A stretch of DNA of 64,000 bases from an uncultured Desulfobacterales bacterium (GTDB taxonomy: Bacteria > Desulfobacterota > Desulfobacteria > Desulfobacterales > JAFDDL01): assembly GCA_964407825.1 (NCBI GenBank), contig CAYOXD010000001.1, forward strand, positions 46,032 through 110,031, written 5' to 3'. The position numbers and the translations under genes were made by a program. This document shows, in pieces, positions 1 to 64,000 of this stretch; within the stretch, counting starts at the first letter, position 1; every line of letters begins with the position of its first letter. The notes beneath the pieces were generated by a model. It was not told where the DNA came from. It did not search any database and saw nothing but the letters and a program-made list of their open reading frames with translations.

Positions 1-424
1 AGGCCTTGAGATTGCCCGCGACCTCGGCTATGGCTTCCCGCCAGGAGATGGTTCGCCATTTGCCCTCCCCGCGCTTTCCCATCCGCTTCATGGGAGCCTG
101 GACCCGGGTGGGGGTGAAGAGGAGTTGGAGGCCCGAAAGCCCCAAGATGCAAATACCGCCGTTATTGACCGGGTGATGGGCCATCCCCTCGATCTTGATG
201 GGGCGACCGCCTACCCTTCGAACCGTTATGCCGCACCCGCCAGGGCAAAGGGGACAGGTGGAATTCTCAAACGTCACCTTACCGTTTTCAGGAACCGGAG
301 TCCAAGGCCAATTCTGACTCCAAATGGACACGTCGTCCATCAGTTTCCAAGGCAGCGGCGACAAGACAGTCCCCGCTGCCACGCCGATACCGAGAGACAA
401 AAAGCATCTTCTATCTATTTTCAT
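1..424 (-). CDS. Molybdopterin (Mo/W-bisPGD) oxidoreductase catalytic subunit, N-terminal fragment running off the left edge
   Basis: Not in the ORF track because there is no stop inside the window. Manual reverse-strand translation from the ATG at 424 gives MKIDRRCFLSLGIGVAAGTVLSPLPW (twin-arginine Tat signal), then CPLCPGGCG (C-x2-C-x3-C Fe-S motif typical of the family). The frame stays open to position 1. AAGGGG Shine-Dalgarno upstream. Confidence 0.7.
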   Translation of the reverse strand, partial: MKIDRRCFLSLGIGVAAGTVLSPLPWKLMDDVSIWSQNWPWTPVPENGKVTFENSTCPLCPGGCGITVRRVGGRPIKIEGMAHHPVNNGGICILGLSGLQLLFTPTRVQAPMKRMGKRGEGKWRTISWREAIAEVAGNLKA

Positions 425-519
425 GGATACTGCCCCTTAGCCTGAAAGAACTGTTCGACTGATTTTCAACTGGTTATGAGCACCGGAGGTTCTAATGCTT
501 CCCTCCAATCCGTCGGCGA

Positions 520-1233
520 TTATTTATGGCATGCGAAACAGGCTTCGTGCTGGGTCTGGGCGCTGGTCCGCATACCTTTCATCCGCGCATGGCAGGCCGC
601 GCAATCGTCCATCTTCATCCGATCCCAGGTGTTCTTTCCAAGACCTGAGATGGCTTGTCCCCAGATAGCCCGGCTGTAACCGCTGATCCGGTTCTGCTCG
701 TAGACCGGAAGCTTGACGGAGTGGCCGATGTTCCCATGGCAGGTCTCACATTTCATGTGCGCCATCTTGACATGGGCGGCGTGAGAGAAGAATACGCAGT
801 CCGGCTGCTTGGAATAGGAGAGCCAGGGCACCTGACGGTGCTTTCGAAGGTATTGCGTCACGAACTTCGCCTCATCGGCCGACTGTCCCTGCTCTTCCTT
901 GTGGCAGCCCACGCAGTCCTTAAGCTTCGGGATGCCGTTGAAGCTGCCGTCAGCCCGGAAGTAGTGGCAGCTCTTACAGCCGTGTTTGACCTTTGCCACA
1001 TGGATCTTGTGGTTGAAGTTCAGGGGCTGTCGCTTCTGGGAGTAAAGAAGCTCTGGGAAAACCCCCCAGCATACGGCCATGCTGGCAGCAAGTCCGACAA
1101 TGAAGAGAAGAATAAGGGGGCCTGCGGAGCCATTCGCGGGTTGTATCGGCGCATGCGCCTCGGCCACGGCATCGGGCACCTCGTCGACCGCTTCTTTTGA
1201 AACCTCACCTGCCTTGTCCTCAAAGGTACTCAT
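520..1233 (-). CDS. Membrane-anchored pentahaem c-type cytochrome (NapC/NirT/NrfH-like)
   Basis: Five CxxCH motifs (CKSCH, CVGCH, CETCH, CAACH, CFACH) and one N-terminal TM helix (PLILLFIVGLAASMAVCWGV). Start set at MSTFEDK (GGAG SD) rather than the ORF-track start at 1362. Confidence 0.75.
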   Translation of the reverse strand: MSTFEDKAGEVSKEAVDEVPDAVAEAHAPIQPANGSAGPLILLFIVGLAASMAVCWGVFPELLYSQKRQPLNFNHKIHVAKVKHGCKSCHYFRADGSFNGIPKLKDCVGCHKEEQGQSADEAKFVTQYLRKHRQVPWLSYSKQPDCVFFSHAAHVKMAHMKCETCHGNIGHSVKLPVYEQNRISGYSRAIWGQAISGLGKNTWDRMKMDDCAACHARMKGMRTSAQTQHEACFACHK

Positions 1234-1457
1234 GGGAACTCCGTTCAGATGGTTTAATATTGCTTTTGGACCTGGAACCTCAACCGAGTATAGCGCTCTC
1301 CCTCCTTGGGCGGCGCGGCTATGCATACGGTTGCGCCCCAAAATGGGCGCCCCCAATGACACACCGCATCATACAGGGCCTGGAGAAAGAAAAAAATTAA
1401 AGGAAATTGTGTACAGTCCGGCGATCAGTTTGTCAAGGGAAATGATGGTTTCCCTGA

Positions 1458-2315
1458 CTACTGGCTCCCGTAGCTATGGAGGCCCGGCAGGAGGTTGACG
1501 CCGAAATAGGTAAAGAGCACCGCCAGGAATCCGACAATGGAAAAGATGGCAAAAATCTTTCCCCGCCAACTTAAGAAAATACGGGCATGCAGCATGGTCG
1601 CGTAGATGAGCCAGGTGATCAGGGACCAGGTCTCCTTCGGGTCCCAGCTCCAGTAGCGGCCCCATGCCGAGTTGGCCCACACCGAACCGCTGATGATGCC
1701 AACGGTGAGAAAGAGGAAACCGAACTTCACCATCTGAAGGATCAATTCATCCAGGGTGTCGAGAGAGGGGAAGCGGGCCACCAGACGAGGGGGCTTTCCG
1801 TTCCCCATATCTTTGTTGCCCCCCATATCTTTGATGAGATACAGCAGCCCGATACCAAAGGCGACGGCAAAGGCCGCGTACCCGATAAAACAGGTGATCA
1901 CATGGGCGATGAGCCAGTTGCTCTTGAGGGCGGGGATCAGGGGCTCAATCCGATCGTTCACGTCCGGCGAAAACGAGGCGTAGGCCATGGCGAAAAAGGC
2001 AAGGGGCGTGGCGAAAACGCCAATGACCCGGCTGCGGTAGCGATGCTCCACATAGAGGTACAGAACCATCAGGGTAAGCGCGAAAAAAACGAGGGATTCA
2101 TACATATTGGAAAGGGGCGCATGCCCCATTCCCAACTGATAGGACTCCACCCATCGCCAGATGACGCCAATCAGATTGCCCGCCACCCCCACGGTGGTGG
2201 TCCAGGTGGCGATAGGGCCCATGACGGGCTTCCTGAAAATGATCAGGACCAGATATTCGAAGGCCGCGAGGCCGTATACAAATGTCGTGACGGAAAGAAG
2301 GATCGAGCTGTTCAT
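1458..2315 (-). CDS. ccsA: Cytochrome c biogenesis protein CcsA (system II haem handling)
   Basis: Polytopic membrane protein with the Trp-rich motif WGRYWSWDPKETW. Its start overlaps the upstream ccsB/resB stop by 4 nt. Confidence 0.85.
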   Translation of the reverse strand: MNSSILLSVTTFVYGLAAFEYLVLIIFRKPVMGPIATWTTTVGVAGNLIGVIWRWVESYQLGMGHAPLSNMYESLVFFALTLMVLYLYVEHRYRSRVIGVFATPLAFFAMAYASFSPDVNDRIEPLIPALKSNWLIAHVITCFIGYAAFAVAFGIGLLYLIKDMGGNKDMGNGKPPRLVARFPSLDTLDELILQMVKFGFLFLTVGIISGSVWANSAWGRYWSWDPKETWSLITWLIYATMLHARIFLSWRGKIFAIFSIVGFLAVLFTYFGVNLLPGLHSYGSQ

Positions 2316-3733
2316 GAAATTTCCTTTTCCTTATGGGCAGGGTCTTTGTTTTCCAGCGCAATGAGGGCCTCGGATATCCTTTTCACCTTGTTTTCCATGC
2401 CCAGTTTATTCTTGTTGGCCGTGCCAGAAACCATCACCTGAGTGCCATGGGCCGTTTGCTGGAGCTCGATGCCCAGGCGCTGATGAGACATAAAAAAGGT
2501 AACCAGGCATCCGATGATGAGCGTGACGAATCCCACATAGACCAGCCCCACCCCGGGGTCCCGGGATACCTGAAGCCCGGTGGCGTACCGGGGGTCAAAG
2601 GTAAAAAAGTAGCGCCCCTGGCGCATTCTGTCAAAGCTGGGGAATCGCTTCGGTATCAGCACCTGCTGGGTCCTACCGTCCGCTCGGGTCACCTGACCCA
2701 CCAGCGTCTCTCCCAGGTTCATCTGCCCCCGGAAATTGTAAGACCCCTCCAGGGCCTCCAAAGTGAACCGCCCCCCCTTTTCCGGCAGGGACACCGAACG
2801 GCCCACTTCGGCCTTCACATCGAAGCTGGTCTTTGTTTGACGATCTTCAACCCTCAGGGTAACCCCTTTGGTGGCCACGGCATGCCAATCCGGCGGAATC
2901 TCGCTGTAACTGGCCTGATAGATACTGATTCCGCCATAGCGAAGGGGCCGATTGACGATGATATCCCGGGTGAGAAGGGGCCGCTGGCCATTCAGAAGCG
3001 TCAATCTGGACAGGTATTCCTTAGGCCGTCCGTCGGGATAAAAGCTGACGGAGAAATGATCGCATCGAATGCCGAAGTCCAGGGGAACCGGGTGGGCCAA
3101 ACGGTTCACCTGGACCTCATGGACCGTCTTTCCTTCCGGGATATTGACAAATCCGTCAAACCCGAAAATGGACCCGATCAGCCCTCCCAGCAGCAGAAGA
3201 AGCACGCTCAGGTGCACCAGATAGACCCCCAGCCGACTCCACCGGCCCGTTTCCGCAAAGAGGCAACACCCCTCCTCAGTCTGCTCGATTCGTCGATAGC
3301 GGAACCAGCTGCCGAGCCGGGAACGGTACAGATCGATCAGCTCCCCGGGGGGGGTGGCGGAGGAAAAACGGATGGCATCCTTCAGCCGGCGAAACCGCTC
3401 GATCTGGAAAACCGGCGTTCTGACGAAAACAATCTTGACAGTGGCAGACAACCGGTCAAGGGAGCAGACCACGATGTTCACCGTCAACATGACCATGAAA
3501 AACCGGAACCATCCCGAATGGTACATGTCCGTGAGGCTGAGAACCGACAGGACCCTGTAGAGCACACTGCCGTATTTTTCTATATATAAGGCAGGCTGTG
3601 CATTCTGAGGGATCAGGGTGCCCAGCACGGAGGTGGCCGCCAAGGTCAGCAGCAACACCACGGTCAACCGCACGGATGTAAAAAAATGCCACAAAGTATC
3701 GGCAACGCTGTGGGGCGCGCCCTTTCTGTTCAT
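2312..3733 (-). CDS. ccsB: Cytochrome c biogenesis protein CcsB/ResB
   Basis: 473 aa with N-terminal TM helices, a large soluble loop and a C-terminal TM segment (ResB-like architecture). Sits immediately upstream of ccsA and is translationally coupled to it. Confidence 0.75.
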   Translation of the reverse strand: MNRKGAPHSVADTLWHFFTSVRLTVVLLLTLAATSVLGTLIPQNAQPALYIEKYGSVLYRVLSVLSLTDMYHSGWFRFFMVMLTVNIVVCSLDRLSATVKIVFVRTPVFQIERFRRLKDAIRFSSATPPGELIDLYRSRLGSWFRYRRIEQTEEGCCLFAETGRWSRLGVYLVHLSVLLLLLGGLIGSIFGFDGFVNIPEGKTVHEVQVNRLAHPVPLDFGIRCDHFSVSFYPDGRPKEYLSRLTLLNGQRPLLTRDIIVNRPLRYGGISIYQASYSEIPPDWHAVATKGVTLRVEDRQTKTSFDVKAEVGRSVSLPEKGGRFTLEALEGSYNFRGQMNLGETLVGQVTRADGRTQQVLIPKRFPSFDRMRQGRYFFTFDPRYATGLQVSRDPGVGLVYVGFVTLIIGCLVTFFMSHQRLGIELQQTAHGTQVMVSGTANKNKLGMENKVKRISEALIALENKDPAHKEKEIS

Positions 3734-3843
3734 AGGTCATCCTTTCCACGTAAGATCAACAAAGCGCTTCGTGCAATAGCAGATCTTTCGGGTGTTAGGC
3801 AATAGGCAATAGGCTAGGGCAGGGAGGGGGGCAGCCCTGTGGT

Positions 3844-6723
3844 TCATCGTGCCGTCGGCTTCACCACGATGCGGGCGGCCTTTCCGGAAACCAGATAGGT
3901 CCTGGCCAATGCCGCCACCTCCTGGAGGCTGATGGACCGGTAATCCGACAGGATGCTCCTGCTCCACTGGATCTGCTCGGGGTGGCGCCGGCAGCCCACA
4001 AGCACGCTATTCAACCAATAGGCATTGGTGCGTCGCAGGTCCTTGATGTTGGTAACGATCGGTTTCACGGAACGGCGCAGCTCGTCCTGGGAAATCGGCC
4101 CATGGGCAAGGGCCTCACCGATCCGGAGGACCTCGTTCATCACCGTATCGGACTGCTTCGGGTCGATGTAGACGAAGGCCTGAAGCAGTCCGTAGCCTCT
4201 GTAGGCCCGGCTTGGCCGGTTGTATGCGAAGGGGGAATAGGAGGCCCCCAGCTTCTCCCGAACCGTCTCCCGAAGCCTCTCGGAAAAGATATCGCCCAAA
4301 ACAGTAAGACGCCGGGTGCGATGGATGTCCCAAAAATCCGCCGTGGGATAGGCCACCACAATCAGCCCCTTGGGGATGCGCGTAGCCACGGGAATCGTCA
4401 AGGAAGCGCCCGTCGGGAAGCCAAGGTGGTCCGGCCGGTCCGGCAGGGCGGGGGCGCTGCGCTTCTTCAGGGTCCCAAAATAGGTCGATGCCAGGGCAAC
4501 GGCCTCCCGCTCCGGGAAATCCCCCACCAGGGACACTTCAAACCGGCAGCGACGCAGAAGGGGCCCCATCCATGCCCGCACATCTGAAACGCCGAGATTC
4601 TTAAACGCCTTCCAGGGCGGAAGTCCAAAGCGGCTGTCGCCGTGTGCCAGGAAGCGCTGGCCTTCAAGGCGCATGGCGCCATCGGTATCGTGTGCCAAGC
4701 GCTGGTACCTCTGTTCCATGCGCGACATCACCAGACGATAGGCCTCGGCCCGGAAGGCCGGATCGGTCAAATGCGCGTACAGAAGCTGGAACATCAGCGG
4801 AAATTCCTGGCTCGGCCCCTGCCCTTCGAAGGCGAAATGGTCCTCCCTCACGTGAAAGGTCAGTCTTGTATCCTTTCCGGCCAGGGCCCGATCGAGTTCC
4901 TCCCGGGTAAGCCCTCCCAGAGCGCTTTCCTCCATCAACGCTTCGGTGAGAACGGATAATCCCGGCCTATCCGCCGGCTCGCACGATCTGCCGTAACCGA
5001 AGGAGAGAACGGCATGAAATTTGCCGGTTTGAAAATCCGTCCTCTTGAGATTGAGCCGAACGCCGTTTGCGAAATCGATCTGGACGATCCCCAGATCGGT
5101 TAGATCCTCCCGGTGATCGATCTTGCCCGAACCGGCCGGCGTCTCCAGATACGGAAAGTGAACCGCCCGGAGCCCGAGGGGCAAGACCGCTTTCATTTTC
5201 CTGCTATCTGACACGGCTGCCAGGATTTTCTTTTCCGCCTCGGCGCTACCACCGCCGATGGTGGTGTTGCCGGTCACGAGAAAGAGCCGGTGAGGGGCCG
5301 CCCAGCTTCTTTGGAGCGCCCCTTTCACATCGGCCAGTGTCACGGAATCGATGAAGGGTGCCAGCAGCTGCCGTTCCTGCGCCGGGGATAAAAAGACCTG
5401 ATTGCCGTTCAGGCAACCGATGATTTGGCTTGCCAGTCTCTGGCTCTCCCGGGTGGGAGCCTGTTTGACGGCGTTGGCCAGCCGGGCGAGTCTCTCCTTT
5501 TTCACCCGCTCCAGTTCCTGCGGGCTGAACCCATGGGCCAAGGCGCCGCGAAGATTTTGCTCGAGACTCTCAAGACAGGTCCGCCAGTTCCCTGGAAGAC
5601 AGTTCGCCGAAATTTCGGCAAACTCGATTTCCTGCAAGAACCGCCCCGAATGAATGCGGGCGGAGGTGAAGGGCGCCCCAGGTTTTCGTGCCATCTCGGA
5701 AAGACGGTGTTGAAGCATCTGATCGGCCATGTCCCGCAGGAGGGTCTCCTTCCGATGGGCCGCCGAATCGGGGATTTTTGCAATCTTTCGGACCACCTCG
5801 ATACTGACGGAAGTGCTGCCGGCATCAGGCTCGTAATGATAGAAGGCCTTGTCGCCCCGGTGATGAATCGGACCTATCCCAGGGGCGGGGAGGGCGGCGG
5901 CCCGGTCTCTGAGGCTGGAAAAGTACTGGCCGATCAAGGTTGCGGCCTGCCCTGGATCAAAATCCCCCACCAGCACCAGAATCATCTTCTCCGGCCGGTA
6001 CCAGTCCCTGTAGAAGGCCCTCATCTTACGGCTGTCCACAGTCCTTATCACCGACTCCTTGCCGATGGGAAGACGCCTTGACACCAGCGATCCCGGGAAT
6101 TCGAATTTGAAGCTCGACTCGAAGGTCCGATAACCGGCCGAATCCCGGCTCCTCTTTTCAGACAGGATAACGCCTCGCTCGAAGTCAATCTGCCGCTGCC
6201 GCAAGAGGGCGCCATCGGCATAATCCCGCATGACCCGCATACCGTCGGCCAGATGCCGCTTATCTCCCAGTGGCAGGAGCACATCGTACACCGTTGCACT
6301 GAATCCGGTACGAGCATTGGCATCGGGGCCGAACTGCATGCCAATCGTCTGGAAATATTTAACGAGTTCATCAGGCTTGAAGTGCTTGGACCCGTTGAAC
6401 TGCATGTGCTCCAGAAAATGGGCCACCCCCTGTTGGGCATCAGACTCGTTGAGGGAGCCGACCTGCACATCCAGATGCATGCTCACCCGATGGTTCGGTT
6501 CCCGATTCTTCATCAGCACGTAGCGGAACCCGTTTGGCAACACCCCATAGGCCACCTGCGGGTCTGGTGAGAGATCACTTGCGTCTTGGGGCCATAGAGC
6601 TGCAGACTTGCCTTCGGCCAAACGAAGGAAAAAATGCGGGCAGAAAAGAAATATAGCGAGAAATACACCGACCATCTTCAGTCGGCGGGATTCTATCCTT
6701 CCCATTCCCCTATCTACTCCCAT
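3844..6723 (-). CDS. Secreted M16 (pitrilysin/insulinase) family zinc peptidase, double-length form
   Basis: HxxEH zinc motif in HFLEHMQFNGS, and length consistent with two M16 active/inactive domain pairs. Start moved to MGVDRGMGRIESRRLKMVGVFLAIFLF (GGGAGAAG SD, signal-peptide-like). The ORF-track start at 6834 is probably too long. Confidence 0.8.
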   Translation of the reverse strand: MGVDRGMGRIESRRLKMVGVFLAIFLFCPHFFLRLAEGKSAALWPQDASDLSPDPQVAYGVLPNGFRYVLMKNREPNHRVSMHLDVQVGSLNESDAQQGVAHFLEHMQFNGSKHFKPDELVKYFQTIGMQFGPDANARTGFSATVYDVLLPLGDKRHLADGMRVMRDYADGALLRQRQIDFERGVILSEKRSRDSAGYRTFESSFKFEFPGSLVSRRLPIGKESVIRTVDSRKMRAFYRDWYRPEKMILVLVGDFDPGQAATLIGQYFSSLRDRAAALPAPGIGPIHHRGDKAFYHYEPDAGSTSVSIEVVRKIAKIPDSAAHRKETLLRDMADQMLQHRLSEMARKPGAPFTSARIHSGRFLQEIEFAEISANCLPGNWRTCLESLEQNLRGALAHGFSPQELERVKKERLARLANAVKQAPTRESQRLASQIIGCLNGNQVFLSPAQERQLLAPFIDSVTLADVKGALQRSWAAPHRLFLVTGNTTIGGGSAEAEKKILAAVSDSRKMKAVLPLGLRAVHFPYLETPAGSGKIDHREDLTDLGIVQIDFANGVRLNLKRTDFQTGKFHAVLSFGYGRSCEPADRPGLSVLTEALMEESALGGLTREELDRALAGKDTRLTFHVREDHFAFEGQGPSQEFPLMFQLLYAHLTDPAFRAEAYRLVMSRMEQRYQRLAHDTDGAMRLEGQRFLAHGDSRFGLPPWKAFKNLGVSDVRAWMGPLLRRCRFEVSLVGDFPEREAVALASTYFGTLKKRSAPALPDRPDHLGFPTGASLTIPVATRIPKGLIVVAYPTADFWDIHRTRRLTVLGDIFSERLRETVREKLGASYSPFAYNRPSRAYRGYGLLQAFVYIDPKQSDTVMNEVLRIGEALAHGPISQDELRRSVKPIVTNIKDLRRTNAYWLNSVLVGCRRHPEQIQWSRSILSDYRSISLQEVAALARTYLVSGKAARIVVKPTAR

Positions 6724-7080
6724 GCTTTCTTCTCCCAGACGGCATGAATAAAGGCCTATCTCCCCTCGGCCACCAACTCGGCCCCACCCCATCGGCACAT
6801 AGATGGTTCCAAAACCTTCAATGGGGAGGGGCAAGGCGGCCAGATGCGTTCAACCGAAGCAATAATTGAACGGATCGGTCCACCGCTGACATGGCGCCCG
6901 GGAGGAAGTTTTGAAACCACTTCTATGGTAAGCAGCGGTCCTGGAAACGCAATACCTGCGCGGTGGGAAAACATCGGACGGGAGAGGCAACGATGGACAG
7001 GCACGGGGGAAAAAGAATTTGTTACCGTTCAGGAAACGCGGCGGGTATGAGCGAAAGCTCCGGCAAGGAGGGACGCGGGC

Positions 7081-7133
7081 GGGAGCCTGTTTAAAAGCCA
7101 TTTCGACCGGATGTGGCTTTCAAACAGGCTCTC
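7081..7133. repeat. Long imperfect inverted repeat (about 18 bp stem, 13-nt loop)
   Basis: GAGCCTGTTTaAAAGCCA (7083-7100) pairs with TGGCTTTcAAACAGGCTC (7114-7131) with one mismatch. No flanking T-run. The two mirrored shadow ORFs both start MAFKQA because of this repeat. Confidence 0.6.
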
Positions 7134-7244
7134 AGCAATGGGAACGTCGCCTCCATCTCCCGTAAGTGCTCGGCCGATCGCCGGCCGAATCGACTCCGAA
7201 GCAAACGAGCGTGCGGCCTTTCCTGGGGCCTGCCGGCAAGGCTA

Positions 7245-7643
7245 TTATTTCTTGAAATACACGCCTCGAGTGCGAGCTTCGACGATCCCCTTTTTCGTAA
7301 GCTTGTAAAGCGCGTTGCTCAACTGTCTTGCTTCCAAGCCTGTTTTTTCTTTCAACTTGTCAATGCTGGCTCCCTTTCGGCTCTTACTGATCACTTCGAA
7401 AACCCGATCCAAAACAGTCGGCGCCTTGGCGGCAGCCTCCGAAATGGCGGCTTTCCGCTTCGCGGGTACGGCAGCCGCCCGTTTTTTCGGCGCGGCCCGT
7501 TTTCTTCTGGCGGGTGCCTTTTTCGTCGGTTTGGGGGCAGCCTTTGCATCGCTGTCAGCGGTCATCTGCTCTACCTGCTGGGCAAGCTTGGTCAATGCTT
7601 CAGCGATGGCCACTAACTGGGTTGATAATTTCTTCATCTCCAT
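7245..7643 (-). CDS. Small basic protein: coiled N-terminus, Ala/Lys/Pro-rich histone-H1-like tract, and C-terminal winged-helix-like domain
   Basis: AKP-rich tract DAKAAPKPTKKAPARRKRAAPKKRAAAVPAKRKAA. C-terminal TVLDRVFEVISKSRKGASIDKLKEKTGLEARQLSNALYKLTKKGIVEARTRGVYFKK. GGAGGA SD 7 nt before the ATG at 7643 (the track start at 7658 contains that SD). AT-rich promoter region upstream. Confidence 0.5.
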   Translation of the reverse strand: MEMKKLSTQLVAIAEALTKLAQQVEQMTADSDAKAAPKPTKKAPARRKRAAPKKRAAAVPAKRKAAISEAAAKAPTVLDRVFEVISKSRKGASIDKLKEKTGLEARQLSNALYKLTKKGIVEARTRGVYFKK

Positions 7644-7949
7644 GTTAGATTCCTCCATTGTATTATTTGGTTCACCGGAAATTTCTTTTATTATATATAC
7701 TCTTTTATCAAAGTCAACAAAATCTATTGAAGATACAAAAAAAAATTCATTTATCGAAGTGTAATCCTCTTAATGACGAATTCCGGCGATGCCGGATTCT
7801 CCCCTCCGAATCCAACGGTTGCTGCAGACAACAGTGAAGAGAAATGGACAGTCTCGCCCTTTTTGGAACGGGAGTTGAAAGGCAGTCTTCCCAGAGGGGA
7901 AGCAGTGATCCGCCTTAACCATAGATTGAAGTCATTAAGCCACAAGGGG

Positions 7950-8249
7950 CTATTGAGGTGAGAGGGGGTGGCCCGCGCCAGCCGATGGTTCGGGGGATTC
8001 TTCTGAATCCGGGGGGGCATTCTCAAATGTCATAGCGCGAGGCCGATCCTTCAGAAGATGATCCAGCCGGTCGTTGACGGTGTTCAATTTTTTTGCAATT
8101 TCATCGAGCCGAATGCCGATGGCGACAAGAAGAAAAAACAGAAGAAGATAGGCGGACCCCGTCTCCCCCCAATCTAGAAAAAATCGCCCGACAAAGAGAA
8201 TGAGGGCGAAAACGATTACGCTGACAAGATATGGAAGTTTTTCCCGCAT
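7950..8249 (-). CDS. Hypothetical small membrane protein
   Basis: Two hydrophobic helices (LPYLVSVIVFALILFVGRFF, AYLLLFFLLVAIGI). Start chosen at MREKLPYL. No recognisable family. Confidence 0.35.
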   Translation of the reverse strand: MREKLPYLVSVIVFALILFVGRFFLDWGETGSAYLLLFFLLVAIGIRLDEIAKKLNTVNDRLDHLLKDRPRAMTFENAPPDSEESPEPSAGAGHPLSPQ

Positions 8250-8500
8250 GAACTGCCCCCCCGCTCTTTCCGTCCCGCCCCCTCTGCAGCTGCCCCTTCT
8301 AACGCTTGATAATTTCATCGGGCATGATATATCTTTGCGGATGCTGTTTTGGGAAACGGTCCGACAACCAGTCGGATTTCAACTTTATGCAATTTTAACC
8401 CAGAGGCCAGCACCGGGTCGATTATTATGGAGATGTAACATAATAATAACAGGGTTGCAATGGATCCCCCCAGCCTCCCGGCCCCAGACAAAGGTGAACA

Positions 8501-10144
8501 ATGAATAATAGTAGACCACCGGCTTCCGGCCCCTCAAAACGCCTCATTGCCAACTGGGAAACGCTGCAACGCACTTTTCTGCGGCCGGAAAACGAAGAGG
8601 CCAAGAACACCCTCATCAAATACATGGCGCAGATTCTGTTCGGCCTCCATGACTTCCTTATACAACATGTTGGTATTACTGAAGAAAAATCCATATTGGA
8701 GTTATCCCGTCAGTACTCCGAAACCATTCTACCGAAAACACCTGAAAAGAAATTGGCAGAAGTCATTACCGAACTGGTAACGGACATCGCCCCCCATGCG
8801 GTCAATGTGGCCTCCCCCTATTTCATCGGCCACATGACGGCGGCCATCCCTTTCTTCATGGTGCATCTGAAAACGATCACAGCTGCCCTGAACCAGAATG
8901 TCGTCAAGCTGGAGACTTCCAAGGTCGTCTCCATCATGGAAAAGCAAGTGCTGGCAAAAATTCACCGGCTGATCTTCAACCGGGAGGATACCTTCTACAG
9001 AAAGCATGTGCAAAACACGGAATCAGCCCTGGGCTGTTTCACGGAAAACGGCACCATCGCCAACCTCACTGCCCTGTGGGTGGCCCGCAATCGGGCGTTC
9101 GCCTCCATATCCGATTTCGAGGGCATCGAAAAAGAAGGCCTCGCTGCCGCCTACCGGGCCTACGGCGTGGAGCGCTGCGTTTTTCTGGTTTCCCGGCTGG
9201 GGCATTATTCTCTCCGCAAGGCCGGCGGACTGCTTGGTATTGGTAATCAGAACGTGATCGCCATTGACGTGGACGCCCATCACCGCATTGATATGAATCT
9301 GCTTCGCAGAACCGTCCATCAGTTGGAAGCAGAGGGCAAAACCCGCATCCTGGCCATCATCGGCATTGCCGGAGCGACGGAAACCGGCACCATCGACCCC
9401 CTGGGAGAAATGAGCCGCCTGTGCCGGGATCACGGAATTCATTTCCATATCGACGCTGCCTGGGGAGGCCCCACGCTGGTATCGGATCGATATCGCCACC
9501 TTCTGAAGGGAATCGAGAGGGCGGACTCCGTGACCATCGATGGACACAAGCAATTCTACATGCCCATGAGCTGCGGCATGGTCTACTTCAAGGACCCCCA
9601 TGCCCTCGACGCCGTGGCCTATCATGCCCGCTATATAAACCGCCCGGGCTCCGTCGACCTGGGCATCAAGTCGCTCTCGGGCTCCAGGGAGGCGAATTCC
9701 CTGATCCTCGACAGCGCGCTCAAAATCATGGGCACCAACGGCTATGCCCTGCTCATCGACAACGGGATTCGAACGGCCCGGGAATTCGCCGATGAAATCG
9801 AGCAGCGGGCCGACTTCGAGCTGACAACCCCCCCCACCCTGAACATTCTGACCTATCGGCTATTTCCTGTCGCCCTGAAGCAATCATTGCCCGGCCTGGA
9901 CCTGGACGGCAAAAAGCGTCTGTACGACCGGCTAAACCATATCAACCGAGCCGTTCAGCGCCGGCAGCGCGAGGCAGGCCGCAGTTTCGTCTCCAGGACA
10001 TCCCTCAAAGGAACCGACGAGTGGCCCGAGGAACGAATCGTTCTAAGGGCAGTGATCATGAACCCCATGACAACGATCCGAATATTGCGTGAAATTCTGG
10101 ATGAGCAGGAGGCCCTCTGCTCCCAGATCGTGGCGGGCCGGTAA
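8501..10144 (+). CDS. Group II pyridoxal-phosphate-dependent amino-acid decarboxylase
   Basis: 547 aa with the PLP-lysine context SVTIDGHKQFYMP and overall group II decarboxylase-like sequence. Substrate not assignable by eye. Confidence 0.8.
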   Translation: MNNSRPPASGPSKRLIANWETLQRTFLRPENEEAKNTLIKYMAQILFGLHDFLIQHVGITEEKSILELSRQYSETILPKTPEKKLAEVITELVTDIAPHAVNVASPYFIGHMTAAIPFFMVHLKTITAALNQNVVKLETSKVVSIMEKQVLAKIHRLIFNREDTFYRKHVQNTESALGCFTENGTIANLTALWVARNRAFASISDFEGIEKEGLAAAYRAYGVERCVFLVSRLGHYSLRKAGGLLGIGNQNVIAIDVDAHHRIDMNLLRRTVHQLEAEGKTRILAIIGIAGATETGTIDPLGEMSRLCRDHGIHFHIDAAWGGPTLVSDRYRHLLKGIERADSVTIDGHKQFYMPMSCGMVYFKDPHALDAVAYHARYINRPGSVDLGIKSLSGSREANSLILDSALKIMGTNGYALLIDNGIRTAREFADEIEQRADFELTTPPTLNILTYRLFPVALKQSLPGLDLDGKKRLYDRLNHINRAVQRRQREAGRSFVSRTSLKGTDEWPEERIVLRAVIMNPMTTIRILREILDEQEALCSQIVAGR

Positions 10145-10161
10145 ACAAGAAGAAAATACAA

Positions 10162-10191
10162 AGCCCGCCGGCATGGCCGGCGGGCTTTTTT
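10162..10191 (+). terminator. Rho-independent terminator, probably bidirectional (decarboxylase gene and convergent tRNA)
   Basis: AGCCCGCCGGC-atg-GCCGGCGGGCT followed by TTTTT on the plus strand. On the minus strand the same hairpin is followed by TTTGTATTTTCTTCTT. Confidence 0.8.
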
Positions 10192-10194
10192 CTC

Positions 10195-10271
10195 TGGTGG
10201 CGATGCAGGGATTTGAACCCCGGACACTGCGGATATGAGCCGCATGCTCTGACCGACTGAGCTACATCGCC
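10195..10271 (-). tRNA. tRNA with CAU anticodon (elongator Met, or Ile2 if lysidine-modified), CCA encoded
   Basis: The reverse complement GGCGATGTAGCTCAGTCGGTCAGAGCATGCGGCTCATATCCGCAGTGTCCGGGGTTCAAATCCCTGCATCGCCACCA folds as a cloverleaf. Anticodon loop is CTCATAT. G1-C72 pair and no GGG/CCC anticodon stem, so not an initiator. Confidence 0.9.
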
Positions 10272-10377
10272 TTTTCGAATGCAACCCGCTTTTTCACGGG
10301 GAGGCAGTTGTCTACCAGCTCCCACGCGGCAAGTCAAGCCCAATCGGGTTGCGCCGGGAATTTTCGGCCCAGGACGC

Positions 10378-12234
10378 CTATGGATGCGCGCCAGTGGCGC
10401 CGGCAGTCTGGGAGCCGGTCGCTTCCACCGTATATTCCTCGAGGTTTTCCGGCAAGTTTGAAAAAACAATCATAAAGGGCCGCTCCTGTCCGGGTTTGAT
10501 ACCCACATCGGCCTTGTTATCGCCCTCTTTGTTTTCAAGCCGGCTCCTGATCGTTTTCAGGGGCAGTTTGGAAATCTCGAGGGGGCTGAGCATGTTTCCG
10601 CAATACACCGCTTGCGTGCTCACCAGCCGCTTTCCCTGGGCATAGAGCTTGCCGGTTATCTGTATGAAGCTCCTGGCATCCGGGTACTCATTGCGCGCCT
10701 TGCCGGAAATAACAAAAAGACGGCCAGCATCCTTGTTATCAACGAAACGGGCATCGATATCCATGGCCTTGATCTTGCTGTATCCCGGGTCCGGCCCCTG
10801 GGATTTTTGGGCTCCGGACCAAAAGGAATTATGAAAACTCCCCTGATACATATACAGGAAGCCGCCCCCAAGACCGCCGATGGCAAGGATCAGGATCAGC
10901 GCCACGACCCAGACCGTACTCGAACGCTCCTCTCCGGCTTTCAGGATTTCGGGTTCGGGCCCCCCACTGGAAACCACCGCGCCCTCCTCCTCGGGCTCCA
11001 GATCTTCTGTAACATCGACTCCAGGTGCGGCGCCTCCGCTGTCCATGGCAGCGGCCGCCTCCGTCGTCGTTTCCCCTTCTGCCGCTGATTGATCGGTGGG
11101 TTCGTCAAGGAATTGCAGATCCAGGTCCTCCGATGCGGAAACTTCCTCCACCGCCTCGGAGGCGCCATCGTCCTCCTCCGCATCAAGGGAGATCTTGAAG
11201 TCATCCTCGTCTTCCCCTTCGCCGGCAGAAGCGTCCGGCTCCTCCGCTTCAAATTCCAGGGACAACTCTTCGGATGCCTCTTCAGGGGCGGGTGCCGGTG
11301 AGGACGCTTCCGCCTGTGCCGAGTCGGCAGATTCGCCGCCATCCTCTTTTTCCATCATCTCTTCCAGGCCGGAAAAATCCAACTCTTCGGTTGTATCGGA
11401 CGGCGTCGCCTCTGTTTCCGAACCCTGCTCCGCTTCGGCACCTTCCAATTCGAGTTTCAATTCCTCTTCCTGAGACGCTGCCGGAGAATCGGAATCCTCC
11501 GAGGATTCGGTTTCCATCATCTCCTCAAGGCCGGAAAGATCAAGATCTTCAGTGGCGGCAGGGGAAGACGCCGTCGTCTCAGGCGTCGCCGGCGCTTCCA
11601 GCTCCGACGCCGCGGGCTCTGTTCCGGGGGACGACTTCATCAAGTCGTCCAAATCGGACAGATCGATATCATCTGAATCATCTGAAGCTGCCGGAGCTTC
11701 CGCCTCGGTTTCCTTCATGTCCTGCTCAAGCATCTTCTCGATATCCGAGAGGTCGAAATCCCCTCCAGCCTCCTTGGCTTCCACCTCCTCGTCCAGATCG
11801 AAAATCAGATCCTCTGGTTCCGGCCCCTCCTCTTCCACTTCTGGGCCAGCGCCCGGGTCGGTTTCAAGCATCTTCTCGATTTCCGAAATATCCAGCACGC
11901 CCATACTGGTATCCGGCCCACTTGAAGTCTCATCGGGCTTGGAAGGAGGTCTTTTTTCCTCCTTGGAATCACCGGCTTGCACCTCACCCGGGCTGCTGTC
12001 GAGCATCTTCTCGATCTCGGACAGATCCAGTCCCTGGTCCTTTGCCGACCCGGCGGGAGGTGTCCCCCCCACGCCATCGGTGGGTTGCGCGGAGACCGGG
12101 GCCTCGGGTGGCGTTTCCGGGTATACCACGAAGATGGTTCGGCACTTGGAACAGCGGACTTTCGATCCCTTCGGCTTGACGAGACTGTCCTTTAGATTGA
12201 AACGGGCGTTGCAATTTTGACAGGTGACAATCAT
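10378..12234 (-). CDS. MJ0042-type zinc-ribbon protein with a long acidic repeat region, one TM helix and a DUF3426-like C-terminal domain
   Basis: N-terminus MIVTCQNCNARFNLKDSLVKPKGSKVRCSKCRTIF (CxxC...CxxC). About 400 aa D/E/S/P-rich with six DLSEIEKMLE-like motifs. TM segment VWVVALILILAIGGLGGGFLY. C-terminal beta-rich domain. Confidence 0.7.
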   Translation of the reverse strand: MIVTCQNCNARFNLKDSLVKPKGSKVRCSKCRTIFVVYPETPPEAPVSAQPTDGVGGTPPAGSAKDQGLDLSEIEKMLDSSPGEVQAGDSKEEKRPPSKPDETSSGPDTSMGVLDISEIEKMLETDPGAGPEVEEEGPEPEDLIFDLDEEVEAKEAGGDFDLSDIEKMLEQDMKETEAEAPAASDDSDDIDLSDLDDLMKSSPGTEPAASELEAPATPETTASSPAATEDLDLSGLEEMMETESSEDSDSPAASQEEELKLELEGAEAEQGSETEATPSDTTEELDFSGLEEMMEKEDGGESADSAQAEASSPAPAPEEASEELSLEFEAEEPDASAGEGEDEDDFKISLDAEEDDGASEAVEEVSASEDLDLQFLDEPTDQSAAEGETTTEAAAAMDSGGAAPGVDVTEDLEPEEEGAVVSSGGPEPEILKAGEERSSTVWVVALILILAIGGLGGGFLYMYQGSFHNSFWSGAQKSQGPDPGYSKIKAMDIDARFVDNKDAGRLFVISGKARNEYPDARSFIQITGKLYAQGKRLVSTQAVYCGNMLSPLEISKLPLKTIRSRLENKEGDNKADVGIKPGQERPFMIVFSNLPENLEEYTVEATGSQTAGATGAHP

Positions 12235-12770
12235 GGCTTATCCTCGTTGGGGGTTAACTTTACCTCGAAAATTCCCGGCAGCTGTCGATATTTTTCCGCA
12301 TAATCCAGCCCGTAGCCCACCAGAAATCCGCTTTCCACAGGGTAACCGGCATAATCGATCGAAACGGATGTCTCTCGCCGCTCACGCTTATCGATAAAGG
12401 CGCAAGTCCTGACGCTCCGAGGCCCCAAAGCTTTGAGACAATCGCCCAGGGAAACCAGGGTCTGCCCCGTATCGATAATATCTTCCACTACCAGAACATC
12501 TTTTCCCCTGATATCGATTCCCGGCGGTTTCGTCAACATCACCCGCCCCGATGAACATGATCCATCGGCATAGCTCGAGGCGCCCATAAAATCGATCTCA
12601 ACCGGAATGCGCAGATGACGGACGAGATCCGATAAAAAAATAAACGCGCCCTTCAAAATACCGATCACCACCAGGGACCTGCCCCGGTAATCAGCGGAAA
12701 TCCTGTCAGCCAGGCGGGTGACAATGCCTTCAATATCCTCTGGCGAAAGAATCGGTGTCAAATTATCCAT
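12231..12770 (-). CDS. hpt: Hypoxanthine(-guanine) phosphoribosyltransferase
   Basis: PRPP-binding motif VLVVEDIIDTGQTL. Start set at MDNLTPILSPEDIEG (track start 12833 is an alternative). The stop overlaps the downstream gene's ATG (ATGA). Confidence 0.85.
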   Translation of the reverse strand: MDNLTPILSPEDIEGIVTRLADRISADYRGRSLVVIGILKGAFIFLSDLVRHLRIPVEIDFMGASSYADGSCSSGRVMLTKPPGIDIRGKDVLVVEDIIDTGQTLVSLGDCLKALGPRSVRTCAFIDKRERRETSVSIDYAGYPVESGFLVGYGLDYAEKYRQLPGIFEVKLTPNEDKP

Positions 12771-12846
12771 GTCATGGCCATACGTCGATGAAAGGTCCGG
12801 ATACAGGCTACCTGCCCCTGCCGCTCTTGTCAATTAATTTCAATTA

Positions 12847-13767
12847 TTACAAGCCACTTTCCGCAAGCTTTGCCACCAGCTCCCGCTGCTCGGGGCTCAG
12901 TCTCTTAGGCAGGGTTACCTGAATCTGGACAAAGAGGTCACCGCTTCCGCCCCCCCTCATTTTGGGCAACCCGTGACCTGCCAATCGCATCTTGGTCTTG
13001 TGGTTGGTGCCTGCGGGGATCTTAAGGCTCAACTCCTTGCCCTCCAGCGTGGGGATGGACACGCTCGTCCCCAACATGGCCTCGGTCAACCGTATCTTCC
13101 GGATGACGGTCAGATCACAGCCCTCCACCAAATACAGCGGATCCTTCAGCACGCTGGCCTTGATATAAAGATCCCCCGGTGGCCCACCGTATGGGCTCGG
13201 ATTTCCCTTGCCGGCCAACCTGAGTTTCTTACCATGAATCATGCCCCGGGGGATGGTAACGGAAACCTTATCTACCCGATCCCCCTTCTGAATGGAGATG
13301 GTCTTCTGGGTACCGGTGGCCACTTCCCGCAGCAGAAGCGGCAGCTCGTAGACCACATCGGCGCCCTTCATCTGGGCCTGAGCCCTAGACCCGGCGCCAA
13401 GGGGCTCACCCTGACCGAATCCCTGAAAAAAAGAAAAATGGGGACTGCCCCTTACCCCGGACCGGCTTCCGCCGAAACCAAATTCTCGGAAAATATCGGA
13501 AAAGTCAAATCCGCGGAAAATATCTTCCTGGGAAAAACGCTGTCGAAAACCGCTGGCACCGAACTGATCGTACTGCTGACGCTTTTCCTTGTCGCTCAAA
13601 ACGGCATAGGCCTCGCTGATCTGCTTGAACTTCTCTTCAGCGGATTTGTCTCCCTTGTTCTGGTCCGGATGGTGCTTCATGGCCAGCTTCCGGTAGGCCT
13701 TTTTAATCTCATCGCTCGAGGCGTCCTTCTTCACCCCGAGCAATTTGTAATAATCCATCCCGGCCAT
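12847..13767 (-). CDS. cbpA: DnaJ-class J-domain co-chaperone without zinc finger (CbpA-type)
   Basis: J domain DYYKLLGV...HPD, a G/F-rich linker, two DnaJ C-terminal beta domains, and no CxxCxGxG repeats. Confidence 0.75.
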
Positions 13768-13855
13768 ATGTCAGAGATTCCTCCTGGTTTCGAAAAAGGA
13801 TTTAACTGCATAATATTAATATTTATTCCAAAGATAATGAAACTTTCTGAGACTG

Positions 13856-15757
13856 TCAAGCCACCGACCGGCTTCCACCGGAAGCCCCCTCACGCCGTTT
13901 CTGTACCTTCAAGGCGATCATGAGAACGGACAGGGCCGCCGGCGTCATTCCCTCCATGCGTGAGGCCTGCCCCAGGGAAACTGGCCTAAGGACTGACAGC
14001 TTCTCCTTAAGCTCATTGGAAAGGCCATGGACCTCCCGGAAATCGAAGGTATCCCCGATTCTGATCCGTTCCAGATCCCGGTATTTTTCGATCTCTTTGA
14101 GCTGTCGACGAATGTACCCCTCATACTTGATCTCGATCTCCACCTGCCGGGCAATCTTCCCGTCGACAGGCCAAGGACTCGCAGCCAGGGCCTGGACCAC
14201 GTCGTAGTGGATCTCGGCGCGCTTCAGGAGCTGATCCAGGCTGACAGCACCCGTGAGGCCAGGGGTGTTCCGGGCAGATAGACAGGCGTCAACCGTGGCG
14301 CCGGGCTTTATCACCACCTCACGCACCCGCTGGATTTCCTTGGCAATGAGCTCTTTCCGATGTCTCACCTCCCGGATCGTCTCCTCCCCGATGAGCCCCA
14401 GCCCATGACCGACTTCCATAAGTCGTAGATCGGCATTATCCTCCCGAAGCATGAGGCGATATTCTGCCCTGGAGGTAAACATCCGGTAGGGCTCCCGGGT
14501 GCCTCGGGTGACAAGGTCATCGATCATCACCCCCATATAGGCCTCGGATCGATTGAGAACAAGGGGGGAGCGGCCCTGAACACGGCAGGCGGCATTGATT
14601 CCGGCCCAGAGTCCCTGGGCCGCGGCCTCCTCGTACCCGGATGTTCCATTGATCTGGCCAGCCAGGTAGAGACCTGCCACCTTCCGGGTTTCCAGGGTCT
14701 GTCTGAGCTGGAGGGGATTGATATAGTCGTATTCGATGGCATAGGCCGGCCTTACGATCTCGGCGGCCTCGAGGCCGCGAACCGAATGGACCACCTCCAG
14801 CTGAATCTCGACGGGGAGGCTGTTGCCAAGGCCGCTGGCGTAAATTTCCTCTGTATCAATTCCCTCGGGCTCGAGGATGATCTGGTGACGGTCCTTATCC
14901 GCAAACCGGACAACCTTGTCCTCGAAGGAGGGACAGTATCGAGCGGGGGTTCCCTTGATCGTGCCACCATAGAGCGCTGAGTATTTCAAATTTCGCCTCA
15001 CCAAGGCATGCACCGAGGGATCCGTATACCCGATAAAACTGGGCAGCTGGGGCATGGTGATCTTTTCCGTGAAATGGGAAAAGGGAATCGGCGAGGGATC
15101 GGATGGCTGGACCTCGAAGACATTGAAATCGATGCTTCGGCGGCTGAGCCGGGGAGGGGTGCCGGTTTTCATCCGGCCCAAGGAAAAGCCGAGCCCCCGG
15201 AGACACTCGGCGAGTCCGTAGGCCGCAAATTCGCCAGCCCGGCCCGCCTTGACGGTACGGAGGCCGATGTGGATCAATCCGCTGAGGAAGGTGCCCGTGG
15301 CCAGCACCACCGCCCTGGCCGGATACTGGTATCCGAACTGATCCTCCACCCCGGCAACGGCGCCGTTTTCCACCACGAGCCGCTCCACGAGGGCCTGTTT
15401 CAGATCCAGACCGGCTTGCCGCTCCAAAACCGCCTTCATGGCCATATGGTACCGTTTCTTGTCGTTCTGGGTGCGCGACGAGTGCACCGCCGGGCCCTTC
15501 CGGGTGTTTAGGGTCCGGTATTGAATGGCCGTCTGGTCGGTGATCCGGGCCATCTCGCCGCCCAGGGCGTCGATTTCCTTGACGAGCTGCCCCTTTGCCA
15601 TGCCGCCGATGGAGGGGCTGCATGGCATGGCGGCCACCTTGTCCAGATCGATGGCCAGCAACAAAACGGCGCACCCCATCCGAGCCGCCGCAAGGGCCGC
15701 CTCGCTGCCGGCGTGGCCCGCCCCAACGACGATGATATCGTAAAGTCTGTGACCCAT
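13856..15757 (-). CDS. mnmG: tRNA uridine 5-carboxymethylaminomethyl modification enzyme MnmG (GidA)
   Basis: FAD motif [16 protein letters not shown] and full-length GidA-like sequence. Start at MGHRLYD (AAGGAA SD) rather than the track start at 15811. Confidence 0.9.
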
Positions 15758-15834
15758 GGTGCTATTCCTTTTTTCATGGCAAGCTATATAATCGTTTGCC
15801 AACCAGGTCAACTTGAGGAGGGGAGAAGAAAGCG

Positions 15835-16755
15835 GTGAAAAATCGATATCGGGATCTGAACACCTATCTACGGGGACTTTTCGGATGCCGCGTACAAAAG
15901 GTCACCGTGGATGCGGGCCTCACCTGTCCCAACCGGGACGGCACGCTCTCTACGGCAGGATGCATCTTTTGCAATGAAAAGGGATCCGGCACCGGCGCCC
16001 ATGCCCGGAACCTCACCATCACCGATCAGCTGCAGCAGGGGAAGGCATGGATGACCAAGCGGTACAAGGCTAAAAAATTCATCGCCTATTTCCAATCCTT
16101 CTCCAACACCTACGCCCCCCTGGACACACTCGAACGCCTGTACAACGAGGCCCTGGCCGAGGCAGACGTGGTGGGTCTCTCCATCGGCACCCGGCCCGAT
16201 TGTGTGAACACCGGTGTTATTGATCTGTTAGCCTCCTACACGCCGCAGCACCTCGTCTGGGTTGAATACGGGCTCCAATCGGCCCATGACGCAACCCTTG
16301 AACGCATCAACCGCGGTCACACCGTTTCATGCTTCCGCAAGGCGGTAGCCGCCACCCGGGGTCGCGGGATCCGCATCTGCGCCCATGTGATCCTCGGGCT
16401 TCCGGGTGAAACGGAGGCTCACATGATGGATACGGCCCGCCTGCTCTCAGCGCTGGGCATCGATGGGATCAAAATCCACCTGCTCTATGTGGTCAAGGGG
16501 ACTGCGCTCGATGCAGCCTATCGAAGGGGAGAATATCAGTGCCTCGGCCAGGCAGAGTATGCACGGCTCGTCTGCCGGTTCATCGAGCGACTGCCACCGG
16601 AGATGATCATTCACCGACTCACCGGAGATCCGCATCCCGGAGAGTTGGTGGCCCCCATCTGGGCCCTGGACAGAAACAGGACCCTCACCCTCATCCAAAA
16701 CCGCCTGGAGCAGGAGGACACCTGGCAGGGGAAATACAGCTCCGCCGGCAGGTAA
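15835..16755 (+). CDS. TIGR01212-family radical SAM protein (YhcC-like)
   Basis: [15 protein letters not shown]...CIFC cysteine pattern, GTG start with GGAGGGGAG SD, 306 aa. Confidence 0.8.
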
Positions 16756-16761
16756 TCCCTC

Positions 16762-17388
16762 CTAAAACCCAAATTCCGCTAATAGGTCATCCACCAGGTC
16801 CTGCTTCATCTCCTCCGTGGTGGCGGCCTCGTTGACCTCACGAAGCAGCTTTGCCTTTTGCTCCACATTTTCCGGAGATCCATTCTTTTGAATATTGAGG
16901 ATCACCAATACCTCCACCAACCAGTCCCGCATCTGGCCGAGATCGTTGATCAGGGCCTCCATCTTCTGCCGGGCCACATCCTGGTAGGACTGGGAGGCAA
17001 TGATATCAAAGAGATGGGCTTTCAATTCGGTCATTTTCTGGGTGAGCTCGGCGGGCGGCAAGTCAGCGACAGTCTTTTCAAGGTGGTCGACCTCAAAGGT
17101 CAGCTGGTCGGCGCTGTCGAGCACCTGACCGGTGGCCTGGGCCATGAGCTCGATAACGCTCTTGGCACTCATGACCGCCGAGGGCGCATGCTCACCCGCG
17201 CTGGTGAGCGGTGTTTCAACGCTCCTCATGTTGATCACCAGGGCATTGATCTTCTGCGCCAATACCGAAAGCATTCCTTCCGCGTCGACTTCGGTATCCC
17301 ATTGATTATACTCGCCGTTAAGAATGGAGTCCGTAGCAGTGATCAATTGTTCGATGTACTTATTGATGTCTTTTTCCGCAGCAGCCAT
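16762..17388 (-). CDS. CheZ-like phosphatase (candidate)
   Basis: SQSYQDVARQ aligns with the CheZ catalytic QDFQDLTGQ, with Asp and Gln four residues apart. The C-terminus LVDDLLAEFGF resembles the CheY-binding tail VDDLLDSLGF. GGAGG SD. Confidence 0.55.
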   Translation of the reverse strand: MAAAEKDINKYIEQLITATDSILNGEYNQWDTEVDAEGMLSVLAQKINALVINMRSVETPLTSAGEHAPSAVMSAKSVIELMAQATGQVLDSADQLTFEVDHLEKTVADLPPAELTQKMTELKAHLFDIIASQSYQDVARQKMEALINDLGQMRDWLVEVLVILNIQKNGSPENVEQKAKLLREVNEAATTEEMKQDLVDDLLAEFGF

Positions 17389-17465
17389 TCTTAACCTCCG
17401 AGCCCCTCCAGACTCATTTCCTGCTGTTCGTAATTCCCGGCCGGTACGCCGCCCCGGACGGAACG

Positions 17466-19229
17466 CTACCGGTAACGTCGATGCTGTTTATAATAGGATT
17501 CCTTTGCCTCGTACATTCTTCGGTCCGCCTCATGGAACATCTGATCCGGCGCCACCGCATCGACACCGCAGGCCCCGAAACTGACGGTCACGGGCAACCG
17601 CACACCGCCTCCCGCATCAAACTCAACGCCACTGAAAACGCTGTTTTCCAGTCGGCTCACCATGTCCTGAGCGCCATCGTCCGTGGTATTGGTAAGAAGA
17701 AGAAGGAATTCATCCCCGCCGGTCCTGGCAACGAAGTCGGTCTCCCGCGACGCCGCAGCAAGGTGCTTTGCCACCGTCACGATCAGGGTATCCCCTGCGC
17801 CATGGCCATACGCGTCATTGGCACGTTTCAAACCGTTGACATCGGCCACGACGATGGCATAGGGAATATCGAATTCGTGACGCTTTTTTTCCTCCTCCGC
17901 CAGGGCGGCTTCGAGATACCCCCTGTTGAACAGCCCTGTCAGGGGGTCGGTATTGGCCCGCTCCTCCAGTCGACGCGTCAGGATGCGATTGTCGAGGTAA
18001 GCACCGAGAGGCTCGAAATAAAGCGATTCCAGGTCCTCATCCTCCCCCTCGGCGGGATTGACCAGAAAGGCCGTCCCGACCCGCCGTCCATCGCTGCCCA
18101 AGATGTTCCGCTGACGAATGGTTCGCCCCCCCGGGGATCCCTGGAGGAGCGACTCCGCATCGAGGTTGCCGTCGCGGGTGGAAAAGGACAACCGGATGAG
18201 CCGGTTCATCTGATCCTCCGGAAACCCCCGGTTCACGGTAAACCACAAACTGCCCGGACGAATATCCCTGACAATCACCGAGGCGGCTCCAGCATTGCAA
18301 ACGGGAAGAAACATGTCCAGGAAAAACCTCACTACCGCCTTGGGGTCCGCCTCCTTTTGCATGGTGGTCCCCAACCGCACCAGTCCGGAGAGGATATCGT
18401 TCTTCCGGGTGATGGTCTCCTGCTGTTCACGGATCTTTTCGATCAGCTGGATTTGGCGGGTGGTGTTGCGCATAAGCAGCAGGCCCCCGTCGGTCTCAGG
18501 GGACTCGATGATGGTTTCGGTAAAATATTTTCCCTCCACCAGATGATGGGTTTTCCAGCCGCCGACCCCCTGGAACCCATCCCGCACCGGACAGGGGTCG
18601 CATGGCTCGTCCCTGCCGAAAAGACCGAAACAGGTATCGGCTCGGCCGGACGGCAACATTTCCTGCGTTGCGCTGTTCTTCCGCTGGATGTGGTATTGAC
18701 GGTCGATGAGCACCAGGGCATCGGGCAGATGATCCAGAAGCCGGTTCAGCTGCGTCTCTTCCGCCGCGGATTGCCTGCGATGCCGCTCAACCAGGATATT
18801 CTTGGCCTGAAGCTCCTTTCGGGCGAGGTCCGTTTTCCGAAGCGCCCGTATCTCCCGGGACACATCGTTCAGGGTGATGACCAGACTCTTGCCCCAGGGC
18901 TGGATACCTTCCTTGAAAAAGCGGTTCCGGCCCGTTGCCTTGCCGATACGCAGCGCCTTTTCGAAGGTGGAGGACTCCCGTCCGGTTGCCAGGGGGCACT
19001 CGACGCAGGGCTCCTCTCCCCGGTGCAGCTTGGCATAACAGGTTTCCCCATCAGAGGGCAGCAGCGCCGTATCCAGCCCCAGCAGTTCCCTAGCCACCCG
19101 GTTCGCCGTCAGGATCCGGTAATTCGCATCGACCACAAGGATACCCGCGTGGATGGACTCCAGGAGCTCATGCTCCTCCTTGCCACAGATTCCGGGAAGT
19201 GCGCTATGCTGGGTGATGCAGGTGTTCAT
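17466..19229 (-). CDS. PAS-PAS-GAF-like diguanylate cyclase (GGDEF) with I-site
   Basis: RETDFVARTGGDEFLLL carries RxxD five residues before GGDEF. Two N-terminal PAS-like modules each carry a C-x9/10-EPC-x2-CP motif. Confidence 0.85.
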   Translation of the reverse strand: MNTCITQHSALPGICGKEEHELLESIHAGILVVDANYRILTANRVARELLGLDTALLPSDGETCYAKLHRGEEPCVECPLATGRESSTFEKALRIGKATGRNRFFKEGIQPWGKSLVITLNDVSREIRALRKTDLARKELQAKNILVERHRRQSAAEETQLNRLLDHLPDALVLIDRQYHIQRKNSATQEMLPSGRADTCFGLFGRDEPCDPCPVRDGFQGVGGWKTHHLVEGKYFTETIIESPETDGGLLLMRNTTRQIQLIEKIREQQETITRKNDILSGLVRLGTTMQKEADPKAVVRFFLDMFLPVCNAGAASVIVRDIRPGSLWFTVNRGFPEDQMNRLIRLSFSTRDGNLDAESLLQGSPGGRTIRQRNILGSDGRRVGTAFLVNPAEGEDEDLESLYFEPLGAYLDNRILTRRLEERANTDPLTGLFNRGYLEAALAEEEKKRHEFDIPYAIVVADVNGLKRANDAYGHGAGDTLIVTVAKHLAAASRETDFVARTGGDEFLLLLTNTTDDGAQDMVSRLENSVFSGVEFDAGGGVRLPVTVSFGACGVDAVAPDQMFHEADRRMYEAKESYYKQHRRYR

Positions 19230-19672
19230 AAAATGCGATTGCGCCGTCTGCCTCTAAAAAAAGCATGGTTCTATATCATGGGTCAATTGGCAACATTAAT
19301 TACCACTAGGTAACAACCCCTTCAGGTGAAACTGACCCACAGGTGCTTTGTACGCATTGTTCCATCGTATCGGTGCGACCGCCAGAAATCTGTAAAAGAG
19401 CGCCCTCGGACACCGGCTGCCGTCCAGCGCGTCGCATCTGATTAAATTATAAATTCAGCAAGGATATCTAAATACAGCATGTCATACAATAATGTCAACA
19501 ACCTGTCACAGGCAATCGCGCATCGACAGTATAGATGGGGAAGTTCAAGATTCCACTGCAAACAAACCGGTATTTAGGCTAAGATAGGGGGCATCAGATC
19601 CACTGTGATGCGCCGGGTAACCGGTTCACGATTCAACGCAGCCTATACTGCGTCCATGAGGAAGATGACATC

Positions 19673-22639
19673 ATGCTTACCCCCCCCGCCCCGAGCCGGC
19701 AGAGCCGCCACACGGACAGGCTCTACCCCTCCTTCAAGGTATTTCATGAACTGATGACCTGGAAGGTTCGGAACATCCTGCTTGTCTCAAGCCCGTACGA
19801 CGCCTTTATCATGGAGGAGGATGGACGGCTGGCCGGCAGAATCATCGATGAGTACCGTGGCCTGAACCTGTCCAGACCGCCGCGCCTGTCCTGGGTGTCC
19901 ACCGCCGAGGAGGCCTTGAAGGCGCTTTCCAGAGAAACTTACGATATCGTCATCACCATGCCGCGTCTGGACGGCATGGCCCCCTATGAGCTGGGCAGAA
20001 AAATCAAGCAGACCACACCGAAACTTCCCGTGTTTCTGCTGACCCATTCCACCGCCCCCGTGTTTGCCCATCCTGACTGGCCGGAGCAGGGCGTCTTTGA
20101 CAAGGTGTACGTGTGGAGCGGCAATACCGATATTCTCCTGGCCCTGATCAAGAGTGTCGAAGACCGGATGAACGTTGAATCCGACACCCGGGACGCCCTG
20201 GTGCGTGTCATCATCCTGGTGGAGGACTCCCCCATCCACGCCTCTTCCATCATTCCCCTGCTCTACAAGGAGATCGTCTCCCAAACCCAACGGGTGATGG
20301 AGGAATCCATCAACGAGGAGCATCGGCTGCTCAGAATGCGGGCCCGTCCCAAGATTCTCGTGGCCGAAACCTATGAGGAGGCCGTAGCGCTCTACCGGCG
20401 TTTTACCCCCTATCTCCTGTGCGTCATATCCGATGTACGGTTCTCCAGAAACGGGAAAATGGACGATCAGGCGGGGATTCGTCTCCTTTCGATGATCAAA
20501 CGGGAGAATCCGAATATTGCCCTTTTAAACCTCAGTTCCGAAGAAAAAAACCGGAGACACGCCCAGGACCTCTCCATCGGCTTCATCAACAAGAACGCGG
20601 CAACGCTGCTGGAGGAAATCCGCCGTTTCTTCATCGACCATCTCGGCTTTGGAGATTTCATCTTTCGCCTGCCCACGGGGGAAATCGTCGGACGGGCCGA
20701 AAACCTGCGGGCGATGGAAACGGCCCTTCCGGATATCCCATCTGAATCCCTCTATTTTCATGGAATGAGAAACGATTTTTCCATCTGGCTCATGGCACGG
20801 GCGGAGGTACAATTGGCCTCGGAGCTGCGGCCGGTGAAGGTGACGGACTTTACGGATGAGAAAGACCTTCGGGGCTATCTCATCTCCTGTATTCAAAACC
20901 GGCGAAAGGGACAACAGCGGGGACATATCATCGATTTTACAGACGATGAGTTCGATCCGGACAACGATTTCACCAAGGTTGGCAAGGGCTCCATGGGAGG
21001 CAAAGCCCGCAGCCTGGCCTTTATCTCCAGTCTGCTCAAGGAAAATCCAGGTCTCCAGGAATCCTTTCCCGGCCTGGACATCCGGATCCCCAAGACCCTG
21101 GCCATCACCACGGAGGGATTTGACACCTTCTTGGAGGATTCCGGCCTCCACGACCTTCCCTTCGACACCCTGACAGACGAAGCCATTACAGATCGGTTTC
21201 TGGAAGCCCCCCTTCCCGGCTGGCTGACCCGAAAGCTGGAAATCTTTCTGTCCAACACCCATTATCCCCTTGCCGTCCGTTCCTCGAGTCTTCTGGAAGA
21301 CGCGCAATTCCAGCCCTTTGCAGGCATCTACCAGACACACATGATCCCCAACAACGAGCCGGACGCCGCCATTCGGCTGGAGCGGTTGGCACACGCCATC
21401 AAGCGCGTCTATGCCTCCACCTTTCTGGCAGCGCCACGGGCTTACGCCAATGGCACGATCCACCGGATCGAGGAAGAAAAGATGGCCGTGATCGTTCAGC
21501 AAATCGTCGGAACGCGATATGACCATTACTTTTACCCGGCCCTCTCTGGCATGGTGCAATCCTATAATTTCTATGCCATTTCCCACCTGGCACCGGAGGA
21601 CGGGGTGGCCCATATCGCCGTCGGACTGGGAAAAACAGTGGTGGAAGGAGGTGCTTCCCTGCGCTTCTCCCCGGCACATCCACAATTTCTGCCCGGCTTT
21701 TCCACGGTGGAGGAAATCCTGGAGAACTCCCAGCGTCGCTTCTATGCCTTGGATATGACGGACAGGGGAGAATCGCCCTTGTCCCTGCTGGATATCGACA
21801 CGGTGAGGGATCATCCCCCCATCCGCCTGATGTCGAGCACCTATATCGTGGACGAACATCGCATCCGGGACGCAGGCCCGTCGAACGGTCATCCGGTCCT
21901 GACCTTCGCCGCCATTTTAAAATACGACATGATTCCGCTGCCGGCGCTGCTTCGGGAATTGCTCACCCTGGGGAAAAAGGGGCTGGGCGCGCCCGTGGAA
22001 ATCGAATTTGCCGTCACCCTGGCCGATGGGTGGACCGGGGACAAGGAGAGCAAACCGAGTTTCTCCCTCCTTCAGATACGGCCCATGGCCTATGGCTGCA
22101 TTCAAACGGATGTCGAGGTTCTTCCGGAGGATGTAAAAAACGCCTTCTGTTACTCCACCATGGCCATGGGCAATGGCTGCCAGGGGGACAGCGACCGGAT
22201 CGTCTTTGTCAAGCCGGAGTCCTTCGACCCTTCCCAGACCCTGCAAATCGCGGACGAAATAGGCAAGATCAATCAGCAATTAAAGGGGCAAAACCGGAAG
22301 TACCTCCTGATCGGCCCCGGACGCTGGGGATCGGCAGACCGCTGGCTGGGCATCCCCGTCAAGTGGCACGACATCTCCCAGGCGACCATCATCGTGGAGA
22401 CCACCGCGAAAAATCTCCAGGCGGTCCCCTCCCAGGGGACCCACTTCTTTCACAACATCACTTCCATGGGAACCAGCTATCTAACGGTGGGGCCCAACAA
22501 AAAGGACTTTGTGGACTGGGGATGGCTCCAAGGGCTGCCGGTCGAGGAGGAAACAGCGTATGTCCGCCTGGTTCGGTGCCTTTCCCCCTTCACCGTCAAG
22601 ATTGACGGTAAGGCATCTCGAGCGGTTCTGTTGAAATAG
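19673..22639 (+). CDS. Tandem receiver-like domains fused to a PPDK_N-type (PEP/pyruvate-binding, ATP-grasp) domain; no phosphohistidine swivel domain recognised
   Basis: The first REC-like module reads DIVITMPRLDG and apparently lacks the acceptor Asp. The second reads LLCVISDVRF with Asp retained. ATP-grasp region KVGKGSMGGKARSLAF...VRSSSLLED. Conserved tail LIGPGRWGSADRWLGIPV. Confidence 0.7.
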   Translation: MLTPPAPSRQSRHTDRLYPSFKVFHELMTWKVRNILLVSSPYDAFIMEEDGRLAGRIIDEYRGLNLSRPPRLSWVSTAEEALKALSRETYDIVITMPRLDGMAPYELGRKIKQTTPKLPVFLLTHSTAPVFAHPDWPEQGVFDKVYVWSGNTDILLALIKSVEDRMNVESDTRDALVRVIILVEDSPIHASSIIPLLYKEIVSQTQRVMEESINEEHRLLRMRARPKILVAETYEEAVALYRRFTPYLLCVISDVRFSRNGKMDDQAGIRLLSMIKRENPNIALLNLSSEEKNRRHAQDLSIGFINKNAATLLEEIRRFFIDHLGFGDFIFRLPTGEIVGRAENLRAMETALPDIPSESLYFHGMRNDFSIWLMARAEVQLASELRPVKVTDFTDEKDLRGYLISCIQNRRKGQQRGHIIDFTDDEFDPDNDFTKVGKGSMGGKARSLAFISSLLKENPGLQESFPGLDIRIPKTLAITTEGFDTFLEDSGLHDLPFDTLTDEAITDRFLEAPLPGWLTRKLEIFLSNTHYPLAVRSSSLLEDAQFQPFAGIYQTHMIPNNEPDAAIRLERLAHAIKRVYASTFLAAPRAYANGTIHRIEEEKMAVIVQQIVGTRYDHYFYPALSGMVQSYNFYAISHLAPEDGVAHIAVGLGKTVVEGGASLRFSPAHPQFLPGFSTVEEILENSQRRFYALDMTDRGESPLSLLDIDTVRDHPPIRLMSSTYIVDEHRIRDAGPSNGHPVLTFAAILKYDMIPLPALLRELLTLGKKGLGAPVEIEFAVTLADGWTGDKESKPSFSLLQIRPMAYGCIQTDVEVLPEDVKNAFCYSTMAMGNGCQGDSDRIVFVKPESFDPSQTLQIADEIGKINQQLKGQNRKYLLIGPGRWGSADRWLGIPVKWHDISQATIIVETTAKNLQAVPSQGTHFFHNITSMGTSYLTVGPNKKDFVDWGWLQGLPVEEETAYVRLVRCLSPFTVKIDGKASRAVLLK

Positions 22640-22678
22640 CGCCACCGACGGAGATGAGCAGGATAGCCAGGAGGAGAA

Positions 22679-22694
22679 CCCGGGGAAACCCGGG
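22679..22694. terminator. Short GC hairpin between convergent genes (possible cspA terminator)
   Basis: CCCGGG-GAAA-CCCGGG. On the minus strand it is followed by TTCTCCTCC. Weak U-tract. Confidence 0.3.
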
Positions 22695-22749
22695 CGAAAG
22701 GAAAGGGACACACCGGCCGCAAGGGCTGATGGCATGCCCCTTTCTCGGC

Positions 22750-22950
22750 CTATTCTTTCGTGACATTTTTAGCGGCAGGTCCCTTGTTGCTGTGCTCCAC
22801 ATCAAAGGTAACCCGGTCCCCCTCGGCAAGGGTCTTAAAACCCGCCCCACTGATGGCGCTGTAGTGGACGAACACGTCCGCCCCCCCCTCCTGTTCGATA
22901 AACCCAAATCCTTTTTTGTCGTTGAACCACTTCACAACCCCGTTTGCCAT
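22750..22950 (-). CDS. cspA: Cold-shock protein, CspA family
   Basis: [31 protein letters not shown] contains the RNP1 and RNP2 motifs. GGAGGG SD. Start at 22950, not the track start at 22968. Confidence 0.9.
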
Positions 22951-23554
22951 GATACTACCCTCCCTCAAGTTATGATTCTTCCTGGCACCGCGTGGTGATC
23001 GTCAACGCCCTTCAAACGATGGGAGCCACACGATGCGCCCGCCGAACGGGCATACGATAGTGAAACCATCCCCATCACCGGCAGGTTCAACGTGCCGGTG
23101 CGGGGCTGGAACGCACCCCTTCTTCAGCACTCTCCGTTCCCTCTTTCTGAATCTTTCACCCTAAGTCTCAAAACTCCCGGAAGTTACAGGCGAAACACGC
23201 CAAATCCCCCTTGGGTATACGGAAAGTTCTTCAGGCATCACCCAAAGAGGGGCCTCGGCCTTCACTTTAGTCAGAATGTTGGGAAAATCATGCGATAAAA
23301 AACCGTCCCGCGCTTATGGGCAAGAGAAAGCATACTCAATATAAGTCGTATGGCAAAACCTATCTGTGCCATGTACCACGCACACAGGGATAGAACGGCA
23401 TGGGGTGGTCCATGAAGCGTCTCAGGAAAAACCGATGGGCGCGTATGGCGGTGTATGAAATAAGGCTGAGGAAATACAGTCACCGTGAAAAACCTATGGC
23501 TTGACGCAACAATTATCCATTGTACAGGTTACAGTATGACTGCGTCTAAACCAT

Positions 23555-23579
23555 TTGACGGGCTTTGTCAAGTTTTTTT
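23555..23579 (+). terminator. Weak plus-strand intrinsic terminator abutting the parC 3' end
   Basis: TTGAC-gggcttt-GTCAA followed by G and T7 on the plus strand. On the parC strand the T-run becomes an upstream A-run. Confidence 0.4.
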
Positions 23580-23586
23580 CGAGGGA

Positions 23587-25866
23587 TCACCCCTCCTCGG
23601 TGGTGGATACCGGAGCGAGGCTGTCCACGCTCCGAAATCCCCTGGGAAGTTTCTGACCCCGCCGGCCCCGGATCCCCCTGAACTGCGCCAGGTTTCCGGG
23701 CTTCAGGGTGAGCATCCGCTTTCCGGCTTGAATTTGAAGGGAATCCTCCGGTCCCAGGACGGCAAGGTGCGTCATCAATTCCTCCCGCGCCCGAGCGCGT
23801 ACCGCAGGAATGTGGATCAGCTTATTCCCCTTGCCCCGGCCAAGCAATGGCAGGTCCTGCAAGGGGAAAAGCAGCAGGCGACCTTCACTGGTGGCGGCGG
23901 CCAGCAAGGCCTTGTCCACATCGTCCACCGGAAGCGGAAGGAGCGGCTGGGCGCCCTTGGGCAGAGTAAGGACCGCCTTTCCATTCCGGTTCCGGGTCAC
24001 GAGATCGCCCAGGTGACAGATAAACCCGTAGCCGGCATCGCTGGCCATCAGCAGCCGCCGGTCCGGTTCATCCATTAAAACGCAGAGCACCGCCGCACCG
24101 GGAGGCAGATTGAGCCGGCCGCTGAGGGGTTCGCCCTGGCCCCGGGCCGAGGGCAGACTGTGGGCCGCAAGGACATAGCTTCTGCCCGTGGAATCGAAAA
24201 ACACGGCTGCCTGATTGCTCCGCCCCCGTGCAGCCTGCAGGAACCGGTCGCCCGCCTTGTAATTCAACCCCGCCGGGTCCACCTCGTGGCCCTTGGCCGC
24301 CCGGACCCACCCCTTGGCGGAGAGGATCACGGTTAACGGCTCCACGGGTCCCATGTCCACCTGGGAGAGGGCCTTTGCCTCCTGTCTGCAGACCAGAGGA
24401 GAGCGTCGGGAATCCCCGTATTTTTCCGCATCGGCCGCCAACTCCTTGCGGATCAGGGTCCTAAGCCGCGCTTTCGAATTCAGGGTTTTCTCCAGGTGGT
24501 TGCGCTCCTTTGAGAGCGCATCCCGTTCCCCGCGGATCTTGATCTCCTCGAGCTTTGCCAGGTGGCGCAGCTTGGTCTCCAGGATCGCCTCGGCCTGGCG
24601 ATCGCTGAGGCCGAATCGCTGCATCAGGACCGGTTTTGGATGATCCTCCCGACGGATGATGGCGATCACCTCGTCCAGGTTCAAATAGGCGATCAAGAGC
24701 CCTTCCAGCACGTGGAGCCGGTCAAGGACCTTATCGAGCCGGTGCTGCAGACGGCGGCGCACGGTTTGGGTCCGGAAGCTCAGCCATTCCCTGAGCAGTG
24801 CCCCCAAATCCTTCACCTGAGGCCGGCCGTCGAGGCCGATCAGATTGAAATTGACGCGGTACGACCTTTCCAGGTCCGTTGTGGCAAAGAGGTGGGCCAT
24901 GAGGGCCGGCACATCCACCCGGCCGCTGCGGGGAACGATCACCAGACGCGTGGGCTCCTCATGGTCCGATTCATCCCGCAGATCCGCCACCATGGGCAGT
25001 TTCTTCGCCTGCATCTGGCCGGCGATCTGCTCAAGCACCTTAGCACCGGACACCTGGTGGGGCAGCGCCGTCACGATGATATCCCCGTTTTCCCGGCTGT
25101 AGACCGCCCGCATCTTGAAATTCCCCGCACCGGTAAGATAAACGGCCAACAGCTCGTCTGCGGGCGTGATGATCTCCGCCTCGGTGGGAAAATCCGGTCC
25201 CTTGATGAAGGCGCAAAGCTGTTCAACTGTCGCATCCGGGTGATCCAGCAGGTGAATGCAGGCCTGGGCCACCTCTCCGAGGTTATGGGGCGGAATGTCC
25301 GTGGCCATGCCCACGGCGATACCCGAGGCGCCGTTTAGAAGGATGTTGGGAAGACGCGCCGGCAAACAGAAGGGCTCCTTGAGGGTCCCGTCAAAATTGC
25401 TCCCCCAGTCCACGGTTCCCTGACCCAACTCGCCGAGAAGCACCTCCGCGTAAGCCGACAGCCGGCACTCGGTGTATCGCATGGCCGCGAAAGACTTGGG
25501 ATCATCCGGTGAGCCCCAGTTACCCTGGCCGTCAATAAGGGGGTAGCGATAGGAAAACCCCTGGGCCATCAGCACCATGGCCTCATAGCAGGGTCCATCC
25601 CCGTGGGGATGGAACTTGCCCAGCACATCCCCCACGGTCCTGGCCGATTTCTTGTATTTGGCGCCGGCGCTCAGGCCCAGATCGCTCATGGCGTAGATAA
25701 TGCGGCGCTGAACCGGTTTCAACCCGTCGCCCACGTGGGGCAGCGCCCGGTCGAGAATGACGTACATGGCGTAATCCCGGTAGGCGCTCTCGGCAAAAAG
25801 ACGCATGGGCACCTGTTCGATGCCCTCGTTATTGATCTGTGTGGTTCCCATTACGTCAAACTTCAC
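23587..25866 (-). CDS. parC: Type IIA topoisomerase subunit A, ParC-type (topoisomerase IV)
   Basis: [22 protein letters not shown] and the active-site Tyr context AAMRYTE. At 759 aa with no GyrA-box seen, it favours ParC over GyrA. Confidence 0.75.
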
Positions 25867-25879
25867 TTTTGCAGGTTAA

Positions 25880-27853
25880 CTATTGCTCGTCCGTAGACCG
25901 AACCAAAGATCCCGGATCCAAATCGAAATCGGGATCGCTATCGCCCCCCCCCTCCGACGCCACAGAGCCCGTCCCTTCCACCGGCTTTTGCTCCAGCCAA
26001 TCCCGGCGGTCCCGGGCCCTCTTCTTCGCCAGCAACATGTCCATAATCTCGAAGGTCGGCGCTTCCGCATCCAGGGTCAGACGCACCAGCCGCCGGGTGT
26101 CCGGTGCCATGGTGGTCTCTCGCAGCTGCAGGGGATTCATCTCCCCCAGGCCCTTGAATCGCTGGACATTGACCTTGCCGGTCCGTTTTTCTGCCTTGAT
26201 CCTGGCAAGAACCCCCTGTTTTTCATCATCGTCCAAGGCATAGAAGACCGTCTTTCCCACATCGATCCGGTACAGGGGCGGCATGGCCACGAACACGTGA
26301 CCGGCACTGACCAGGGGGCGGAAATGGCGCAGGAACAGTGCGCAGAGCAGGGTGGCGATATGAAGGCCGTCCGAATCCGCGTCCGCCAGTATGCAGATCT
26401 TCCCATACCGAAGGCCCGAAAGATCCTCCGATCCCGGATCCACACCGATTGCCACTGCAATATCATGAATTTCCTTTGAATTCAGGACCAGGGCATTTTC
26501 GACCTCCCAGGTATTCATAATCTTACCCCGCAGGGGCATGATGGCCTGAAACTGTCGGTCCCGGGCCTGCTTGGCGCTTCCCCCTGCCGAATCGCCTTCC
26601 ACCAGGAAGAGTTCGCTGTCCATGGGGTCCTGCCCCACGCAATCTGCCAGCTTGCCGGGAAGGGCTGGGCCGCTGGTGATTTTTTTCCGGGCCACCCGCT
26701 TTCCGGCGCGCAACCGCTGCTGGGCATTGTTGATGGCCATCTCAGCGATCCGCTCGCCCACATCGGTGTGCTGGTTCAGCCACAGACTGAAGGCATCCTT
26801 CACCACACCGGCGACAAAGGCGGCGCTCTGGCGCGAGGAGAGACGCTCCTTGGTCTGCCCTGAGAACTGTGGATCCAGCATCATCACGGACAGAACATAG
26901 ATGCATCGCTCCCAGACATCCTCCGGCCCGATCTTGACCCCCCGGGGAACAAGTTTCCGAAACTCGCAGAACTCCCGGATGGCGGTGAGAAGTCCGGTTC
27001 GGAATCCGTTCACATGGGTTCCGCCGAGCGGCGTGGGAATCAGGTTTACATAGCTTTCCGCCACCACCTCGCCCCCCTCCGGCATCCACGCCACGGCCCA
27101 GGAAACACTCTCTGTCTGTCCTTCAAGAAAACCGGCAAAGCCTGCCTCTGGCAGCAGGAGCTGCTCCCCGGCCTGCTCCACCAGGTAATCCTGCAACCCG
27201 CCGGCATAGTGCCACAGGCTGGTCTCGCCCGTATGGGCGTCCAAATAACGCACCGTGAGCCCCGGACACAGGACCGCCTTGGCCCGCAAGGCGTGCCGCA
27301 GGGGACGAGGAGAAAATTTGGGGGAATCGAAATACTTGGGATCCGGCCAGAACCGGAGGGAGGTTCCGGTGTTTCGCCTGCCGACCGTTCCCAAAACAGC
27401 AAGATCCCGCACCTTTTCACCATCGGCGAAGCCCATGCCGTACCGGTTCCCGTCCCGTTTAATCTCAACCTCCAGGCGTTGGGACAGGGCGTTGACCACC
27501 GAGACGCCCACACCGTGAAGCCCCCCGGAAAAGCGGTAGCTCTTGTTGGAAAATTTCGCGCCCGCGTGCAAGCGGGTCAAAATGAGCTCCACCCCCGGGA
27601 TGCCCTCCTCCGGATGGATGTCCACAGGCATCCCCCGACCGTCATCCACCACCTCCAGGGACTCGTCGTCGTGGAGAATCACGTCGATGCACTTGGCATA
27701 ACCGGCAATGGCCTCGTCCACGCTGTTATCGATCGCCTCATGGGCCAGATGGTTGGGCCGGGAGGTATCCGTATACATCCCTGGCCTGCGCCTGACCGGA
27801 TCGAGGCCGCTGAGGACCTCGATCGCCTCGGCCGTATATTCTTGGTGTGTCAT
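25880..27853 (-). CDS. parE: Type IIA topoisomerase subunit B, ParE-type
   Basis: Start at MTHQEYTAEAIEVLSGLDPVRRRPGMY. Motifs HEAIDNSVDEA, GGLHGVG, EGDSAGG, PLRGKIMN. The track ORF (to 28345) is an over-extension that overlaps the upstream transporter gene. The ATG overlaps that gene's stop (ATGA). Confidence 0.85.
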   Translation of the reverse strand: MTHQEYTAEAIEVLSGLDPVRRRPGMYTDTSRPNHLAHEAIDNSVDEAIAGYAKCIDVILHDDESLEVVDDGRGMPVDIHPEEGIPGVELILTRLHAGAKFSNKSYRFSGGLHGVGVSVVNALSQRLEVEIKRDGNRYGMGFADGEKVRDLAVLGTVGRRNTGTSLRFWPDPKYFDSPKFSPRPLRHALRAKAVLCPGLTVRYLDAHTGETSLWHYAGGLQDYLVEQAGEQLLLPEAGFAGFLEGQTESVSWAVAWMPEGGEVVAESYVNLIPTPLGGTHVNGFRTGLLTAIREFCEFRKLVPRGVKIGPEDVWERCIYVLSVMMLDPQFSGQTKERLSSRQSAAFVAGVVKDAFSLWLNQHTDVGERIAEMAINNAQQRLRAGKRVARKKITSGPALPGKLADCVGQDPMDSELFLVEGDSAGGSAKQARDRQFQAIMPLRGKIMNTWEVENALVLNSKEIHDIAVAIGVDPGSEDLSGLRYGKICILADADSDGLHIATLLCALFLRHFRPLVSAGHVFVAMPPLYRIDVGKTVFYALDDDEKQGVLARIKAEKRTGKVNVQRFKGLGEMNPLQLRETTMAPDTRRLVRLTLDAEAPTFEIMDMLLAKKRARDRRDWLEQKPVEGTGSVASEGGGDSDPDFDLDPGSLVRSTDEQ

Positions 27854-28944
27854 GACATCCCATCCTGAGCTCGGGGAGCCGAATCCAACCGCCCCTCCTG
27901 GGCCTGTTGGTACCAGGCCCTGAACACCGCCTGAACGAGCGTGGCCAGCGGGATGGCAAAAAACACCCCCCATATTCCCCACAAGCCCCCGAAAAGTAAA
28001 ACGGCGGTGATCATGGCCACCGGGTGCAGGTCCACCACCTCGGAGAGAAGCAGCGGCGCCAGCAGGTTGCCGTCCAGCAGCTGAATCACGGCGTAGGCCC
28101 CGACCAGGTAAACGAATTGCGCATGCAGCCCCCATTGAAAATAACCCGTCAGCGCCACCGGAAAGGCCACCACCGTCACACCGATAAACGGCACCAGCAC
28201 CGACAGCCCCGCCGCCAGGGCAACGAGCATGGCCACCTCCAGTCCGAGAATGGAGAAGGTCAGGTAGCTGACGGTCCACACGATGATGATTTCCCAGAAT
28301 TTGCCCCGGGTGTAATTGCCGATTTGCCGGTTGACCTCCCGCCACACCTGGCCGGTCAGGGTATGCCCCTCGGGCAGCAGGCCCTTGATCCAGGTCAGTA
28401 TCTTGATTTTGTCCTTCAGAAAGAAAAACACCATGAGCGGCATCAGGACCATGTAAACGATAAAAGTGAGCAGTCCCCGCACCGATGCCAGGGAAAAGGA
28501 AAGCGCCGTCTTGCTCAACCGTCCGATCTCATTTTGTAAAATATCCATGAGCGCCGATACCTGATCCTGGGATATCACATCCGGATACCGCTGGGGCAGG
28601 TGCATCACCAGCTCCTTGCCCCGATTGAACATGGACGGCAGATCCCTGACGAACTGCCCCACCTGGATCGAAATCATGGGCAGCAAACCGAAGAGCAGGA
28701 ACACCATGAACGCCATGAACAGCAAGAAGATGAGCAGCACCGCGATCATCCGCGGGATGCGCAGCCGCTCCAGGGCCGTCACCAGGCCATCGAGCAGATA
28801 GGCGATGACCAGACTCGCGAATACAGGCGTCAGCTGCCCTCCCATGGTCCAGATCACCAACACCGCGGAAATGAGGAGCAGGACCATGATGATGATCTGC
28901 GGGTCCGTAAAATAGCGTTTGTACCATTCCTGGAACAGCTGCAT
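27850..28944 (-). CDS. AI-2E family transporter (PerM/YdiK-like permease)
   Basis: About 8 TM helices and AI-2E-like sequence. Start at MQLFQEWYKRYF. Confidence 0.8.
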   Translation of the reverse strand: MQLFQEWYKRYFTDPQIIIMVLLLISAVLVIWTMGGQLTPVFASLVIAYLLDGLVTALERLRIPRMIAVLLIFLLFMAFMVFLLFGLLPMISIQVGQFVRDLPSMFNRGKELVMHLPQRYPDVISQDQVSALMDILQNEIGRLSKTALSFSLASVRGLLTFIVYMVLMPLMVFFFLKDKIKILTWIKGLLPEGHTLTGQVWREVNRQIGNYTRGKFWEIIIVWTVSYLTFSILGLEVAMLVALAAGLSVLVPFIGVTVVAFPVALTGYFQWGLHAQFVYLVGAYAVIQLLDGNLLAPLLLSEVVDLHPVAMITAVLLFGGLWGIWGVFFAIPLATLVQAVFRAWYQQAQEGRLDSAPRAQDGMS

Positions 28945-29098
28945 GCCGCTACCTCCCCTGGCCGCCGTCAACCCGGCGCCATGCCGTCTTTACCGCGCCA
29001 ACCATGCCCGTGGTGAGTTGCTTCCAAAACGAATTCATCAAAACAAACCTTTCTGGATTCAAGGGACCGGGTGGACCAAATGAACGCCCCGGTCGCCA

Positions 29099-31294
29099 TT
29101 ATCGGCTCAAGCGCTGTCGCAGGCCGGTGTACCGCCGAGCCGTCTTGTCATTGCCAACGGCGATGGCCAGGGCCTTCCGGGTTCCCACCAACACCACCAG
29201 ATCCCGGCCCCGGGTAACCGCCGTGTATATCAGATTTCGCTGCAGGAGCCTATAGTGTTGAATGAGTACCGGCAAAATCACCACCGGATATTCCGATCCC
29301 TGCGCCTTGTGAACCGAAACCGCGTAGGCCAGAGTGAGCTCATCCAGCTCCGTATAATCATACGAAATGGAACGGCCGTCAAAACGGATCGCAACCTGCT
29401 GCGTCTCGGTATCGATGCGGGCGATCCTTCCGATGTCGCCGTTGAAGACTTCCTTTTCGTAATTGTTCTTGAGTTGCATCACCTTGTCCCGGACCCGGAG
29501 GCACCGGCCGCCACGCATGATCCCTCCCGGCCCGGGGTTGAGGGCTTGCTGGAGGGCGTCGTTCAGGTTGGACGCCCCCACCACCCCGCGGTGCATGGGG
29601 GTCAGCACCTGGATATCCGCCAAGGGATCCAGCCCCTTCCACTCGGGGATCCGCCGCTGGACCAGATCGAGAATCAGGCTGAGGGTCTCCTCGGGATCCT
29701 CGCGGGGGATAAAATAGAAATCACTCTTCCCCCCCTTGGCGGAAGCCTCGGGGAGTTTGCCCCGGTTGATCCGATGGGCATTCACGACAATCCGGCTCTG
29801 CCTCGCCTGGCGGAAAATCTCCGTCAGAGCCACCACCGGCACCACCCCCGAGTCGATAATATCCTTCAGCACGGTGCCCGGGCCCACGGAGGGCAGCTGA
29901 TGGACGTCTCCCACCATGACCAGGACGGCCGTTTTCGGGACCGCCTTGAGCAGATGGTGCATCAGCACCGTGTCGACCATGCTGGCCTCGTCCAGAATAA
30001 GCAGATCACAGGCAAGAGGATGGTCGAAGTTTTTCTGAAAGCCCCGCTTCTGCGGGCTGTAGGCCAGCAACCGGTGGATGGTGCTGGCTTCCCGGCCCGT
30101 TGTCTCGCTCATTCGCTTGGCGGCCCTACCCGTGGGAGCGGCAAGCAGGATCCTGGCCCCCAGCCGGGCGTAGATCTTCAAAATCGCGTTGATGATCGTG
30201 GTCTTGCCCGTACCCGGCCCGCCGGTGATCACCATCACCTTATTATTGAGCGCCGCCTTGATGGCCTGAACCTGCCGCTGGGCAAGGCGGATGGATAGCT
30301 GCCGCTGCACCCAGCGCGCTGCCCGTTCAGCGTCCGCAGCACCCAGGGACCCGGAGTGGTCCCGTAAGAACTTCAGGTGGTTGGCGACACCCTGCTCACA
30401 GGCATGGAATTGGGCGAGGTAGACGGCCTTGTGGTTGACCCGGGCATCCTCGAAGCAGGTGTTCAGATCCTCGATGACGATCCGCCTGTCCCGGGCCACG
30501 GCGGCAACTGCATCCTGGACCACGGAGGAATGGGTTTGAAGGATTTCGCCACACCTTTCCAGCAGCGGTTCATAGGGAAAAAAGACATTGCCCTCGTCGG
30601 CAAGCTGGGTCAGCACATAGAGAATCCCTGCCTGGGCACGTACCGGGGAGTCCTTGCCGAAGCCGAGCTGGTGGGCAATGCGGTCCGCCGTCACAAACCC
30701 GATTCCAAAGATGTCGGTGGCCAAGCGGTATGGATTTTCCTGAACAACGGCGACAGCCTCCTGGCCGTACTGCCTGAAAATCTTGGCGGCATGGGAAGCA
30801 CTGACCCCATGGCCTTGAAGAAAAAGCATTACCTGGCGGATCTCCTTCTGGGCATCCCAGGCAGCCCGAATCATGGAGACCCGTTTCCGGCCGATCCCCG
30901 GCACCTCTGTAAGCCGTCCGGCATCGGATTCAATGACATCGAGGGTATCCTCTCCGAAGAGGGCCACGATCCGCCTGGCCATCACCGGTCCGATCCCTTT
31001 GACGAGCCCCGAGCCGAGATACCGCTGAATGCCGTAAGCGGTTGCCGGCAGGCGCGTCTGGTAGGAGACCACCTTGAACTGGTCTCCGTACTTGGGGTGA
31101 CGCATCCAGTGGCCCCTCAGGGTGAGAAAGGCCCCGGGCGCGGGTCCCATCATATTGCCCACCACCGTCACCAGCTCACTCTGTCCAGGCACCTTCATTC
31201 GGGCAATGGTATAGCCGCTTTGCTCATCCGTGTAGGTGATGCGCTCGATATTTCCGCTCAGCTCTACCAGTCGGCTCTCACTTTTGGATTCCAT
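29099..31294 (-). CDS. recD2: RecD2-type SF1B ATP-dependent DNA helicase
   Basis: 731 aa. N-terminal ERITYTDEQSGYTIARMKV module, HhH region, Walker A VITGGPGTGKTT, and C-terminal SH3-like/2B regions typical of RecD2. Confidence 0.85.
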   Translation of the reverse strand: MESKSESRLVELSGNIERITYTDEQSGYTIARMKVPGQSELVTVVGNMMGPAPGAFLTLRGHWMRHPKYGDQFKVVSYQTRLPATAYGIQRYLGSGLVKGIGPVMARRIVALFGEDTLDVIESDAGRLTEVPGIGRKRVSMIRAAWDAQKEIRQVMLFLQGHGVSASHAAKIFRQYGQEAVAVVQENPYRLATDIFGIGFVTADRIAHQLGFGKDSPVRAQAGILYVLTQLADEGNVFFPYEPLLERCGEILQTHSSVVQDAVAAVARDRRIVIEDLNTCFEDARVNHKAVYLAQFHACEQGVANHLKFLRDHSGSLGAADAERAARWVQRQLSIRLAQRQVQAIKAALNNKVMVITGGPGTGKTTIINAILKIYARLGARILLAAPTGRAAKRMSETTGREASTIHRLLAYSPQKRGFQKNFDHPLACDLLILDEASMVDTVLMHHLLKAVPKTAVLVMVGDVHQLPSVGPGTVLKDIIDSGVVPVVALTEIFRQARQSRIVVNAHRINRGKLPEASAKGGKSDFYFIPREDPEETLSLILDLVQRRIPEWKGLDPLADIQVLTPMHRGVVGASNLNDALQQALNPGPGGIMRGGRCLRVRDKVMQLKNNYEKEVFNGDIGRIARIDTETQQVAIRFDGRSISYDYTELDELTLAYAVSVHKAQGSEYPVVILPVLIQHYRLLQRNLIYTAVTRGRDLVVLVGTRKALAIAVGNDKTARRYTGLRQRLSR

Positions 31295-31451
31295 GGCATC
31301 GATATCTCATCCGTTAAGCGCCGCATCCCCGGAGGATGATGGACAAAAGGCCCCACAAATACAGGTAAACCGCCCCATCCCCACTCAGGGTCGCCCTATA
31401 TTAGCCCCCATGGAGGCATTGTCAAGCCAGGAGGGGCCTGCGTCGCCTCCC

Positions 31452-31480
31452 TTGACAGCGACACCTGGAAAAGGTAAGGT
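31452..31480 (+). promoter_or_regulatory. Candidate sigma-70 promoter for the GspE-like gene
   Basis: TTGACA (31452-31457), 17-nt spacer, TAAGGT (31475-31480). About 70 nt upstream of the ATG at 31549. Confidence 0.3.
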
Positions 31481-31548
31481 ATATTCAACGATTTCAGCGA
31501 ATAAAACGTATATCTCCAGACTCTTTAACGACCAAGGATCTTGTCCCT

Positions 31549-34131
31549 ATGCCCAACGATCCGGAACAGGAGAAAATCGGCTCTACCCTGAAAACCGGGG
31601 AACTGCTGGTAAAAGAGGGTTTCGTCCATTCCTCGGATATCGATATGGCGCTGGACATTCAACGCCATGAGATCGCCGAAGCCCGCCTGCCCTTGGGCAA
31701 ATTCCTTGTTAAGCGGGGACTCATCAGCACGATCCAACTGCAGGGTCTCCTGGCCCATTCGACCATCCGGAACGGCATCGGAAAATGGGCCGTGGCCTCC
31801 GGCCTCCTGGACGAAACCTCGCTGGCGGCATTTGTCCGTCAAAAGGAGCCGCAGGTACCGCTGGATGAAGCGCTGATCAAACGCGGCATGATTGCCCGTG
31901 ACCAGGTGCGGGCCTATCTCAGACACCAGCTGGACTGCCCGGCACTTGGGGAACTGGCCGTTCGGCTGAATTTCGTTGACGGCCCCCAATTGGCGGCCGC
32001 AATCCGCGTGAAGAAAAATCCCCGGACCATTGGTGAAATCCTATGCAACCAGAACCTGATCACGCCCATCGACCTGAACACGGTTCTGGCAAAATATCGC
32101 AAGCATTTAAAACTGGGCAAGATTCTCGTCAAGAGAGGCATCATCGATCCGGAGTCCCTCGCCATGGCGATAGAGGCCCAAAAGCGCCATCCGGATCCCA
32201 TCGGAAAAATATTGCGCAAATGCGGACTGGCGAGCGAGCATGAGATTTATAAAGCCTTTTCCATTCAGTATAACCTGCCCTTCCGGTCCTACGAGGATCT
32301 TTCCTTTACCGCCGGCCAGAAGGCAGAGCTGACCGATATCATCGGCCAGGATTTTGCTCACCGGTTCCACATCCTGCCGGTTCACCTGGAGTCCAACCGT
32401 CTGACGGTGGCCATCTGTCAACCGGACAGCATCAAGGTGCTCCGGGCCCTCAGAACCAAGCAGGTCGATCTGAGAATCGATTGTACACTGGTAACAGAAA
32501 CCGCATTCCAGAGCCTTCTGCATCTCCTCTATGAAGACCCCCAACCCGAACCCCAGCCGAAGTTGGACTCCCCCGCGCCTCTGGCGGAGCCCGATGGCGC
32601 TGATCCCCGGTCCAAGACAACGCTTCCTGCCCCCGGCGCCGAAGACGAGATGATCCGATTCCTTCTGAATCAAGCGCTCCAATGGCGCGCTGAAACGATC
32701 CATATCGACCTGGACGGTGAGGGGAGCAACCTGCGATTCCGCATCAACGGAAGCCTCAAGAGCGATCCTCCCCCCTGGTTTGAAAAGCGATTCCTGGAAA
32801 TCGCCCCTGATGTGATCCGTCGCATTCGGGAAATGGCAGGTGTGGAACCGGACGGCGGCCAGAGCGCCTGGGAAGGCCGGGCAGAAACCCTCCACAGGGA
32901 TCCTTCCCGGGAGGCGACGGTAAAGGTCGGATTTTATGCGGCCGGTTGTACCACCATGACCGGAGAGACGGTCACCCTGACCTTAGAGGCGCCTCCCGGA
33001 GGCGAGAGTTCGCTCCATCCGCCGGATTTGTCGCCCGTCGTCAGGACAGCCTTCCGCCAGGTGTTGACAAAGGGTCCCGGTCTCGTGCTGGTGACCGTCC
33101 CCTGGGACGTCCACCCCCTAGAGATGGTACGCTGCGGCCTGGACAGTTTCAGCCCCCGGGAATCCAAAATCATTGTCGTATCATCACCGGCTGCCCCCCC
33201 GTTTCCCGGTGCCATCCGGATGAATCTCCCGAGCGATGGGACCGTCTCCAAGGAATCCTTCTTTCAAACCGTGTTGAAGCTCGATCCCGACATTCTGGTT
33301 CTGGATGCGCTGGAAGATGCGACCAGCGCCCGCTTCGCCCTGGAAGCGGGTCAATCCCTTCGGTGCATCGGCACCCTAAAGGCAGGCGATGCCGCGCAAG
33401 CCCTCATTCGCCTGCGTGCTCTGGGGCTGGACCCGGATCTGACGGCCGATCGTCTCTTGGGCGTTCTGGCCTGCGCGCCTTCCCGAAAACTCTGCCGACA
33501 CTGCAAAATCCCTCATCAACCGGAAGCCACGCAGTGGCAGGCCCTGTTCGCAGCCCCGCCGAAACATCTCCGTTTTTACGTGGCGGGCAAGGGGTGCGAG
33601 GCATGCCGCTTTTCAGGATATGAAGGGCAACTGCTGCTGTCCGAACTGCTCCAGCCGGGCGAGTCGCTCCGAACGGCCATCCGCTCGAGGGCCTCCGAAC
33701 CGGTGCTCCGCCGACTGGCCTTTCGTGAAGGGATGCGTTCGCTGGTGGAAGATGGACTCTCCCGGCTCGATGAAACCAGCCTGGGGGCTATTCTTGAAAC
33801 CGTTCCCTTCGCCGCCGCCCGGGCATTTCTGGAAACCCAGCGGGGCCAACCCCTCGAACCCGGCGAGACACCGGTTCATGTGGCAGTGATCTCGGCCCCT
33901 GAGCAACAGGGGAAAGCCCTGACCGGCCTGCACGATGCCTATGAACGGCTTATGGCGGCCAAGGGGATTCGGACCAGCGCCTCAGACGAAAGTCTTTTCA
34001 ACGAATTCATCAGGAATCATTTCCAGCGGATATGCCATCAACAGGGATGCCGTCGGGTTGTTTTCACGGTCATGGACAGCCCGGACCGTCCAACCCTCAC
34101 GGCCGTCCCCCTCGGCCCGAAGGAGGGGTGA
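31549..34131 (+). CDS. GspE/PilB-family protein with eight tandem MshEN-type motifs, one T2SSE_N domain and a degenerate (Walker A-less) ATPase core
   Basis: Residues about 11-240 are eight repeats at a 28-aa period, e.g. LGKFLVKRGLISTIQLQGLL and LGKILVKRGIIDPESLAMAIEAQ. ATPase-core landmarks are AETIHIDL, LRFRINGSL and the tetracysteine CRHC...CEAC. The Walker A position reads LVLVTVPWDVHPL and the Walker B region reads DILVLDALED. Confidence 0.7.
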   Translation: MPNDPEQEKIGSTLKTGELLVKEGFVHSSDIDMALDIQRHEIAEARLPLGKFLVKRGLISTIQLQGLLAHSTIRNGIGKWAVASGLLDETSLAAFVRQKEPQVPLDEALIKRGMIARDQVRAYLRHQLDCPALGELAVRLNFVDGPQLAAAIRVKKNPRTIGEILCNQNLITPIDLNTVLAKYRKHLKLGKILVKRGIIDPESLAMAIEAQKRHPDPIGKILRKCGLASEHEIYKAFSIQYNLPFRSYEDLSFTAGQKAELTDIIGQDFAHRFHILPVHLESNRLTVAICQPDSIKVLRALRTKQVDLRIDCTLVTETAFQSLLHLLYEDPQPEPQPKLDSPAPLAEPDGADPRSKTTLPAPGAEDEMIRFLLNQALQWRAETIHIDLDGEGSNLRFRINGSLKSDPPPWFEKRFLEIAPDVIRRIREMAGVEPDGGQSAWEGRAETLHRDPSREATVKVGFYAAGCTTMTGETVTLTLEAPPGGESSLHPPDLSPVVRTAFRQVLTKGPGLVLVTVPWDVHPLEMVRCGLDSFSPRESKIIVVSSPAAPPFPGAIRMNLPSDGTVSKESFFQTVLKLDPDILVLDALEDATSARFALEAGQSLRCIGTLKAGDAAQALIRLRALGLDPDLTADRLLGVLACAPSRKLCRHCKIPHQPEATQWQALFAAPPKHLRFYVAGKGCEACRFSGYEGQLLLSELLQPGESLRTAIRSRASEPVLRRLAFREGMRSLVEDGLSRLDETSLGAILETVPFAAARAFLETQRGQPLEPGETPVHVAVISAPEQQGKALTGLHDAYERLMAAKGIRTSASDESLFNEFIRNHFQRICHQQGCRRVVFTVMDSPDRPTLTAVPLGPKEG

Positions 34132-34142
34132 AAGGGAAAGAC

Positions 34143-35321
34143 ATGCCACGAACCATCGCCGTCGCCAGCGGTAAGGGCGGGGTCGGAAAGACGAATATCA
34201 GCGTCAACCTGGCCATCCAACTGGCCCGCCGGGGGTTGCGCACCTGCCTGTTCGATGCGGACCTGGGGCTTGCCAACATCGACATCCTCCTGGGGATGTA
34301 TCCCGAGTTCAACCTGTCCCATGTCATAGATGGTCAAAAGCACATGTCCGACATCCTGATCCGGGATTATATGGGAGTCGACATCGTTCCAGGGAGCACC
34401 GGAATCTCCAGGCTCGCCAATTTGGCCGTCCACCAGATCGGTCCGGTATTGGAATCCATCTCGGTGCTGGATTCCTATGATATGATCCTTTTTGACACCT
34501 CGGCGGGGGCCGATGGAAATGTCACGGCGTTCTGTAGAGCCGCCTCCCAGGTACTGCTCATCATCACGCCCGAGCCCACCTCCCTGACCGACGCCTATTC
34601 CCTGCTGAAAATCCTGTCCTCCCAGGGGGGGGTAAAACCGGTGGGGGTGGTGGTCAACCAGGTGAGAAACCAGCACCATGCCCAGGTGGCTTACCTGAGC
34701 CTGAGCCGGGCCGCCGCCCAACACCTTGGGCTCAGTCTCTCGCTCATCGGGTTTATCATCCAGGATCCGCTGGTCACCGAAGCGGTCAAGCGCCAAAGGC
34801 CCTTTAGCGCTCTGTACCCCAAATCCATCGCCTCGGCCTGCATCCGGAACATTACGGACCGATTCATCTCGGAAGAGGGTACGGGAATTTTCCCAACGGA
34901 TATGCAATCCTTCTGGCGGACCTTCATGGAACTGCCCCAGGAATCCCTCCCCCTGCCTGTCCCCGGCCATTCGCCCCCCCCTGCATCGGTTCCGGCGGAC
35001 GGATCCCCTGCAGCCGGGGAAAGGGACATACGGGAAATAAAGATGCATCTATCGGTGATCGAAACCCAGATAAGCGCCATCGTCAAGGTGATGACATCCC
35101 TGGAAGAGCGCTTACGGGCCCATGAGGGCGCATCGCCGCCTCCGGTGGCGAACGGCTCGCGCAGGGAGTCCATCCCCCTTGATTTCGAAGCTTTTTTGGC
35201 GGAGAAACCGCCCATGCTCCCCCTCCAGAAGCAAAAACCCTCGCATACAGACGGTTCGACCACTGCGGCAGCGCAGCGGGGAGGGCGGCGGGTTTCAGAT
35301 GGAAACCGCGACACTGTTTGA
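34143..35321 (+). CDS. MinD/ParA/FlhG-family deviant Walker A ATPase with a Pro-rich/coiled-coil C-terminal extension
   Basis: MPRTIAVASGKGGVGKTNISVNLA (KGGxxGK[ST]), with the start 12 nt after the GspE-like stop and an AAAGGGAAAG SD. An extra tail of about 140 aa has no obvious membrane-targeting helix. The track start at 34032 is an over-extension. Confidence 0.8.
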   Translation: MPRTIAVASGKGGVGKTNISVNLAIQLARRGLRTCLFDADLGLANIDILLGMYPEFNLSHVIDGQKHMSDILIRDYMGVDIVPGSTGISRLANLAVHQIGPVLESISVLDSYDMILFDTSAGADGNVTAFCRAASQVLLIITPEPTSLTDAYSLLKILSSQGGVKPVGVVVNQVRNQHHAQVAYLSLSRAAAQHLGLSLSLIGFIIQDPLVTEAVKRQRPFSALYPKSIASACIRNITDRFISEEGTGIFPTDMQSFWRTFMELPQESLPLPVPGHSPPPASVPADGSPAAGERDIREIKMHLSVIETQISAIVKVMTSLEERLRAHEGASPPPVANGSRRESIPLDFEAFLAEKPPMLPLQKQKPSHTDGSTTAAAQRGGRRVSDGNRDTV

Positions 35322-35524
35322 ATGCCCCGCAACACCTCACCTGCGCCATGGAAGGAATAAAAGCCCGTTCATCGAGAATGGCTGGGGATCTTGCCACCTG
35401 CATGGAAATCCGTTAAGGTTGTATTTCGCTCCGGCGCCCGCGATGCCATCGGCGCCCGCCAGGGCCTTCCCATCCGCTGGATGCCCTTGACCGGCCGGAC
35501 ACCTGAACCTGAGGAGTGTGATCC

Positions 35525-36226
35525 ATGACCCGCCAGTGCAGCAACGCGTCGCCTTGCCTCGATATCCAGGCGCAGGAGGCGGCCTGGGAAGCCCTCCTGG
35601 GGTCTGTCCGGACTCTTGCCCGGGAGCGCTTCAACCTGGCCAGGGGAAGCCACGACTGGGACCACACCCTCCGGGTGGCCCGTTTGTGCCGACGAATCGG
35701 AGAAAAGGAGGCCGCCGACATGACGGTGCTGCTCATCTCGGCCTACCTGCACGACATCGGCCGGGCGGACGAGGACGCCTCCCGGGGGGGACTGTGCCAC
35801 GCGGAAAAAGGTGCCCAACTGGCTGCCCCCATCGTTTCCAGATTACCACTGGATGAGGCGCGGCAAGAAAACATCCTCCACTGTATCCGGGCGCACCGGT
35901 TCCGGGGGAGCGCCGTTCCCGCGACCATCGAAGCCAGGGTGCTCTTTGATGCGGACAAGCTCGATGCCATCGGTGCCGTGGGCATCGCCCGGGCGTTTCT
36001 CTTCGCCGGGGAAATCGGTGCCTGCCTTCACAATCCCGATATCGACGTGACCCGTTGCCCCTCCTACTCGATCAACGACACGGGCTACCGGGAGTTCAAG
36101 GTCAAACTGAGCAAGATACGGGATCGCATCCTGACCCGAACAGGCCGGCGGATCGCTGAGGCGCGTCATCGGTTCATGACCCAGTTTTTCAGACGATTCA
36201 TTCAGGAGTTCAATGGAGAAAGGTGA
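35525..36226 (+). CDS. HD-domain metal-dependent phosphohydrolase
   Basis: HDWDHTLRV and YLHDIGR motifs. GAGGAG SD. No GYP motif. Confidence 0.7.
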   Translation: MTRQCSNASPCLDIQAQEAAWEALLGSVRTLARERFNLARGSHDWDHTLRVARLCRRIGEKEAADMTVLLISAYLHDIGRADEDASRGGLCHAEKGAQLAAPIVSRLPLDEARQENILHCIRAHRFRGSAVPATIEARVLFDADKLDAIGAVGIARAFLFAGEIGACLHNPDIDVTRCPSYSINDTGYREFKVKLSKIRDRILTRTGRRIAEARHRFMTQFFRRFIQEFNGER

Positions 36227-36907
36227 ATGGGAATGGCAATGAATATTGTTGAAAAAATAGATAATATAGTCAAAATCAAGCGGGTCCTGGTCAGCGTCTC
36301 GGACAAATCCGGACTCGACACCTTCATTCCCGCCCTCTTGGCGGTCAATCCGGAAATCCATTTTTTTTCCACAGGTGGAACCTTTCAAACCCTCAAGGGG
36401 CTCGTGGGCCGGCACCCGGAATGCCTGACCCAGGTCTCCGAGTATACAGGACAGCCGGAAACCCAGGGAGGGCTTGTGAAAACCCTCGACTTCAAGGTCT
36501 ACCTGGGACTCCTCACGGAAACCTATAACGAGGCCCATCAGGAGGACCTGCGCCGTACAGACGCCGTTGCCATCGACATGGTGGTGGTCAACCTCTACCC
36601 CTTCAGAGAAACGGTCAGTGCCGCAGACGTCACCGTGGAAAGGGCCCGGGGAAATATCGACATCGGCGGCCCCTGTATGATCCGCGCGGCGGCCAAGAAT
36701 TTCATCCGCGTCGCCGCGGTGGTTTCCCCGAACGACTACGCCCCTATCATCGAGCAGATGAAGGCAACCGGGGGCGCGCTCGATCTGGCCCAACGCTTTG
36801 CCTTGGCCCAGAAGGCCTTCGGCCACACGGCGGCATACGACCAGGCCATCGCCCAATACCTCGGCGATACGGCGTTCGATCAGGTTTCCAGCTGTTACGA
36901 CAGGTAG
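36227..36907 (+). CDS. purH: IMP cyclohydrolase (PurH N-terminal MGS-like domain) as a stand-alone gene
   Basis: VLVSVSDKSG, MVVVNLYPF, NIDIGGPCMIRAAAKN. Ends with a stop at the usual inter-domain linker. Confidence 0.8.
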   Translation: MGMAMNIVEKIDNIVKIKRVLVSVSDKSGLDTFIPALLAVNPEIHFFSTGGTFQTLKGLVGRHPECLTQVSEYTGQPETQGGLVKTLDFKVYLGLLTETYNEAHQEDLRRTDAVAIDMVVVNLYPFRETVSAADVTVERARGNIDIGGPCMIRAAAKNFIRVAAVVSPNDYAPIIEQMKATGGALDLAQRFALAQKAFGHTAAYDQAIAQYLGDTAFDQVSSCYDR

Positions 36908-36927
36908 CATACACACAGGAGCGACAT

Positions 36928-38178
36928 ATGGCAGACGATCTCAAACAGATGTACCGGACCATCATGGATGATCATTTCCCTCCCCGCATGGAGATCAGCT
37001 TTGTGGATGGGGATACCCGCCAGACGCTGGTTTACGAAAAGGTGTCTTGGACCATCGAGGGAATCCGCAAGGGACTTCGCTACGGCGAAAACCCCGGTCA
37101 GGAAGCGGCCCTATTCCGCCTCATCAACGGCAACCTGACCCTGGGCCAGGTGCAAACCCTCCATCCCGGTCAGTATCTCGTCTCCGACATCGAGCTGTTG
37201 CAGTCCGGGAAACATCCGGGCAAAACCAACCTCACGGATGCGGACAATGCATTGAATATCCTTCGCTATTTTCCGGACGAGCCAACGGCGGTGATCGTCA
37301 AGCACAACAACCCCTGCGGCGTTGCCAGAGCCGCAACACTGGCCGACGCCTACGAAAAGGCTTACATGGCAGACCGGGTGGCGGCCTTCGGCGGCTGCAT
37401 TGCCCTCAACCGGGCGGTGGACAGGACAACGGCCGAGGGAATCTGCGGCCAGTATGCCGAAGTGGTCGTAGCACCAGATTTCGACCCGGGCGTCATGGAT
37501 CTGTTCGCTCAAAAGAGGAACCTGCGGGTTATTCGCATTGACAACATCCGCCGGCTCCAGGACTTCGTCGGCCGGAACTACGTGGATATGAAAAGCCTCA
37601 TCGACGGCGGCATCATCATCCAATGGCCCTTCACGGCCCGGGCCCGCAGCCAGGCAGACCTGGCCCTTGCCGCTTGCGAGCACAGGGGCAAATCCTACCA
37701 GATCCAGCGTCCGCCCACGGAGAAGGAATACCGGGACATGCTCTTCGGATGGCTGGTGGAGGCGGGCGTTACCTCCAACTCCGTGATTTATGTCAAGGAT
37801 GGCGTCACCGTGGGCATCGGGACGGGTGAGCAGGACCGTGTGGGGGTGGCGGAGATCGCCCGGGACAAAGCCTACCGCAAACTCGCGGACCGATACTGCT
37901 ATCAGCTGCACGGCATTCCTTACAACGATCTGACGGATCCCGAAAAAAAGGCCGAAATCGATACCCGGGTGGCCAACGAGAGAGGCGGGTTGATCGATTC
38001 GGCCATGGTCAGCGACGCTTTTTTCCCATTCAGGGACGGGGTGGATGTGGGGCTGCGTGAAGGCGTTTCAGCCGTGATTCAACCCGGTGGGTCAGGCAAC
38101 GATTATCAATCCATCGAGGCTTGCAACGAATCCGGAGCCACCATGGTATTCACGGGTCAGCGGAGCTTCAAGCACTAG
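36928..38178 (+). CDS. purH: AICAR formyltransferase (PurH C-terminal domain) as a stand-alone gene
   Basis: LRYGENPGQ and VKHNNPCGVA motifs. Own AGGAG SD 6 nt upstream. Different reading frame from the cyclohydrolase gene, with a 20-nt gap. Confidence 0.85.
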   Translation: MADDLKQMYRTIMDDHFPPRMEISFVDGDTRQTLVYEKVSWTIEGIRKGLRYGENPGQEAALFRLINGNLTLGQVQTLHPGQYLVSDIELLQSGKHPGKTNLTDADNALNILRYFPDEPTAVIVKHNNPCGVARAATLADAYEKAYMADRVAAFGGCIALNRAVDRTTAEGICGQYAEVVVAPDFDPGVMDLFAQKRNLRVIRIDNIRRLQDFVGRNYVDMKSLIDGGIIIQWPFTARARSQADLALAACEHRGKSYQIQRPPTEKEYRDMLFGWLVEAGVTSNSVIYVKDGVTVGIGTGEQDRVGVAEIARDKAYRKLADRYCYQLHGIPYNDLTDPEKKAEIDTRVANERGGLIDSAMVSDAFFPFRDGVDVGLREGVSAVIQPGGSGNDYQSIEACNESGATMVFTGQRSFKH

Positions 38179-38437
38179 GGCGCCCCCTGCCGGCCTCCAG
38201 ATTCGCGGCGAGGTAATCCAGTCCCTTCAGGAGCAACTCCCGGTAATCCGAGAGTGCTTTTCGGGCGTCGAGGGCCCACTCGTTATAGTTATTCTTCAAT
38301 TTCATGTTTTCTTCATGATCGGGCCGCTGGATGGACAGCTCCAGAAGCTTCTCGTTCTGGTGTTGAAACGTTTCGAGATTGCTGAATGCCGTTTCAAAGT
38401 ATTTCCGGCTCATGGCAAAGAGGTTTTCCGTTTCCAT
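38168..38437 (-). CDS. Small helical phasin-like protein, paralogue P1
   Basis: 89 aa, AAGGAG SD, 11 nt downstream of the PHA-synthase gene. Shares the block [EQ]W-x9-[DQ][YLF][RK]-x4-[KNE]G[LYF] with P2-P4. Confidence 0.5.
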   Translation of the reverse strand: METENLFAMSRKYFETAFSNLETFQHQNEKLLELSIQRPDHEENMKLKNNYNEWALDARKALSDYRELLLKGLDYLAANLEAGRGRPSA

Positions 38438-38448
38438 GGTGACACTCC

Positions 38449-39987
38449 TTATTCCTTGGTATAATTTTCGAGGTCCAGTTGAAACCGCACAGGGCCGCGA
38501 CTCTTGTCCGCGAAGGTTTTATGAAGGGCGTAGGCAGTGGCCGGATGCGACCAAGAGGTGGCAATGGCCGCATGCCCCTTTGGAAATGCCGTCACCTCCG
38601 CCGCAATGTAATCGAGGGGTGCCAGCACCGCGGGCCTATCCACCAGATCGTCTTTTTCCGCATAGCAGATCAGGAATTTGATCCCCTTCTCCGCGATGCG
38701 GTGAAAGTTCAGGTCCCGACCGAACAGCTTTACCGGTAGGGTACCGTCTCGCTCCACCGGCCGATGATAGGATTCAAAACTCAAACGGGTCACGGATACG
38801 GGCAGGTCCGTCCGATCATAGGCCAGCCAGTGGTTAATGGCCAGCGCCGTATCCCCAACGGGACTCCGATCCTCGGCCAGACGTTCCAGCATGGCCAGAT
38901 CCCTGAAGAAGGCAAAGACCGGGGCCTCCTTTTCGATGCTCTTCAACTTGTAGACCCAGCTCATAAGCTTTCCGTCAACCACGTGGTTTCCATTGTCCAG
39001 GCGCTTTATGGCATACCGCAGGTCCTGGAATCGTTTGGGCAGCATCGACAAATATTCCACAAGGGACTTGCTCCGGGAGCCATCCAGCGGGGCCACGCAG
39101 GTGATCAGCGCATCCACGAAGCCGTCCAGCTCTCCCGAGAGGACAGCAATCGTGGCGGTGAATCCGCCCTGGCAATAGCCGTTCAAGGTAACCGGCCTTT
39201 CGTGGATCTCCCTCAGCTTCCGGCAGAAATGCCTCAAATCGAGGCAATCGTCCTCTCCGGTCATGACCTGAACGGCCGGTGAGGTATCGATAGCCTTTAC
39301 GATGCGAATATAGGTGGGAATGCCCTGGTTCGCGAAGGCATGCACATAGCTGCGATCTTCCCCGGGAAGGAAACACAGGATATTGGCACCCAGAACATAG
39401 GGGGGAATGATGAGAACCGGTTTCCCGTCCATCCGGGGAGAAATCTTCCGGTCATATGGCAACACCCGGTAGAGGGCGAATCGCTCCGTCTCAGCGATCC
39501 TCTCAAACCGCTCATCCTCCAAGTGGAACCCGAACTTTTCGCCGATGGATTTGATCCTGTCGGGGTATTCATGGGCGATTCTGTTAAAAAGGGCGCGTTG
39601 GCCAGCCCAAAAAGCTTCTGCCTCCCCCTCCCCCTGGCAGGTCAGATCCCCGTTCCATGCCTTGCAGGCCGTCTTCATCTGCCGAAGCTGAAAGTCCATC
39701 AGGGACGAAAGGCTGCTGCGTAAGCCCCGCTGAGCCATCTGCAGGTTCATGTTCATCAGGGCCAGGTAGTCATTCAGGGTATCCAGGGGATCGGCCTGAA
39801 ACAGCTTCCGGCTTTCCGTCTCGACGAAGGATTGCATCGCCACCCAGGAGGGCTCAATAAAATCGGATAGATATCTGGATATGCCATGGGCGTACGATTG
39901 GTTTAGATGCATCTGATGAAGCAGCATCCGGGGCATATCGATTTTTAAATGGGCCATATCCGTTTTGGAATAAGGATGATTTTCCAT
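38449..39987 (-). CDS. phaC: Poly(hydroxyalkanoate) synthase-like alpha/beta hydrolase (class III PhaC-like core with an N-terminal extension)
   Basis: Lipase-box variant with catalytic Cys, LNGYCQGGFTATIAV (G-x-C-x-G-G). The flanking sequence KPVLIIPPYVLGANILCFLPGEDRSYV parallels class III PhaC. No convincing SD at the annotated start. Confidence 0.65.
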   Translation of the reverse strand: MENHPYSKTDMAHLKIDMPRMLLHQMHLNQSYAHGISRYLSDFIEPSWVAMQSFVETESRKLFQADPLDTLNDYLALMNMNLQMAQRGLRSSLSSLMDFQLRQMKTACKAWNGDLTCQGEGEAEAFWAGQRALFNRIAHEYPDRIKSIGEKFGFHLEDERFERIAETERFALYRVLPYDRKISPRMDGKPVLIIPPYVLGANILCFLPGEDRSYVHAFANQGIPTYIRIVKAIDTSPAVQVMTGEDDCLDLRHFCRKLREIHERPVTLNGYCQGGFTATIAVLSGELDGFVDALITCVAPLDGSRSKSLVEYLSMLPKRFQDLRYAIKRLDNGNHVVDGKLMSWVYKLKSIEKEAPVFAFFRDLAMLERLAEDRSPVGDTALAINHWLAYDRTDLPVSVTRLSFESYHRPVERDGTLPVKLFGRDLNFHRIAEKGIKFLICYAEKDDLVDRPAVLAPLDYIAAEVTAFPKGHAAIATSWSHPATAYALHKTFADKSRGPVRFQLDLENYTKE

Positions 39988-40039
39988 TTCACATCACATT
40001 GGGGTGTCTGGCGCCGTGACCGGTCCCACGGGTAAGCAC

Positions 40040-40055
40040 CGCAGCCTTTTTGCCA
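40040..40055 (-). promoter_or_regulatory. Candidate sigma-54 promoter upstream of phaC (weaker match)
   Basis: The minus strand reads TGGCAAAaaggCTGCG, with correct GG-N10-GC spacing but a poor -12 flank. About 55 nt upstream of the ATG at 39987. Confidence 0.3.
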
Positions 40056-40068
40056 GGAATTGAAGAAG

Positions 40069-40095
40069 GCCGAGGCCCCCGGCCGGGGCCTCGGC
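40069..40095 (-). terminator. Intrinsic terminator/attenuator between phasin-like P2 and phaC
   Basis: GCCGAGGCCCC-cggcc-GGGGCCTCGGC (11-bp GC stem). On the minus strand it is followed by CTTCTTCAATT. Confidence 0.55.
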
Positions 40096-40126
40096 ATAAA
40101 CGCATCGTGAATCGCCACGATCTCGC

Positions 40127-40384
40127 TTACAGCGCAAACAGCTGCTGGACCGTTTGCAATCCCTTATCTGCTATCGCCTTGAGATCGCCACATCCCTTTT
40201 GGGTCAATTTCGACCACTGGGCCATGGTCTGTTTCGTCTCATTGGAGAAGCGAGCACCGCTGTCCAGCATCGTATCGATGGCCGCTTCCGTCTGCTCCTG
40301 CCCCTTGACCATGATATCCATGGTATTGTCAAAGAGCATTTTGTTTGCATCCATGATCTGCTTCATGATTGGTGTGGTTTCCAT
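40127..40384 (-). CDS. Small helical phasin-like protein, paralogue P2
   Basis: 85 aa, AGGAGGGAGG SD. Contains FDNTMDIMVKGQEQTE and QWSKLTQKGCGDLKAIADKGL, conserved with P1, P3 and P4. Confidence 0.5.
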   Translation of the reverse strand: METTPIMKQIMDANKMLFDNTMDIMVKGQEQTEAAIDTMLDSGARFSNETKQTMAQWSKLTQKGCGDLKAIADKGLQTVQQLFAL

Positions 40385-40400
40385 GATACCTCCCTCCTTG

Positions 40401-40751
40401 CTATTTCTCTTTGGTTTTTTCCTGTTTTTGCGGCTCTTTTTTCTCTGAGGCCATTTTCTCCTGCTTTTTCGCCTTTAACGGCTCGAGTCCGGAATCCTCC
40501 CCAAAAAGAGCGATAAGCTTTTCATAACCATTATCGACCGCTCTCTTGAAATCCTCCCGGCTCTTTCGGCACACCGCCGCCCACTGGGAGAATGCACCCT
40601 GGGCATCCTTTGTGGATCGATGCGACTGATCCCAGAGGCTTTCGACGATCTTTTCCGACTGGCTCTGAACCATGGTCATGGTATCGTAAGAATTGTCAAA
40701 AGAGGCTTTATGAAAATCCACAACCCGTTTTAACAGTGCCTTCTGTTCCAT
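40401..40751 (-). CDS. Small helical phasin-like protein, paralogue P3, with Lys/Glu-rich tail
   Basis: Start moved to MEQKALLKRV (GGAGGG SD 6 nt upstream; track start is 40775). Contains FDNSYDTMTMVQSQSE and QWAAVCRKSREDFKRAVDNGY. Confidence 0.5.
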   Translation of the reverse strand: MEQKALLKRVVDFHKASFDNSYDTMTMVQSQSEKIVESLWDQSHRSTKDAQGAFSQWAAVCRKSREDFKRAVDNGYEKLIALFGEDSGLEPLKAKKQEKMASEKKEPQKQEKTKEK

Positions 40752-40790
40752 TCTATCCCTCCTCTTTCCTTCCATCCTGGTATGCCGAAA

Positions 40791-41069
40791 TCATGTATTG
40801 TCTTCCCCATGTCCTGCCAAAAAGGACCGGGCATGTAGAAAGCCCTCCTCAACCCTTTCCCTGAATTGTTTCGATTCCCTTTGCATCAGCATCCGCCATT
40901 CGTTCAACAATAGTTTGATATCATCCGGTTGATCGGGTTCCAACGCCATCAGGTTCTCTGAGATCCTTTCCACCTGCATCTGCATCTGCTCCATGATGCT
41001 GAAGGAATCGTCCAGTGCAATTTCCTGGATACTATCGATCTGCTTGTCCGAGGATAATGCCGTCATCAT
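40791..41069 (-). CDS. Small helical phasin-like protein, paralogue P4
   Basis: Start at MMTALSS (GGGGGAG SD). Contains EWRMLMQRESKQFRERVEEGF, matching the family block. Confidence 0.5.
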   Translation of the reverse strand: MMTALSSDKQIDSIQEIALDDSFSIMEQMQMQVERISENLMALEPDQPDDIKLLLNEWRMLMQRESKQFRERVEEGFLHARSFLAGHGEDNT

Positions 41070-41146
41070 TCGAACTCCCCCTGCCCGCGGCGCCACTATA
41101 TCGTTCCGTGCGAGTCAGCCCCTCGGTCATGGGCTCCTCGCTATGA

Positions 41147-41166
41147 TATTTAGAACTATTTAGAAC
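41147..41166. repeat. Perfect tandem 10-bp direct repeat in the phasin-cluster promoter region
   Basis: TATTTAGAAC TATTTAGAAC. On the minus strand it reads GTTCTAAATA x2, about 80-100 nt upstream of the P4 start. AT-rich surroundings. Confidence 0.85.
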
Positions 41167-41913
41167 AATATAATTAGCCTGGAGCAAAAAATAGGTTAAA
41201 CGTGTTTTAGCCCCCGCCCTGTTGGGGCCCCTTGCCGACTTCTTAAGTGGCATTATGAGGGCAACCGTATACTGGCTCTGCCCCTCCTGACCAATTCAGC
41301 CAGGAAGATGTCTCTGTGAAGAGCGCCCCGCACAAAGAGCGTTCAAGGCTCCACGATTACCTGCCGCCATCGGTCGTACGTGCGCCGAAAACCTACCGAA
41401 CGGTTGCATGATGGTGTCGCATGGCGATGGTTGGTCCGGTTTATGTCGAAAAACGCGCCTCTCGTGTCCAACGCTTCAATAAGGATGTAATATCCCTTCG
41501 ATGCACGGGATGGACTCGGCGGAGGTCTCTTCCGCGTTCCTCTATGGGAGATGGAAACATTCGACGCAATCTGGACGGATCGCCTGAGCTCCCATCGGCT
41601 GGGATTGATTGAGAACCATATTCATCAAAACGACTCTACCATAGCGGTTGGAGAAAAAATATCCGTGCAAGTGCCTAATTTATGGTAGGCACTAATGCCC
41701 ACCTTTCACTCAGGCGCAAAATCCGGGGGAGCACATGGGAGAGGGGCTAAGAATCCGATCGAAATCCAACCCAAGCAGGGAAGGCACCCAATGCCTTTGC
41801 TCTGACAGGCGGGGTTCGGAAGGGGCCTCAAAAAAGGCTGCTGTACTTTCGGTATGAACCGCTTTTGAGCATTCTTCGTCCTGGCATCGGGTCTGACGAA
41901 ATTAGTAACGGGA

Positions 41914-42879
41914 TTAAGCGGCGGACCTGAAATCCCTATAATCGGGCAACTGGAAAATCGGGGCTTTCGCTGCCTCATACGAAGCATGAAATGGCCTAAC
42001 TTCGTCACCGCCCCAAAGCTCATCGTAGTGCTTCTGGAGGCACTCCAGGGTCTCTCGGCTCGCCTCGGAAAGCAATCGGGTTTTTTCCTGAAAGAAGTAT
42101 GCTATCCGCTCCAAGGTCCAGAAGCAGACGCGCCGGCTTTCCTCTGGGAGGGAGATACACGGGGACTTTTCCATAAAAAAAAACCGGTGGAGATTCTTCT
42201 CCTCCGGCATACATGCATAGGCCTCCTTCAGCCGCCTCTCAGCGTTTCCAAGATCCAGCCGATAGGCCAGGGCGGGGGCTTTGCGAACGTAATCATAGGC
42301 TCTCAGATCTCCGATACGATCGAACAGCAGCACATGCTCATAGAACCATTGATGCCTTGGATTGATGGTGATCACAAGATCATCCACCCCCAAATAATCG
42401 CGGCAATAGGTATGCATGAGCTTGTTGCCGAGCATCAAGACCGTTTGGTCCCCCTTGGGGATGCTCGAATGCATGGCTAAGGAGCCAACCTCGGCCACTT
42501 TCCGACCCTTGGCCCTCAATCCGTCCACCTTTGACTTGTAGATCGCATCCATGGGAAGCCCCAAGCTGCTGTCCTGGAAAACCGTCAGGGTAAACACCAC
42601 CGAATGGTTTCTCTTGCCGATAAAGGTCGTTGTCTCGGGCAGGGCGTTGCGAAGGGTCAGGCGCAACCCACTCTCCTGGCGCGTCATATATCCCTTTTGG
42701 ATATAGTTGTCATGCACCAGCCGGCAGGCGCTCTCAAGTTCCTCCTTCTTTTCCGCAATCTTGAACTTGAGTCCCTTGGCGCCGGTACGATCGATTTTAA
42801 TTCGGTTCCTCAATCTTATGGAAAAACTCTTTCGGCCCCTCCTGCGTTCCACATCCTCTCTCGCCTTAATCATTTCCAT
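41914..42879 (-). CDS. FeeM-like N-acyl amino acid synthase / LuxI-GNAT-related acyltransferase (candidate) with N- and C-terminal extensions
   Basis: LKFKIAEKKEELESACRLVHDNYIQKGYM resembles the N-terminus of FeeM/autoinducer-synthase-like acyltransferases. AGGA SD and a TATAAT box upstream. The call is by resemblance only. Confidence 0.4.
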   Translation of the reverse strand: MEMIKAREDVERRRGRKSFSIRLRNRIKIDRTGAKGLKFKIAEKKEELESACRLVHDNYIQKGYMTRQESGLRLTLRNALPETTTFIGKRNHSVVFTLTVFQDSSLGLPMDAIYKSKVDGLRAKGRKVAEVGSLAMHSSIPKGDQTVLMLGNKLMHTYCRDYLGVDDLVITINPRHQWFYEHVLLFDRIGDLRAYDYVRKAPALAYRLDLGNAERRLKEAYACMPEEKNLHRFFFMEKSPCISLPEESRRVCFWTLERIAYFFQEKTRLLSEASRETLECLQKHYDELWGGDEVRPFHASYEAAKAPIFQLPDYRDFRSAA

Positions 42880-43260
42880 TCACCATCATCCTTAATTATA
42901 TGGTCTGGTGCAACGGGTTGCGGGTCAGGCGCTCTGAACTCCTGCTCACTCCTGATGGACTCATCAGCCGCATCCTCGCCATAGGTCAAAGAGCGCTTTC
43001 TTTGATCTACGGGTTGGGGCGTGCAACTAACATACCACGGAGAGGCATGGGGCAAAATGTTTCGCACGAAGGGGTCTCATCCGGTCCATAGCGCCACAAC
43101 CATCTGTTATAAAACCCCTTTGGCCCATCCTCTCCCTGGATGGGCAAAAGCCGCCATGGCATGATCCACCTTTGCTGGGTTCAAGGACCAGCAAAAAATC
43201 AGCCCCAGCGCAGTCGGATGCCAACCTTCTGACATGCGAACTGTATGAAAATCCATTCAC

Positions 43261-43286
43261 AAAAACCCGCCTGCCTGCGGGTTTTC
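43261..43286. terminator. Bidirectional-type intrinsic terminator inside a gene-less gap
   Basis: AAAAACCCGC-ctgcct-GCGGGTTTT. The T-run on the plus strand is TTTT; on the minus strand it is TTTTTG. Confidence 0.6.
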
Positions 43287-43655
43287 GTAAAGGTATTCAT
43301 TTCATGGTCCCCACTTATGCAGGTAATACCCTACAAAATGGGCGCATGCATCGGCCACGGCTACCCCAGCTACAGTGTTGCCCTATGGTCATTCCCAAAA
43401 AAACGTATCACACACCGGGATGGGGGCTGATATTGGGAAAGAGGGAATAGGGGAATTGTCGCTTCCGGGATGTGGGAGCAAGGCCGAATGTCTGGTTCGG
43501 GCGAGGCGAATATGAGTGGCGGCAGCTCTGACAAGGCAATTCCTGGACATATCGCCTCTGTGGGCGGATCTGGGGGAAGACGGCAGCCCTGTGGGCAGCC
43601 GTGCCATGCGGATTCCCCAAAAAATTAAGGCGGTAAAGGGGATACTGGAGCCTTT

Positions 43656-43814
43656 TCAGGCAATGTGAAGATCCGGTTTCCCCTTGCGCCGGCGGATGAC
43701 TCTCACGCCGCTGATGATGCTTTTCACGGTCGGTTTTTTGTCTCTGTTCTGGTCGTCCTGCGAAAGCAGCTGATGCAGTTTTGCTTCAATTTCCTTGATT
43801 TTTTCTTGGTCCAT
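43656..43814 (-). CDS. Hypothetical 52-aa protein (below the ORF-track cutoff)
   Basis: MDQEKIKEIEAKLHQLLSQDDQNRDKKPTVKSIISGVRVIRRRKGKPDLHIA. Protein-like composition with a coiled N-terminus and basic C-terminus, but no clear SD. Confidence 0.25.
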   Translation of the reverse strand: MDQEKIKEIEAKLHQLLSQDDQNRDKKPTVKSIISGVRVIRRRKGKPDLHIA

Positions 43815-44126
43815 TACACAATTCTTAAAGTTTAATTAGTCCTTTAGGGCACCCTCCGCTGCTTCCATTTGCCGTTATGGGTCGCAAGTGGAACCTCGGG
43901 CTCTTCTAAAACATGCGAGGCATTCCCCATCCTCTCGCGGGGACTGAATTTCATGAAAAGAAACGCAAAAGGGATTTTATACCAAGTGGCGTTGATCGCT
44001 TTATGCGGAGGATAGCTTGCTGCTGATGGGCAACAAACTTTTCATTTAACAGTGCCTTTTATACCATCGATCCGGACTTTGCAAGGAAAAAATGTCATCA
44101 TCGCAAATAAGGTTGCAGTCAGCTCG

Positions 44127-44156
44127 GCTGGGGCGGTTAGGCGCCCCAGCGTTTTT
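44127..44156 (+). terminator. Strong plus-strand intrinsic terminator facing the 3' end of the minus-strand SDR gene
   Basis: GCTGGGGCG-gttagg-CGCCCCAGC then GTTTTT on the plus strand. On the minus strand there is no U-tract after the hairpin. Confidence 0.65.
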
Positions 44157-44185
44157 CAATACCGTCTTCCCGAATCGGAGAATCA

Positions 44186-44986
44186 TCAGCCCTTGGATCC
44201 CAGCCGAAGCCCCCCATGGATGAAGAAAACGTCACCGGCAATGGCCTCGTTCCGGTACAGCTCACCCACCAGGGAGGCAATTTCATCCGGCTCGATGAGC
44301 CGCTGAATGGGAACCTGCTCAAGAACTCGGTTCAGCGCTCTTTCAGGCATGTTTCTCACCATGGGGGTGTTCACATATCCTGGTGCGATGGCCACGCAAC
44401 GCAGCCAGTTTGAAACCCCCTGCCTGAAAAAGGCGGCCGTAAGCACTTTTGGAATCACTGACATGGCCGCCTTCGAGGAGGAGTAGTTGATCTGGCCTGC
44501 CGTTCCATAGGATCCGGTGGAGGATACCAGGCAGATAAGTCCGGTGCATCGATGGTTGATCATCCTCTCGGCGCATTCTCGAACGGTGAGAAAAACCCCG
44601 GTCAGGTTGATATCCATGACCGATTGGAATTGTTCAAGGCTCATCTTGTCCTTGACCTTGCCGGTGAGTTTGTCGAGGTACAGCATGTACCCATCCCTCA
44701 CAATGCCGGCAAAGGGGGCCAGCAGATTGATTTTTCCAAAGGTGTCGATGGCAAAATCCGCCAACGCCGCACAGTCCTTCTCACTCGTCACATTGCAGGG
44801 GAATGTCTTCAGCATCCCCGTTGGCGCGTCGATCTCGGAAAGCGCCGCTGTCAGCATGTCTTCCTTGACATCCGACAGAATGACCTTCCCGGCGTTCTTG
44901 ATCCAAAATTTCGCCAGCGCCGTTCCGATACCGCCCGCCCCGCCGGTAATGACCGCTACTGAATCCCTTATTTCCAGCATATGCAT
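44186..44986 (-). CDS. Short-chain dehydrogenase/reductase (FabG/PhaB-like 3-oxoacyl reductase family)
   Basis: VAVITGGAGGIGTALA (TGxxxGxG) and YSSSKAA (YxxxK). AAGGAGA SD. ATG at 44986; the track start at 44989 is a TTG. Confidence 0.85.
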   Translation of the reverse strand: MHMLEIRDSVAVITGGAGGIGTALAKFWIKNAGKVILSDVKEDMLTAALSEIDAPTGMLKTFPCNVTSEKDCAALADFAIDTFGKINLLAPFAGIVRDGYMLYLDKLTGKVKDKMSLEQFQSVMDINLTGVFLTVRECAERMINHRCTGLICLVSSTGSYGTAGQINYSSSKAAMSVIPKVLTAAFFRQGVSNWLRCVAIAPGYVNTPMVRNMPERALNRVLEQVPIQRLIEPDEIASLVGELYRNEAIAGDVFFIHGGLRLGSKG

Positions 44987-45495
44987 CAATCTCCTTATTT
45001 ATAGAGGGTGAAAGTTGCGTTGCCTGCCCCTTTGCGCCTTTTTCCCATGGTTAACCGCCGTCAAAACGGGGCCCATGGGGTTCAGGACGCTGTAAGATGC
45101 ATCAATGGCCGGTTTGCGTTTTTGCGTGTGAAGGGCAGGTCTTGGGCACTCTGAGGGCGCTTCGCCCCTTGAAGTCCCTATGAGCATAGCGACTTGATTA
45201 AAAATACGCAATTGGTACTTATGCCTATTTCGTCGATATAACGCTGGCTATAGCCTCCGGAGCGCTGGATCGAACGCCCCTTGCCGCGCAGGCAACCACA
45301 GGGGAGCGGTCTGCGGCATCATGAAGTGCAGGGGGCCCGGGCTTCCCGGGCCCCGTAGACAGGACTTGGCGAATCTCGGCCGGAAGATATCCGCAGGGCC
45401 CCCCGCCGATTCGGTTGCACCGTGCAAATTTTCAATGCCTCTCACCGGGAATTGCCGGAGGGGAGAGGCCCCTCGTTCCCGGCGTCAAGGCGAGG

Positions 45496-45867
45496 TTAGG
45501 AAACCCAGGACAGAAAAATGGTGCAAAGCACCAGCAGGATGATGCCATGGAGTCGATAGGTTTGATCCGAGGCCATGGACAGATACCAGTCAGCCACCTT
45601 GTCATAGAGCTGTTTTGGATTAAGAACGATGAAGCCCCCCTTGGCGATGGCAAGGATCCCCAAAAAAATCACGAAGCCCCGATGCTGGGTGTGGGACGAT
45701 GCCATGATCAGAAGGACCCCAACCGCTCCGGCGACAACCGCGAGAAACATCCGCTTGTTTCCGGCCATCACATTGGCCAACACCTTCTTTGCCTCATCTG
45801 TGTAAAGAATAACGCTGGTACCGCTGGCGATGCCGATCAACCCAATTGCATACAGAAACCAATTCAT
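45496..45867 (-). CDS. Hypothetical 4-TM membrane protein
   Basis: 123 aa with four hydrophobic segments. No family recognised. Confidence 0.5.
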   Translation of the reverse strand: MNWFLYAIGLIGIASGTSVILYTDEAKKVLANVMAGNKRMFLAVVAGAVGVLLIMASSHTQHRGFVIFLGILAIAKGGFIVLNPKQLYDKVADWYLSMASDQTYRLHGIILLVLCTIFLSWVS

Positions 45868-46183
45868 GTGCGCGCTCCCTCTCTTCTGGGAACCTGTCTG
45901 GATCCCTCATTCACGATTTCCCCAAACGGGCTTCCCGATCATGTCTCCAATAAGTTGAAAATCCGTTGCTCGGATGCTTGATCCTGTCACCATAGCACAC
46001 CCCTGCCTTATAGCTCAAAGGGAATCTTCGCCTCTCCTGGATGCGCACTCATGCCTTCCTGTAACGGGACATTTATAGTATAGAAGAAGGTGGACCTCCT
46101 GGTGCGGGTGAGCTGCCATAAGCCCAAGAGTATGCTTCTGTATCATTTATCAAATGGAATAAAAATAATTCACAGAGGTTCCA

Positions 46184-47002
46184 GTGATCGAGAAAATCAT
46201 ATCAGGCGGCCAAACGGGTGCGGACCGGGCTGCCCTGGATGCAGCGATCGCCCTGGGAATCACCCACGGTGGCTGGCTGCCGAAGGGCAGAAAAACAGAA
46301 GCCGGTCCTCTGCCCGAAACCTATGCCCTGAAGGAAATGCCCTCAGCCGAATACCGGGAACGCACCCTACAGAACGTGATCGATTCGGACGGCACCCTGA
46401 TCATTTCCAGGGGCGAACTCACCGGCGGTTCCGCCCTTACCCTGAAGGCGGCCCGGGATCTCGGCAGGCCCTGTCTGCATATCGATGTGGCGGTGGATAC
46501 TCCCTTTCTGGCGGTCACCAAGGCCGTTGACTGGATCATTGAACGTAATATCAACGTACTGAATGTTGCAGGACCCCGCGCCAGCAAGGACCCGACCATC
46601 TACTCGGAGGTCAAGAAAATCGTCGAAAGTATTTACTACCTGTGCCTGACCAAGGCCCATATGCCCAACCCCCTATCGCACAAGGCCCCTTCCAACACGG
46701 GGCCACCACCGCCGCGGCCGGACACCGTCGCTGCGGCAGTAGAACTCATCATCTCCGAAATGTCCCTCAGGGACCGCGCTACCGTGGCCAACATGACGGA
46801 ACGGGAGGTGCTCCTGCTGGATATTCCCCTTGGCCGCTACATCGCTAAAAAGCTTGCCACCTGGGCCCTCGCCCGGGATTTTCGGGATGCCTGCTCCCAA
46901 TTGACGGGGAAGGCCTATCGTCGAAACGATGCGCAGAAGGCAGTCCTGCTGGAACTGTGGAGAAAACTCCGGCACACCCACAAGCTGCGGGTGGTCAAAT
47001 AG
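46184..47002 (+). CDS. SLOG-superfamily protein of the putative molybdenum-carrier / YpsA-like type, with an extra C-terminal domain
   Basis: MIEKIISGGQTGADRAALDAAIALGITHGGWLPKGR matches the GGQTGADR signature. GTG start with AGAGG SD. The C-terminal part (about 120 aa) is unassigned. Confidence 0.6.
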   Translation: MIEKIISGGQTGADRAALDAAIALGITHGGWLPKGRKTEAGPLPETYALKEMPSAEYRERTLQNVIDSDGTLIISRGELTGGSALTLKAARDLGRPCLHIDVAVDTPFLAVTKAVDWIIERNINVLNVAGPRASKDPTIYSEVKKIVESIYYLCLTKAHMPNPLSHKAPSNTGPPPPRPDTVAAAVELIISEMSLRDRATVANMTEREVLLLDIPLGRYIAKKLATWALARDFRDACSQLTGKAYRRNDAQKAVLLELWRKLRHTHKLRVVK

Positions 47003-47085
47003 AGCGGCGGGGCGGCGGCCGACATCAAAGCTACCCCCCCCCGGTGGGGGGCATTCCAGGGCAGCTCGGCATCGGCGCCTTTCGC

Positions 47086-47307
47086 CTATTCCACCCGGGA
47101 AGGCCGGCAGAGGTGTTTCTCGTCCATCGCCAGCCGGCCGCATCCGTCGCATACATATTTCATTTTCTCGAGTTTGCTCTTACACATATGGGTGACGTCC
47201 GTGTCGGGAGTACCGCAGAAACTGCAGACCTGCTTGTCATCGCAGGGATTACACAGATGCCCCGGGCTATCCGAGACAGCACCACAGGTTTTACATGTAT
47301 AGGCCAT
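47086..47307 (-). CDS. Small metal-binding protein with three C-x2-C-x8-H-x-C repeats
   Basis: MAYTCKTCGAVSDSPGHLCNPCDDKQVCSFCGTPDTDVTHMCKSKLEKMKYVCDGCGRLAMDEKHLCRPSRVE. GAGGAGG SD 8 nt upstream. Confidence 0.6.
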   Translation of the reverse strand: MAYTCKTCGAVSDSPGHLCNPCDDKQVCSFCGTPDTDVTHMCKSKLEKMKYVCDGCGRLAMDEKHLCRPSRVE

Positions 47308-47568
47308 ATCTTAAACCTCCTCATACCGCTTCGCGGGAAAGGGTGAATTATCTTGGGTTACCCTTGGGACGAACTCATTATAGGCTGTCAACTTATCTTA
47401 AAGATGAATCCGTATCTGGAAAAGTCAAGAAGCACCACCGCCATTTCCAGAACCGGCCCATTCCACCTTTTCCCCTCATAAACCTATTTTCGCCATTGCC
47501 CTCGCCACCATCTTTCTGTATAAAAATCAGATCGCTGCCACTCCGCCAACGAGAAAGGTGTTGATTTA

Positions 47569-48555
47569 ATGAAGATTCAGGGTCAGAAAAGGTGGGCTCT
47601 CCTGTTGGGCCTTGTGGGGGCGATGCTGATCGATGCCCGGTTTATAGCCTATGCCGAACCTGCCCAGCGGATATCCCCGCCCCACATCATTCAGATCTGC
47701 AGCTCTCCCCGGGGGGCTGTCGTGGTGCTGACGGAGGCCAGTGGGGGCCTTTTTTTCTCATCGCATCCGGGGGCAACCTGGCGGCGGGGGGCCAACGTGC
47801 CGGATACCTGCCTTTACTCGACCACAGCCGACGCGGCGGGAGATCTGTTTCTGACCACCGCAGCCGGTGCCTATAAGTCCATCGATAACGGTGCCACCTG
47901 GCAGTATCTGGCCGGATCCCATGTGGCCTTCCTTGTATTCAGCCCCCACCAATCGGTCTTTTTGGCCAAACTCTGGGGAAAAGGGCTTTTTATCGGCGGG
48001 GCACGGCATATCAACCTCCAAGAATCCGCCATGAAGCAGATAACGGCGCTGCCTTCAGCTCCGGTTCAATGTGTGACATTCCGCGTTCCCCAGAGTATTT
48101 TCGCCGGCTTTTTCGGCAGGGGGGTCTACGTATCCGAAACCGGGGGACGATACTGGCAGGAGATTAACACCGGACTTTCCGACAAAAATGTTCTCACCAT
48201 GGGCACCAGTCCGAACGGAATCGTGTTTGCGGGCACCTATGGCAGCGGGTTGAATGTTTGGTCCGGGGAGCGTCAGGCCTGGTCCAATGTGGCCACGGGG
48301 CTCAAGGAGGCGGCCATTCAGTGCATGGCCTTCGGACGAAAGGGGTCGATATTTATCGGATCCATCCATCAGGGGGCTGTGGTATCCCGTGATAGGGGCA
48401 GGACCTGGCAACGGATGACAGGGTTGCCGGCGCACGCGAACGTTCTGGCCTTGGCAGTGGGTATCGATGACACGGTCTATGCTGGAACCGGTCAAGGGCT
48501 GTGGGTATCGAAAAACAATGGACGAACCTGGCAAGAGGAGCCATTGCAACCATAG
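47569..48555 (+). CDS. Secreted BNR/Asp-box repeat beta-propeller protein (Ycf48/sialidase-like fold)
   Basis: Signal peptide MKIQGQKRWALLLGLVGAMLIDA. Repeated S-x-D-x-G-x-T-W boxes (SIDNGATWQ, SRDRGRTWQ, SKNNGRTWQ, SETGGRYWQ). Confidence 0.65.
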   Translation: MKIQGQKRWALLLGLVGAMLIDARFIAYAEPAQRISPPHIIQICSSPRGAVVVLTEASGGLFFSSHPGATWRRGANVPDTCLYSTTADAAGDLFLTTAAGAYKSIDNGATWQYLAGSHVAFLVFSPHQSVFLAKLWGKGLFIGGARHINLQESAMKQITALPSAPVQCVTFRVPQSIFAGFFGRGVYVSETGGRYWQEINTGLSDKNVLTMGTSPNGIVFAGTYGSGLNVWSGERQAWSNVATGLKEAAIQCMAFGRKGSIFIGSIHQGAVVSRDRGRTWQRMTGLPAHANVLALAVGIDDTVYAGTGQGLWVSKNNGRTWQEEPLQP

Positions 48556-48618
48556 AGGGCCGGCCGCTGGAAATTAAACCTGGCCGCCGGGAAGTATTAC
48601 GGGAAGGAAATCGGATAC

Positions 48619-49932
48619 ATGCGGTTCTTGATGGGCACATTTGGGCTGAGCGTAGGCGTGTTAGCGGCCCTGTTGTACTGGTGGCGGCCGGCACCGGCTC
48701 TGATTTCGGTCGAAGCCATGGACTGGGCCCTTGCCTATGAAGCGGCCCATACGCCCGGCAAGCATCTGTCGGATACCCTTCCAACGACAGGGGACATAAC
48801 CCAATCCTCGCCAACGCACCTGACGCTGACCGAATTTATCCAGCAGCAAACCAAGGGCCGGCTCAGCCGCGTCGGCACCAACACCTGGGGCCCGTGGCTG
48901 ACCCGCCATGGTTTCGAAAGGGCTCGTGGTGAAACGCCAATTGGATTTCTCCTCCCCAGTGCCCCCCTGGCTGCCCCCCTATCGGCACCTTGGGGATATA
49001 TCGAGGTCCGCGGCCGGGACCGGATCGATTTCTTGAGCTATCGGTGGTTGGGCACGGCCGAGTTGACAGGAAAAGGAATTCCTTCCAGGCTACACTATCC
49101 CTATCGCGGCGCCGCAGGCCTGATCCTTGCGTTCACCTTGATGCTGACAGTGATCATCGGGCTGCCGTCTGGAACGGATCGCCGTCTATCGAATTGCACC
49201 GCCGGAAGGGGCTGCAAGGTATTCACGGTCATCTTGAGCAGCGGTGCGACGCTCATCATCCTTCCCTTTCTGTATCGATGCAAGGGGGATGCGCTGCTGT
49301 GGGTGTACCTCGGAAGCTTCATCATGGCCGGTGGGCTCTTTGGATTCGCCCTGTACGGCAGGCAGGCCGTTATGGTGTGCAACATGCTTCGGGGAAAAAA
49401 CCTCCTGGCACACTGGAACTATTCACCGGGGGAGTGGCACCGGTTTGCGGTGTGGGCGCATGCACTGGAAAAGATTCACAAGCGGGTGCTGCTGCGGATC
49501 CTGTCCACCGTGATTCTGTGCCTGGGCGGCGGATTCTGGCTGTTGATGCAGGATGAAACCGCCGGCGGCGTGTTCCTGGCGCTATCCAGCATTGTCACCC
49601 TTTCATGGCTCTTCGTCTTTATTCACCGCTGGCTTGCCTATCGACGGGACAGCCGGGGTCCGGGAGAGGTCTTCATCGGCCCTTCATGTGTCTACCTCAA
49701 CGGGTCCGTCTTTTCCTGGGCGACCCCCGGTTCCCGGGTGGAATCTGCGGAATATGTGGTTTCGCCCTTTCCCCTGCTCTCCATCACATACTCCTTTATC
49801 GTGACGGCAGGACGCTCGCTGCACTTTGGCAGGCAACGCGCGGCGGTTCATGTTCCGGTTCCCAATGGAAAGCAGGAGGCGGCAGCGGCCATCGCCAAAA
49901 CACTCCTGCTGAAAAAAGGCAAAAAGTCCTGA
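48619..49932 (+). CDS. Hypothetical polytopic membrane protein
   Basis: 437 aa with several TM helices in the central part. No family recognised. Confidence 0.5.
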   Translation: MRFLMGTFGLSVGVLAALLYWWRPAPALISVEAMDWALAYEAAHTPGKHLSDTLPTTGDITQSSPTHLTLTEFIQQQTKGRLSRVGTNTWGPWLTRHGFERARGETPIGFLLPSAPLAAPLSAPWGYIEVRGRDRIDFLSYRWLGTAELTGKGIPSRLHYPYRGAAGLILAFTLMLTVIIGLPSGTDRRLSNCTAGRGCKVFTVILSSGATLIILPFLYRCKGDALLWVYLGSFIMAGGLFGFALYGRQAVMVCNMLRGKNLLAHWNYSPGEWHRFAVWAHALEKIHKRVLLRILSTVILCLGGGFWLLMQDETAGGVFLALSSIVTLSWLFVFIHRWLAYRRDSRGPGEVFIGPSCVYLNGSVFSWATPGSRVESAEYVVSPFPLLSITYSFIVTAGRSLHFGRQRAAVHVPVPNGKQEAAAAIAKTLLLKKGKKS

Positions 49933-49968
49933 CCCCCGTTTCGGGCAATGGGACAGCCCGCCTTCGGC

Positions 49969-50844
49969 TCACCTGAGGATCAGCACCGTGGCCTGGCTCT
50001 CCGTGACGAGCCTGTTCACCTTCCTTTTGGGCAACCATTTTCCCAACAAGGTCTGCGGCCCCATCCAAAGGGCCAGCATCTCCCCTGGGCGGTCCTGGGA
50101 GGTGAACGAATCCAGGGAGGCGATATCCACACTTTCCACCAGTGGTTCAATGCCCAACGCACGGTAGTAGTTAAGGATATTGACCAGCCGGTTTTCCACA
50201 TCGGCCTTTAACGCACCGCTGCTGCCGGTGAAGCCCACCAGGGTCAGGCCGGCGCCGTGAATGGTCAATAATTGATTGATCAGTTCCAGGGAGGCCTGGG
50301 TCACCGCGTCCCCATCCAGACAGCAAACAATCCGGTCAATTCTCGCTGCCCGTTTGACCACCATGACGGAACAGGGGGCCTCGTTGACGATCCGCTGGGG
50401 TGCCGTGGGATGCCCCGGCCACCCCTGCCCCTGGGACGGCGGATCACATCCGATTACGATAAGATCGCTCGGATCCTCCAGGACCTCCGTCAAAACGGCC
50501 TTGGCAGGGTCACCGGAGCGAAGATGTTTGATGAGCTGCTTTCTGCCATCTTCCGCGCCCCGGCAAGAACACCGGCCATTGTCTGAACCCGTGCCGTCCT
50601 GAAATTCCCCGGTATCCCCATAGGGGCTGTCACCGGTCGGAAAGGCGCTCATAAATTGCTCCACGTAACCGTTCAAAGCGGTCCGAAGCGAAGGACCACC
50701 AGCTGGTCCGGAGGCTGAATCGCCAGGCTTCGCCTCCAGTCCCAAGAAGGTGACATTGGCCCACGTATTGACCGCCAGGGCGCGAACCTCGTTCACAGCG
50801 GTGGCGCTGTATGGATTGTCATCCAGGGCAAGCAATATTTTCAT
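49969..50844 (-). CDS. Tandem universal stress protein (UspA family)
   Basis: MKILLALDDNPYS... and a second Usp-like half (VMVVKR, RIVCCLDGD). 291 aa. Confidence 0.75.
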   Translation of the reverse strand: MKILLALDDNPYSATAVNEVRALAVNTWANVTFLGLEAKPGDSASGPAGGPSLRTALNGYVEQFMSAFPTGDSPYGDTGEFQDGTGSDNGRCSCRGAEDGRKQLIKHLRSGDPAKAVLTEVLEDPSDLIVIGCDPPSQGQGWPGHPTAPQRIVNEAPCSVMVVKRAARIDRIVCCLDGDAVTQASLELINQLLTIHGAGLTLVGFTGSSGALKADVENRLVNILNYYRALGIEPLVESVDIASLDSFTSQDRPGEMLALWMGPQTLLGKWLPKRKVNRLVTESQATVLILR

Positions 50845-50905
50845 GGAACCCTCCTCCTTCCCGGTTCTCGGGATGGGTAACCGACGACGACACTGCGGGA
50901 GTTTA

Positions 50906-51745
50906 TCATGACCGCCTGCAAAAGAGCAGTGCCGAGGGGACGCGGCTGAGGCAGTCCAGCAGCGGGGAACTCTGGCCGATGTGATGGGGCAGGGACACCA
51001 GTACCAGCTGATACCCCGCCAGCCGGTCGCCGACGACCTTGGGCAGCCCCGCCAGATGCATGACGGTCTCGGGCAGGCATCCGCCCTCCTTCAGGATGGC
51101 ATGGGTTTGGGCCACCGGCTCTTCCGGCGCCATCGCCCCAACGGAAAGGGCCGTTTCATCCACGTGTTCCGGACCGGCCTTCCCCGCCCTGCCAAACTCG
51201 CAGGTTATCAGATCCACCGCCACGCCGGTAGCTTTGAAGAGCCGGGTGAAGGTACGCGCCTGGGCCGTGCCGGTCTCGTCCGGATCCATCAGGATCACTG
51301 CCCGCTTGAGTTCCACCGGATTTTTCACCATGAGGATGGGGCATGGAATCTGCTGATAGAATTTGGAATGCAGTTCCTTGTAAAAATGCTGGGAAGAGAA
51401 CGAGTGCAGCAGGCCTGTGATGAAAAGATCATAATCGGACTCCCTCAACTCGCGAAGGATCCCGGTTTGTGGCTGTCCCAGCAGGATCTTCGGCGGCGCC
51501 AGCGTAGGGCATCGATCCTTCTCCATGGCGATAACCTGGCCGATTTGCTCCGTAGCCTGGCTGATCAGCCCCTTCTCCCATGTTCGGCGAACCCAGCCGC
51601 TCCCCGGCGGATGGTCCTCGGTGTCGGGCGGCTCCACGTGTAAGATGTTGATTTCCATGCCGGTGAGCGTTGCCAGTTGACAGGCATACCGCAGCGCGAT
51701 GGTAGCCGCCAGGTCCGCGTTCAAGTACACGATGGATTTTAACAT
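50906..51745 (-). CDS. Tandem universal stress protein-like
   Basis: 279 aa with two Usp-like halves (INILHVEPP..., PILMVKNP..., VILMDPDETG). Confidence 0.65.
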   Translation of the reverse strand: MLKSIVYLNADLAATIALRYACQLATLTGMEINILHVEPPDTEDHPPGSGWVRRTWEKGLISQATEQIGQVIAMEKDRCPTLAPPKILLGQPQTGILRELRESDYDLFITGLLHSFSSQHFYKELHSKFYQQIPCPILMVKNPVELKRAVILMDPDETGTAQARTFTRLFKATGVAVDLITCEFGRAGKAGPEHVDETALSVGAMAPEEPVAQTHAILKEGGCLPETVMHLAGLPKVVGDRLAGYQLVLVSLPHHIGQSSPLLDCLSRVPSALLFCRRS

Positions 51746-51801
51746 AGACTCCTCCCAATTCGGTTGTATCTTCTATCCTTGAGCAACCCGAAGCGTACGC
51801 C

Positions 51802-52197
51802 TCAGGTATTTTGCGGTTTCATTAGCTCTTCTTCAGCGCGCTTGACTGCTTCCAGGATCTCTCCCATCTTGAACGGCTTGGCCAGAAAATCGAAGACTCC
51901 CTTCTGGTAGGAGGTCTTTGCCGTTTCCATGGTGGCGAACCCGGTGATCACGATCACCACCGTGCGGGGGGAACGTTCCTTGACGACACCCAGAAATGCC
52001 ATGCCGTCCATGCCCTCCATCTTCAGGTCAGTGATGACGATATCAAATTCCTTCTTGAGGACCCGGGCGAAGGCGTCCTGGCTGCGCAAATAGGTTTCGA
52101 CTTCGTAACCGCACTTTTCCAGCACGGGACGCAACCGGTTTAAAACGATCTGTTCGTCGTCCAGAATGAGTATGGATGTTTTGCCATGGTTTGCCAT
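51802..52197 (-). CDS. Stand-alone response-regulator receiver (CheY-like)
   Basis: ILILDDEQ, DIVITDLKMEGMDG, LAKPF. Start at MANHGKTS (GGGGGGAAAG SD), not the track start at 52284. Confidence 0.85.
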   Translation of the reverse strand: MANHGKTSILILDDEQIVLNRLRPVLEKCGYEVETYLRSQDAFARVLKKEFDIVITDLKMEGMDGMAFLGVVKERSPRTVVIVITGFATMETAKTSYQKGVFDFLAKPFKMGEILEAVKRAEEELMKPQNT

Positions 52198-52280
52198 TTT
52201 CTTTCCCCCCAGTCTATTGGGTTGTGCGAAAGCGTTGGATCCCCGGAACGCCGTATGGAAGAGCCCCATTGCCCGGCCCC

Positions 52281-54854
52281 TCACGGGGACGGGGCGGCCT
52301 CCCTGGCGGTCATTTCTTGAAACAGGGTCAGATAACGCTCGATTTGACCGTCGCTGTTCATCTTGACATCGAGCTGGCGGGTAAAGGCGACCAGCCGGCC
52401 CAGAAGAGACATTTGGGACACCATGACGCCGGGTGCCCGTTTCTTGACTCTCGCCACGACCAGATCCTGCCGGAGTTGCACCACAAAATCGTTTTGCTCG
52501 AGGATCATGGCGATCAGTTTGGCGCGCCGGTTTCGCCGGGTCTGATCCGTCACCCCCCCGAGGAAGCGAAAATAGGCGTAATTGTCGTTCACGTTCTCGC
52601 TGATATAGGCGTCAATGATATTGAAGTGATACCCCACCCGCAGGTGAATGTTGGTGTACTGCCTGGACACCACCGCCAGGTTCCGTCCGATCTCCTTCGG
52701 GCTGGCCTGGTGTGTGGAAAAGGTACGCGTTATGCTGGACATGAGGCTCTTGAAATCCACGACCACCGGATCGGTGCTCCACAGGTCCGCGGCCTGAAGT
52801 CCCGCTAAAAAGGCCCGCATGGGCCGGGATCGCACCTGGGAGGGCTCGACGAGGGACGCGTCTTCCCCGTCCGAGACGCCCCCACCGATATCGATGAGGG
52901 TCAGGTGCAGTGGGATGTCCAGCTTGAGACGCATCTCCTGCCCCTTGGACCAGCCCAAAACACGACTCGCGTTCAGATGCGACAATTCGGCAACCGCCTT
53001 TTCATGGATGAACCGCGTGATATCATGATAGGTCTGGCAATTTCGAGGTGTAAAATTCTTGTCCTTTGGATCCACCAGATTCAGCGGGGCGATCCTTTTC
53101 AGTATCCGCCGCAGCAGGCGGTATTCGTACGTCTCCTCAAAGGGATGGGCCACGAATTCATAGAGACAGAGCTTATCGACGATCCCATCGTAGATGATAT
53201 TCTGCTCCGCGTCCATGGTAATTTCCCGTCCGGAATCCAGTAGCTTGGTGGCCACATCCGTATTGACAATGGCGGGGATGCGAAATTCCCGGACGATGGT
53301 GGCCATATGTCCCGTGGCCGATCCGATGTCCGTGATCATGCCCCGCGCCCTGCCCGCCACAGCGGCAAACTTTGGCGAGGACTGCTTGGCCACCAGGATG
53401 GCGCCGCTCGGGAACCGCTCGAGATCCTCATCCGTGCGGACCACCCAGACCGGACCGCTGGCAACGCCGTTCTGGGCCACAACGCCCTTTCCGGAAAAGA
53501 TGATCGGGTGATCGCTGATAACTTCCGAAATATCGCAGACCACTTGGCTGATCCGGGCCCGGATGTTCAGGGGGCGGGACTGGAGGATGTGGAGGTCGCC
53601 CTGGGCGTCGAAGGTCCATTCCACCTCCTGGGGTTTGCGAAAGTATTGTTCGATGCCGAGCCCCAGTGAAGCAATGCGCAGGATCTCCGCCTCCGTCAGG
53701 CAGGGCCGGTCCTGCTCCTCTAGGGGAACCGGTTCGAAAGCACATCCACCCCCGGCCTGCAGGCTCCAGCGCAGGGGCTTGGGGACCACCTCCATTCGCA
53801 TGATCCGCTGCGGGCTGCTTCGGGTGATCTGGTACTGGTCAGCCACCACCTTTCCGGCCACGACGGGCGCTCCCAATCCCCAGGCAGCCGAAAGCGTCAT
53901 CCTTTCAGAATCGGGCGCCACGGGATCGAGGGTCAGGAGCACCCCGCTCTTGGCCCCTTCGATGGTCCGCTGGCAGGCCACGGCCATGGCCACCTCATTG
54001 TCGTAAATACCCTTTTCCAGCCGGTAATTCATGGCGGATGCCGCATAGGTCGATGCCAGAACCTGCCGGTACGCCTCCATGAGATGGTCCGGTGAAATGT
54101 TGAGCAGGGTTGCGAACTGGCCAGCAAAGCTATGCTCGCTGTCCTCACCCAGGGCGCTGCTTCGGATGGACCAACTGGGCCGGAGGGCCTCAGGCCCCTT
54201 TTGGGCTTCCGACAGGGCGCTTCGAACCGCCTGGCGGATATCGGATGGTACCTCGCCGGCCAGAATCATGGATTTAATCTGCCGTGAGGCTTCCGCAGTG
54301 GGAATCCCACCCGATGTCCACTGCGCCAGAATGGCGGGGATCTTCTGGGTCAGGCCGTTGGCATCCAGGAACCGCTGGAAAGCCGCCACGGTGATGGCAA
54401 ACCCATCTGGAATGGGCATGGCCAATCTGTTTTTCAATTCGGCGAGGTTGGCATTTTTCCCCCCCACCACCTCGGCCGAGGCGACGGTGATGTCCCGGTA
54501 GGGAATGGTCAGGGGCATGTGAGATACATTGACCCGTCCTTCGAGCTCCATTTGGATGTCGCGGGATATCCGTTCAAAGGGTTCCGCGATCTCCCGGTAG
54601 GATTCCTGAACAAGAATGTTAAAATTATCAATGAGGGTATGAACCAAATCCGTCATGCGCTCACAGGTGCTTAGGATGTACTGACGGTCGAACACGTAGG
54701 CGCCACCGGACTTATCGTTTATGTCCGCCATGAGTTCCAGGATCTGGTTGTTGAGTTTCAAGATGTCCTGAAACCGGGCGAAAAGAACGGTCAGGGGTGC
54801 CGGCGTCCGCCTGCGGCGCCATCCCGCCAGGAGTTGCCTGACCAGTTTGATCAT
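52281..54854 (-). CDS. PpsA-like PEP-utilising enzyme with a non-canonical C-terminal region
   Basis: PPDK_N ATP-grasp region (VVGGKNANLAELKN) and phosphohistidine swivel domain (GSATGHMATIVREFRIPAIVN). The last 300 aa or so lack motifs I associate with the PEP/pyruvate TIM barrel. The N-terminal part (about 130 aa) is unassigned. Confidence 0.7.
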   Translation of the reverse strand: MIKLVRQLLAGWRRRRTPAPLTVLFARFQDILKLNNQILELMADINDKSGGAYVFDRQYILSTCERMTDLVHTLIDNFNILVQESYREIAEPFERISRDIQMELEGRVNVSHMPLTIPYRDITVASAEVVGGKNANLAELKNRLAMPIPDGFAITVAAFQRFLDANGLTQKIPAILAQWTSGGIPTAEASRQIKSMILAGEVPSDIRQAVRSALSEAQKGPEALRPSWSIRSSALGEDSEHSFAGQFATLLNISPDHLMEAYRQVLASTYAASAMNYRLEKGIYDNEVAMAVACQRTIEGAKSGVLLTLDPVAPDSERMTLSAAWGLGAPVVAGKVVADQYQITRSSPQRIMRMEVVPKPLRWSLQAGGGCAFEPVPLEEQDRPCLTEAEILRIASLGLGIEQYFRKPQEVEWTFDAQGDLHILQSRPLNIRARISQVVCDISEVISDHPIIFSGKGVVAQNGVASGPVWVVRTDEDLERFPSGAILVAKQSSPKFAAVAGRARGMITDIGSATGHMATIVREFRIPAIVNTDVATKLLDSGREITMDAEQNIIYDGIVDKLCLYEFVAHPFEETYEYRLLRRILKRIAPLNLVDPKDKNFTPRNCQTYHDITRFIHEKAVAELSHLNASRVLGWSKGQEMRLKLDIPLHLTLIDIGGGVSDGEDASLVEPSQVRSRPMRAFLAGLQAADLWSTDPVVVDFKSLMSSITRTFSTHQASPKEIGRNLAVVSRQYTNIHLRVGYHFNIIDAYISENVNDNYAYFRFLGGVTDQTRRNRRAKLIAMILEQNDFVVQLRQDLVVARVKKRAPGVMVSQMSLLGRLVAFTRQLDVKMNSDGQIERYLTLFQEMTAREAAPSP

Positions 54855-54893
54855 ACCCTCATTCCCCCGTTGGTTCCCAGAAGCCGCAGCGTA

Positions 54894-55679
54894 TCAGTGT
54901 GCGCCCCCGCCCCCCTTGAACAGATACCCGATGAGCAGGCCGGCACCAATGGCTACCAGTACCGCCAGGACCCCATAGAGCAAGCTGTGATTGAAGGCAA
55001 GATTGGACAGAAACGCCGGCATTCCCACTGTTCGCGCCTGGATCACATGGGCATCCCGCGCCAGGATCTGCCCGTCCCGGATGGCAAAGGTCTCCAAGGT
55101 GTAAGCGCCGGGCACCAGCCCCGATGGCAAATGAACGCTGGCATGAAAGGCCCTGACACCCCCCTTGTCCTCGTAATGGATGGCGCGGGATTGGATGCCG
55201 TAGAGTCCATCGCGTTCCTTCAGCTTCAGGAACTCTCCAATGAGCAACTGTCGGTCCTGCCCCTGGGGCGAAATCTCTATTTTCCTCGCCAGGGACTCGA
55301 AGCCCAATCCCAGCTTTTGCCAGGTTTCGGGCTGGTGGGTCATCAGCCAGCTCAGCTCGTTCGATGGCACCAGCAGCATCAGCGTCGGCACGTTATCCAT
55401 TTCCACCGAGCCCATATTCATCCATAACACCCGCAGGGCCTTCCCCTTCTTTTTGAAGTGCTCGTTGCCGAGTTTTCCCGTGATCCGGATCAGGGCCTCT
55501 GCATCTTTGGGAAGGGTTCCGGAGACGAACAGATTGTCCCCATTATATGTGGTTCCGATGGAAACGGCAGCAGGATTCACGTAAACGGTCAGGGGTGTTT
55601 CCATCATGGCAGCGGCCTGCCCCCCCCATCCCAAGGCAACCGCCAAAAAAATCATCAAAGCACAGCGTTGAATTCTCAT
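54894..55679 (-). CDS. TIGR02186/DUF2186-like secreted protein with C-terminal TM anchor
   Basis: Signal peptide MRIQRCALMIFLAVALGWGGQAAA and C-terminal TM segment LLYGVLAVLVAIGAGLLIGYLF. Typically paired with TauE/DUF81 genes, as here (3-nt gap). Confidence 0.5.
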   Translation of the reverse strand: MRIQRCALMIFLAVALGWGGQAAAMMETPLTVYVNPAAVSIGTTYNGDNLFVSGTLPKDAEALIRITGKLGNEHFKKKGKALRVLWMNMGSVEMDNVPTLMLLVPSNELSWLMTHQPETWQKLGLGFESLARKIEISPQGQDRQLLIGEFLKLKERDGLYGIQSRAIHYEDKGGVRAFHASVHLPSGLVPGAYTLETFAIRDGQILARDAHVIQARTVGMPAFLSNLAFNHSLLYGVLAVLVAIGAGLLIGYLFKGGGGAH

Positions 55680-55682
55680 TGA

Positions 55683-56612
55683 TCAATGTCCTCCCATATG
55701 AGCCAGTAGTATACCGGGTTGTGCCAGAAGCCCATAGAGCATCTTGCCCATGACCACCAACACGAGAGAAGCCAGGATGATTTTGAGTTGATCGGCTTTC
55801 AGATTCTTGCTGATTTTTGCCCCCAGCTGGGCGCCGAGGGCAGAACCGACCATCAAAAACAGCGCCAGCACAAAATCGACGGTGTGATTGCTGTAAGACT
55901 GCATGATGGTAACGTCGATGCAGGTGAACAGGATCTGGAAAAGGCTCGTTCCCACCACCACGTGCATGGGCATCCGGAGCATATACACCATCACCGGTAC
56001 CATGATAAATCCGCCGCCGACGCCCATGATCGCGGCCAGGACCCCCACCAGGACCCCCATCGCCAAGGGCAGCAAAAAGGACATCTCCACGCCGGATTTG
56101 TCAAAATAGGTCTGCCCGGGCAACATCTTTATCAGGCGGCTGTAAGAGGATTCCTTTACGGGCGCGGCTTTTTGGGCCGTGTCGATGGGTTTCTTGCGGA
56201 GCGCCTGAAGGCTCTCCACGAACATGAAGATACCGACGAACCCCAGCATCAACACATAGGTGACATTGATCAGAAAGTCGGCGTTTCCCAGGTGGCGCAG
56301 CACCTTGATTACCTGCACCCCGCCGGTCCCACCGATAACGCCGCCGATCAGGAGCAGAATCCCCATCTTAAAGTCCACGTTTCCCAGGCGGTAATGGGCA
56401 AAGGTGCCGGAGGTGGAAGCCCCTACGATCTGGTTGGAATCCGAGGCCGCCGCCACTGTGGGGGGGATACCGAACATAATCAGAAGCGGCGTCATGAGAA
56501 ACCCACCACCCACTCCGAATATGCCGGAGAGCAAGCCAACGAGGCCACCCAACCCCAGGATCAAGAACACATTGATGCTGTTTCCTGCAATCGGTAAATA
56601 CAAATGCCACAT
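55683..56612 (-). CDS. TauE/SafE (DUF81) family anion exporter
   Basis: 309 aa, 8-9 TM helices, Gly-rich repeated halves (GLLSGIFGVGGGFLMTP and AAIMGVGGGFIMVP). Confidence 0.85.
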   Translation of the reverse strand: MWHLYLPIAGNSINVFLILGLGGLVGLLSGIFGVGGGFLMTPLLIMFGIPPTVAAASDSNQIVGASTSGTFAHYRLGNVDFKMGILLLIGGVIGGTGGVQVIKVLRHLGNADFLINVTYVLMLGFVGIFMFVESLQALRKKPIDTAQKAAPVKESSYSRLIKMLPGQTYFDKSGVEMSFLLPLAMGVLVGVLAAIMGVGGGFIMVPVMVYMLRMPMHVVVGTSLFQILFTCIDVTIMQSYSNHTVDFVLALFLMVGSALGAQLGAKISKNLKADQLKIILASLVLVVMGKMLYGLLAQPGILLAHMGGH

Positions 56613-56637
56613 GATGGTCTCCTTATATAATAAAAGA

Positions 56638-57054
56638 TTAACTTATCGGCTTCATATGAACGACTTCGATACGGCAGGTCAGTCGGTGGTGAAGTTTCTC
56701 GAGGAATTCGGCAAAATCGCCTTCATGGGCATCGGATTCGCCTGGAGAGGCGATCACCAGGAGGGTGATCCGGTTCTGCTGGATGTGACGGATCAGCTCG
56801 CCTGCATAGTCCCCCTGGGCCTGATAATATTCCAGGGGGACCCCATCGGCGCGGCCCTCGTCGATCAACGCCTTGATCTTGTCCATGGCCGTTTCCACAT
56901 GCTTCGGGGAGTGATCCCCCCCCCCGCCCCTGGCCGGTGGAACCACCAGCAGAAAAGACACGTGCGAATTGATACGCTTGGCCAGGTTCAGAGCATGAAT
57001 GCCAGCCCACAGGCTGGCGGGGTCCGGACTCATTCCGGCTAAAATTCTTTCCAT
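56638..57054 (-). CDS. Universal stress protein (single domain)
   Basis: Start at MERILAGMSPD with GGAAGGAGA SD (track start 57111 is an over-extension). Usp-like LLVIASPGESD. Confidence 0.7.
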   Translation of the reverse strand: MERILAGMSPDPASLWAGIHALNLAKRINSHVSFLLVVPPARGGGGDHSPKHVETAMDKIKALIDEGRADGVPLEYYQAQGDYAGELIRHIQQNRITLLVIASPGESDAHEGDFAEFLEKLHHRLTCRIEVVHMKPIS

Positions 57055-57081
57055 GGCGTCTCCTTCCATCCGGAATGAAAC

Positions 57082-57097
57082 AGCATGAACCATGCCA
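57082..57097 (-). promoter_or_regulatory. Sigma-54 (-24/-12) promoter for the USP-TauE-...-USP operon
   Basis: The minus strand reads TGGCATGgttcATGCT, with GG and GC separated by exactly 10 nt. Located 28-43 nt upstream of the ATG at 57054 and downstream of the sigma-54 activator gene. Confidence 0.6.
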
Positions 57098-57159
57098 CAT
57101 TTGCGAGTCAATTATATCAATTTGTTACAACGAAAGAAGGGGGCCCCGGGCATCATTCT

Positions 57160-57173
57160 TTTCAAATTGAAAC
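57160..57173. promoter_or_regulatory. Candidate enhancer (UAS) site A
   Basis: TTTCAAATTGAAAC (contains the perfect 6-1-6 palindrome TTTCAA-a-TTGAAA). About 65-75 bp upstream of the -24 element. Confidence 0.4.
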
Positions 57174-57241
57174 ATAAGGGGCAAAATACCTAATTGTCGT
57201 GGTATATCATTGGGATGGGTGAAAATTCCGAAATGCGCTTG

Positions 57242-57255
57242 TTTCGTTTTGAAAC
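57242..57255. promoter_or_regulatory. Candidate enhancer (UAS) site B
   Basis: TTTCGTTTTGAAAC. It has the same TTTC-N3-TTGAAAC frame as site A, exactly 82 bp away. Confidence 0.4.
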
Positions 57256-57273
57256 GCGGATAAACGCAACCCC

Positions 57274-58629
57274 TCACCCCCGTAACCGATAGCGTTTCAT
57301 TTTGCGCCATAGCGTGGTCCGGGGAAGATTCAGGATCTTGGCGGCCTGGATCTTATTGTTCCGGGTCTTCCTGAGCACCTTTTGGATGTGCAACCTCTCG
57401 ATCTCCTCGAGGTTAAGAAGTCCTTCGCCCTCGATGAGATTGAATTCGAGCTGCTGAAGATCGGGCGGCAGGTCCCGCACCTGCACAACCTTGCCGTTGC
57501 TCAAGGCCACGGCTCGCTGAATGATGTTCTCGAGTTCGCGCACATTTCCCGGGAAATGATACTGCATTAGAACATCCAGTGCCTTATCGGAGATGCCCTC
57601 CACAGTCTTGCCGAAGTACCCGTTGTACTTGCCGATGAAGGCGGAAACAAACAGCGGGATATCCTCCCGTCGTTCGGTGAGCCGGGGCAGATGTATGGAA
57701 ACCACATTGAGCCGGTAGAACAGATCCTCCCGGAACTCACCGTCCTGGCTTGCCTTCTTCAGATCCTTGTTGCTGGCAGCGACAATTCGGATGTCCACCG
57801 CGATGGACTGGGTACCGCCAACCCGCAGAATGGCCTTCTCCTGGATGGCACGCAGAAGCTTCACCTGCATGGACAGGGGCATTTCGCCGATTTCGTCAAG
57901 GAAAACCGTGCCGCCGGCGGCCGAGTCCAGCAGACCGATCTTGGTATGGGTAGCGCCCGTGAAGGCCCCCTTCTCGTGGCCGAAAAGCTCGCTGCAGATC
58001 AGTTCCTCGTTGAAGGCCGCGCAGTTGAAAGACACAAAGGGCTTGCCCGATCGGGGACTGATGGCATGGATGGACCGGGCGACGAGCTCCTTTCCCGTAC
58101 CACTGTCCCCCTGGAGCAACACGTTGCAATCCACGGCGGCCACCTTGTTCACCATGGCCAGCACCTCCTGCATGGCCGGGCAGGCACCGATGAACTGATC
58201 CGCGACGGGGTGCCGGGGGGTCAGGGCCGCCTGAAGGCGACGGTTTTCTTCGCGCGCCAGGAATCTCTCTCTGGCGCCCGCGGCCAATGCCGTAATCTGG
58301 CTGAGCTTGAAAGGCTTGCTGAGATAGTGGAAGGCAGCCTTTTTCATGGCCTCCACAGCGGATTCGATGGACCCGTGTCCGGTGATGACAATGATCTCCA
58401 CATCCTCGTAACGTTCGGTCAGGGCGGAGAGGATCTCCATGCCCTGGATATCCGGCAGTTTCAGATCCAGGAAGATGAGCTGAAAGGGGGCTTCGGCCAT
58501 ACGTTTCAAAAAGGGACTGCCCGCGCCGAAGGTCTCCGTTTTAAAACCCTCTTTCTCCAGAACAGGTGTTAACCGGTCACGGACGATGACCTCATCGTCC
58601 ACTACGGCCGCTCGAAAAAATGGCGTCAC
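57274..58629 (-). CDS. Sigma-54-dependent response regulator (NtrC family: REC-AAA+-Fis HTH)
   Basis: REC domain (VVDDE..., LIFLDLKLPD), Walker A GDSGTGKE, GAFTGA loop (EKGAFTGA), C-terminal HTH AAKILNLPRTTLWRKMKRY. The GTG start overlaps the kinase stop. Confidence 0.9.
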   Translation of the reverse strand: MTPFFRAAVVDDEVIVRDRLTPVLEKEGFKTETFGAGSPFLKRMAEAPFQLIFLDLKLPDIQGMEILSALTERYEDVEIIVITGHGSIESAVEAMKKAAFHYLSKPFKLSQITALAAGARERFLAREENRRLQAALTPRHPVADQFIGACPAMQEVLAMVNKVAAVDCNVLLQGDSGTGKELVARSIHAISPRSGKPFVSFNCAAFNEELICSELFGHEKGAFTGATHTKIGLLDSAAGGTVFLDEIGEMPLSMQVKLLRAIQEKAILRVGGTQSIAVDIRIVAASNKDLKKASQDGEFREDLFYRLNVVSIHLPRLTERREDIPLFVSAFIGKYNGYFGKTVEGISDKALDVLMQYHFPGNVRELENIIQRAVALSNGKVVQVRDLPPDLQQLEFNLIEGEGLLNLEEIERLHIQKVLRKTRNNKIQAAKILNLPRTTLWRKMKRYRLRG

Positions 58630-60053
58630 GATGTTTCCCCCTGTGGCGTATCGATGGGCAGCGAAATGGTGAAGCAGGTCCCCTCGTCCACCCGGCTGTT
58701 GACCTCGACGGATCCGCCATGGGCATGAATGATGCCATAGACGAGGGAAAGCCCCAGGCCGGTGCCCTTGCCGACCTCCTTGGTCGTGTAAAATGGATCG
58801 AAGATATGGGCCATGTCCGAAGCGGGGATGCCGATCCCCGTATCGGAAATGGTGACGCGGACCCGGTCCTTGTCCCCCGGCGACGCGCCGATCTCGATGG
58901 TGCCCCCCTGGGGCATGGCATGGATGGCGTTGATGATGATGTTGACAAAGGCGTTTTCCAGTTGCTGCTGCTTTCCCCTAACCGGCGGCAGCCCCGGGGC
59001 GATGTTCTTCACCAGGACGATCCCCTTGACCATGAGTTGATTTTTCACCAATTGCAGCGTTTTTTCAAGGACGCTGCTGATGTCCAGGCGGACGAGGACC
59101 GGCTTTTCGGATCTCGAAAACTCCAGCAAATGCTTCACGATGAGGCTGGCCCGGTCAGCCTGGCCGATAATGTCCTCCAGGAGGCTTTTGCGCTCCTCCA
59201 GATCGTCTCCCCCACCGTCGCCCATCAGCAACAGGGTCTCGGCCGTCAGGGATATATTGTTCAAGGGGTTATTGAGCTCATGGGCGATGCCCGAGGTGAA
59301 GGTGCCGATGGAGGCCAGCTTCCTGGACTGGAGCAGCTGTTCCTGTCGGGTTTCCAACTCGACGGCCATCTTGTTGAAAGCGTCGATTAATTTGGTGATT
59401 TCATTTACATTTTTAACGTGATAGGAGATGGGGCGGAAGCTCCCGGAGGCCAAATGTTTCAAGGCACCCCGAATGGTGTAGAGCGGCTTGAGGATGCTGG
59501 CGCTGACCAATTGGAAAACGATAATGGTAAGGGCGACAAAGATCACGAAGTAGGCAACCGGGAGAATCAGGCTACGGTTCAGCGCGTTATCGATGTGGCT
59601 GCGCTTGGTCCGGATCAGGTTCTGGGCGAATTCCACCAGATTCTTTCCCTGATCCCGGATCTCCTCCACACGGGCGCCCTGGCGCCCCTGGGCACCGGCG
59701 GCCATGGCCTTTTTCATGAGGGCCGCATAGTCCCCGAGGGCGCTCTTGAACCTGAGGAACTGCTTACGCCCCACGACCTGGGAGATATCAGGGCCAAGCG
59801 AGTCAAAGCCCTCTTCGGTCTTCGCGAGATAGGCCTCCCAATTTTCGATGCTGGCAGCATCGCCGTAGTAGGTAAAGTTCTTTTCAAAGCGCCGCATTTC
59901 CAGGATATGGTTGAGGACATTGTCGAAATTCTCGATCATGACCAATTTGCGCTTCAGGGAATACATGGTGGCATAGTGCAGAATCGTCAGCATCCCGCTG
60001 AAAATCAGGCACACGGCAAAGAGCGTAATGATCCGTCCCCGGATGGACTTCAT
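58626..60053 (-). CDS. Sensor histidine kinase (2 TM, extracytoplasmic helical sensor, HAMP, HisKA, HATPase_c)
   Basis: H-box SGIAHELNNPLN, N-box NIIINAIHAM, G-boxes DTGIGI and GTGLGL. Start at MKSIRGRIITLFAV (GGGGAGG SD), not the track start at 60143. Confidence 0.85.
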   Translation of the reverse strand: MKSIRGRIITLFAVCLIFSGMLTILHYATMYSLKRKLVMIENFDNVLNHILEMRRFEKNFTYYGDAASIENWEAYLAKTEEGFDSLGPDISQVVGRKQFLRFKSALGDYAALMKKAMAAGAQGRQGARVEEIRDQGKNLVEFAQNLIRTKRSHIDNALNRSLILPVAYFVIFVALTIIVFQLVSASILKPLYTIRGALKHLASGSFRPISYHVKNVNEITKLIDAFNKMAVELETRQEQLLQSRKLASIGTFTSGIAHELNNPLNNISLTAETLLLMGDGGGDDLEERKSLLEDIIGQADRASLIVKHLLEFSRSEKPVLVRLDISSVLEKTLQLVKNQLMVKGIVLVKNIAPGLPPVRGKQQQLENAFVNIIINAIHAMPQGGTIEIGASPGDKDRVRVTISDTGIGIPASDMAHIFDPFYTTKEVGKGTGLGLSLVYGIIHAHGGSVEVNSRVDEGTCFTISLPIDTPQGETS

Positions 60054-60078
60054 GGTGGCCTCCCCATCCCTGTCTCTG

Positions 60079-60108
60079 AATATAGACCTCATGATATGGT
60101 GTTCGCAA
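60079..60108 (-). promoter_or_regulatory. Candidate sigma-70 promoter of the kinase/activator operon
   Basis: The minus strand reads TTGCGA, then an 18-nt spacer, then TATATT. This would give a leader of about 20 nt containing the SD. Confidence 0.3.
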
Positions 60109-60237
60109 GGCTCGAGGGAAGAAACGCACGCCGACCCCGTCACGGCCGAGAGCGCAGCCCTGAACCAATCCCTTGGGACTTATTATATAAAGGCGCGCCA
60201 ATTATCAACCCGGCCTGCATCCGGAAAATGCTTTCCA

Positions 60238-60261
60238 TTGAACCCGTTTTATGCGAAACCC
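60238..60261. promoter_or_regulatory. Third occurrence of the GGGTTCAA-type half-site (site E)
   Basis: The plus strand reads TTGAACCCgttttatgCGAAACCC, which on the minus strand is GGGTTTCG-N8-GGGTTCAA. About 185-210 bp upstream of the kinase start. Confidence 0.3.
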
Positions 60262-60372
60262 ACCTTACAGCGGCACCAATCCGGGAGCCATCATCCAAAG
60301 CTGGCCTGGGCATCCGCCGGGGGGCCGACTGGCATGATCATCCAACCCCATCCTATCAAGGAGGAACCTGAA

Positions 60373-60723
60373 ATGGCCAATTTCCTGTTTGTACTCAGCT
60401 CGAATGACAATGAAAAGGCAACCCGCTGTTTTCAATTCGCAAAAATCGCCCACGGCAAGGGACACAGGGTAAACCTGTTCTTCATCGACGGCGGGGTCGA
60501 ATGGGCGATTCGAGACAGGGACGGAAGCATTCGGACCACCACCGGCGACTGCCCTGCCGACTACCTCCCCTATCTGGTGGAAAACGAAGTCCCCGTGGGC
60601 ATCTGCACGCCCTGCGCCAACAGCCGGAAGCTCGACGAAGCCCGCTTCCATCCCAACATGGCCCTGGACGGCGGCCCGCATCTGATCGATATGGCGGCTG
60701 AATCCAAGGTATTTAATTTCTAG
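60373..60723 (+). CDS. DsrE/DsrF-like family protein
   Basis: MANFLFVLSSNDNEKATRCFQFAKIAHGKGHRVNLFFIDGGV...PVGICTPCANSRKL...KVFNF. AAGGAGGA SD. The track ORF from 60028 is an over-extension. Confidence 0.7.
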   Translation: MANFLFVLSSNDNEKATRCFQFAKIAHGKGHRVNLFFIDGGVEWAIRDRDGSIRTTTGDCPADYLPYLVENEVPVGICTPCANSRKLDEARFHPNMALDGGPHLIDMAAESKVFNF

Positions 60724-60769
60724 GGGAGAGGATGTTCACCGGGAACAGCTGCCGCGTAGGGCCCATGCT

Positions 60770-60787
60770 GGGTTCAAAATATTGAAC
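60770..60787. promoter_or_regulatory. Candidate enhancer (UAS) site C
   Basis: GGGTTCAAAATATTGAAC (inverted GTTCAA / TTGAAC halves). About 215-230 bp upstream of the plus-strand sigma-54 promoter. Confidence 0.4.
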
Positions 60788-60851
60788 ACTCCCGAATATG
60801 CTTGTTATCCATTTATTATTATTTATTATTTTATACAAAACCACCGAAATC

Positions 60852-60869
60852 GGGTTCAAAATTACGAAC
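60852..60869. promoter_or_regulatory. Candidate enhancer (UAS) site D
   Basis: GGGTTCAAAATTACGAAC. The first 11 nt are identical to site C, exactly 82 bp downstream of it. Confidence 0.4.
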
Positions 60870-60935
60870 GGATACCTACCCAGCGCCGGGGGAGCCCCCA
60901 GGGGCGCGCCGGTTCCGAGCATGCCTCAAACCATG

Positions 60936-60948
60936 ATTCATCATGAAT
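60936..60948. promoter_or_regulatory. Perfect 13-bp palindrome between the UAS sites and the sigma-54 promoter
   Basis: ATTCAT-c-ATGAAT. It lies in an A/T-rich stretch that also contains the tandem repeat ATTTATTATT x2 (60811-60830). Possible bending or IHF-type site. Confidence 0.3.
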
Positions 60949-61002
60949 AAAATAAGCTCGTTATGAAATACATCAAAGACACGGGGAGGGCTTATTCGAT
61001 AT

Positions 61003-61018
61003 TGGCATTGCTATTGCA
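61003..61018 (+). promoter_or_regulatory. Sigma-54 (-24/-12) promoter for lutC-lutBA
   Basis: TGGCATTgctaTTGCA. TGGCA and TTGCA both match the consensus, with exact GG-N10-GC spacing. Confidence 0.7.
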
Positions 61019-61109
61019 TCCTTACTTTTCCAGTCAGATAATTAATTTCATCTGTTCTCCTCCTTTCGGCTGGTTGTTTGGGCGCAACCGGCCGATATTT
61101 TCTCCTCCT

Positions 61110-61157
61110 AACGGCCGGTCGGGGGCTCGACTCCCGGTCGGCCGTTCCTATTTTTTT
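61110..61157 (+). terminator. Leader terminator (attenuator) candidate upstream of lutC
   Basis: AACGGCCG-gt-CGGGG-gctcga-CTCCCG-gt-CGGCCGTT hairpin (61110-61146), then CCTA, T7 (61151-61157) and G8. The 5' arm can alternatively pair with ACCGGCCG at 61087-61094. Confidence 0.45.
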
Positions 61158-61206
61158 GGGGGGGGCTCCAGTTCTGGACCTGTTGAATCCGGTGCCAGGG
61201 GGTGGT

Positions 61207-61821
61207 ATGGGTTCGCGCAAGACCCTGTGGTATGGATTGGGAAGGGATCAACCGATGGTCTCCAACAACGTCTCGGACATATTCACCCGAAATCTGAGCG
61301 CCGTGTCAGCCGTTGTGCACCCGGTGGCGAGCCTCGACGAGACCTTGGCCTATGCTGTGGCACTGTGTGAGGTCAGAACGTCCGGATGCCTGCGCCCCGG
61401 GGTGGCGGCCCCGGGCCTCGATGGACCGCTTTTCCATCGCCTGACGGCCCTCTGCGCCGATCGGGGGGTCCGCATGGTCCAGAGGAACCTGCGACGCTTC
61501 AGCGACGGCTTCGATGTGGGCTTCACCCTCGCAGACTACGGCATTGCGGAGACCGGAACCCTGGTAATCGACTCCTCCTCCGAGGATCTGCGCCTGGCCA
61601 CCATGCTGTGCGACACCCATGTGGTGGTCCTGCCCCTGAGCCGGCTGCGGGCGACGGCCGCGGAGGCGGCGCCCGAACTGACCCTGCTAATGAAACACCC
61701 GCCTGCCGCTTATCTCGCCTTCATCACGGGTGCCAGCCGAACGGCGGACATCGAACGGGTCCTGGCCCTGGGGGTTCACGGCCCCCTGGCCCTCCACGCC
61801 CTCCTGTGGGAGGACCGCTGA
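61207..61821 (+). CDS. lutC: LutC-like LUD-domain protein (lactate utilisation protein C)
   Basis: LUD motif ADYGIAETGTLVIDS. Start at 61207 (AGGGGG SD) or 61255 (GGGAAGGGA SD); the track start at 61078 lies inside the leader. The stop overlaps the next ATG (TGATG). Confidence 0.75.
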   Translation: MGSRKTLWYGLGRDQPMVSNNVSDIFTRNLSAVSAVVHPVASLDETLAYAVALCEVRTSGCLRPGVAAPGLDGPLFHRLTALCADRGVRMVQRNLRRFSDGFDVGFTLADYGIAETGTLVIDSSSEDLRLATMLCDTHVVVLPLSRLRATAAEAAPELTLLMKHPPAAYLAFITGASRTADIERVLALGVHGPLALHALLWEDR

Positions 61822-63968
61822 TGCCGCCCAAGGATCTCAAAACCTACCGCAGGGAAGTGGCAGGGGCCCTCTCCGACCGGTTTCTGCGAAGGGCCATGGA
61901 CAACTTCGCTGTCACCTATCGATCGGGACGCGATCGCGTCTTTGCCGGAATGGACGTGGAGACGCTGGTTCAGGATATCGCCCGGCTGAAAAGCCTGGCC
62001 ATCGGGCAGATCGATTCTCTATTGGAGCAGTTCAAGGCCAACGCCGAACGGGCCGGTGTCCAGGTCCACCTGGCGAGCACGGCCCAGGAGGCGAACGCGA
62101 TCATCCACGCCATCGCCCGTGACAACGACGCGCGCCGGGTGGTCAAATCCAAGTCCATGACCGCCGAGGAAACAGGTCTCAACCGCTACCTGGAGGATCG
62201 GGGGATCGAGGTCACCGAGACGGACCTGGGGGAGTGGATCGTTCAACTGCGCCGGGAGGGGCCCTCTCACATGGTCATGCCCGCCATCCACCTGTCCCGC
62301 CACCAGGTCGCCGGCCTTTTCGGCCAAGTCACGGGCAAGGCCCAAAACGCCGACATCGAGGCACTGGTCAAGGTGGCGCGCCGGGAACTCCGACAAAAAT
62401 TTTTCGATGCCGACATGGGCATCACCGGCGCCAATTTCGCCCTGGCGGACACGGGCGCCATCGGGCTGGTGACCAACGAGGGAAACGCCCGCCTGGTGAC
62501 CAGCCTTCCGGCGGTGCATGTGGCACTGGTGGGCCTTGAAAAGCTGGTCCCCAGCCTGGACGAGGCACTTCGCATCCTGCGGGTGTTGCCGCGAAACGCC
62601 ACGGGGCAGGCCATTTCCTCCTATGTCACATGGATCACCGGTGCTACGGAATGCACCGTTTCGCCCGGCGGACGAAAACGAATGCACGTGGTGTTTCTGG
62701 ACAACGGACGCCGGGACCTCGCCCAAGACCCCATCTTCTCCCCTGTACTGAGGTGCGTTCGCTGCGGAGCCTGCGCCAACGTGTGCCCGATCTACCGGAT
62801 GGTGGGCGGTCACCGGTTCGGTCATATCTACATCGGCGCCGTGGGGCTTATTCTGACCTATTTTTTCCACGGCCGGGACAGGGCCCGGCATCTGGTTCAA
62901 AACTGCCTCAACTGCGGTGCCTGCAGGAGTGTCTGCGCGGCCGGCATCGATCTGCCCCACCTGATCCAGGAGGTGCACGCCCGCATCACGGATGAAGAGG
63001 GCCACCCCCTGAAGGGGCTGCTGCTGTCCCATATGCTGACCCATCGGCGGGTCTTCCATGGCCTGCTAAAGACGGCCCGGGCGCTCCAGCCGCCCGCCAC
63101 GGAGGCAACCCCCTACCTTCGCCACCTGCCCCATATCTTTTCCGAGGAGCACCGGTTCCGGGCCCTTCCCGCCCTGGCGCAGAGAGCCTTCAGGGACCAG
63201 TGGCCGGAAATCCGGCGCCGGACCCGCTCCCCAAGGGCGCACGTCGCCCTCTTTGCCGGTTGCCTCCAGGATTTTGTCTACCCCGAGCACCTGACAGCGG
63301 CCTGTGATCTTCTGGCAAGGCTGGAGGTGGCGGTCTCCTTTCCCATGGATCAGTCCTGCTGTGGATTGCCGGCCCTGATGATGGGCGAGACCCGCTCGGC
63401 CCGACAGGTGGCCAGAATGAATCTGGAGGCCATGGCCGCCACCGGTGCGGACCATGTGGTGACCCTCTGCGCCTCGTGCGCATCGCATCTTAAAAATACC
63501 TATCCAGCGCTCCTGGGAAGCAACCCGGCCCTCTCGGCTCAGCTGGCGGCCTTTGCCGAGCGGGTCGTGCCCTTCTCGGTCTATTTGAACGACATTTTGG
63601 GGGTGACAGCCGCAGAGATCCGCAGCCCGGCGACCTCGGTCACCTGGCATGCCCCCTGCCATCTATGCCGGGGCCTGGGGGTTCGGCGCGCGCCCCTGGA
63701 ACTCATCCGAAAGGCCGGACACCGCCTCCTGCGGGCAGCCGAGGAGGAAACCTGCTGTGGATTCGGCGGCACCTATTCGAGCCGGTTCCCGCGGATCTCG
63801 GCTGAAATTCTGTCCCGGAAGCTCGATGACGCCATCAAGACGCATGCCCGGGTCCTGGTGACCGAATGCCCGGGCTGCATCCTTCAGCTTCGCGGCGGGG
63901 CCGTGAAACGAAAGGACCACCTGCTGATTCGGCACCTTGCGGAGCTGTTGGCGGATGTGAAGCGTTAG
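61821..63968 (+). CDS. lutB: Fused LutB-LutA: LUD domain + 2x[4Fe-4S] ferredoxin + two CCG cysteine-rich domains
   Basis: Start at MPPKDLKTYRRE. Motifs: ADTGAIGLVTNEGN (LUD), CVRCGACANVCP and CLNCGACRSVC (ferredoxin), CCGLPA and CCGFGG (LutA/HdrD-like CCG). The track ORF from 61386 is an over-extension across lutC. Confidence 0.8.
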   Translation: MPPKDLKTYRREVAGALSDRFLRRAMDNFAVTYRSGRDRVFAGMDVETLVQDIARLKSLAIGQIDSLLEQFKANAERAGVQVHLASTAQEANAIIHAIARDNDARRVVKSKSMTAEETGLNRYLEDRGIEVTETDLGEWIVQLRREGPSHMVMPAIHLSRHQVAGLFGQVTGKAQNADIEALVKVARRELRQKFFDADMGITGANFALADTGAIGLVTNEGNARLVTSLPAVHVALVGLEKLVPSLDEALRILRVLPRNATGQAISSYVTWITGATECTVSPGGRKRMHVVFLDNGRRDLAQDPIFSPVLRCVRCGACANVCPIYRMVGGHRFGHIYIGAVGLILTYFFHGRDRARHLVQNCLNCGACRSVCAAGIDLPHLIQEVHARITDEEGHPLKGLLLSHMLTHRRVFHGLLKTARALQPPATEATPYLRHLPHIFSEEHRFRALPALAQRAFRDQWPEIRRRTRSPRAHVALFAGCLQDFVYPEHLTAACDLLARLEVAVSFPMDQSCCGLPALMMGETRSARQVARMNLEAMAATGADHVVTLCASCASHLKNTYPALLGSNPALSAQLAAFAERVVPFSVYLNDILGVTAAEIRSPATSVTWHAPCHLCRGLGVRRAPLELIRKAGHRLLRAAEEETCCGFGGTYSSRFPRISAEILSRKLDDAIKTHARVLVTECPGCILQLRGGAVKRKDHLLIRHLAELLADVKR

Positions 63969-64000
63969 GCGCCTGTCCCCCAAAATCGCACTTGAGGCTT

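Follow-up and report, generated by a model that had tools for sequence, protein, structure and literature searches.

In an uncultured Desulfobacterales bacterium, one two-component system seems to have an independent sigma-54 regulatory module on either side, the plus-side module being under a different activator that would be encoded outside the 64-kb stretch of DNA analysed here (the window); the probability of this reading is about 65%. The two flanking promoters, each with paired upstream sites, appear to serve two different regulators, one each, and the product of the right-hand promoter appears to be a small RNA complementary to ribosome-binding sites, not an operon. Each promoter and each repeat pair is conserved and looks functional, and since the two promoter/repeat modules are kept in other species, they are not chance matches. 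The presence, conservation and geometry of these elements are observed directly, as are the covariation in the RNA structure and the linkage of the plus-side module to another activator family elsewhere. An earlier note on this DNA had described a kinase/activator pair between two sigma-54 promoters with paired upstream sites, an arrangement that is borne out and conserved across species, and every sequence that it listed is found where it was placed.

Local two-component system and minus-strand operon

The sensor histidine kinase gene (58626..60053, minus strand), which has 4HB/HAMP, HisKA and HATPase_c Pfam domains and for which gene calls in near-identical strains give 475 aa, is co-operonic with the gene of an NtrC-type response regulator/sigma-54 activator (57274..58629, minus strand). 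The activator matches the Pfam models REC, Sigma54_activat (AAA+ with GAFTGA) and HTH_8, and its GAFTGA lies at 57969. A six-frame search finds a single GAFTGA-bearing ORF, so that the window does contain a lone EBP of this kind, as had been noted. Orthologues of the activator are found in loci of three other species, L001 (64% identity), L002 (61%) and L208 (syntenic).

Directly 3’ of the activator gene, the palindrome GTTTCAAATTGAAAC occurs twice on the minus side, 82 bp apart. The distal putative upstream activating site is located at 57241..57255 (GTTTCAAAACGAAAC read on the minus strand; listed earlier as TTTCGTTTTGAAAC at 57242) and has an equivalent in L001, L002 and L208. The proximal putative site, at 57159..57173 (GTTTCAATTTGAAAA on the minus strand; TTTCAAATTGAAAC at 57160 in the earlier list), lies 76 bp from the start of the promoter TGGCA. 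With at most one mismatch, GTTTCAAWWTGAAAC is found in the window at these two sites and nowhere else. The sites 3’ of the activator orthologues are 82 bp apart in the window, L001 and L208 and 84 bp apart in L002, which has an additional third site, and in the window, L208 and L001 the promoter is 76-77 bp from the upstream site. Halfway along this stretch the window has an IHF-consensus match (57115..57127, TATCAATTTGTTA on the plus strand), and all three species have one at a matching offset (31-33), within a conserved TTGATAT block (alignment A4).

The sigma-54 promoter TGGCATGGTTCATGCT (57082..57097, minus strand) has GG-N10-GC spacing and is followed by AAGGAGacgccATG and by an ATG at 57054. 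Its orthologous counterparts are TGGCATGCTTCCTGCT in L208, TGGCACGTCCTTTGCG in L001 and TGGCATCCATATTGCA in L002, and a short 5’ leader, with 26-28 nt from promoter to ATG, is kept. The predicted target operon (52281..57054, minus strand) begins with a USP gene (56638-57054), which is followed by genes that match the Pfam models for TauE/TSUP permease (55683-56612), Alph_Pro_TM (54894-55679) and PPDK_N/PEP-utilising enzyme (52281-54854), and probably also takes in the genes of a REC-only protein (51802-52284) and of two tandem-USP proteins. The same gene order is found 3’ of the activator in L001, L002 and L208.

The minus-strand operon is most likely controlled by the local activator, because the palindrome pair, the promoter and the operon follow its orthologues in all three of these loci. 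The local kinase would phosphorylate the activator, whose dimers would bind the two palindromes 3’ of its own gene. An IHF-type bend in the middle of the 76-bp stretch would let the ATPase contact sigma-54 RNA polymerase at 57097-57082 and turn on the operon for the USP, the TauE-family permease, the Alph_Pro_TM protein and the PEP-utilising enzyme.

Plus-side sites and promoter

The plus-side sites have the form GGTTCAAAAnnTTGAACC, with half-sites 3 bp wider apart than in the minus-side motif. The two repeat types had been taken for related copies of one motif, which does not hold for TTCAA-N1-TTGAA on the minus side and TTCAA-N4-TTGAA on the plus side. Site 1 (60772..60787, GTTCAAAATATTGAAC) is a perfect 6-4-6 palindrome, which scores 29.9 bits with the weight matrix described below and is kept in L208. 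Site 2 (60854..60869, GTTCAAAATTACGAAC) is 82 bp away from site 1, and 149 bp separate its start from the promoter TGGCA. These sites include the repeats listed before as GGGTTCAAAATATTGAAC at 60770 and GGGTTCAAAATTACGAAC at 60852, and the exact distance of 82 bp between copies in both pairs (57160/57242 and 60770/60852) is confirmed. The pattern GTTCAAAANNNNGAAC gives three strand-matches with at most one mismatch, all in the two plus-side sites, against 0.22 expected (0/100 shuffles). A weight matrix derived from 59 related sites, with a threshold of 8 bits, reaches at least 8 bits at the two plus-side sites and nowhere else in the 64-kb window.

The plus-side sigma-54 promoter, TGGCATTGCTATTGCA (61003..61018, plus strand), has no mismatch to TGGCAN6TTGCW and is the only such match in 64 kb; its L208 counterpart is TGGCAAGCCTGTTGCA. 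The spacer of 480-580 bp is conserved between the window and L208 in nothing but the two sites, the promoter and the RNA, and near-identical strains have four SNPs in the spacer and none in the sites, the promoter or the RNA body. Other elements that had been pointed out here are present, but none of them is kept in L208, and a functional role is not supported for any of them. The third repeat pair (60238-60261) is a half-site only and falls below the weight-matrix threshold; the A/T tandem repeat (ATTTATTATT twice, 60811-60830) lies between sites 1 and 2 and not between the sites and the promoter; and the perfect palindrome had been proposed, like the tandem repeat, as a bending or IHF-type site.

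The predicted small RNA

The plus promoter had been regarded as the head of an operon; instead, hairpins and a strong terminator (61110-61146, with T7) come after it, ahead of any gene, which would give a terminated RNA of roughly 128 nt. The RNA belongs to a family of about 75 nt that is widespread in Desulfobacterales and has no match in Rfam; its anti-Shine-Dalgarno seed is invariant and its terminator covaries. Unit 1 (61029..61102, plus strand) has a 5’ single strand with the seed UUCAUCUGUUCUCCUCCUU (61047-61065) and then a hairpin (61066-61095). Unit 2 (61103..61157, plus strand) is formed by a second anti-Shine-Dalgarno seed, UUCUCCUCCU (61100-61109), a 16-bp terminator hairpin (61110-61146) and U7 (61151-61157). 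This tandem duplication of seed and hairpin is found in the lineage of the window (window and L208).

The covariance model R1, which was built without the window, matches unit 1 over its full length (45.2 bits, E 2e-7), starting at the predicted transcription start, and unit 2 over model positions 29-74 (16.3 bits). The L208 copy scores 49.1 bits and its tandem unit 19.1 bits, and there is no match in 75 unrelated activator loci (858 kb in total). Unit 1 has a fold z-score of -5.25. In the family, the 5’ region of 30 nt is near-invariant, and the 13-bp terminator has double changes in 13 of 13 pairs, with 94.9% of paired cells against 78.8% when shuffled and at most 54% when slid. Hairpin 1 has two compensatory changes between the window and L208, while the poor U-run of the L208 terminator counts against a small RNA.

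A conserved stretch in the single-stranded part (…AAUUUCAUCUGUUCUCCUCCUU…) is exactly complementary to a strong ribosome-binding site with its AUG, so the RNA would base-pair with target mRNAs at their translation-initiation regions and prevent initiation. The plus promoter would yield a non-coding RNA some 74 to 128 nt long, with the ends predicted from promoter and terminator. Targets with extended complementarity were found neither in the window nor in its flanking DNA.

The module in other Desulfobacterales and its probable activator

The plus-side sites match a widespread Desulfobacterales module, with two or three such sites at a period of 76-79 bp, and the same motif is found in the enhancers of the small RNA family. 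When metagenomes were scanned for the site pair, more than 120 stretches matched; 80 of these were retrieved, and a strong sigma-54 promoter follows the pair in 41 of the 80. Spacing is 76-79 bp in 62 of 69 cases, including third sites outside the search pattern, and the distance from the last site to TGGCA is 143-149 bp in 31 of 39 loci (149 in the window, 147 in L208). In at least 14 metagenome loci, kinase, activator, sites, promoter and RNA follow one another on a single strand. The activator of these loci is 43% identical to that of the window overall and 29% in the HTH, with an unlike recognition helix (…GIGKSGLNWKIKKF vs …NLPRTTLWRKMKRY). Its ‘GKSGLNWK’ helix family is abundant in Desulfobacterales and has no gene in the 64-kb window. 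We infer that another NtrC-type activator, of this 460-aa family and encoded outside the window, would bind GGTTCAAAAnnTTGAACC at 60772 and 60854 and turn on the promoter at 61003-61018, with the rpoN dependence that its sequence predicts.

The earlier note had proposed the local activator as the regulator of both operons, which is very probable for the minus-strand operon and not supported on the plus side, where half-site spacing and activator family are others. It is unlikely that this one protein recognises every one of the four (or five) repeats and turns on the two flanking units together. The window has no other activator, both pairs have the exact 82-bp spacing, both half-site types have TTCAA/TTGAA, and the RNA module adjoins this two-component locus in the window and in L208. 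However, the half-sites differ by 3 bp (N1 vs N4), the plus-side weight matrix gives the minus-side sites less than 8 bits, and the orthologous loci L001 and L002 have only the N1 motif, with no RNA within 6 kb. The N4 motif, moreover, is tied in at least 14 loci to the family with the other recognition helix, and other genomes have orphan copies of the RNA module at a great distance from activator genes, so the module need not adjoin one. Synteny of the RNA module with the kinase/activator/dsrE locus in the two species could reflect functional coupling to the local system, and cross-recognition between the two site types is possible because they share the TTCAA/TTGAA core and both pairs are 80-84 bp apart.

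Downstream genes and a possible role in cis

A lldG/lutC-like gene (61207-61821, plus strand; Pfam) and a LUD-Fer4-CCG fusion gene (61821-63968, plus strand; Pfam) lie 3’ of the RNA and may be reached by read-through. They are not conserved partners of the RNA, which has other downstream genes in L208 and the remaining loci. A mainly cis-acting leader, in which the sigma-54 promoter transcribes lldG-lutBA and the two hairpins are attenuators, is improbable; in such a leader the CU-rich stretches could in addition mask the lldG ribosome-binding site (AGGGGGUGG). The lldG start is on the same strand, 50 nt past the U-run, and a search for a sigma-70-like promoter between the terminator and lldG found none, so the element may also act in cis. 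A same-strand gene also lies 60-190 nt 3’ of the RNA in L208 and the orphan loci. The RNAduplex energy of seed 1 with the lldG start region is -19.8 kcal/mol, which is not outstanding among start regions of the window. Against the leader, the downstream gene varies with context (lldG, Fer4/CCG genes, amidohydrolase) and is convergent in the activator-linked loci, no such RNA precedes the genes of LldG relatives with 66-67% identity, and the conserved part is an RNA with its own terminator. A cis role is also compatible with a small RNA, and one does not exclude the other.

Chance resemblance to consensus in AT-rich intergenic DNA, without regulatory role, is effectively refuted by the comparative data: the sigma-54 pattern with one mismatch is no commoner in the window than in shuffles (5 matches vs 8.1 expected), so that the promoter pattern alone is not significant, but sites, promoters and RNA are kept position by position across species while the flanking spacer diverges, no shuffle of 100 reaches the observed site count, dozens of independent loci have matching geometry, and the differing flanks of related loci argue against one mobile element.

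Comparison with known systems

The plus-side module resembles GlmY/GlmZ and GlrK/GlrR (QseE/QseF) of Enterobacteriaceae (PMC3045617), in which the small RNA gene adjoins a kinase and an NtrC-type regulator and is transcribed from a sigma-54 promoter, the activator has three palindromic sites at more than 100 bp upstream, of which the most distal is the weakest, IHF or a bend is involved, and a second copy elsewhere is under the same control, as the orphan copies here may recall. The two differ in sequence and structure, with no homology and no Rfam match to GlmY or GlmZ. The site motif is TGTCN10GACA there and GGTTCAAAAnnTTGAACC here, where the sites recur about every 77 bp. The anti-SD/anti-AUG seed predicts a repressor here, while GlmZ is an activator of glmS and GlmY acts as a decoy.

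Within the same broad lineage of sulfate-reducing Desulfobacterota, Desulfovibrio vulgaris has sigma-54-dependent ncRNAs beside two-component regulators (DVU0653, DVU0679, DVU1419 and DVU2359), where the ncRNA is likewise 3’ of the response-regulator gene and its sigma-54 promoter is accompanied by two or three palindromic sites (PMC3333781, PMC4641369). Their motifs (TGTCCGCnATCGCGGACA; CGTGCGATATCGCACG) are spaced 14-33 bp, not about 77 bp, the HTH sequences of the regulators differ, and none of the D. vulgaris motifs in the published tables resembles either motif here.

In Vibrio Qrr/LuxO, sigma-54 and an NtrC-type regulator drive short terminated small RNAs with an invariant single-stranded seed; one of them is encoded next to the regulator gene and the others are scattered. 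The module here has the same plan, without homology or Rfam match to Qrr, and lineage, seed and enhancer geometry differ. The comparison draws on general background, together with PMC10162802 and PMC11407668. The alphaproteobacterial ar14 or ‘cuckoo’-type small RNAs (RF02344) also repeat CU-rich anti-Shine-Dalgarno motifs in one short RNA, and RF02344 is the best, weak Rfam match of the window RNA (16 bits, E 1.2; gathering threshold 58.8). In ar14 the motifs are in hairpin loops. Here they are in single-stranded linkers 5’ of hairpins, and promoter type and lineage differ.

The DVU3305 regulon of D. vulgaris, unlike the minus-strand operon, has a regulator with GAFSGA and a Lon-protease partner, and the published tables hold no matching motif. 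It is one example of the sigma-54-controlled TSUP (TauE/SafE) transporter and USP operons of that species, in which, as is probable here, an NtrC-type two-component regulator controls an operon of membrane and USP-domain proteins next to it, and genes of TSUP permeases recur among sigma-54 targets.

Organization of the kinase/activator locus

The window contains one GAFTGA-type ORF only, as the earlier note had claimed when it counted a single enhancer-binding protein with a GAFTGA loop. The encoded local activator (57274-58629, minus strand) has REC, AAA+ and HTH_8 domains according to the ORF listing and to Pfam (PF00072, PF00158 at 4.6e-70, and PF02954), its GAFTGA loop is confirmed, and with its C-terminal Fis-type HTH it fits an NtrC-family response regulator, that is, a bacterial enhancer-binding protein. 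The kinase gene (58626-60053, minus strand), found in the same way, encodes HAMP/HisKA/HATPase domains. Located 3' of the activator, also on the minus strand, is an operon in which Pfam identifies a USP gene (56638-57054), a TauE-family permease (55683-56612), an Alph_Pro_TM protein (54894-55679) and a PPDK_N/PEP-utilising enzyme (52281-54854). This USP operon seems to run on beyond the PEP-utilising enzyme (49969-52284, minus strand), with a REC-only response regulator gene (51802-52284), which overlaps the stop of the preceding gene, and two genes of tandem-USP proteins (50906-51745 and 49969-50844), which, when counted in, bring the USP-family proteins of the operon to three. On the plus strand, a DsrE-like gene (60373-60723; ORF listing and Pfam) is separated by a spacer of 480 bp from an lldG/lutC-like gene (61207-61821), and a LUD-Fer4-CCG fusion gene (61821-63968) follows, both assigned by Pfam. 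The sites and promoter of the USP operon are here called the minus side, and the sites, promoter and RNA at 60772-61157 the plus side.

Sigma-54 promoters and repeats

Reading through 56400-61600 recovered all strings quoted in the earlier note at their positions, including a sigma-54 promoter with GG-N10-GC on each side, at 57097-57082 with one mismatch to the consensus and at 61003-61018 with none. The sigma-54 pattern by itself is not enriched in the window (5 matches observed versus 8.1 expected, with at most one mismatch), where the 61003 site is the only perfect match. GG-N10-GC is retained at orthologous positions in three relatives' loci that carry an orthologous local activator (L001, L002 and L208) and in 41 metagenome loci, and arrays of activator sites are conserved along with the promoter on both sides. 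The repeats are significant: GTTCAAAANNNNGAAC is confined to 60772 and 60854 (0.22 expected, 0/100 shuffles), and GTTTCAAWWTGAAAC, with up to one mismatch allowed, occurs only at 57159 and 57241. Contrary to what had been proposed, the two types are not related copies of one motif, since the minus-side palindrome is odd-centred (GTTTCAA-N-TTGAAAC) and the plus-side one is even-centred (GTTCAA-N4-TTGAAC), and therefore the TTCAA/TTGAA cores are 3 bp wider apart on the plus side.

Other elements of the proposal were given up. The third GGGTTCAA/GGGTTTCG pair, placed upstream of the kinase gene (60238-60261), is a lone half-site that scores less than 8 bits with the weight matrix, below threshold, and its segment is absent from L208, so it is not conserved. 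The ATTTATTATT x2 repeat (60811-60830) lies between the two plus-side sites and not between the sites and their promoter, and only its AT-richness is kept in L208, not its sequence. The ATTCATcATGAAT palindrome (60936-60948), suggested to be a bending or IHF-type site, is not conserved. A third good sigma-54-like promoter of the window, TGGTATGTTAGTTGCA (43022-43037, minus strand), lies about 140 nt 5' of a FeeM-like N-acyl amino acid synthase gene (41914-42879, minus strand; Pfam PF21926, 9.6e-43). About 140 bp upstream of this promoter, at 43177, there is another GGGTTCAA, which with less than 8 bits is not a full enhancer site.

Minus-side enhancer

Close relatives were sought by scanning a genome collection with the local activator, and few were found; their activators are about 65% (L001), about 62% (L002) and 55% (L003) identical to it. 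L001 has, 3' of the activator stop codon, two copies of TTTCAAATTGAAA exactly 82 bp apart, followed in this order by TTGGCACGTCCTTTGCG, a Shine-Dalgarno sequence and the USP orthologue. L002 has three such sites, with spacings of 84 and about 105 bp, and the promoter TGGCATCCATATTGCA; the USP-TauE-Alph_Pro_TM-PpsA-like gene order continues in both loci. In L208, from a related species and reached via the DsrE cluster, the whole locus is retained; its sites GTTTCATAATGAAAC and GTTTCATATTGAAAA have a spacing of 82 bp, and its promoter is TGGCATGCTTCCTGCT. The four-way alignment of the minus side (A4) is conserved in blocks: the two sites, the promoter and, between them, TTGATAT. The TTGATAT block matches the IHF consensus TATCAAnnnGTTA and lies at 57115-57127 of the window. 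The offset of this match is identical in the window, L208 and L001, which also agree in the 76-77 bp between the proximal site and TGGCA. This pattern is typical of enhancer-dependent promoters that IHF assists, and control by the adjacent regulator, whose binding we infer, is well supported. The minus side is an ordinary yet well-conserved two-component, sigma-54 operon switch, and the part of the earlier note that assigned this operon to the local activator is well supported; the assignment of the plus side to the same activator is not supported, as its motif differs and is tied in other loci to another activator family.

Plus-side enhancer and its probable regulator

Metagenome contigs were scanned with an exact pattern of two GTTCAAAnnnnnGAAC sites 72-92 bp apart, which matched more than 120 stretches; this pattern overlooks L208, whose half-sites are GAAT. 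After exclusion of tandem-repeat arrays and of non-AT-rich matches, a plus-type module is present in 41 of the 80 loci that were fetched. In it, AT-rich palindromes (consensus GGTTCAAAATTTTGAACC) precede a strong sigma-54 promoter, for example TGGCAAGGAAATTGCA; CCUAAUAAUUUCUUCAUCUGUUCUCCUCCUUAA lies about 30 nt beyond the promoter, and a hairpin of varying sequence and a U-run come after it. In the weight-matrix scan, the canonical enhancer has three sites in 30/39 loci and two in 9/39, and 62 of the 69 spacings measure 76-79 bp, including those of third sites, which the search pattern did not demand. The last site starts 143-149 bp 5' of TGGCA in 31/39 loci. The window has two sites at 82 bp, a little above the family mode of about 77 bp, with 149 bp to the promoter, and the values for L208 are 80 and 147. 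Strict IHF-consensus matches are rare in plus-type enhancers (3/39 inter-site spacers and 4/39 promoter-proximal regions) and absent from the plus side of the window, where AT-richness alone is supported. Between the window and L208, the spacer is conserved at the two sites, at the promoter and in the RNA but nowhere else; strains 99.7% identical to the window differ by four spacer SNPs, all outside the sites, the promoter and the RNA body.

Among loci whose upstream sequence is long enough, at least 14 have a kinase gene and the gene of a 460-aa NtrC-type regulator directly 5' of the module on one strand, and four more contigs end inside the regulator gene. These RNA-linked regulators are 62-86% identical among themselves and 41-43% identical overall to the local activator, which is the level of any paralogue. 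In the HTH they share 25-31% with it, and their recognition helix reads GIGKSGLNWKIKKF, that of the local activator NLPRTTLWRKMKRY. The family, here named GKSGLNWK after its recognition helix, is abundant in MAGs of Desulfobacterales, where identity is 79% or higher throughout its best 120 clusters, which have nothing but generic annotations. A GKSGLNWK-type activator gene is absent from the 64-kb window. Orphan copies of the RNA module lie in another conserved neighbourhood, flanked by membrane-transporter-like and amidohydrolase-like genes (candidate assignments), so adjacency to the regulator is not needed. This neighbourhood is common to L092, L109, L117, L133, L137, L150 and L152, and consists of a divergent 385-aa membrane protein (MKTIEQTKKNPMYLYL…) on the 5' side and, 60-400 nt away on the 3' side, a same-strand gene (MIIDVHTHIFP…) that is amidohydrolase-like by eye.

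With its GGTTCAAAAnnTTGAACC sites, its promoter distance within 143-149 bp and its R1-type RNA (R1 being the covariance model described below), the window copy is a probable member of the GKSGLNWK regulon, and in the simplest reading its RNA would be a dispersed copy under a predicted GKSGLNWK-type regulator encoded elsewhere in the genome. That the local activator also controls the plus side, as first proposed, is unlikely; this model stays alive because in two species the RNA keeps its place beside the local kinase/activator/dsrE locus. A regex search (promoter plus CUCCUCC) over 80 activator loci of genomes returned same-species copies only.

The plus-side RNA

The plus-side promoter had been taken as the head of an operon, but no gene comes directly after it: hairpin 1 (61066-61095, plus strand), a G+C-rich 16-bp terminator hairpin (61110-61146, plus strand) and T7 come first. 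The predicted RNA fold has an MFE of -50.9 kcal/mol (z = -5.25) and leaves UUCUCCUCCU single-stranded 5' of each of the two hairpins. R1, which was built without the window copy, matches 61029-61102 at full length (45.2 bits, E ~2e-7), and this match begins at the predicted +1, 61029. A second, partial unit of seed and terminator (61103-61152) scores 16.3 bits, and the tandem arrangement is also found in L208 (49.1 and 19.1 bits). As a negative control, R1 gave no matches in 75 unrelated activator loci (858 kb).

The first RNA alignment, of 22 distinct copies with the window left out, has a 13-bp terminal helix with compensatory changes in 11 pairs. In a model-based alignment of 35 sequences, double changes occur in 13/13 terminator pairs, and 94.9% of cells are paired versus 78.8% after shuffling and at most 54% with slid partners; the terminator covariation values were reached by 0/500 shuffles. 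Hairpin 1 has two compensatory substitutions between the window and L208. The 5' 30 nt of the RNA are nearly invariant in the RNA alignment (A1) and unpaired in the MFE fold, and this conserved unpaired stretch is exactly complementary to AAGGAGGAGAACAGAUGAA, which is an ideal ribosome-binding site plus start codon. The RNA strand contains no ATG. An opposite-strand ORF (MKKLLG…), suggested by the resemblance of the seed complement to an RBS plus ATG, was rejected because its ATG is not conserved (it reads ATA in L089, L090, L097, L110, L130 and L134) and spacer lengths vary by non-multiples of 3.

These features indicate a probable sRNA that would act in trans by base pairing, with its own predicted promoter and intrinsic terminator with a covarying helix, a conserved single-stranded seed, no coding potential, and conservation that is independent of the neighbour genes. 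It belongs to no Rfam 15 family, including Qrr, GlmY, GlmZ and ar14: at gathering thresholds the only match in the whole window is a tRNA gene (10198-10271, minus strand), the best sub-threshold match in 60700-61300 (E up to 10) has at most 16.4 bits, and eight loci of the RNA family have no matches. We found no published description of the family, and the plus-side RNA is apparently a seed-duplicated member of an undescribed sRNA family of a known kind. The tRNA gene is itself adjoined by a bidirectional terminator-like hairpin (10153-10193).

Several variants were observed. The homopolymer 3' of the terminator (61151-61165) is T7G8 in the window and T9G9 in three 99.7%-identical metagenome strains (L081-L083), which have three extra bases (TTG). 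The difference falls right on the terminator U-run and reflects either a polymorphism in length or a position prone to sequencing error. Four loci (L093, L103, L132 and L154) have about 190 nt of extra conserved sequence between the promoter and the canonical seed/hairpin, starting with a degenerate copy of the RNA 5' end; their RNA is possibly a tandem or lengthened variant. The module also has a diverged branch (L113, L123, L129, L141 and L165), whose activator is about 62% identical and has the helix GKSGLNQKLKKF. Palindromes and promoter are unchanged in this branch, but its RNA has a 5' hairpin and the U-rich seed UUUUUCAUCUUUUUUUCCUUUUCU and is not matched by R1 at E <0.01.

Neighbouring genes and targets

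The lldG start lies 50 nt 3' of the U-run, and no sigma-70 promoter can be recognised in the interval, so sigma-54 read-through may feed the lactate-utilisation genes. The gene 3' of the RNA varies with every context: the window has lldG and L208 has Fer4/CCG genes, the orphan loci have an amidohydrolase-like gene, and the regulator-linked loci have a convergent gene that is TPR-like by eye. LldG relatives that are 66-67% identical (L085-L087) have no copy of the RNA upstream, and the RNA is therefore not tied to lactate-utilisation genes; the conserved unit at the plus side is the RNA. In L157, L112 and L165 the conserved convergent gene 3' of the RNA encodes a membrane protein of about 235 aa, followed in L157 and L112 by a candidate PfkB-like sugar kinase gene (by eye), and no seed complementarity was found in these 3' genes. 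Fuzzy matching of the reverse-complemented seed to the window and to each locus gave no convincing target and no extended complementarity, and RNAduplex of the seed with start regions of the window gave nothing convincing. The sole exact target match, in L125, is a palindromic assembly artefact: at ~1637-1739 the contig folds back at the RNA terminator hairpin in a perfect inverted duplication.

Wider reading and comparison with known systems

The apparent single regulon is split in two, which provides two uncharacterised activator families from relatives of sulfate reducers with a testable binding motif each. The well-supported addition is an unannotated sRNA family, with strong covariation, an invariant 30-nt anti-RBS seed and dozens of loci, linked to an activator family whose sequence clusters in Desulfobacterales MAGs number more than 100. 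Identification of regulator and enhancer together with the sRNA family is unusual for a metagenome-derived sRNA and makes signal, regulon and targets directly approachable. We give a probability of about 0.35 to the joint reading that this is an undescribed Desulfobacterales-wide sRNA family with its own kinase/activator pair, an enhancer array of period ~77 bp and a shared module. The array would be regular, with up to three dimer sites; with one dimer per site, one hexamer would form per array. The unrelated local activator would work with this 76-84 bp module too, its two sites being 82 bp apart and a further 76 bp, which hold the IHF site, leading to the promoter. If true, this would be a lineage-wide assembly of sigma-54 activators on bent or wrapped DNA; in classical sigma-54 systems, the activator sites are adjacent. 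The doubled-seed RNA beside a second sigma-54 system may then link both regulons. The fixed 76-79 bp period and 143-149 bp promoter distance offer a clean system for enhancer geometry and hexamer assembly.

Among known systems, GlmY/GlmZ-GlrKR (PMC3045617) is alike in its three palindromic sites more than 100 bp upstream, with a weak distal site, in IHF and in a sibling copy elsewhere; the D. vulgaris regulons (PMC3333781, PMC4641369) share the design of an ncRNA downstream of a response regulator, and the design of Qrr-LuxO matches the plus-side module. The plus-side system is not a member of any of these, because its RNA matches nothing in Rfam and its site motifs and HTH sequences are different. 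The sites of the DVU0653/DVU0679 ncRNA regulons of D. vulgaris, TGTCCGCnATCGCGGACA or CGTGCGATATCGCACG, are unlike both motifs of the window, none of the published D. vulgaris motifs resembles the minus-side or plus-side motif, and the DVU0653/DVU0679 HTH sequences (in the paper's supplements) differ from those of both systems. The fixed site period of ~77 bp, roughly shared (76-84 bp) by the enhancer of the unrelated local activator, appears unusual.
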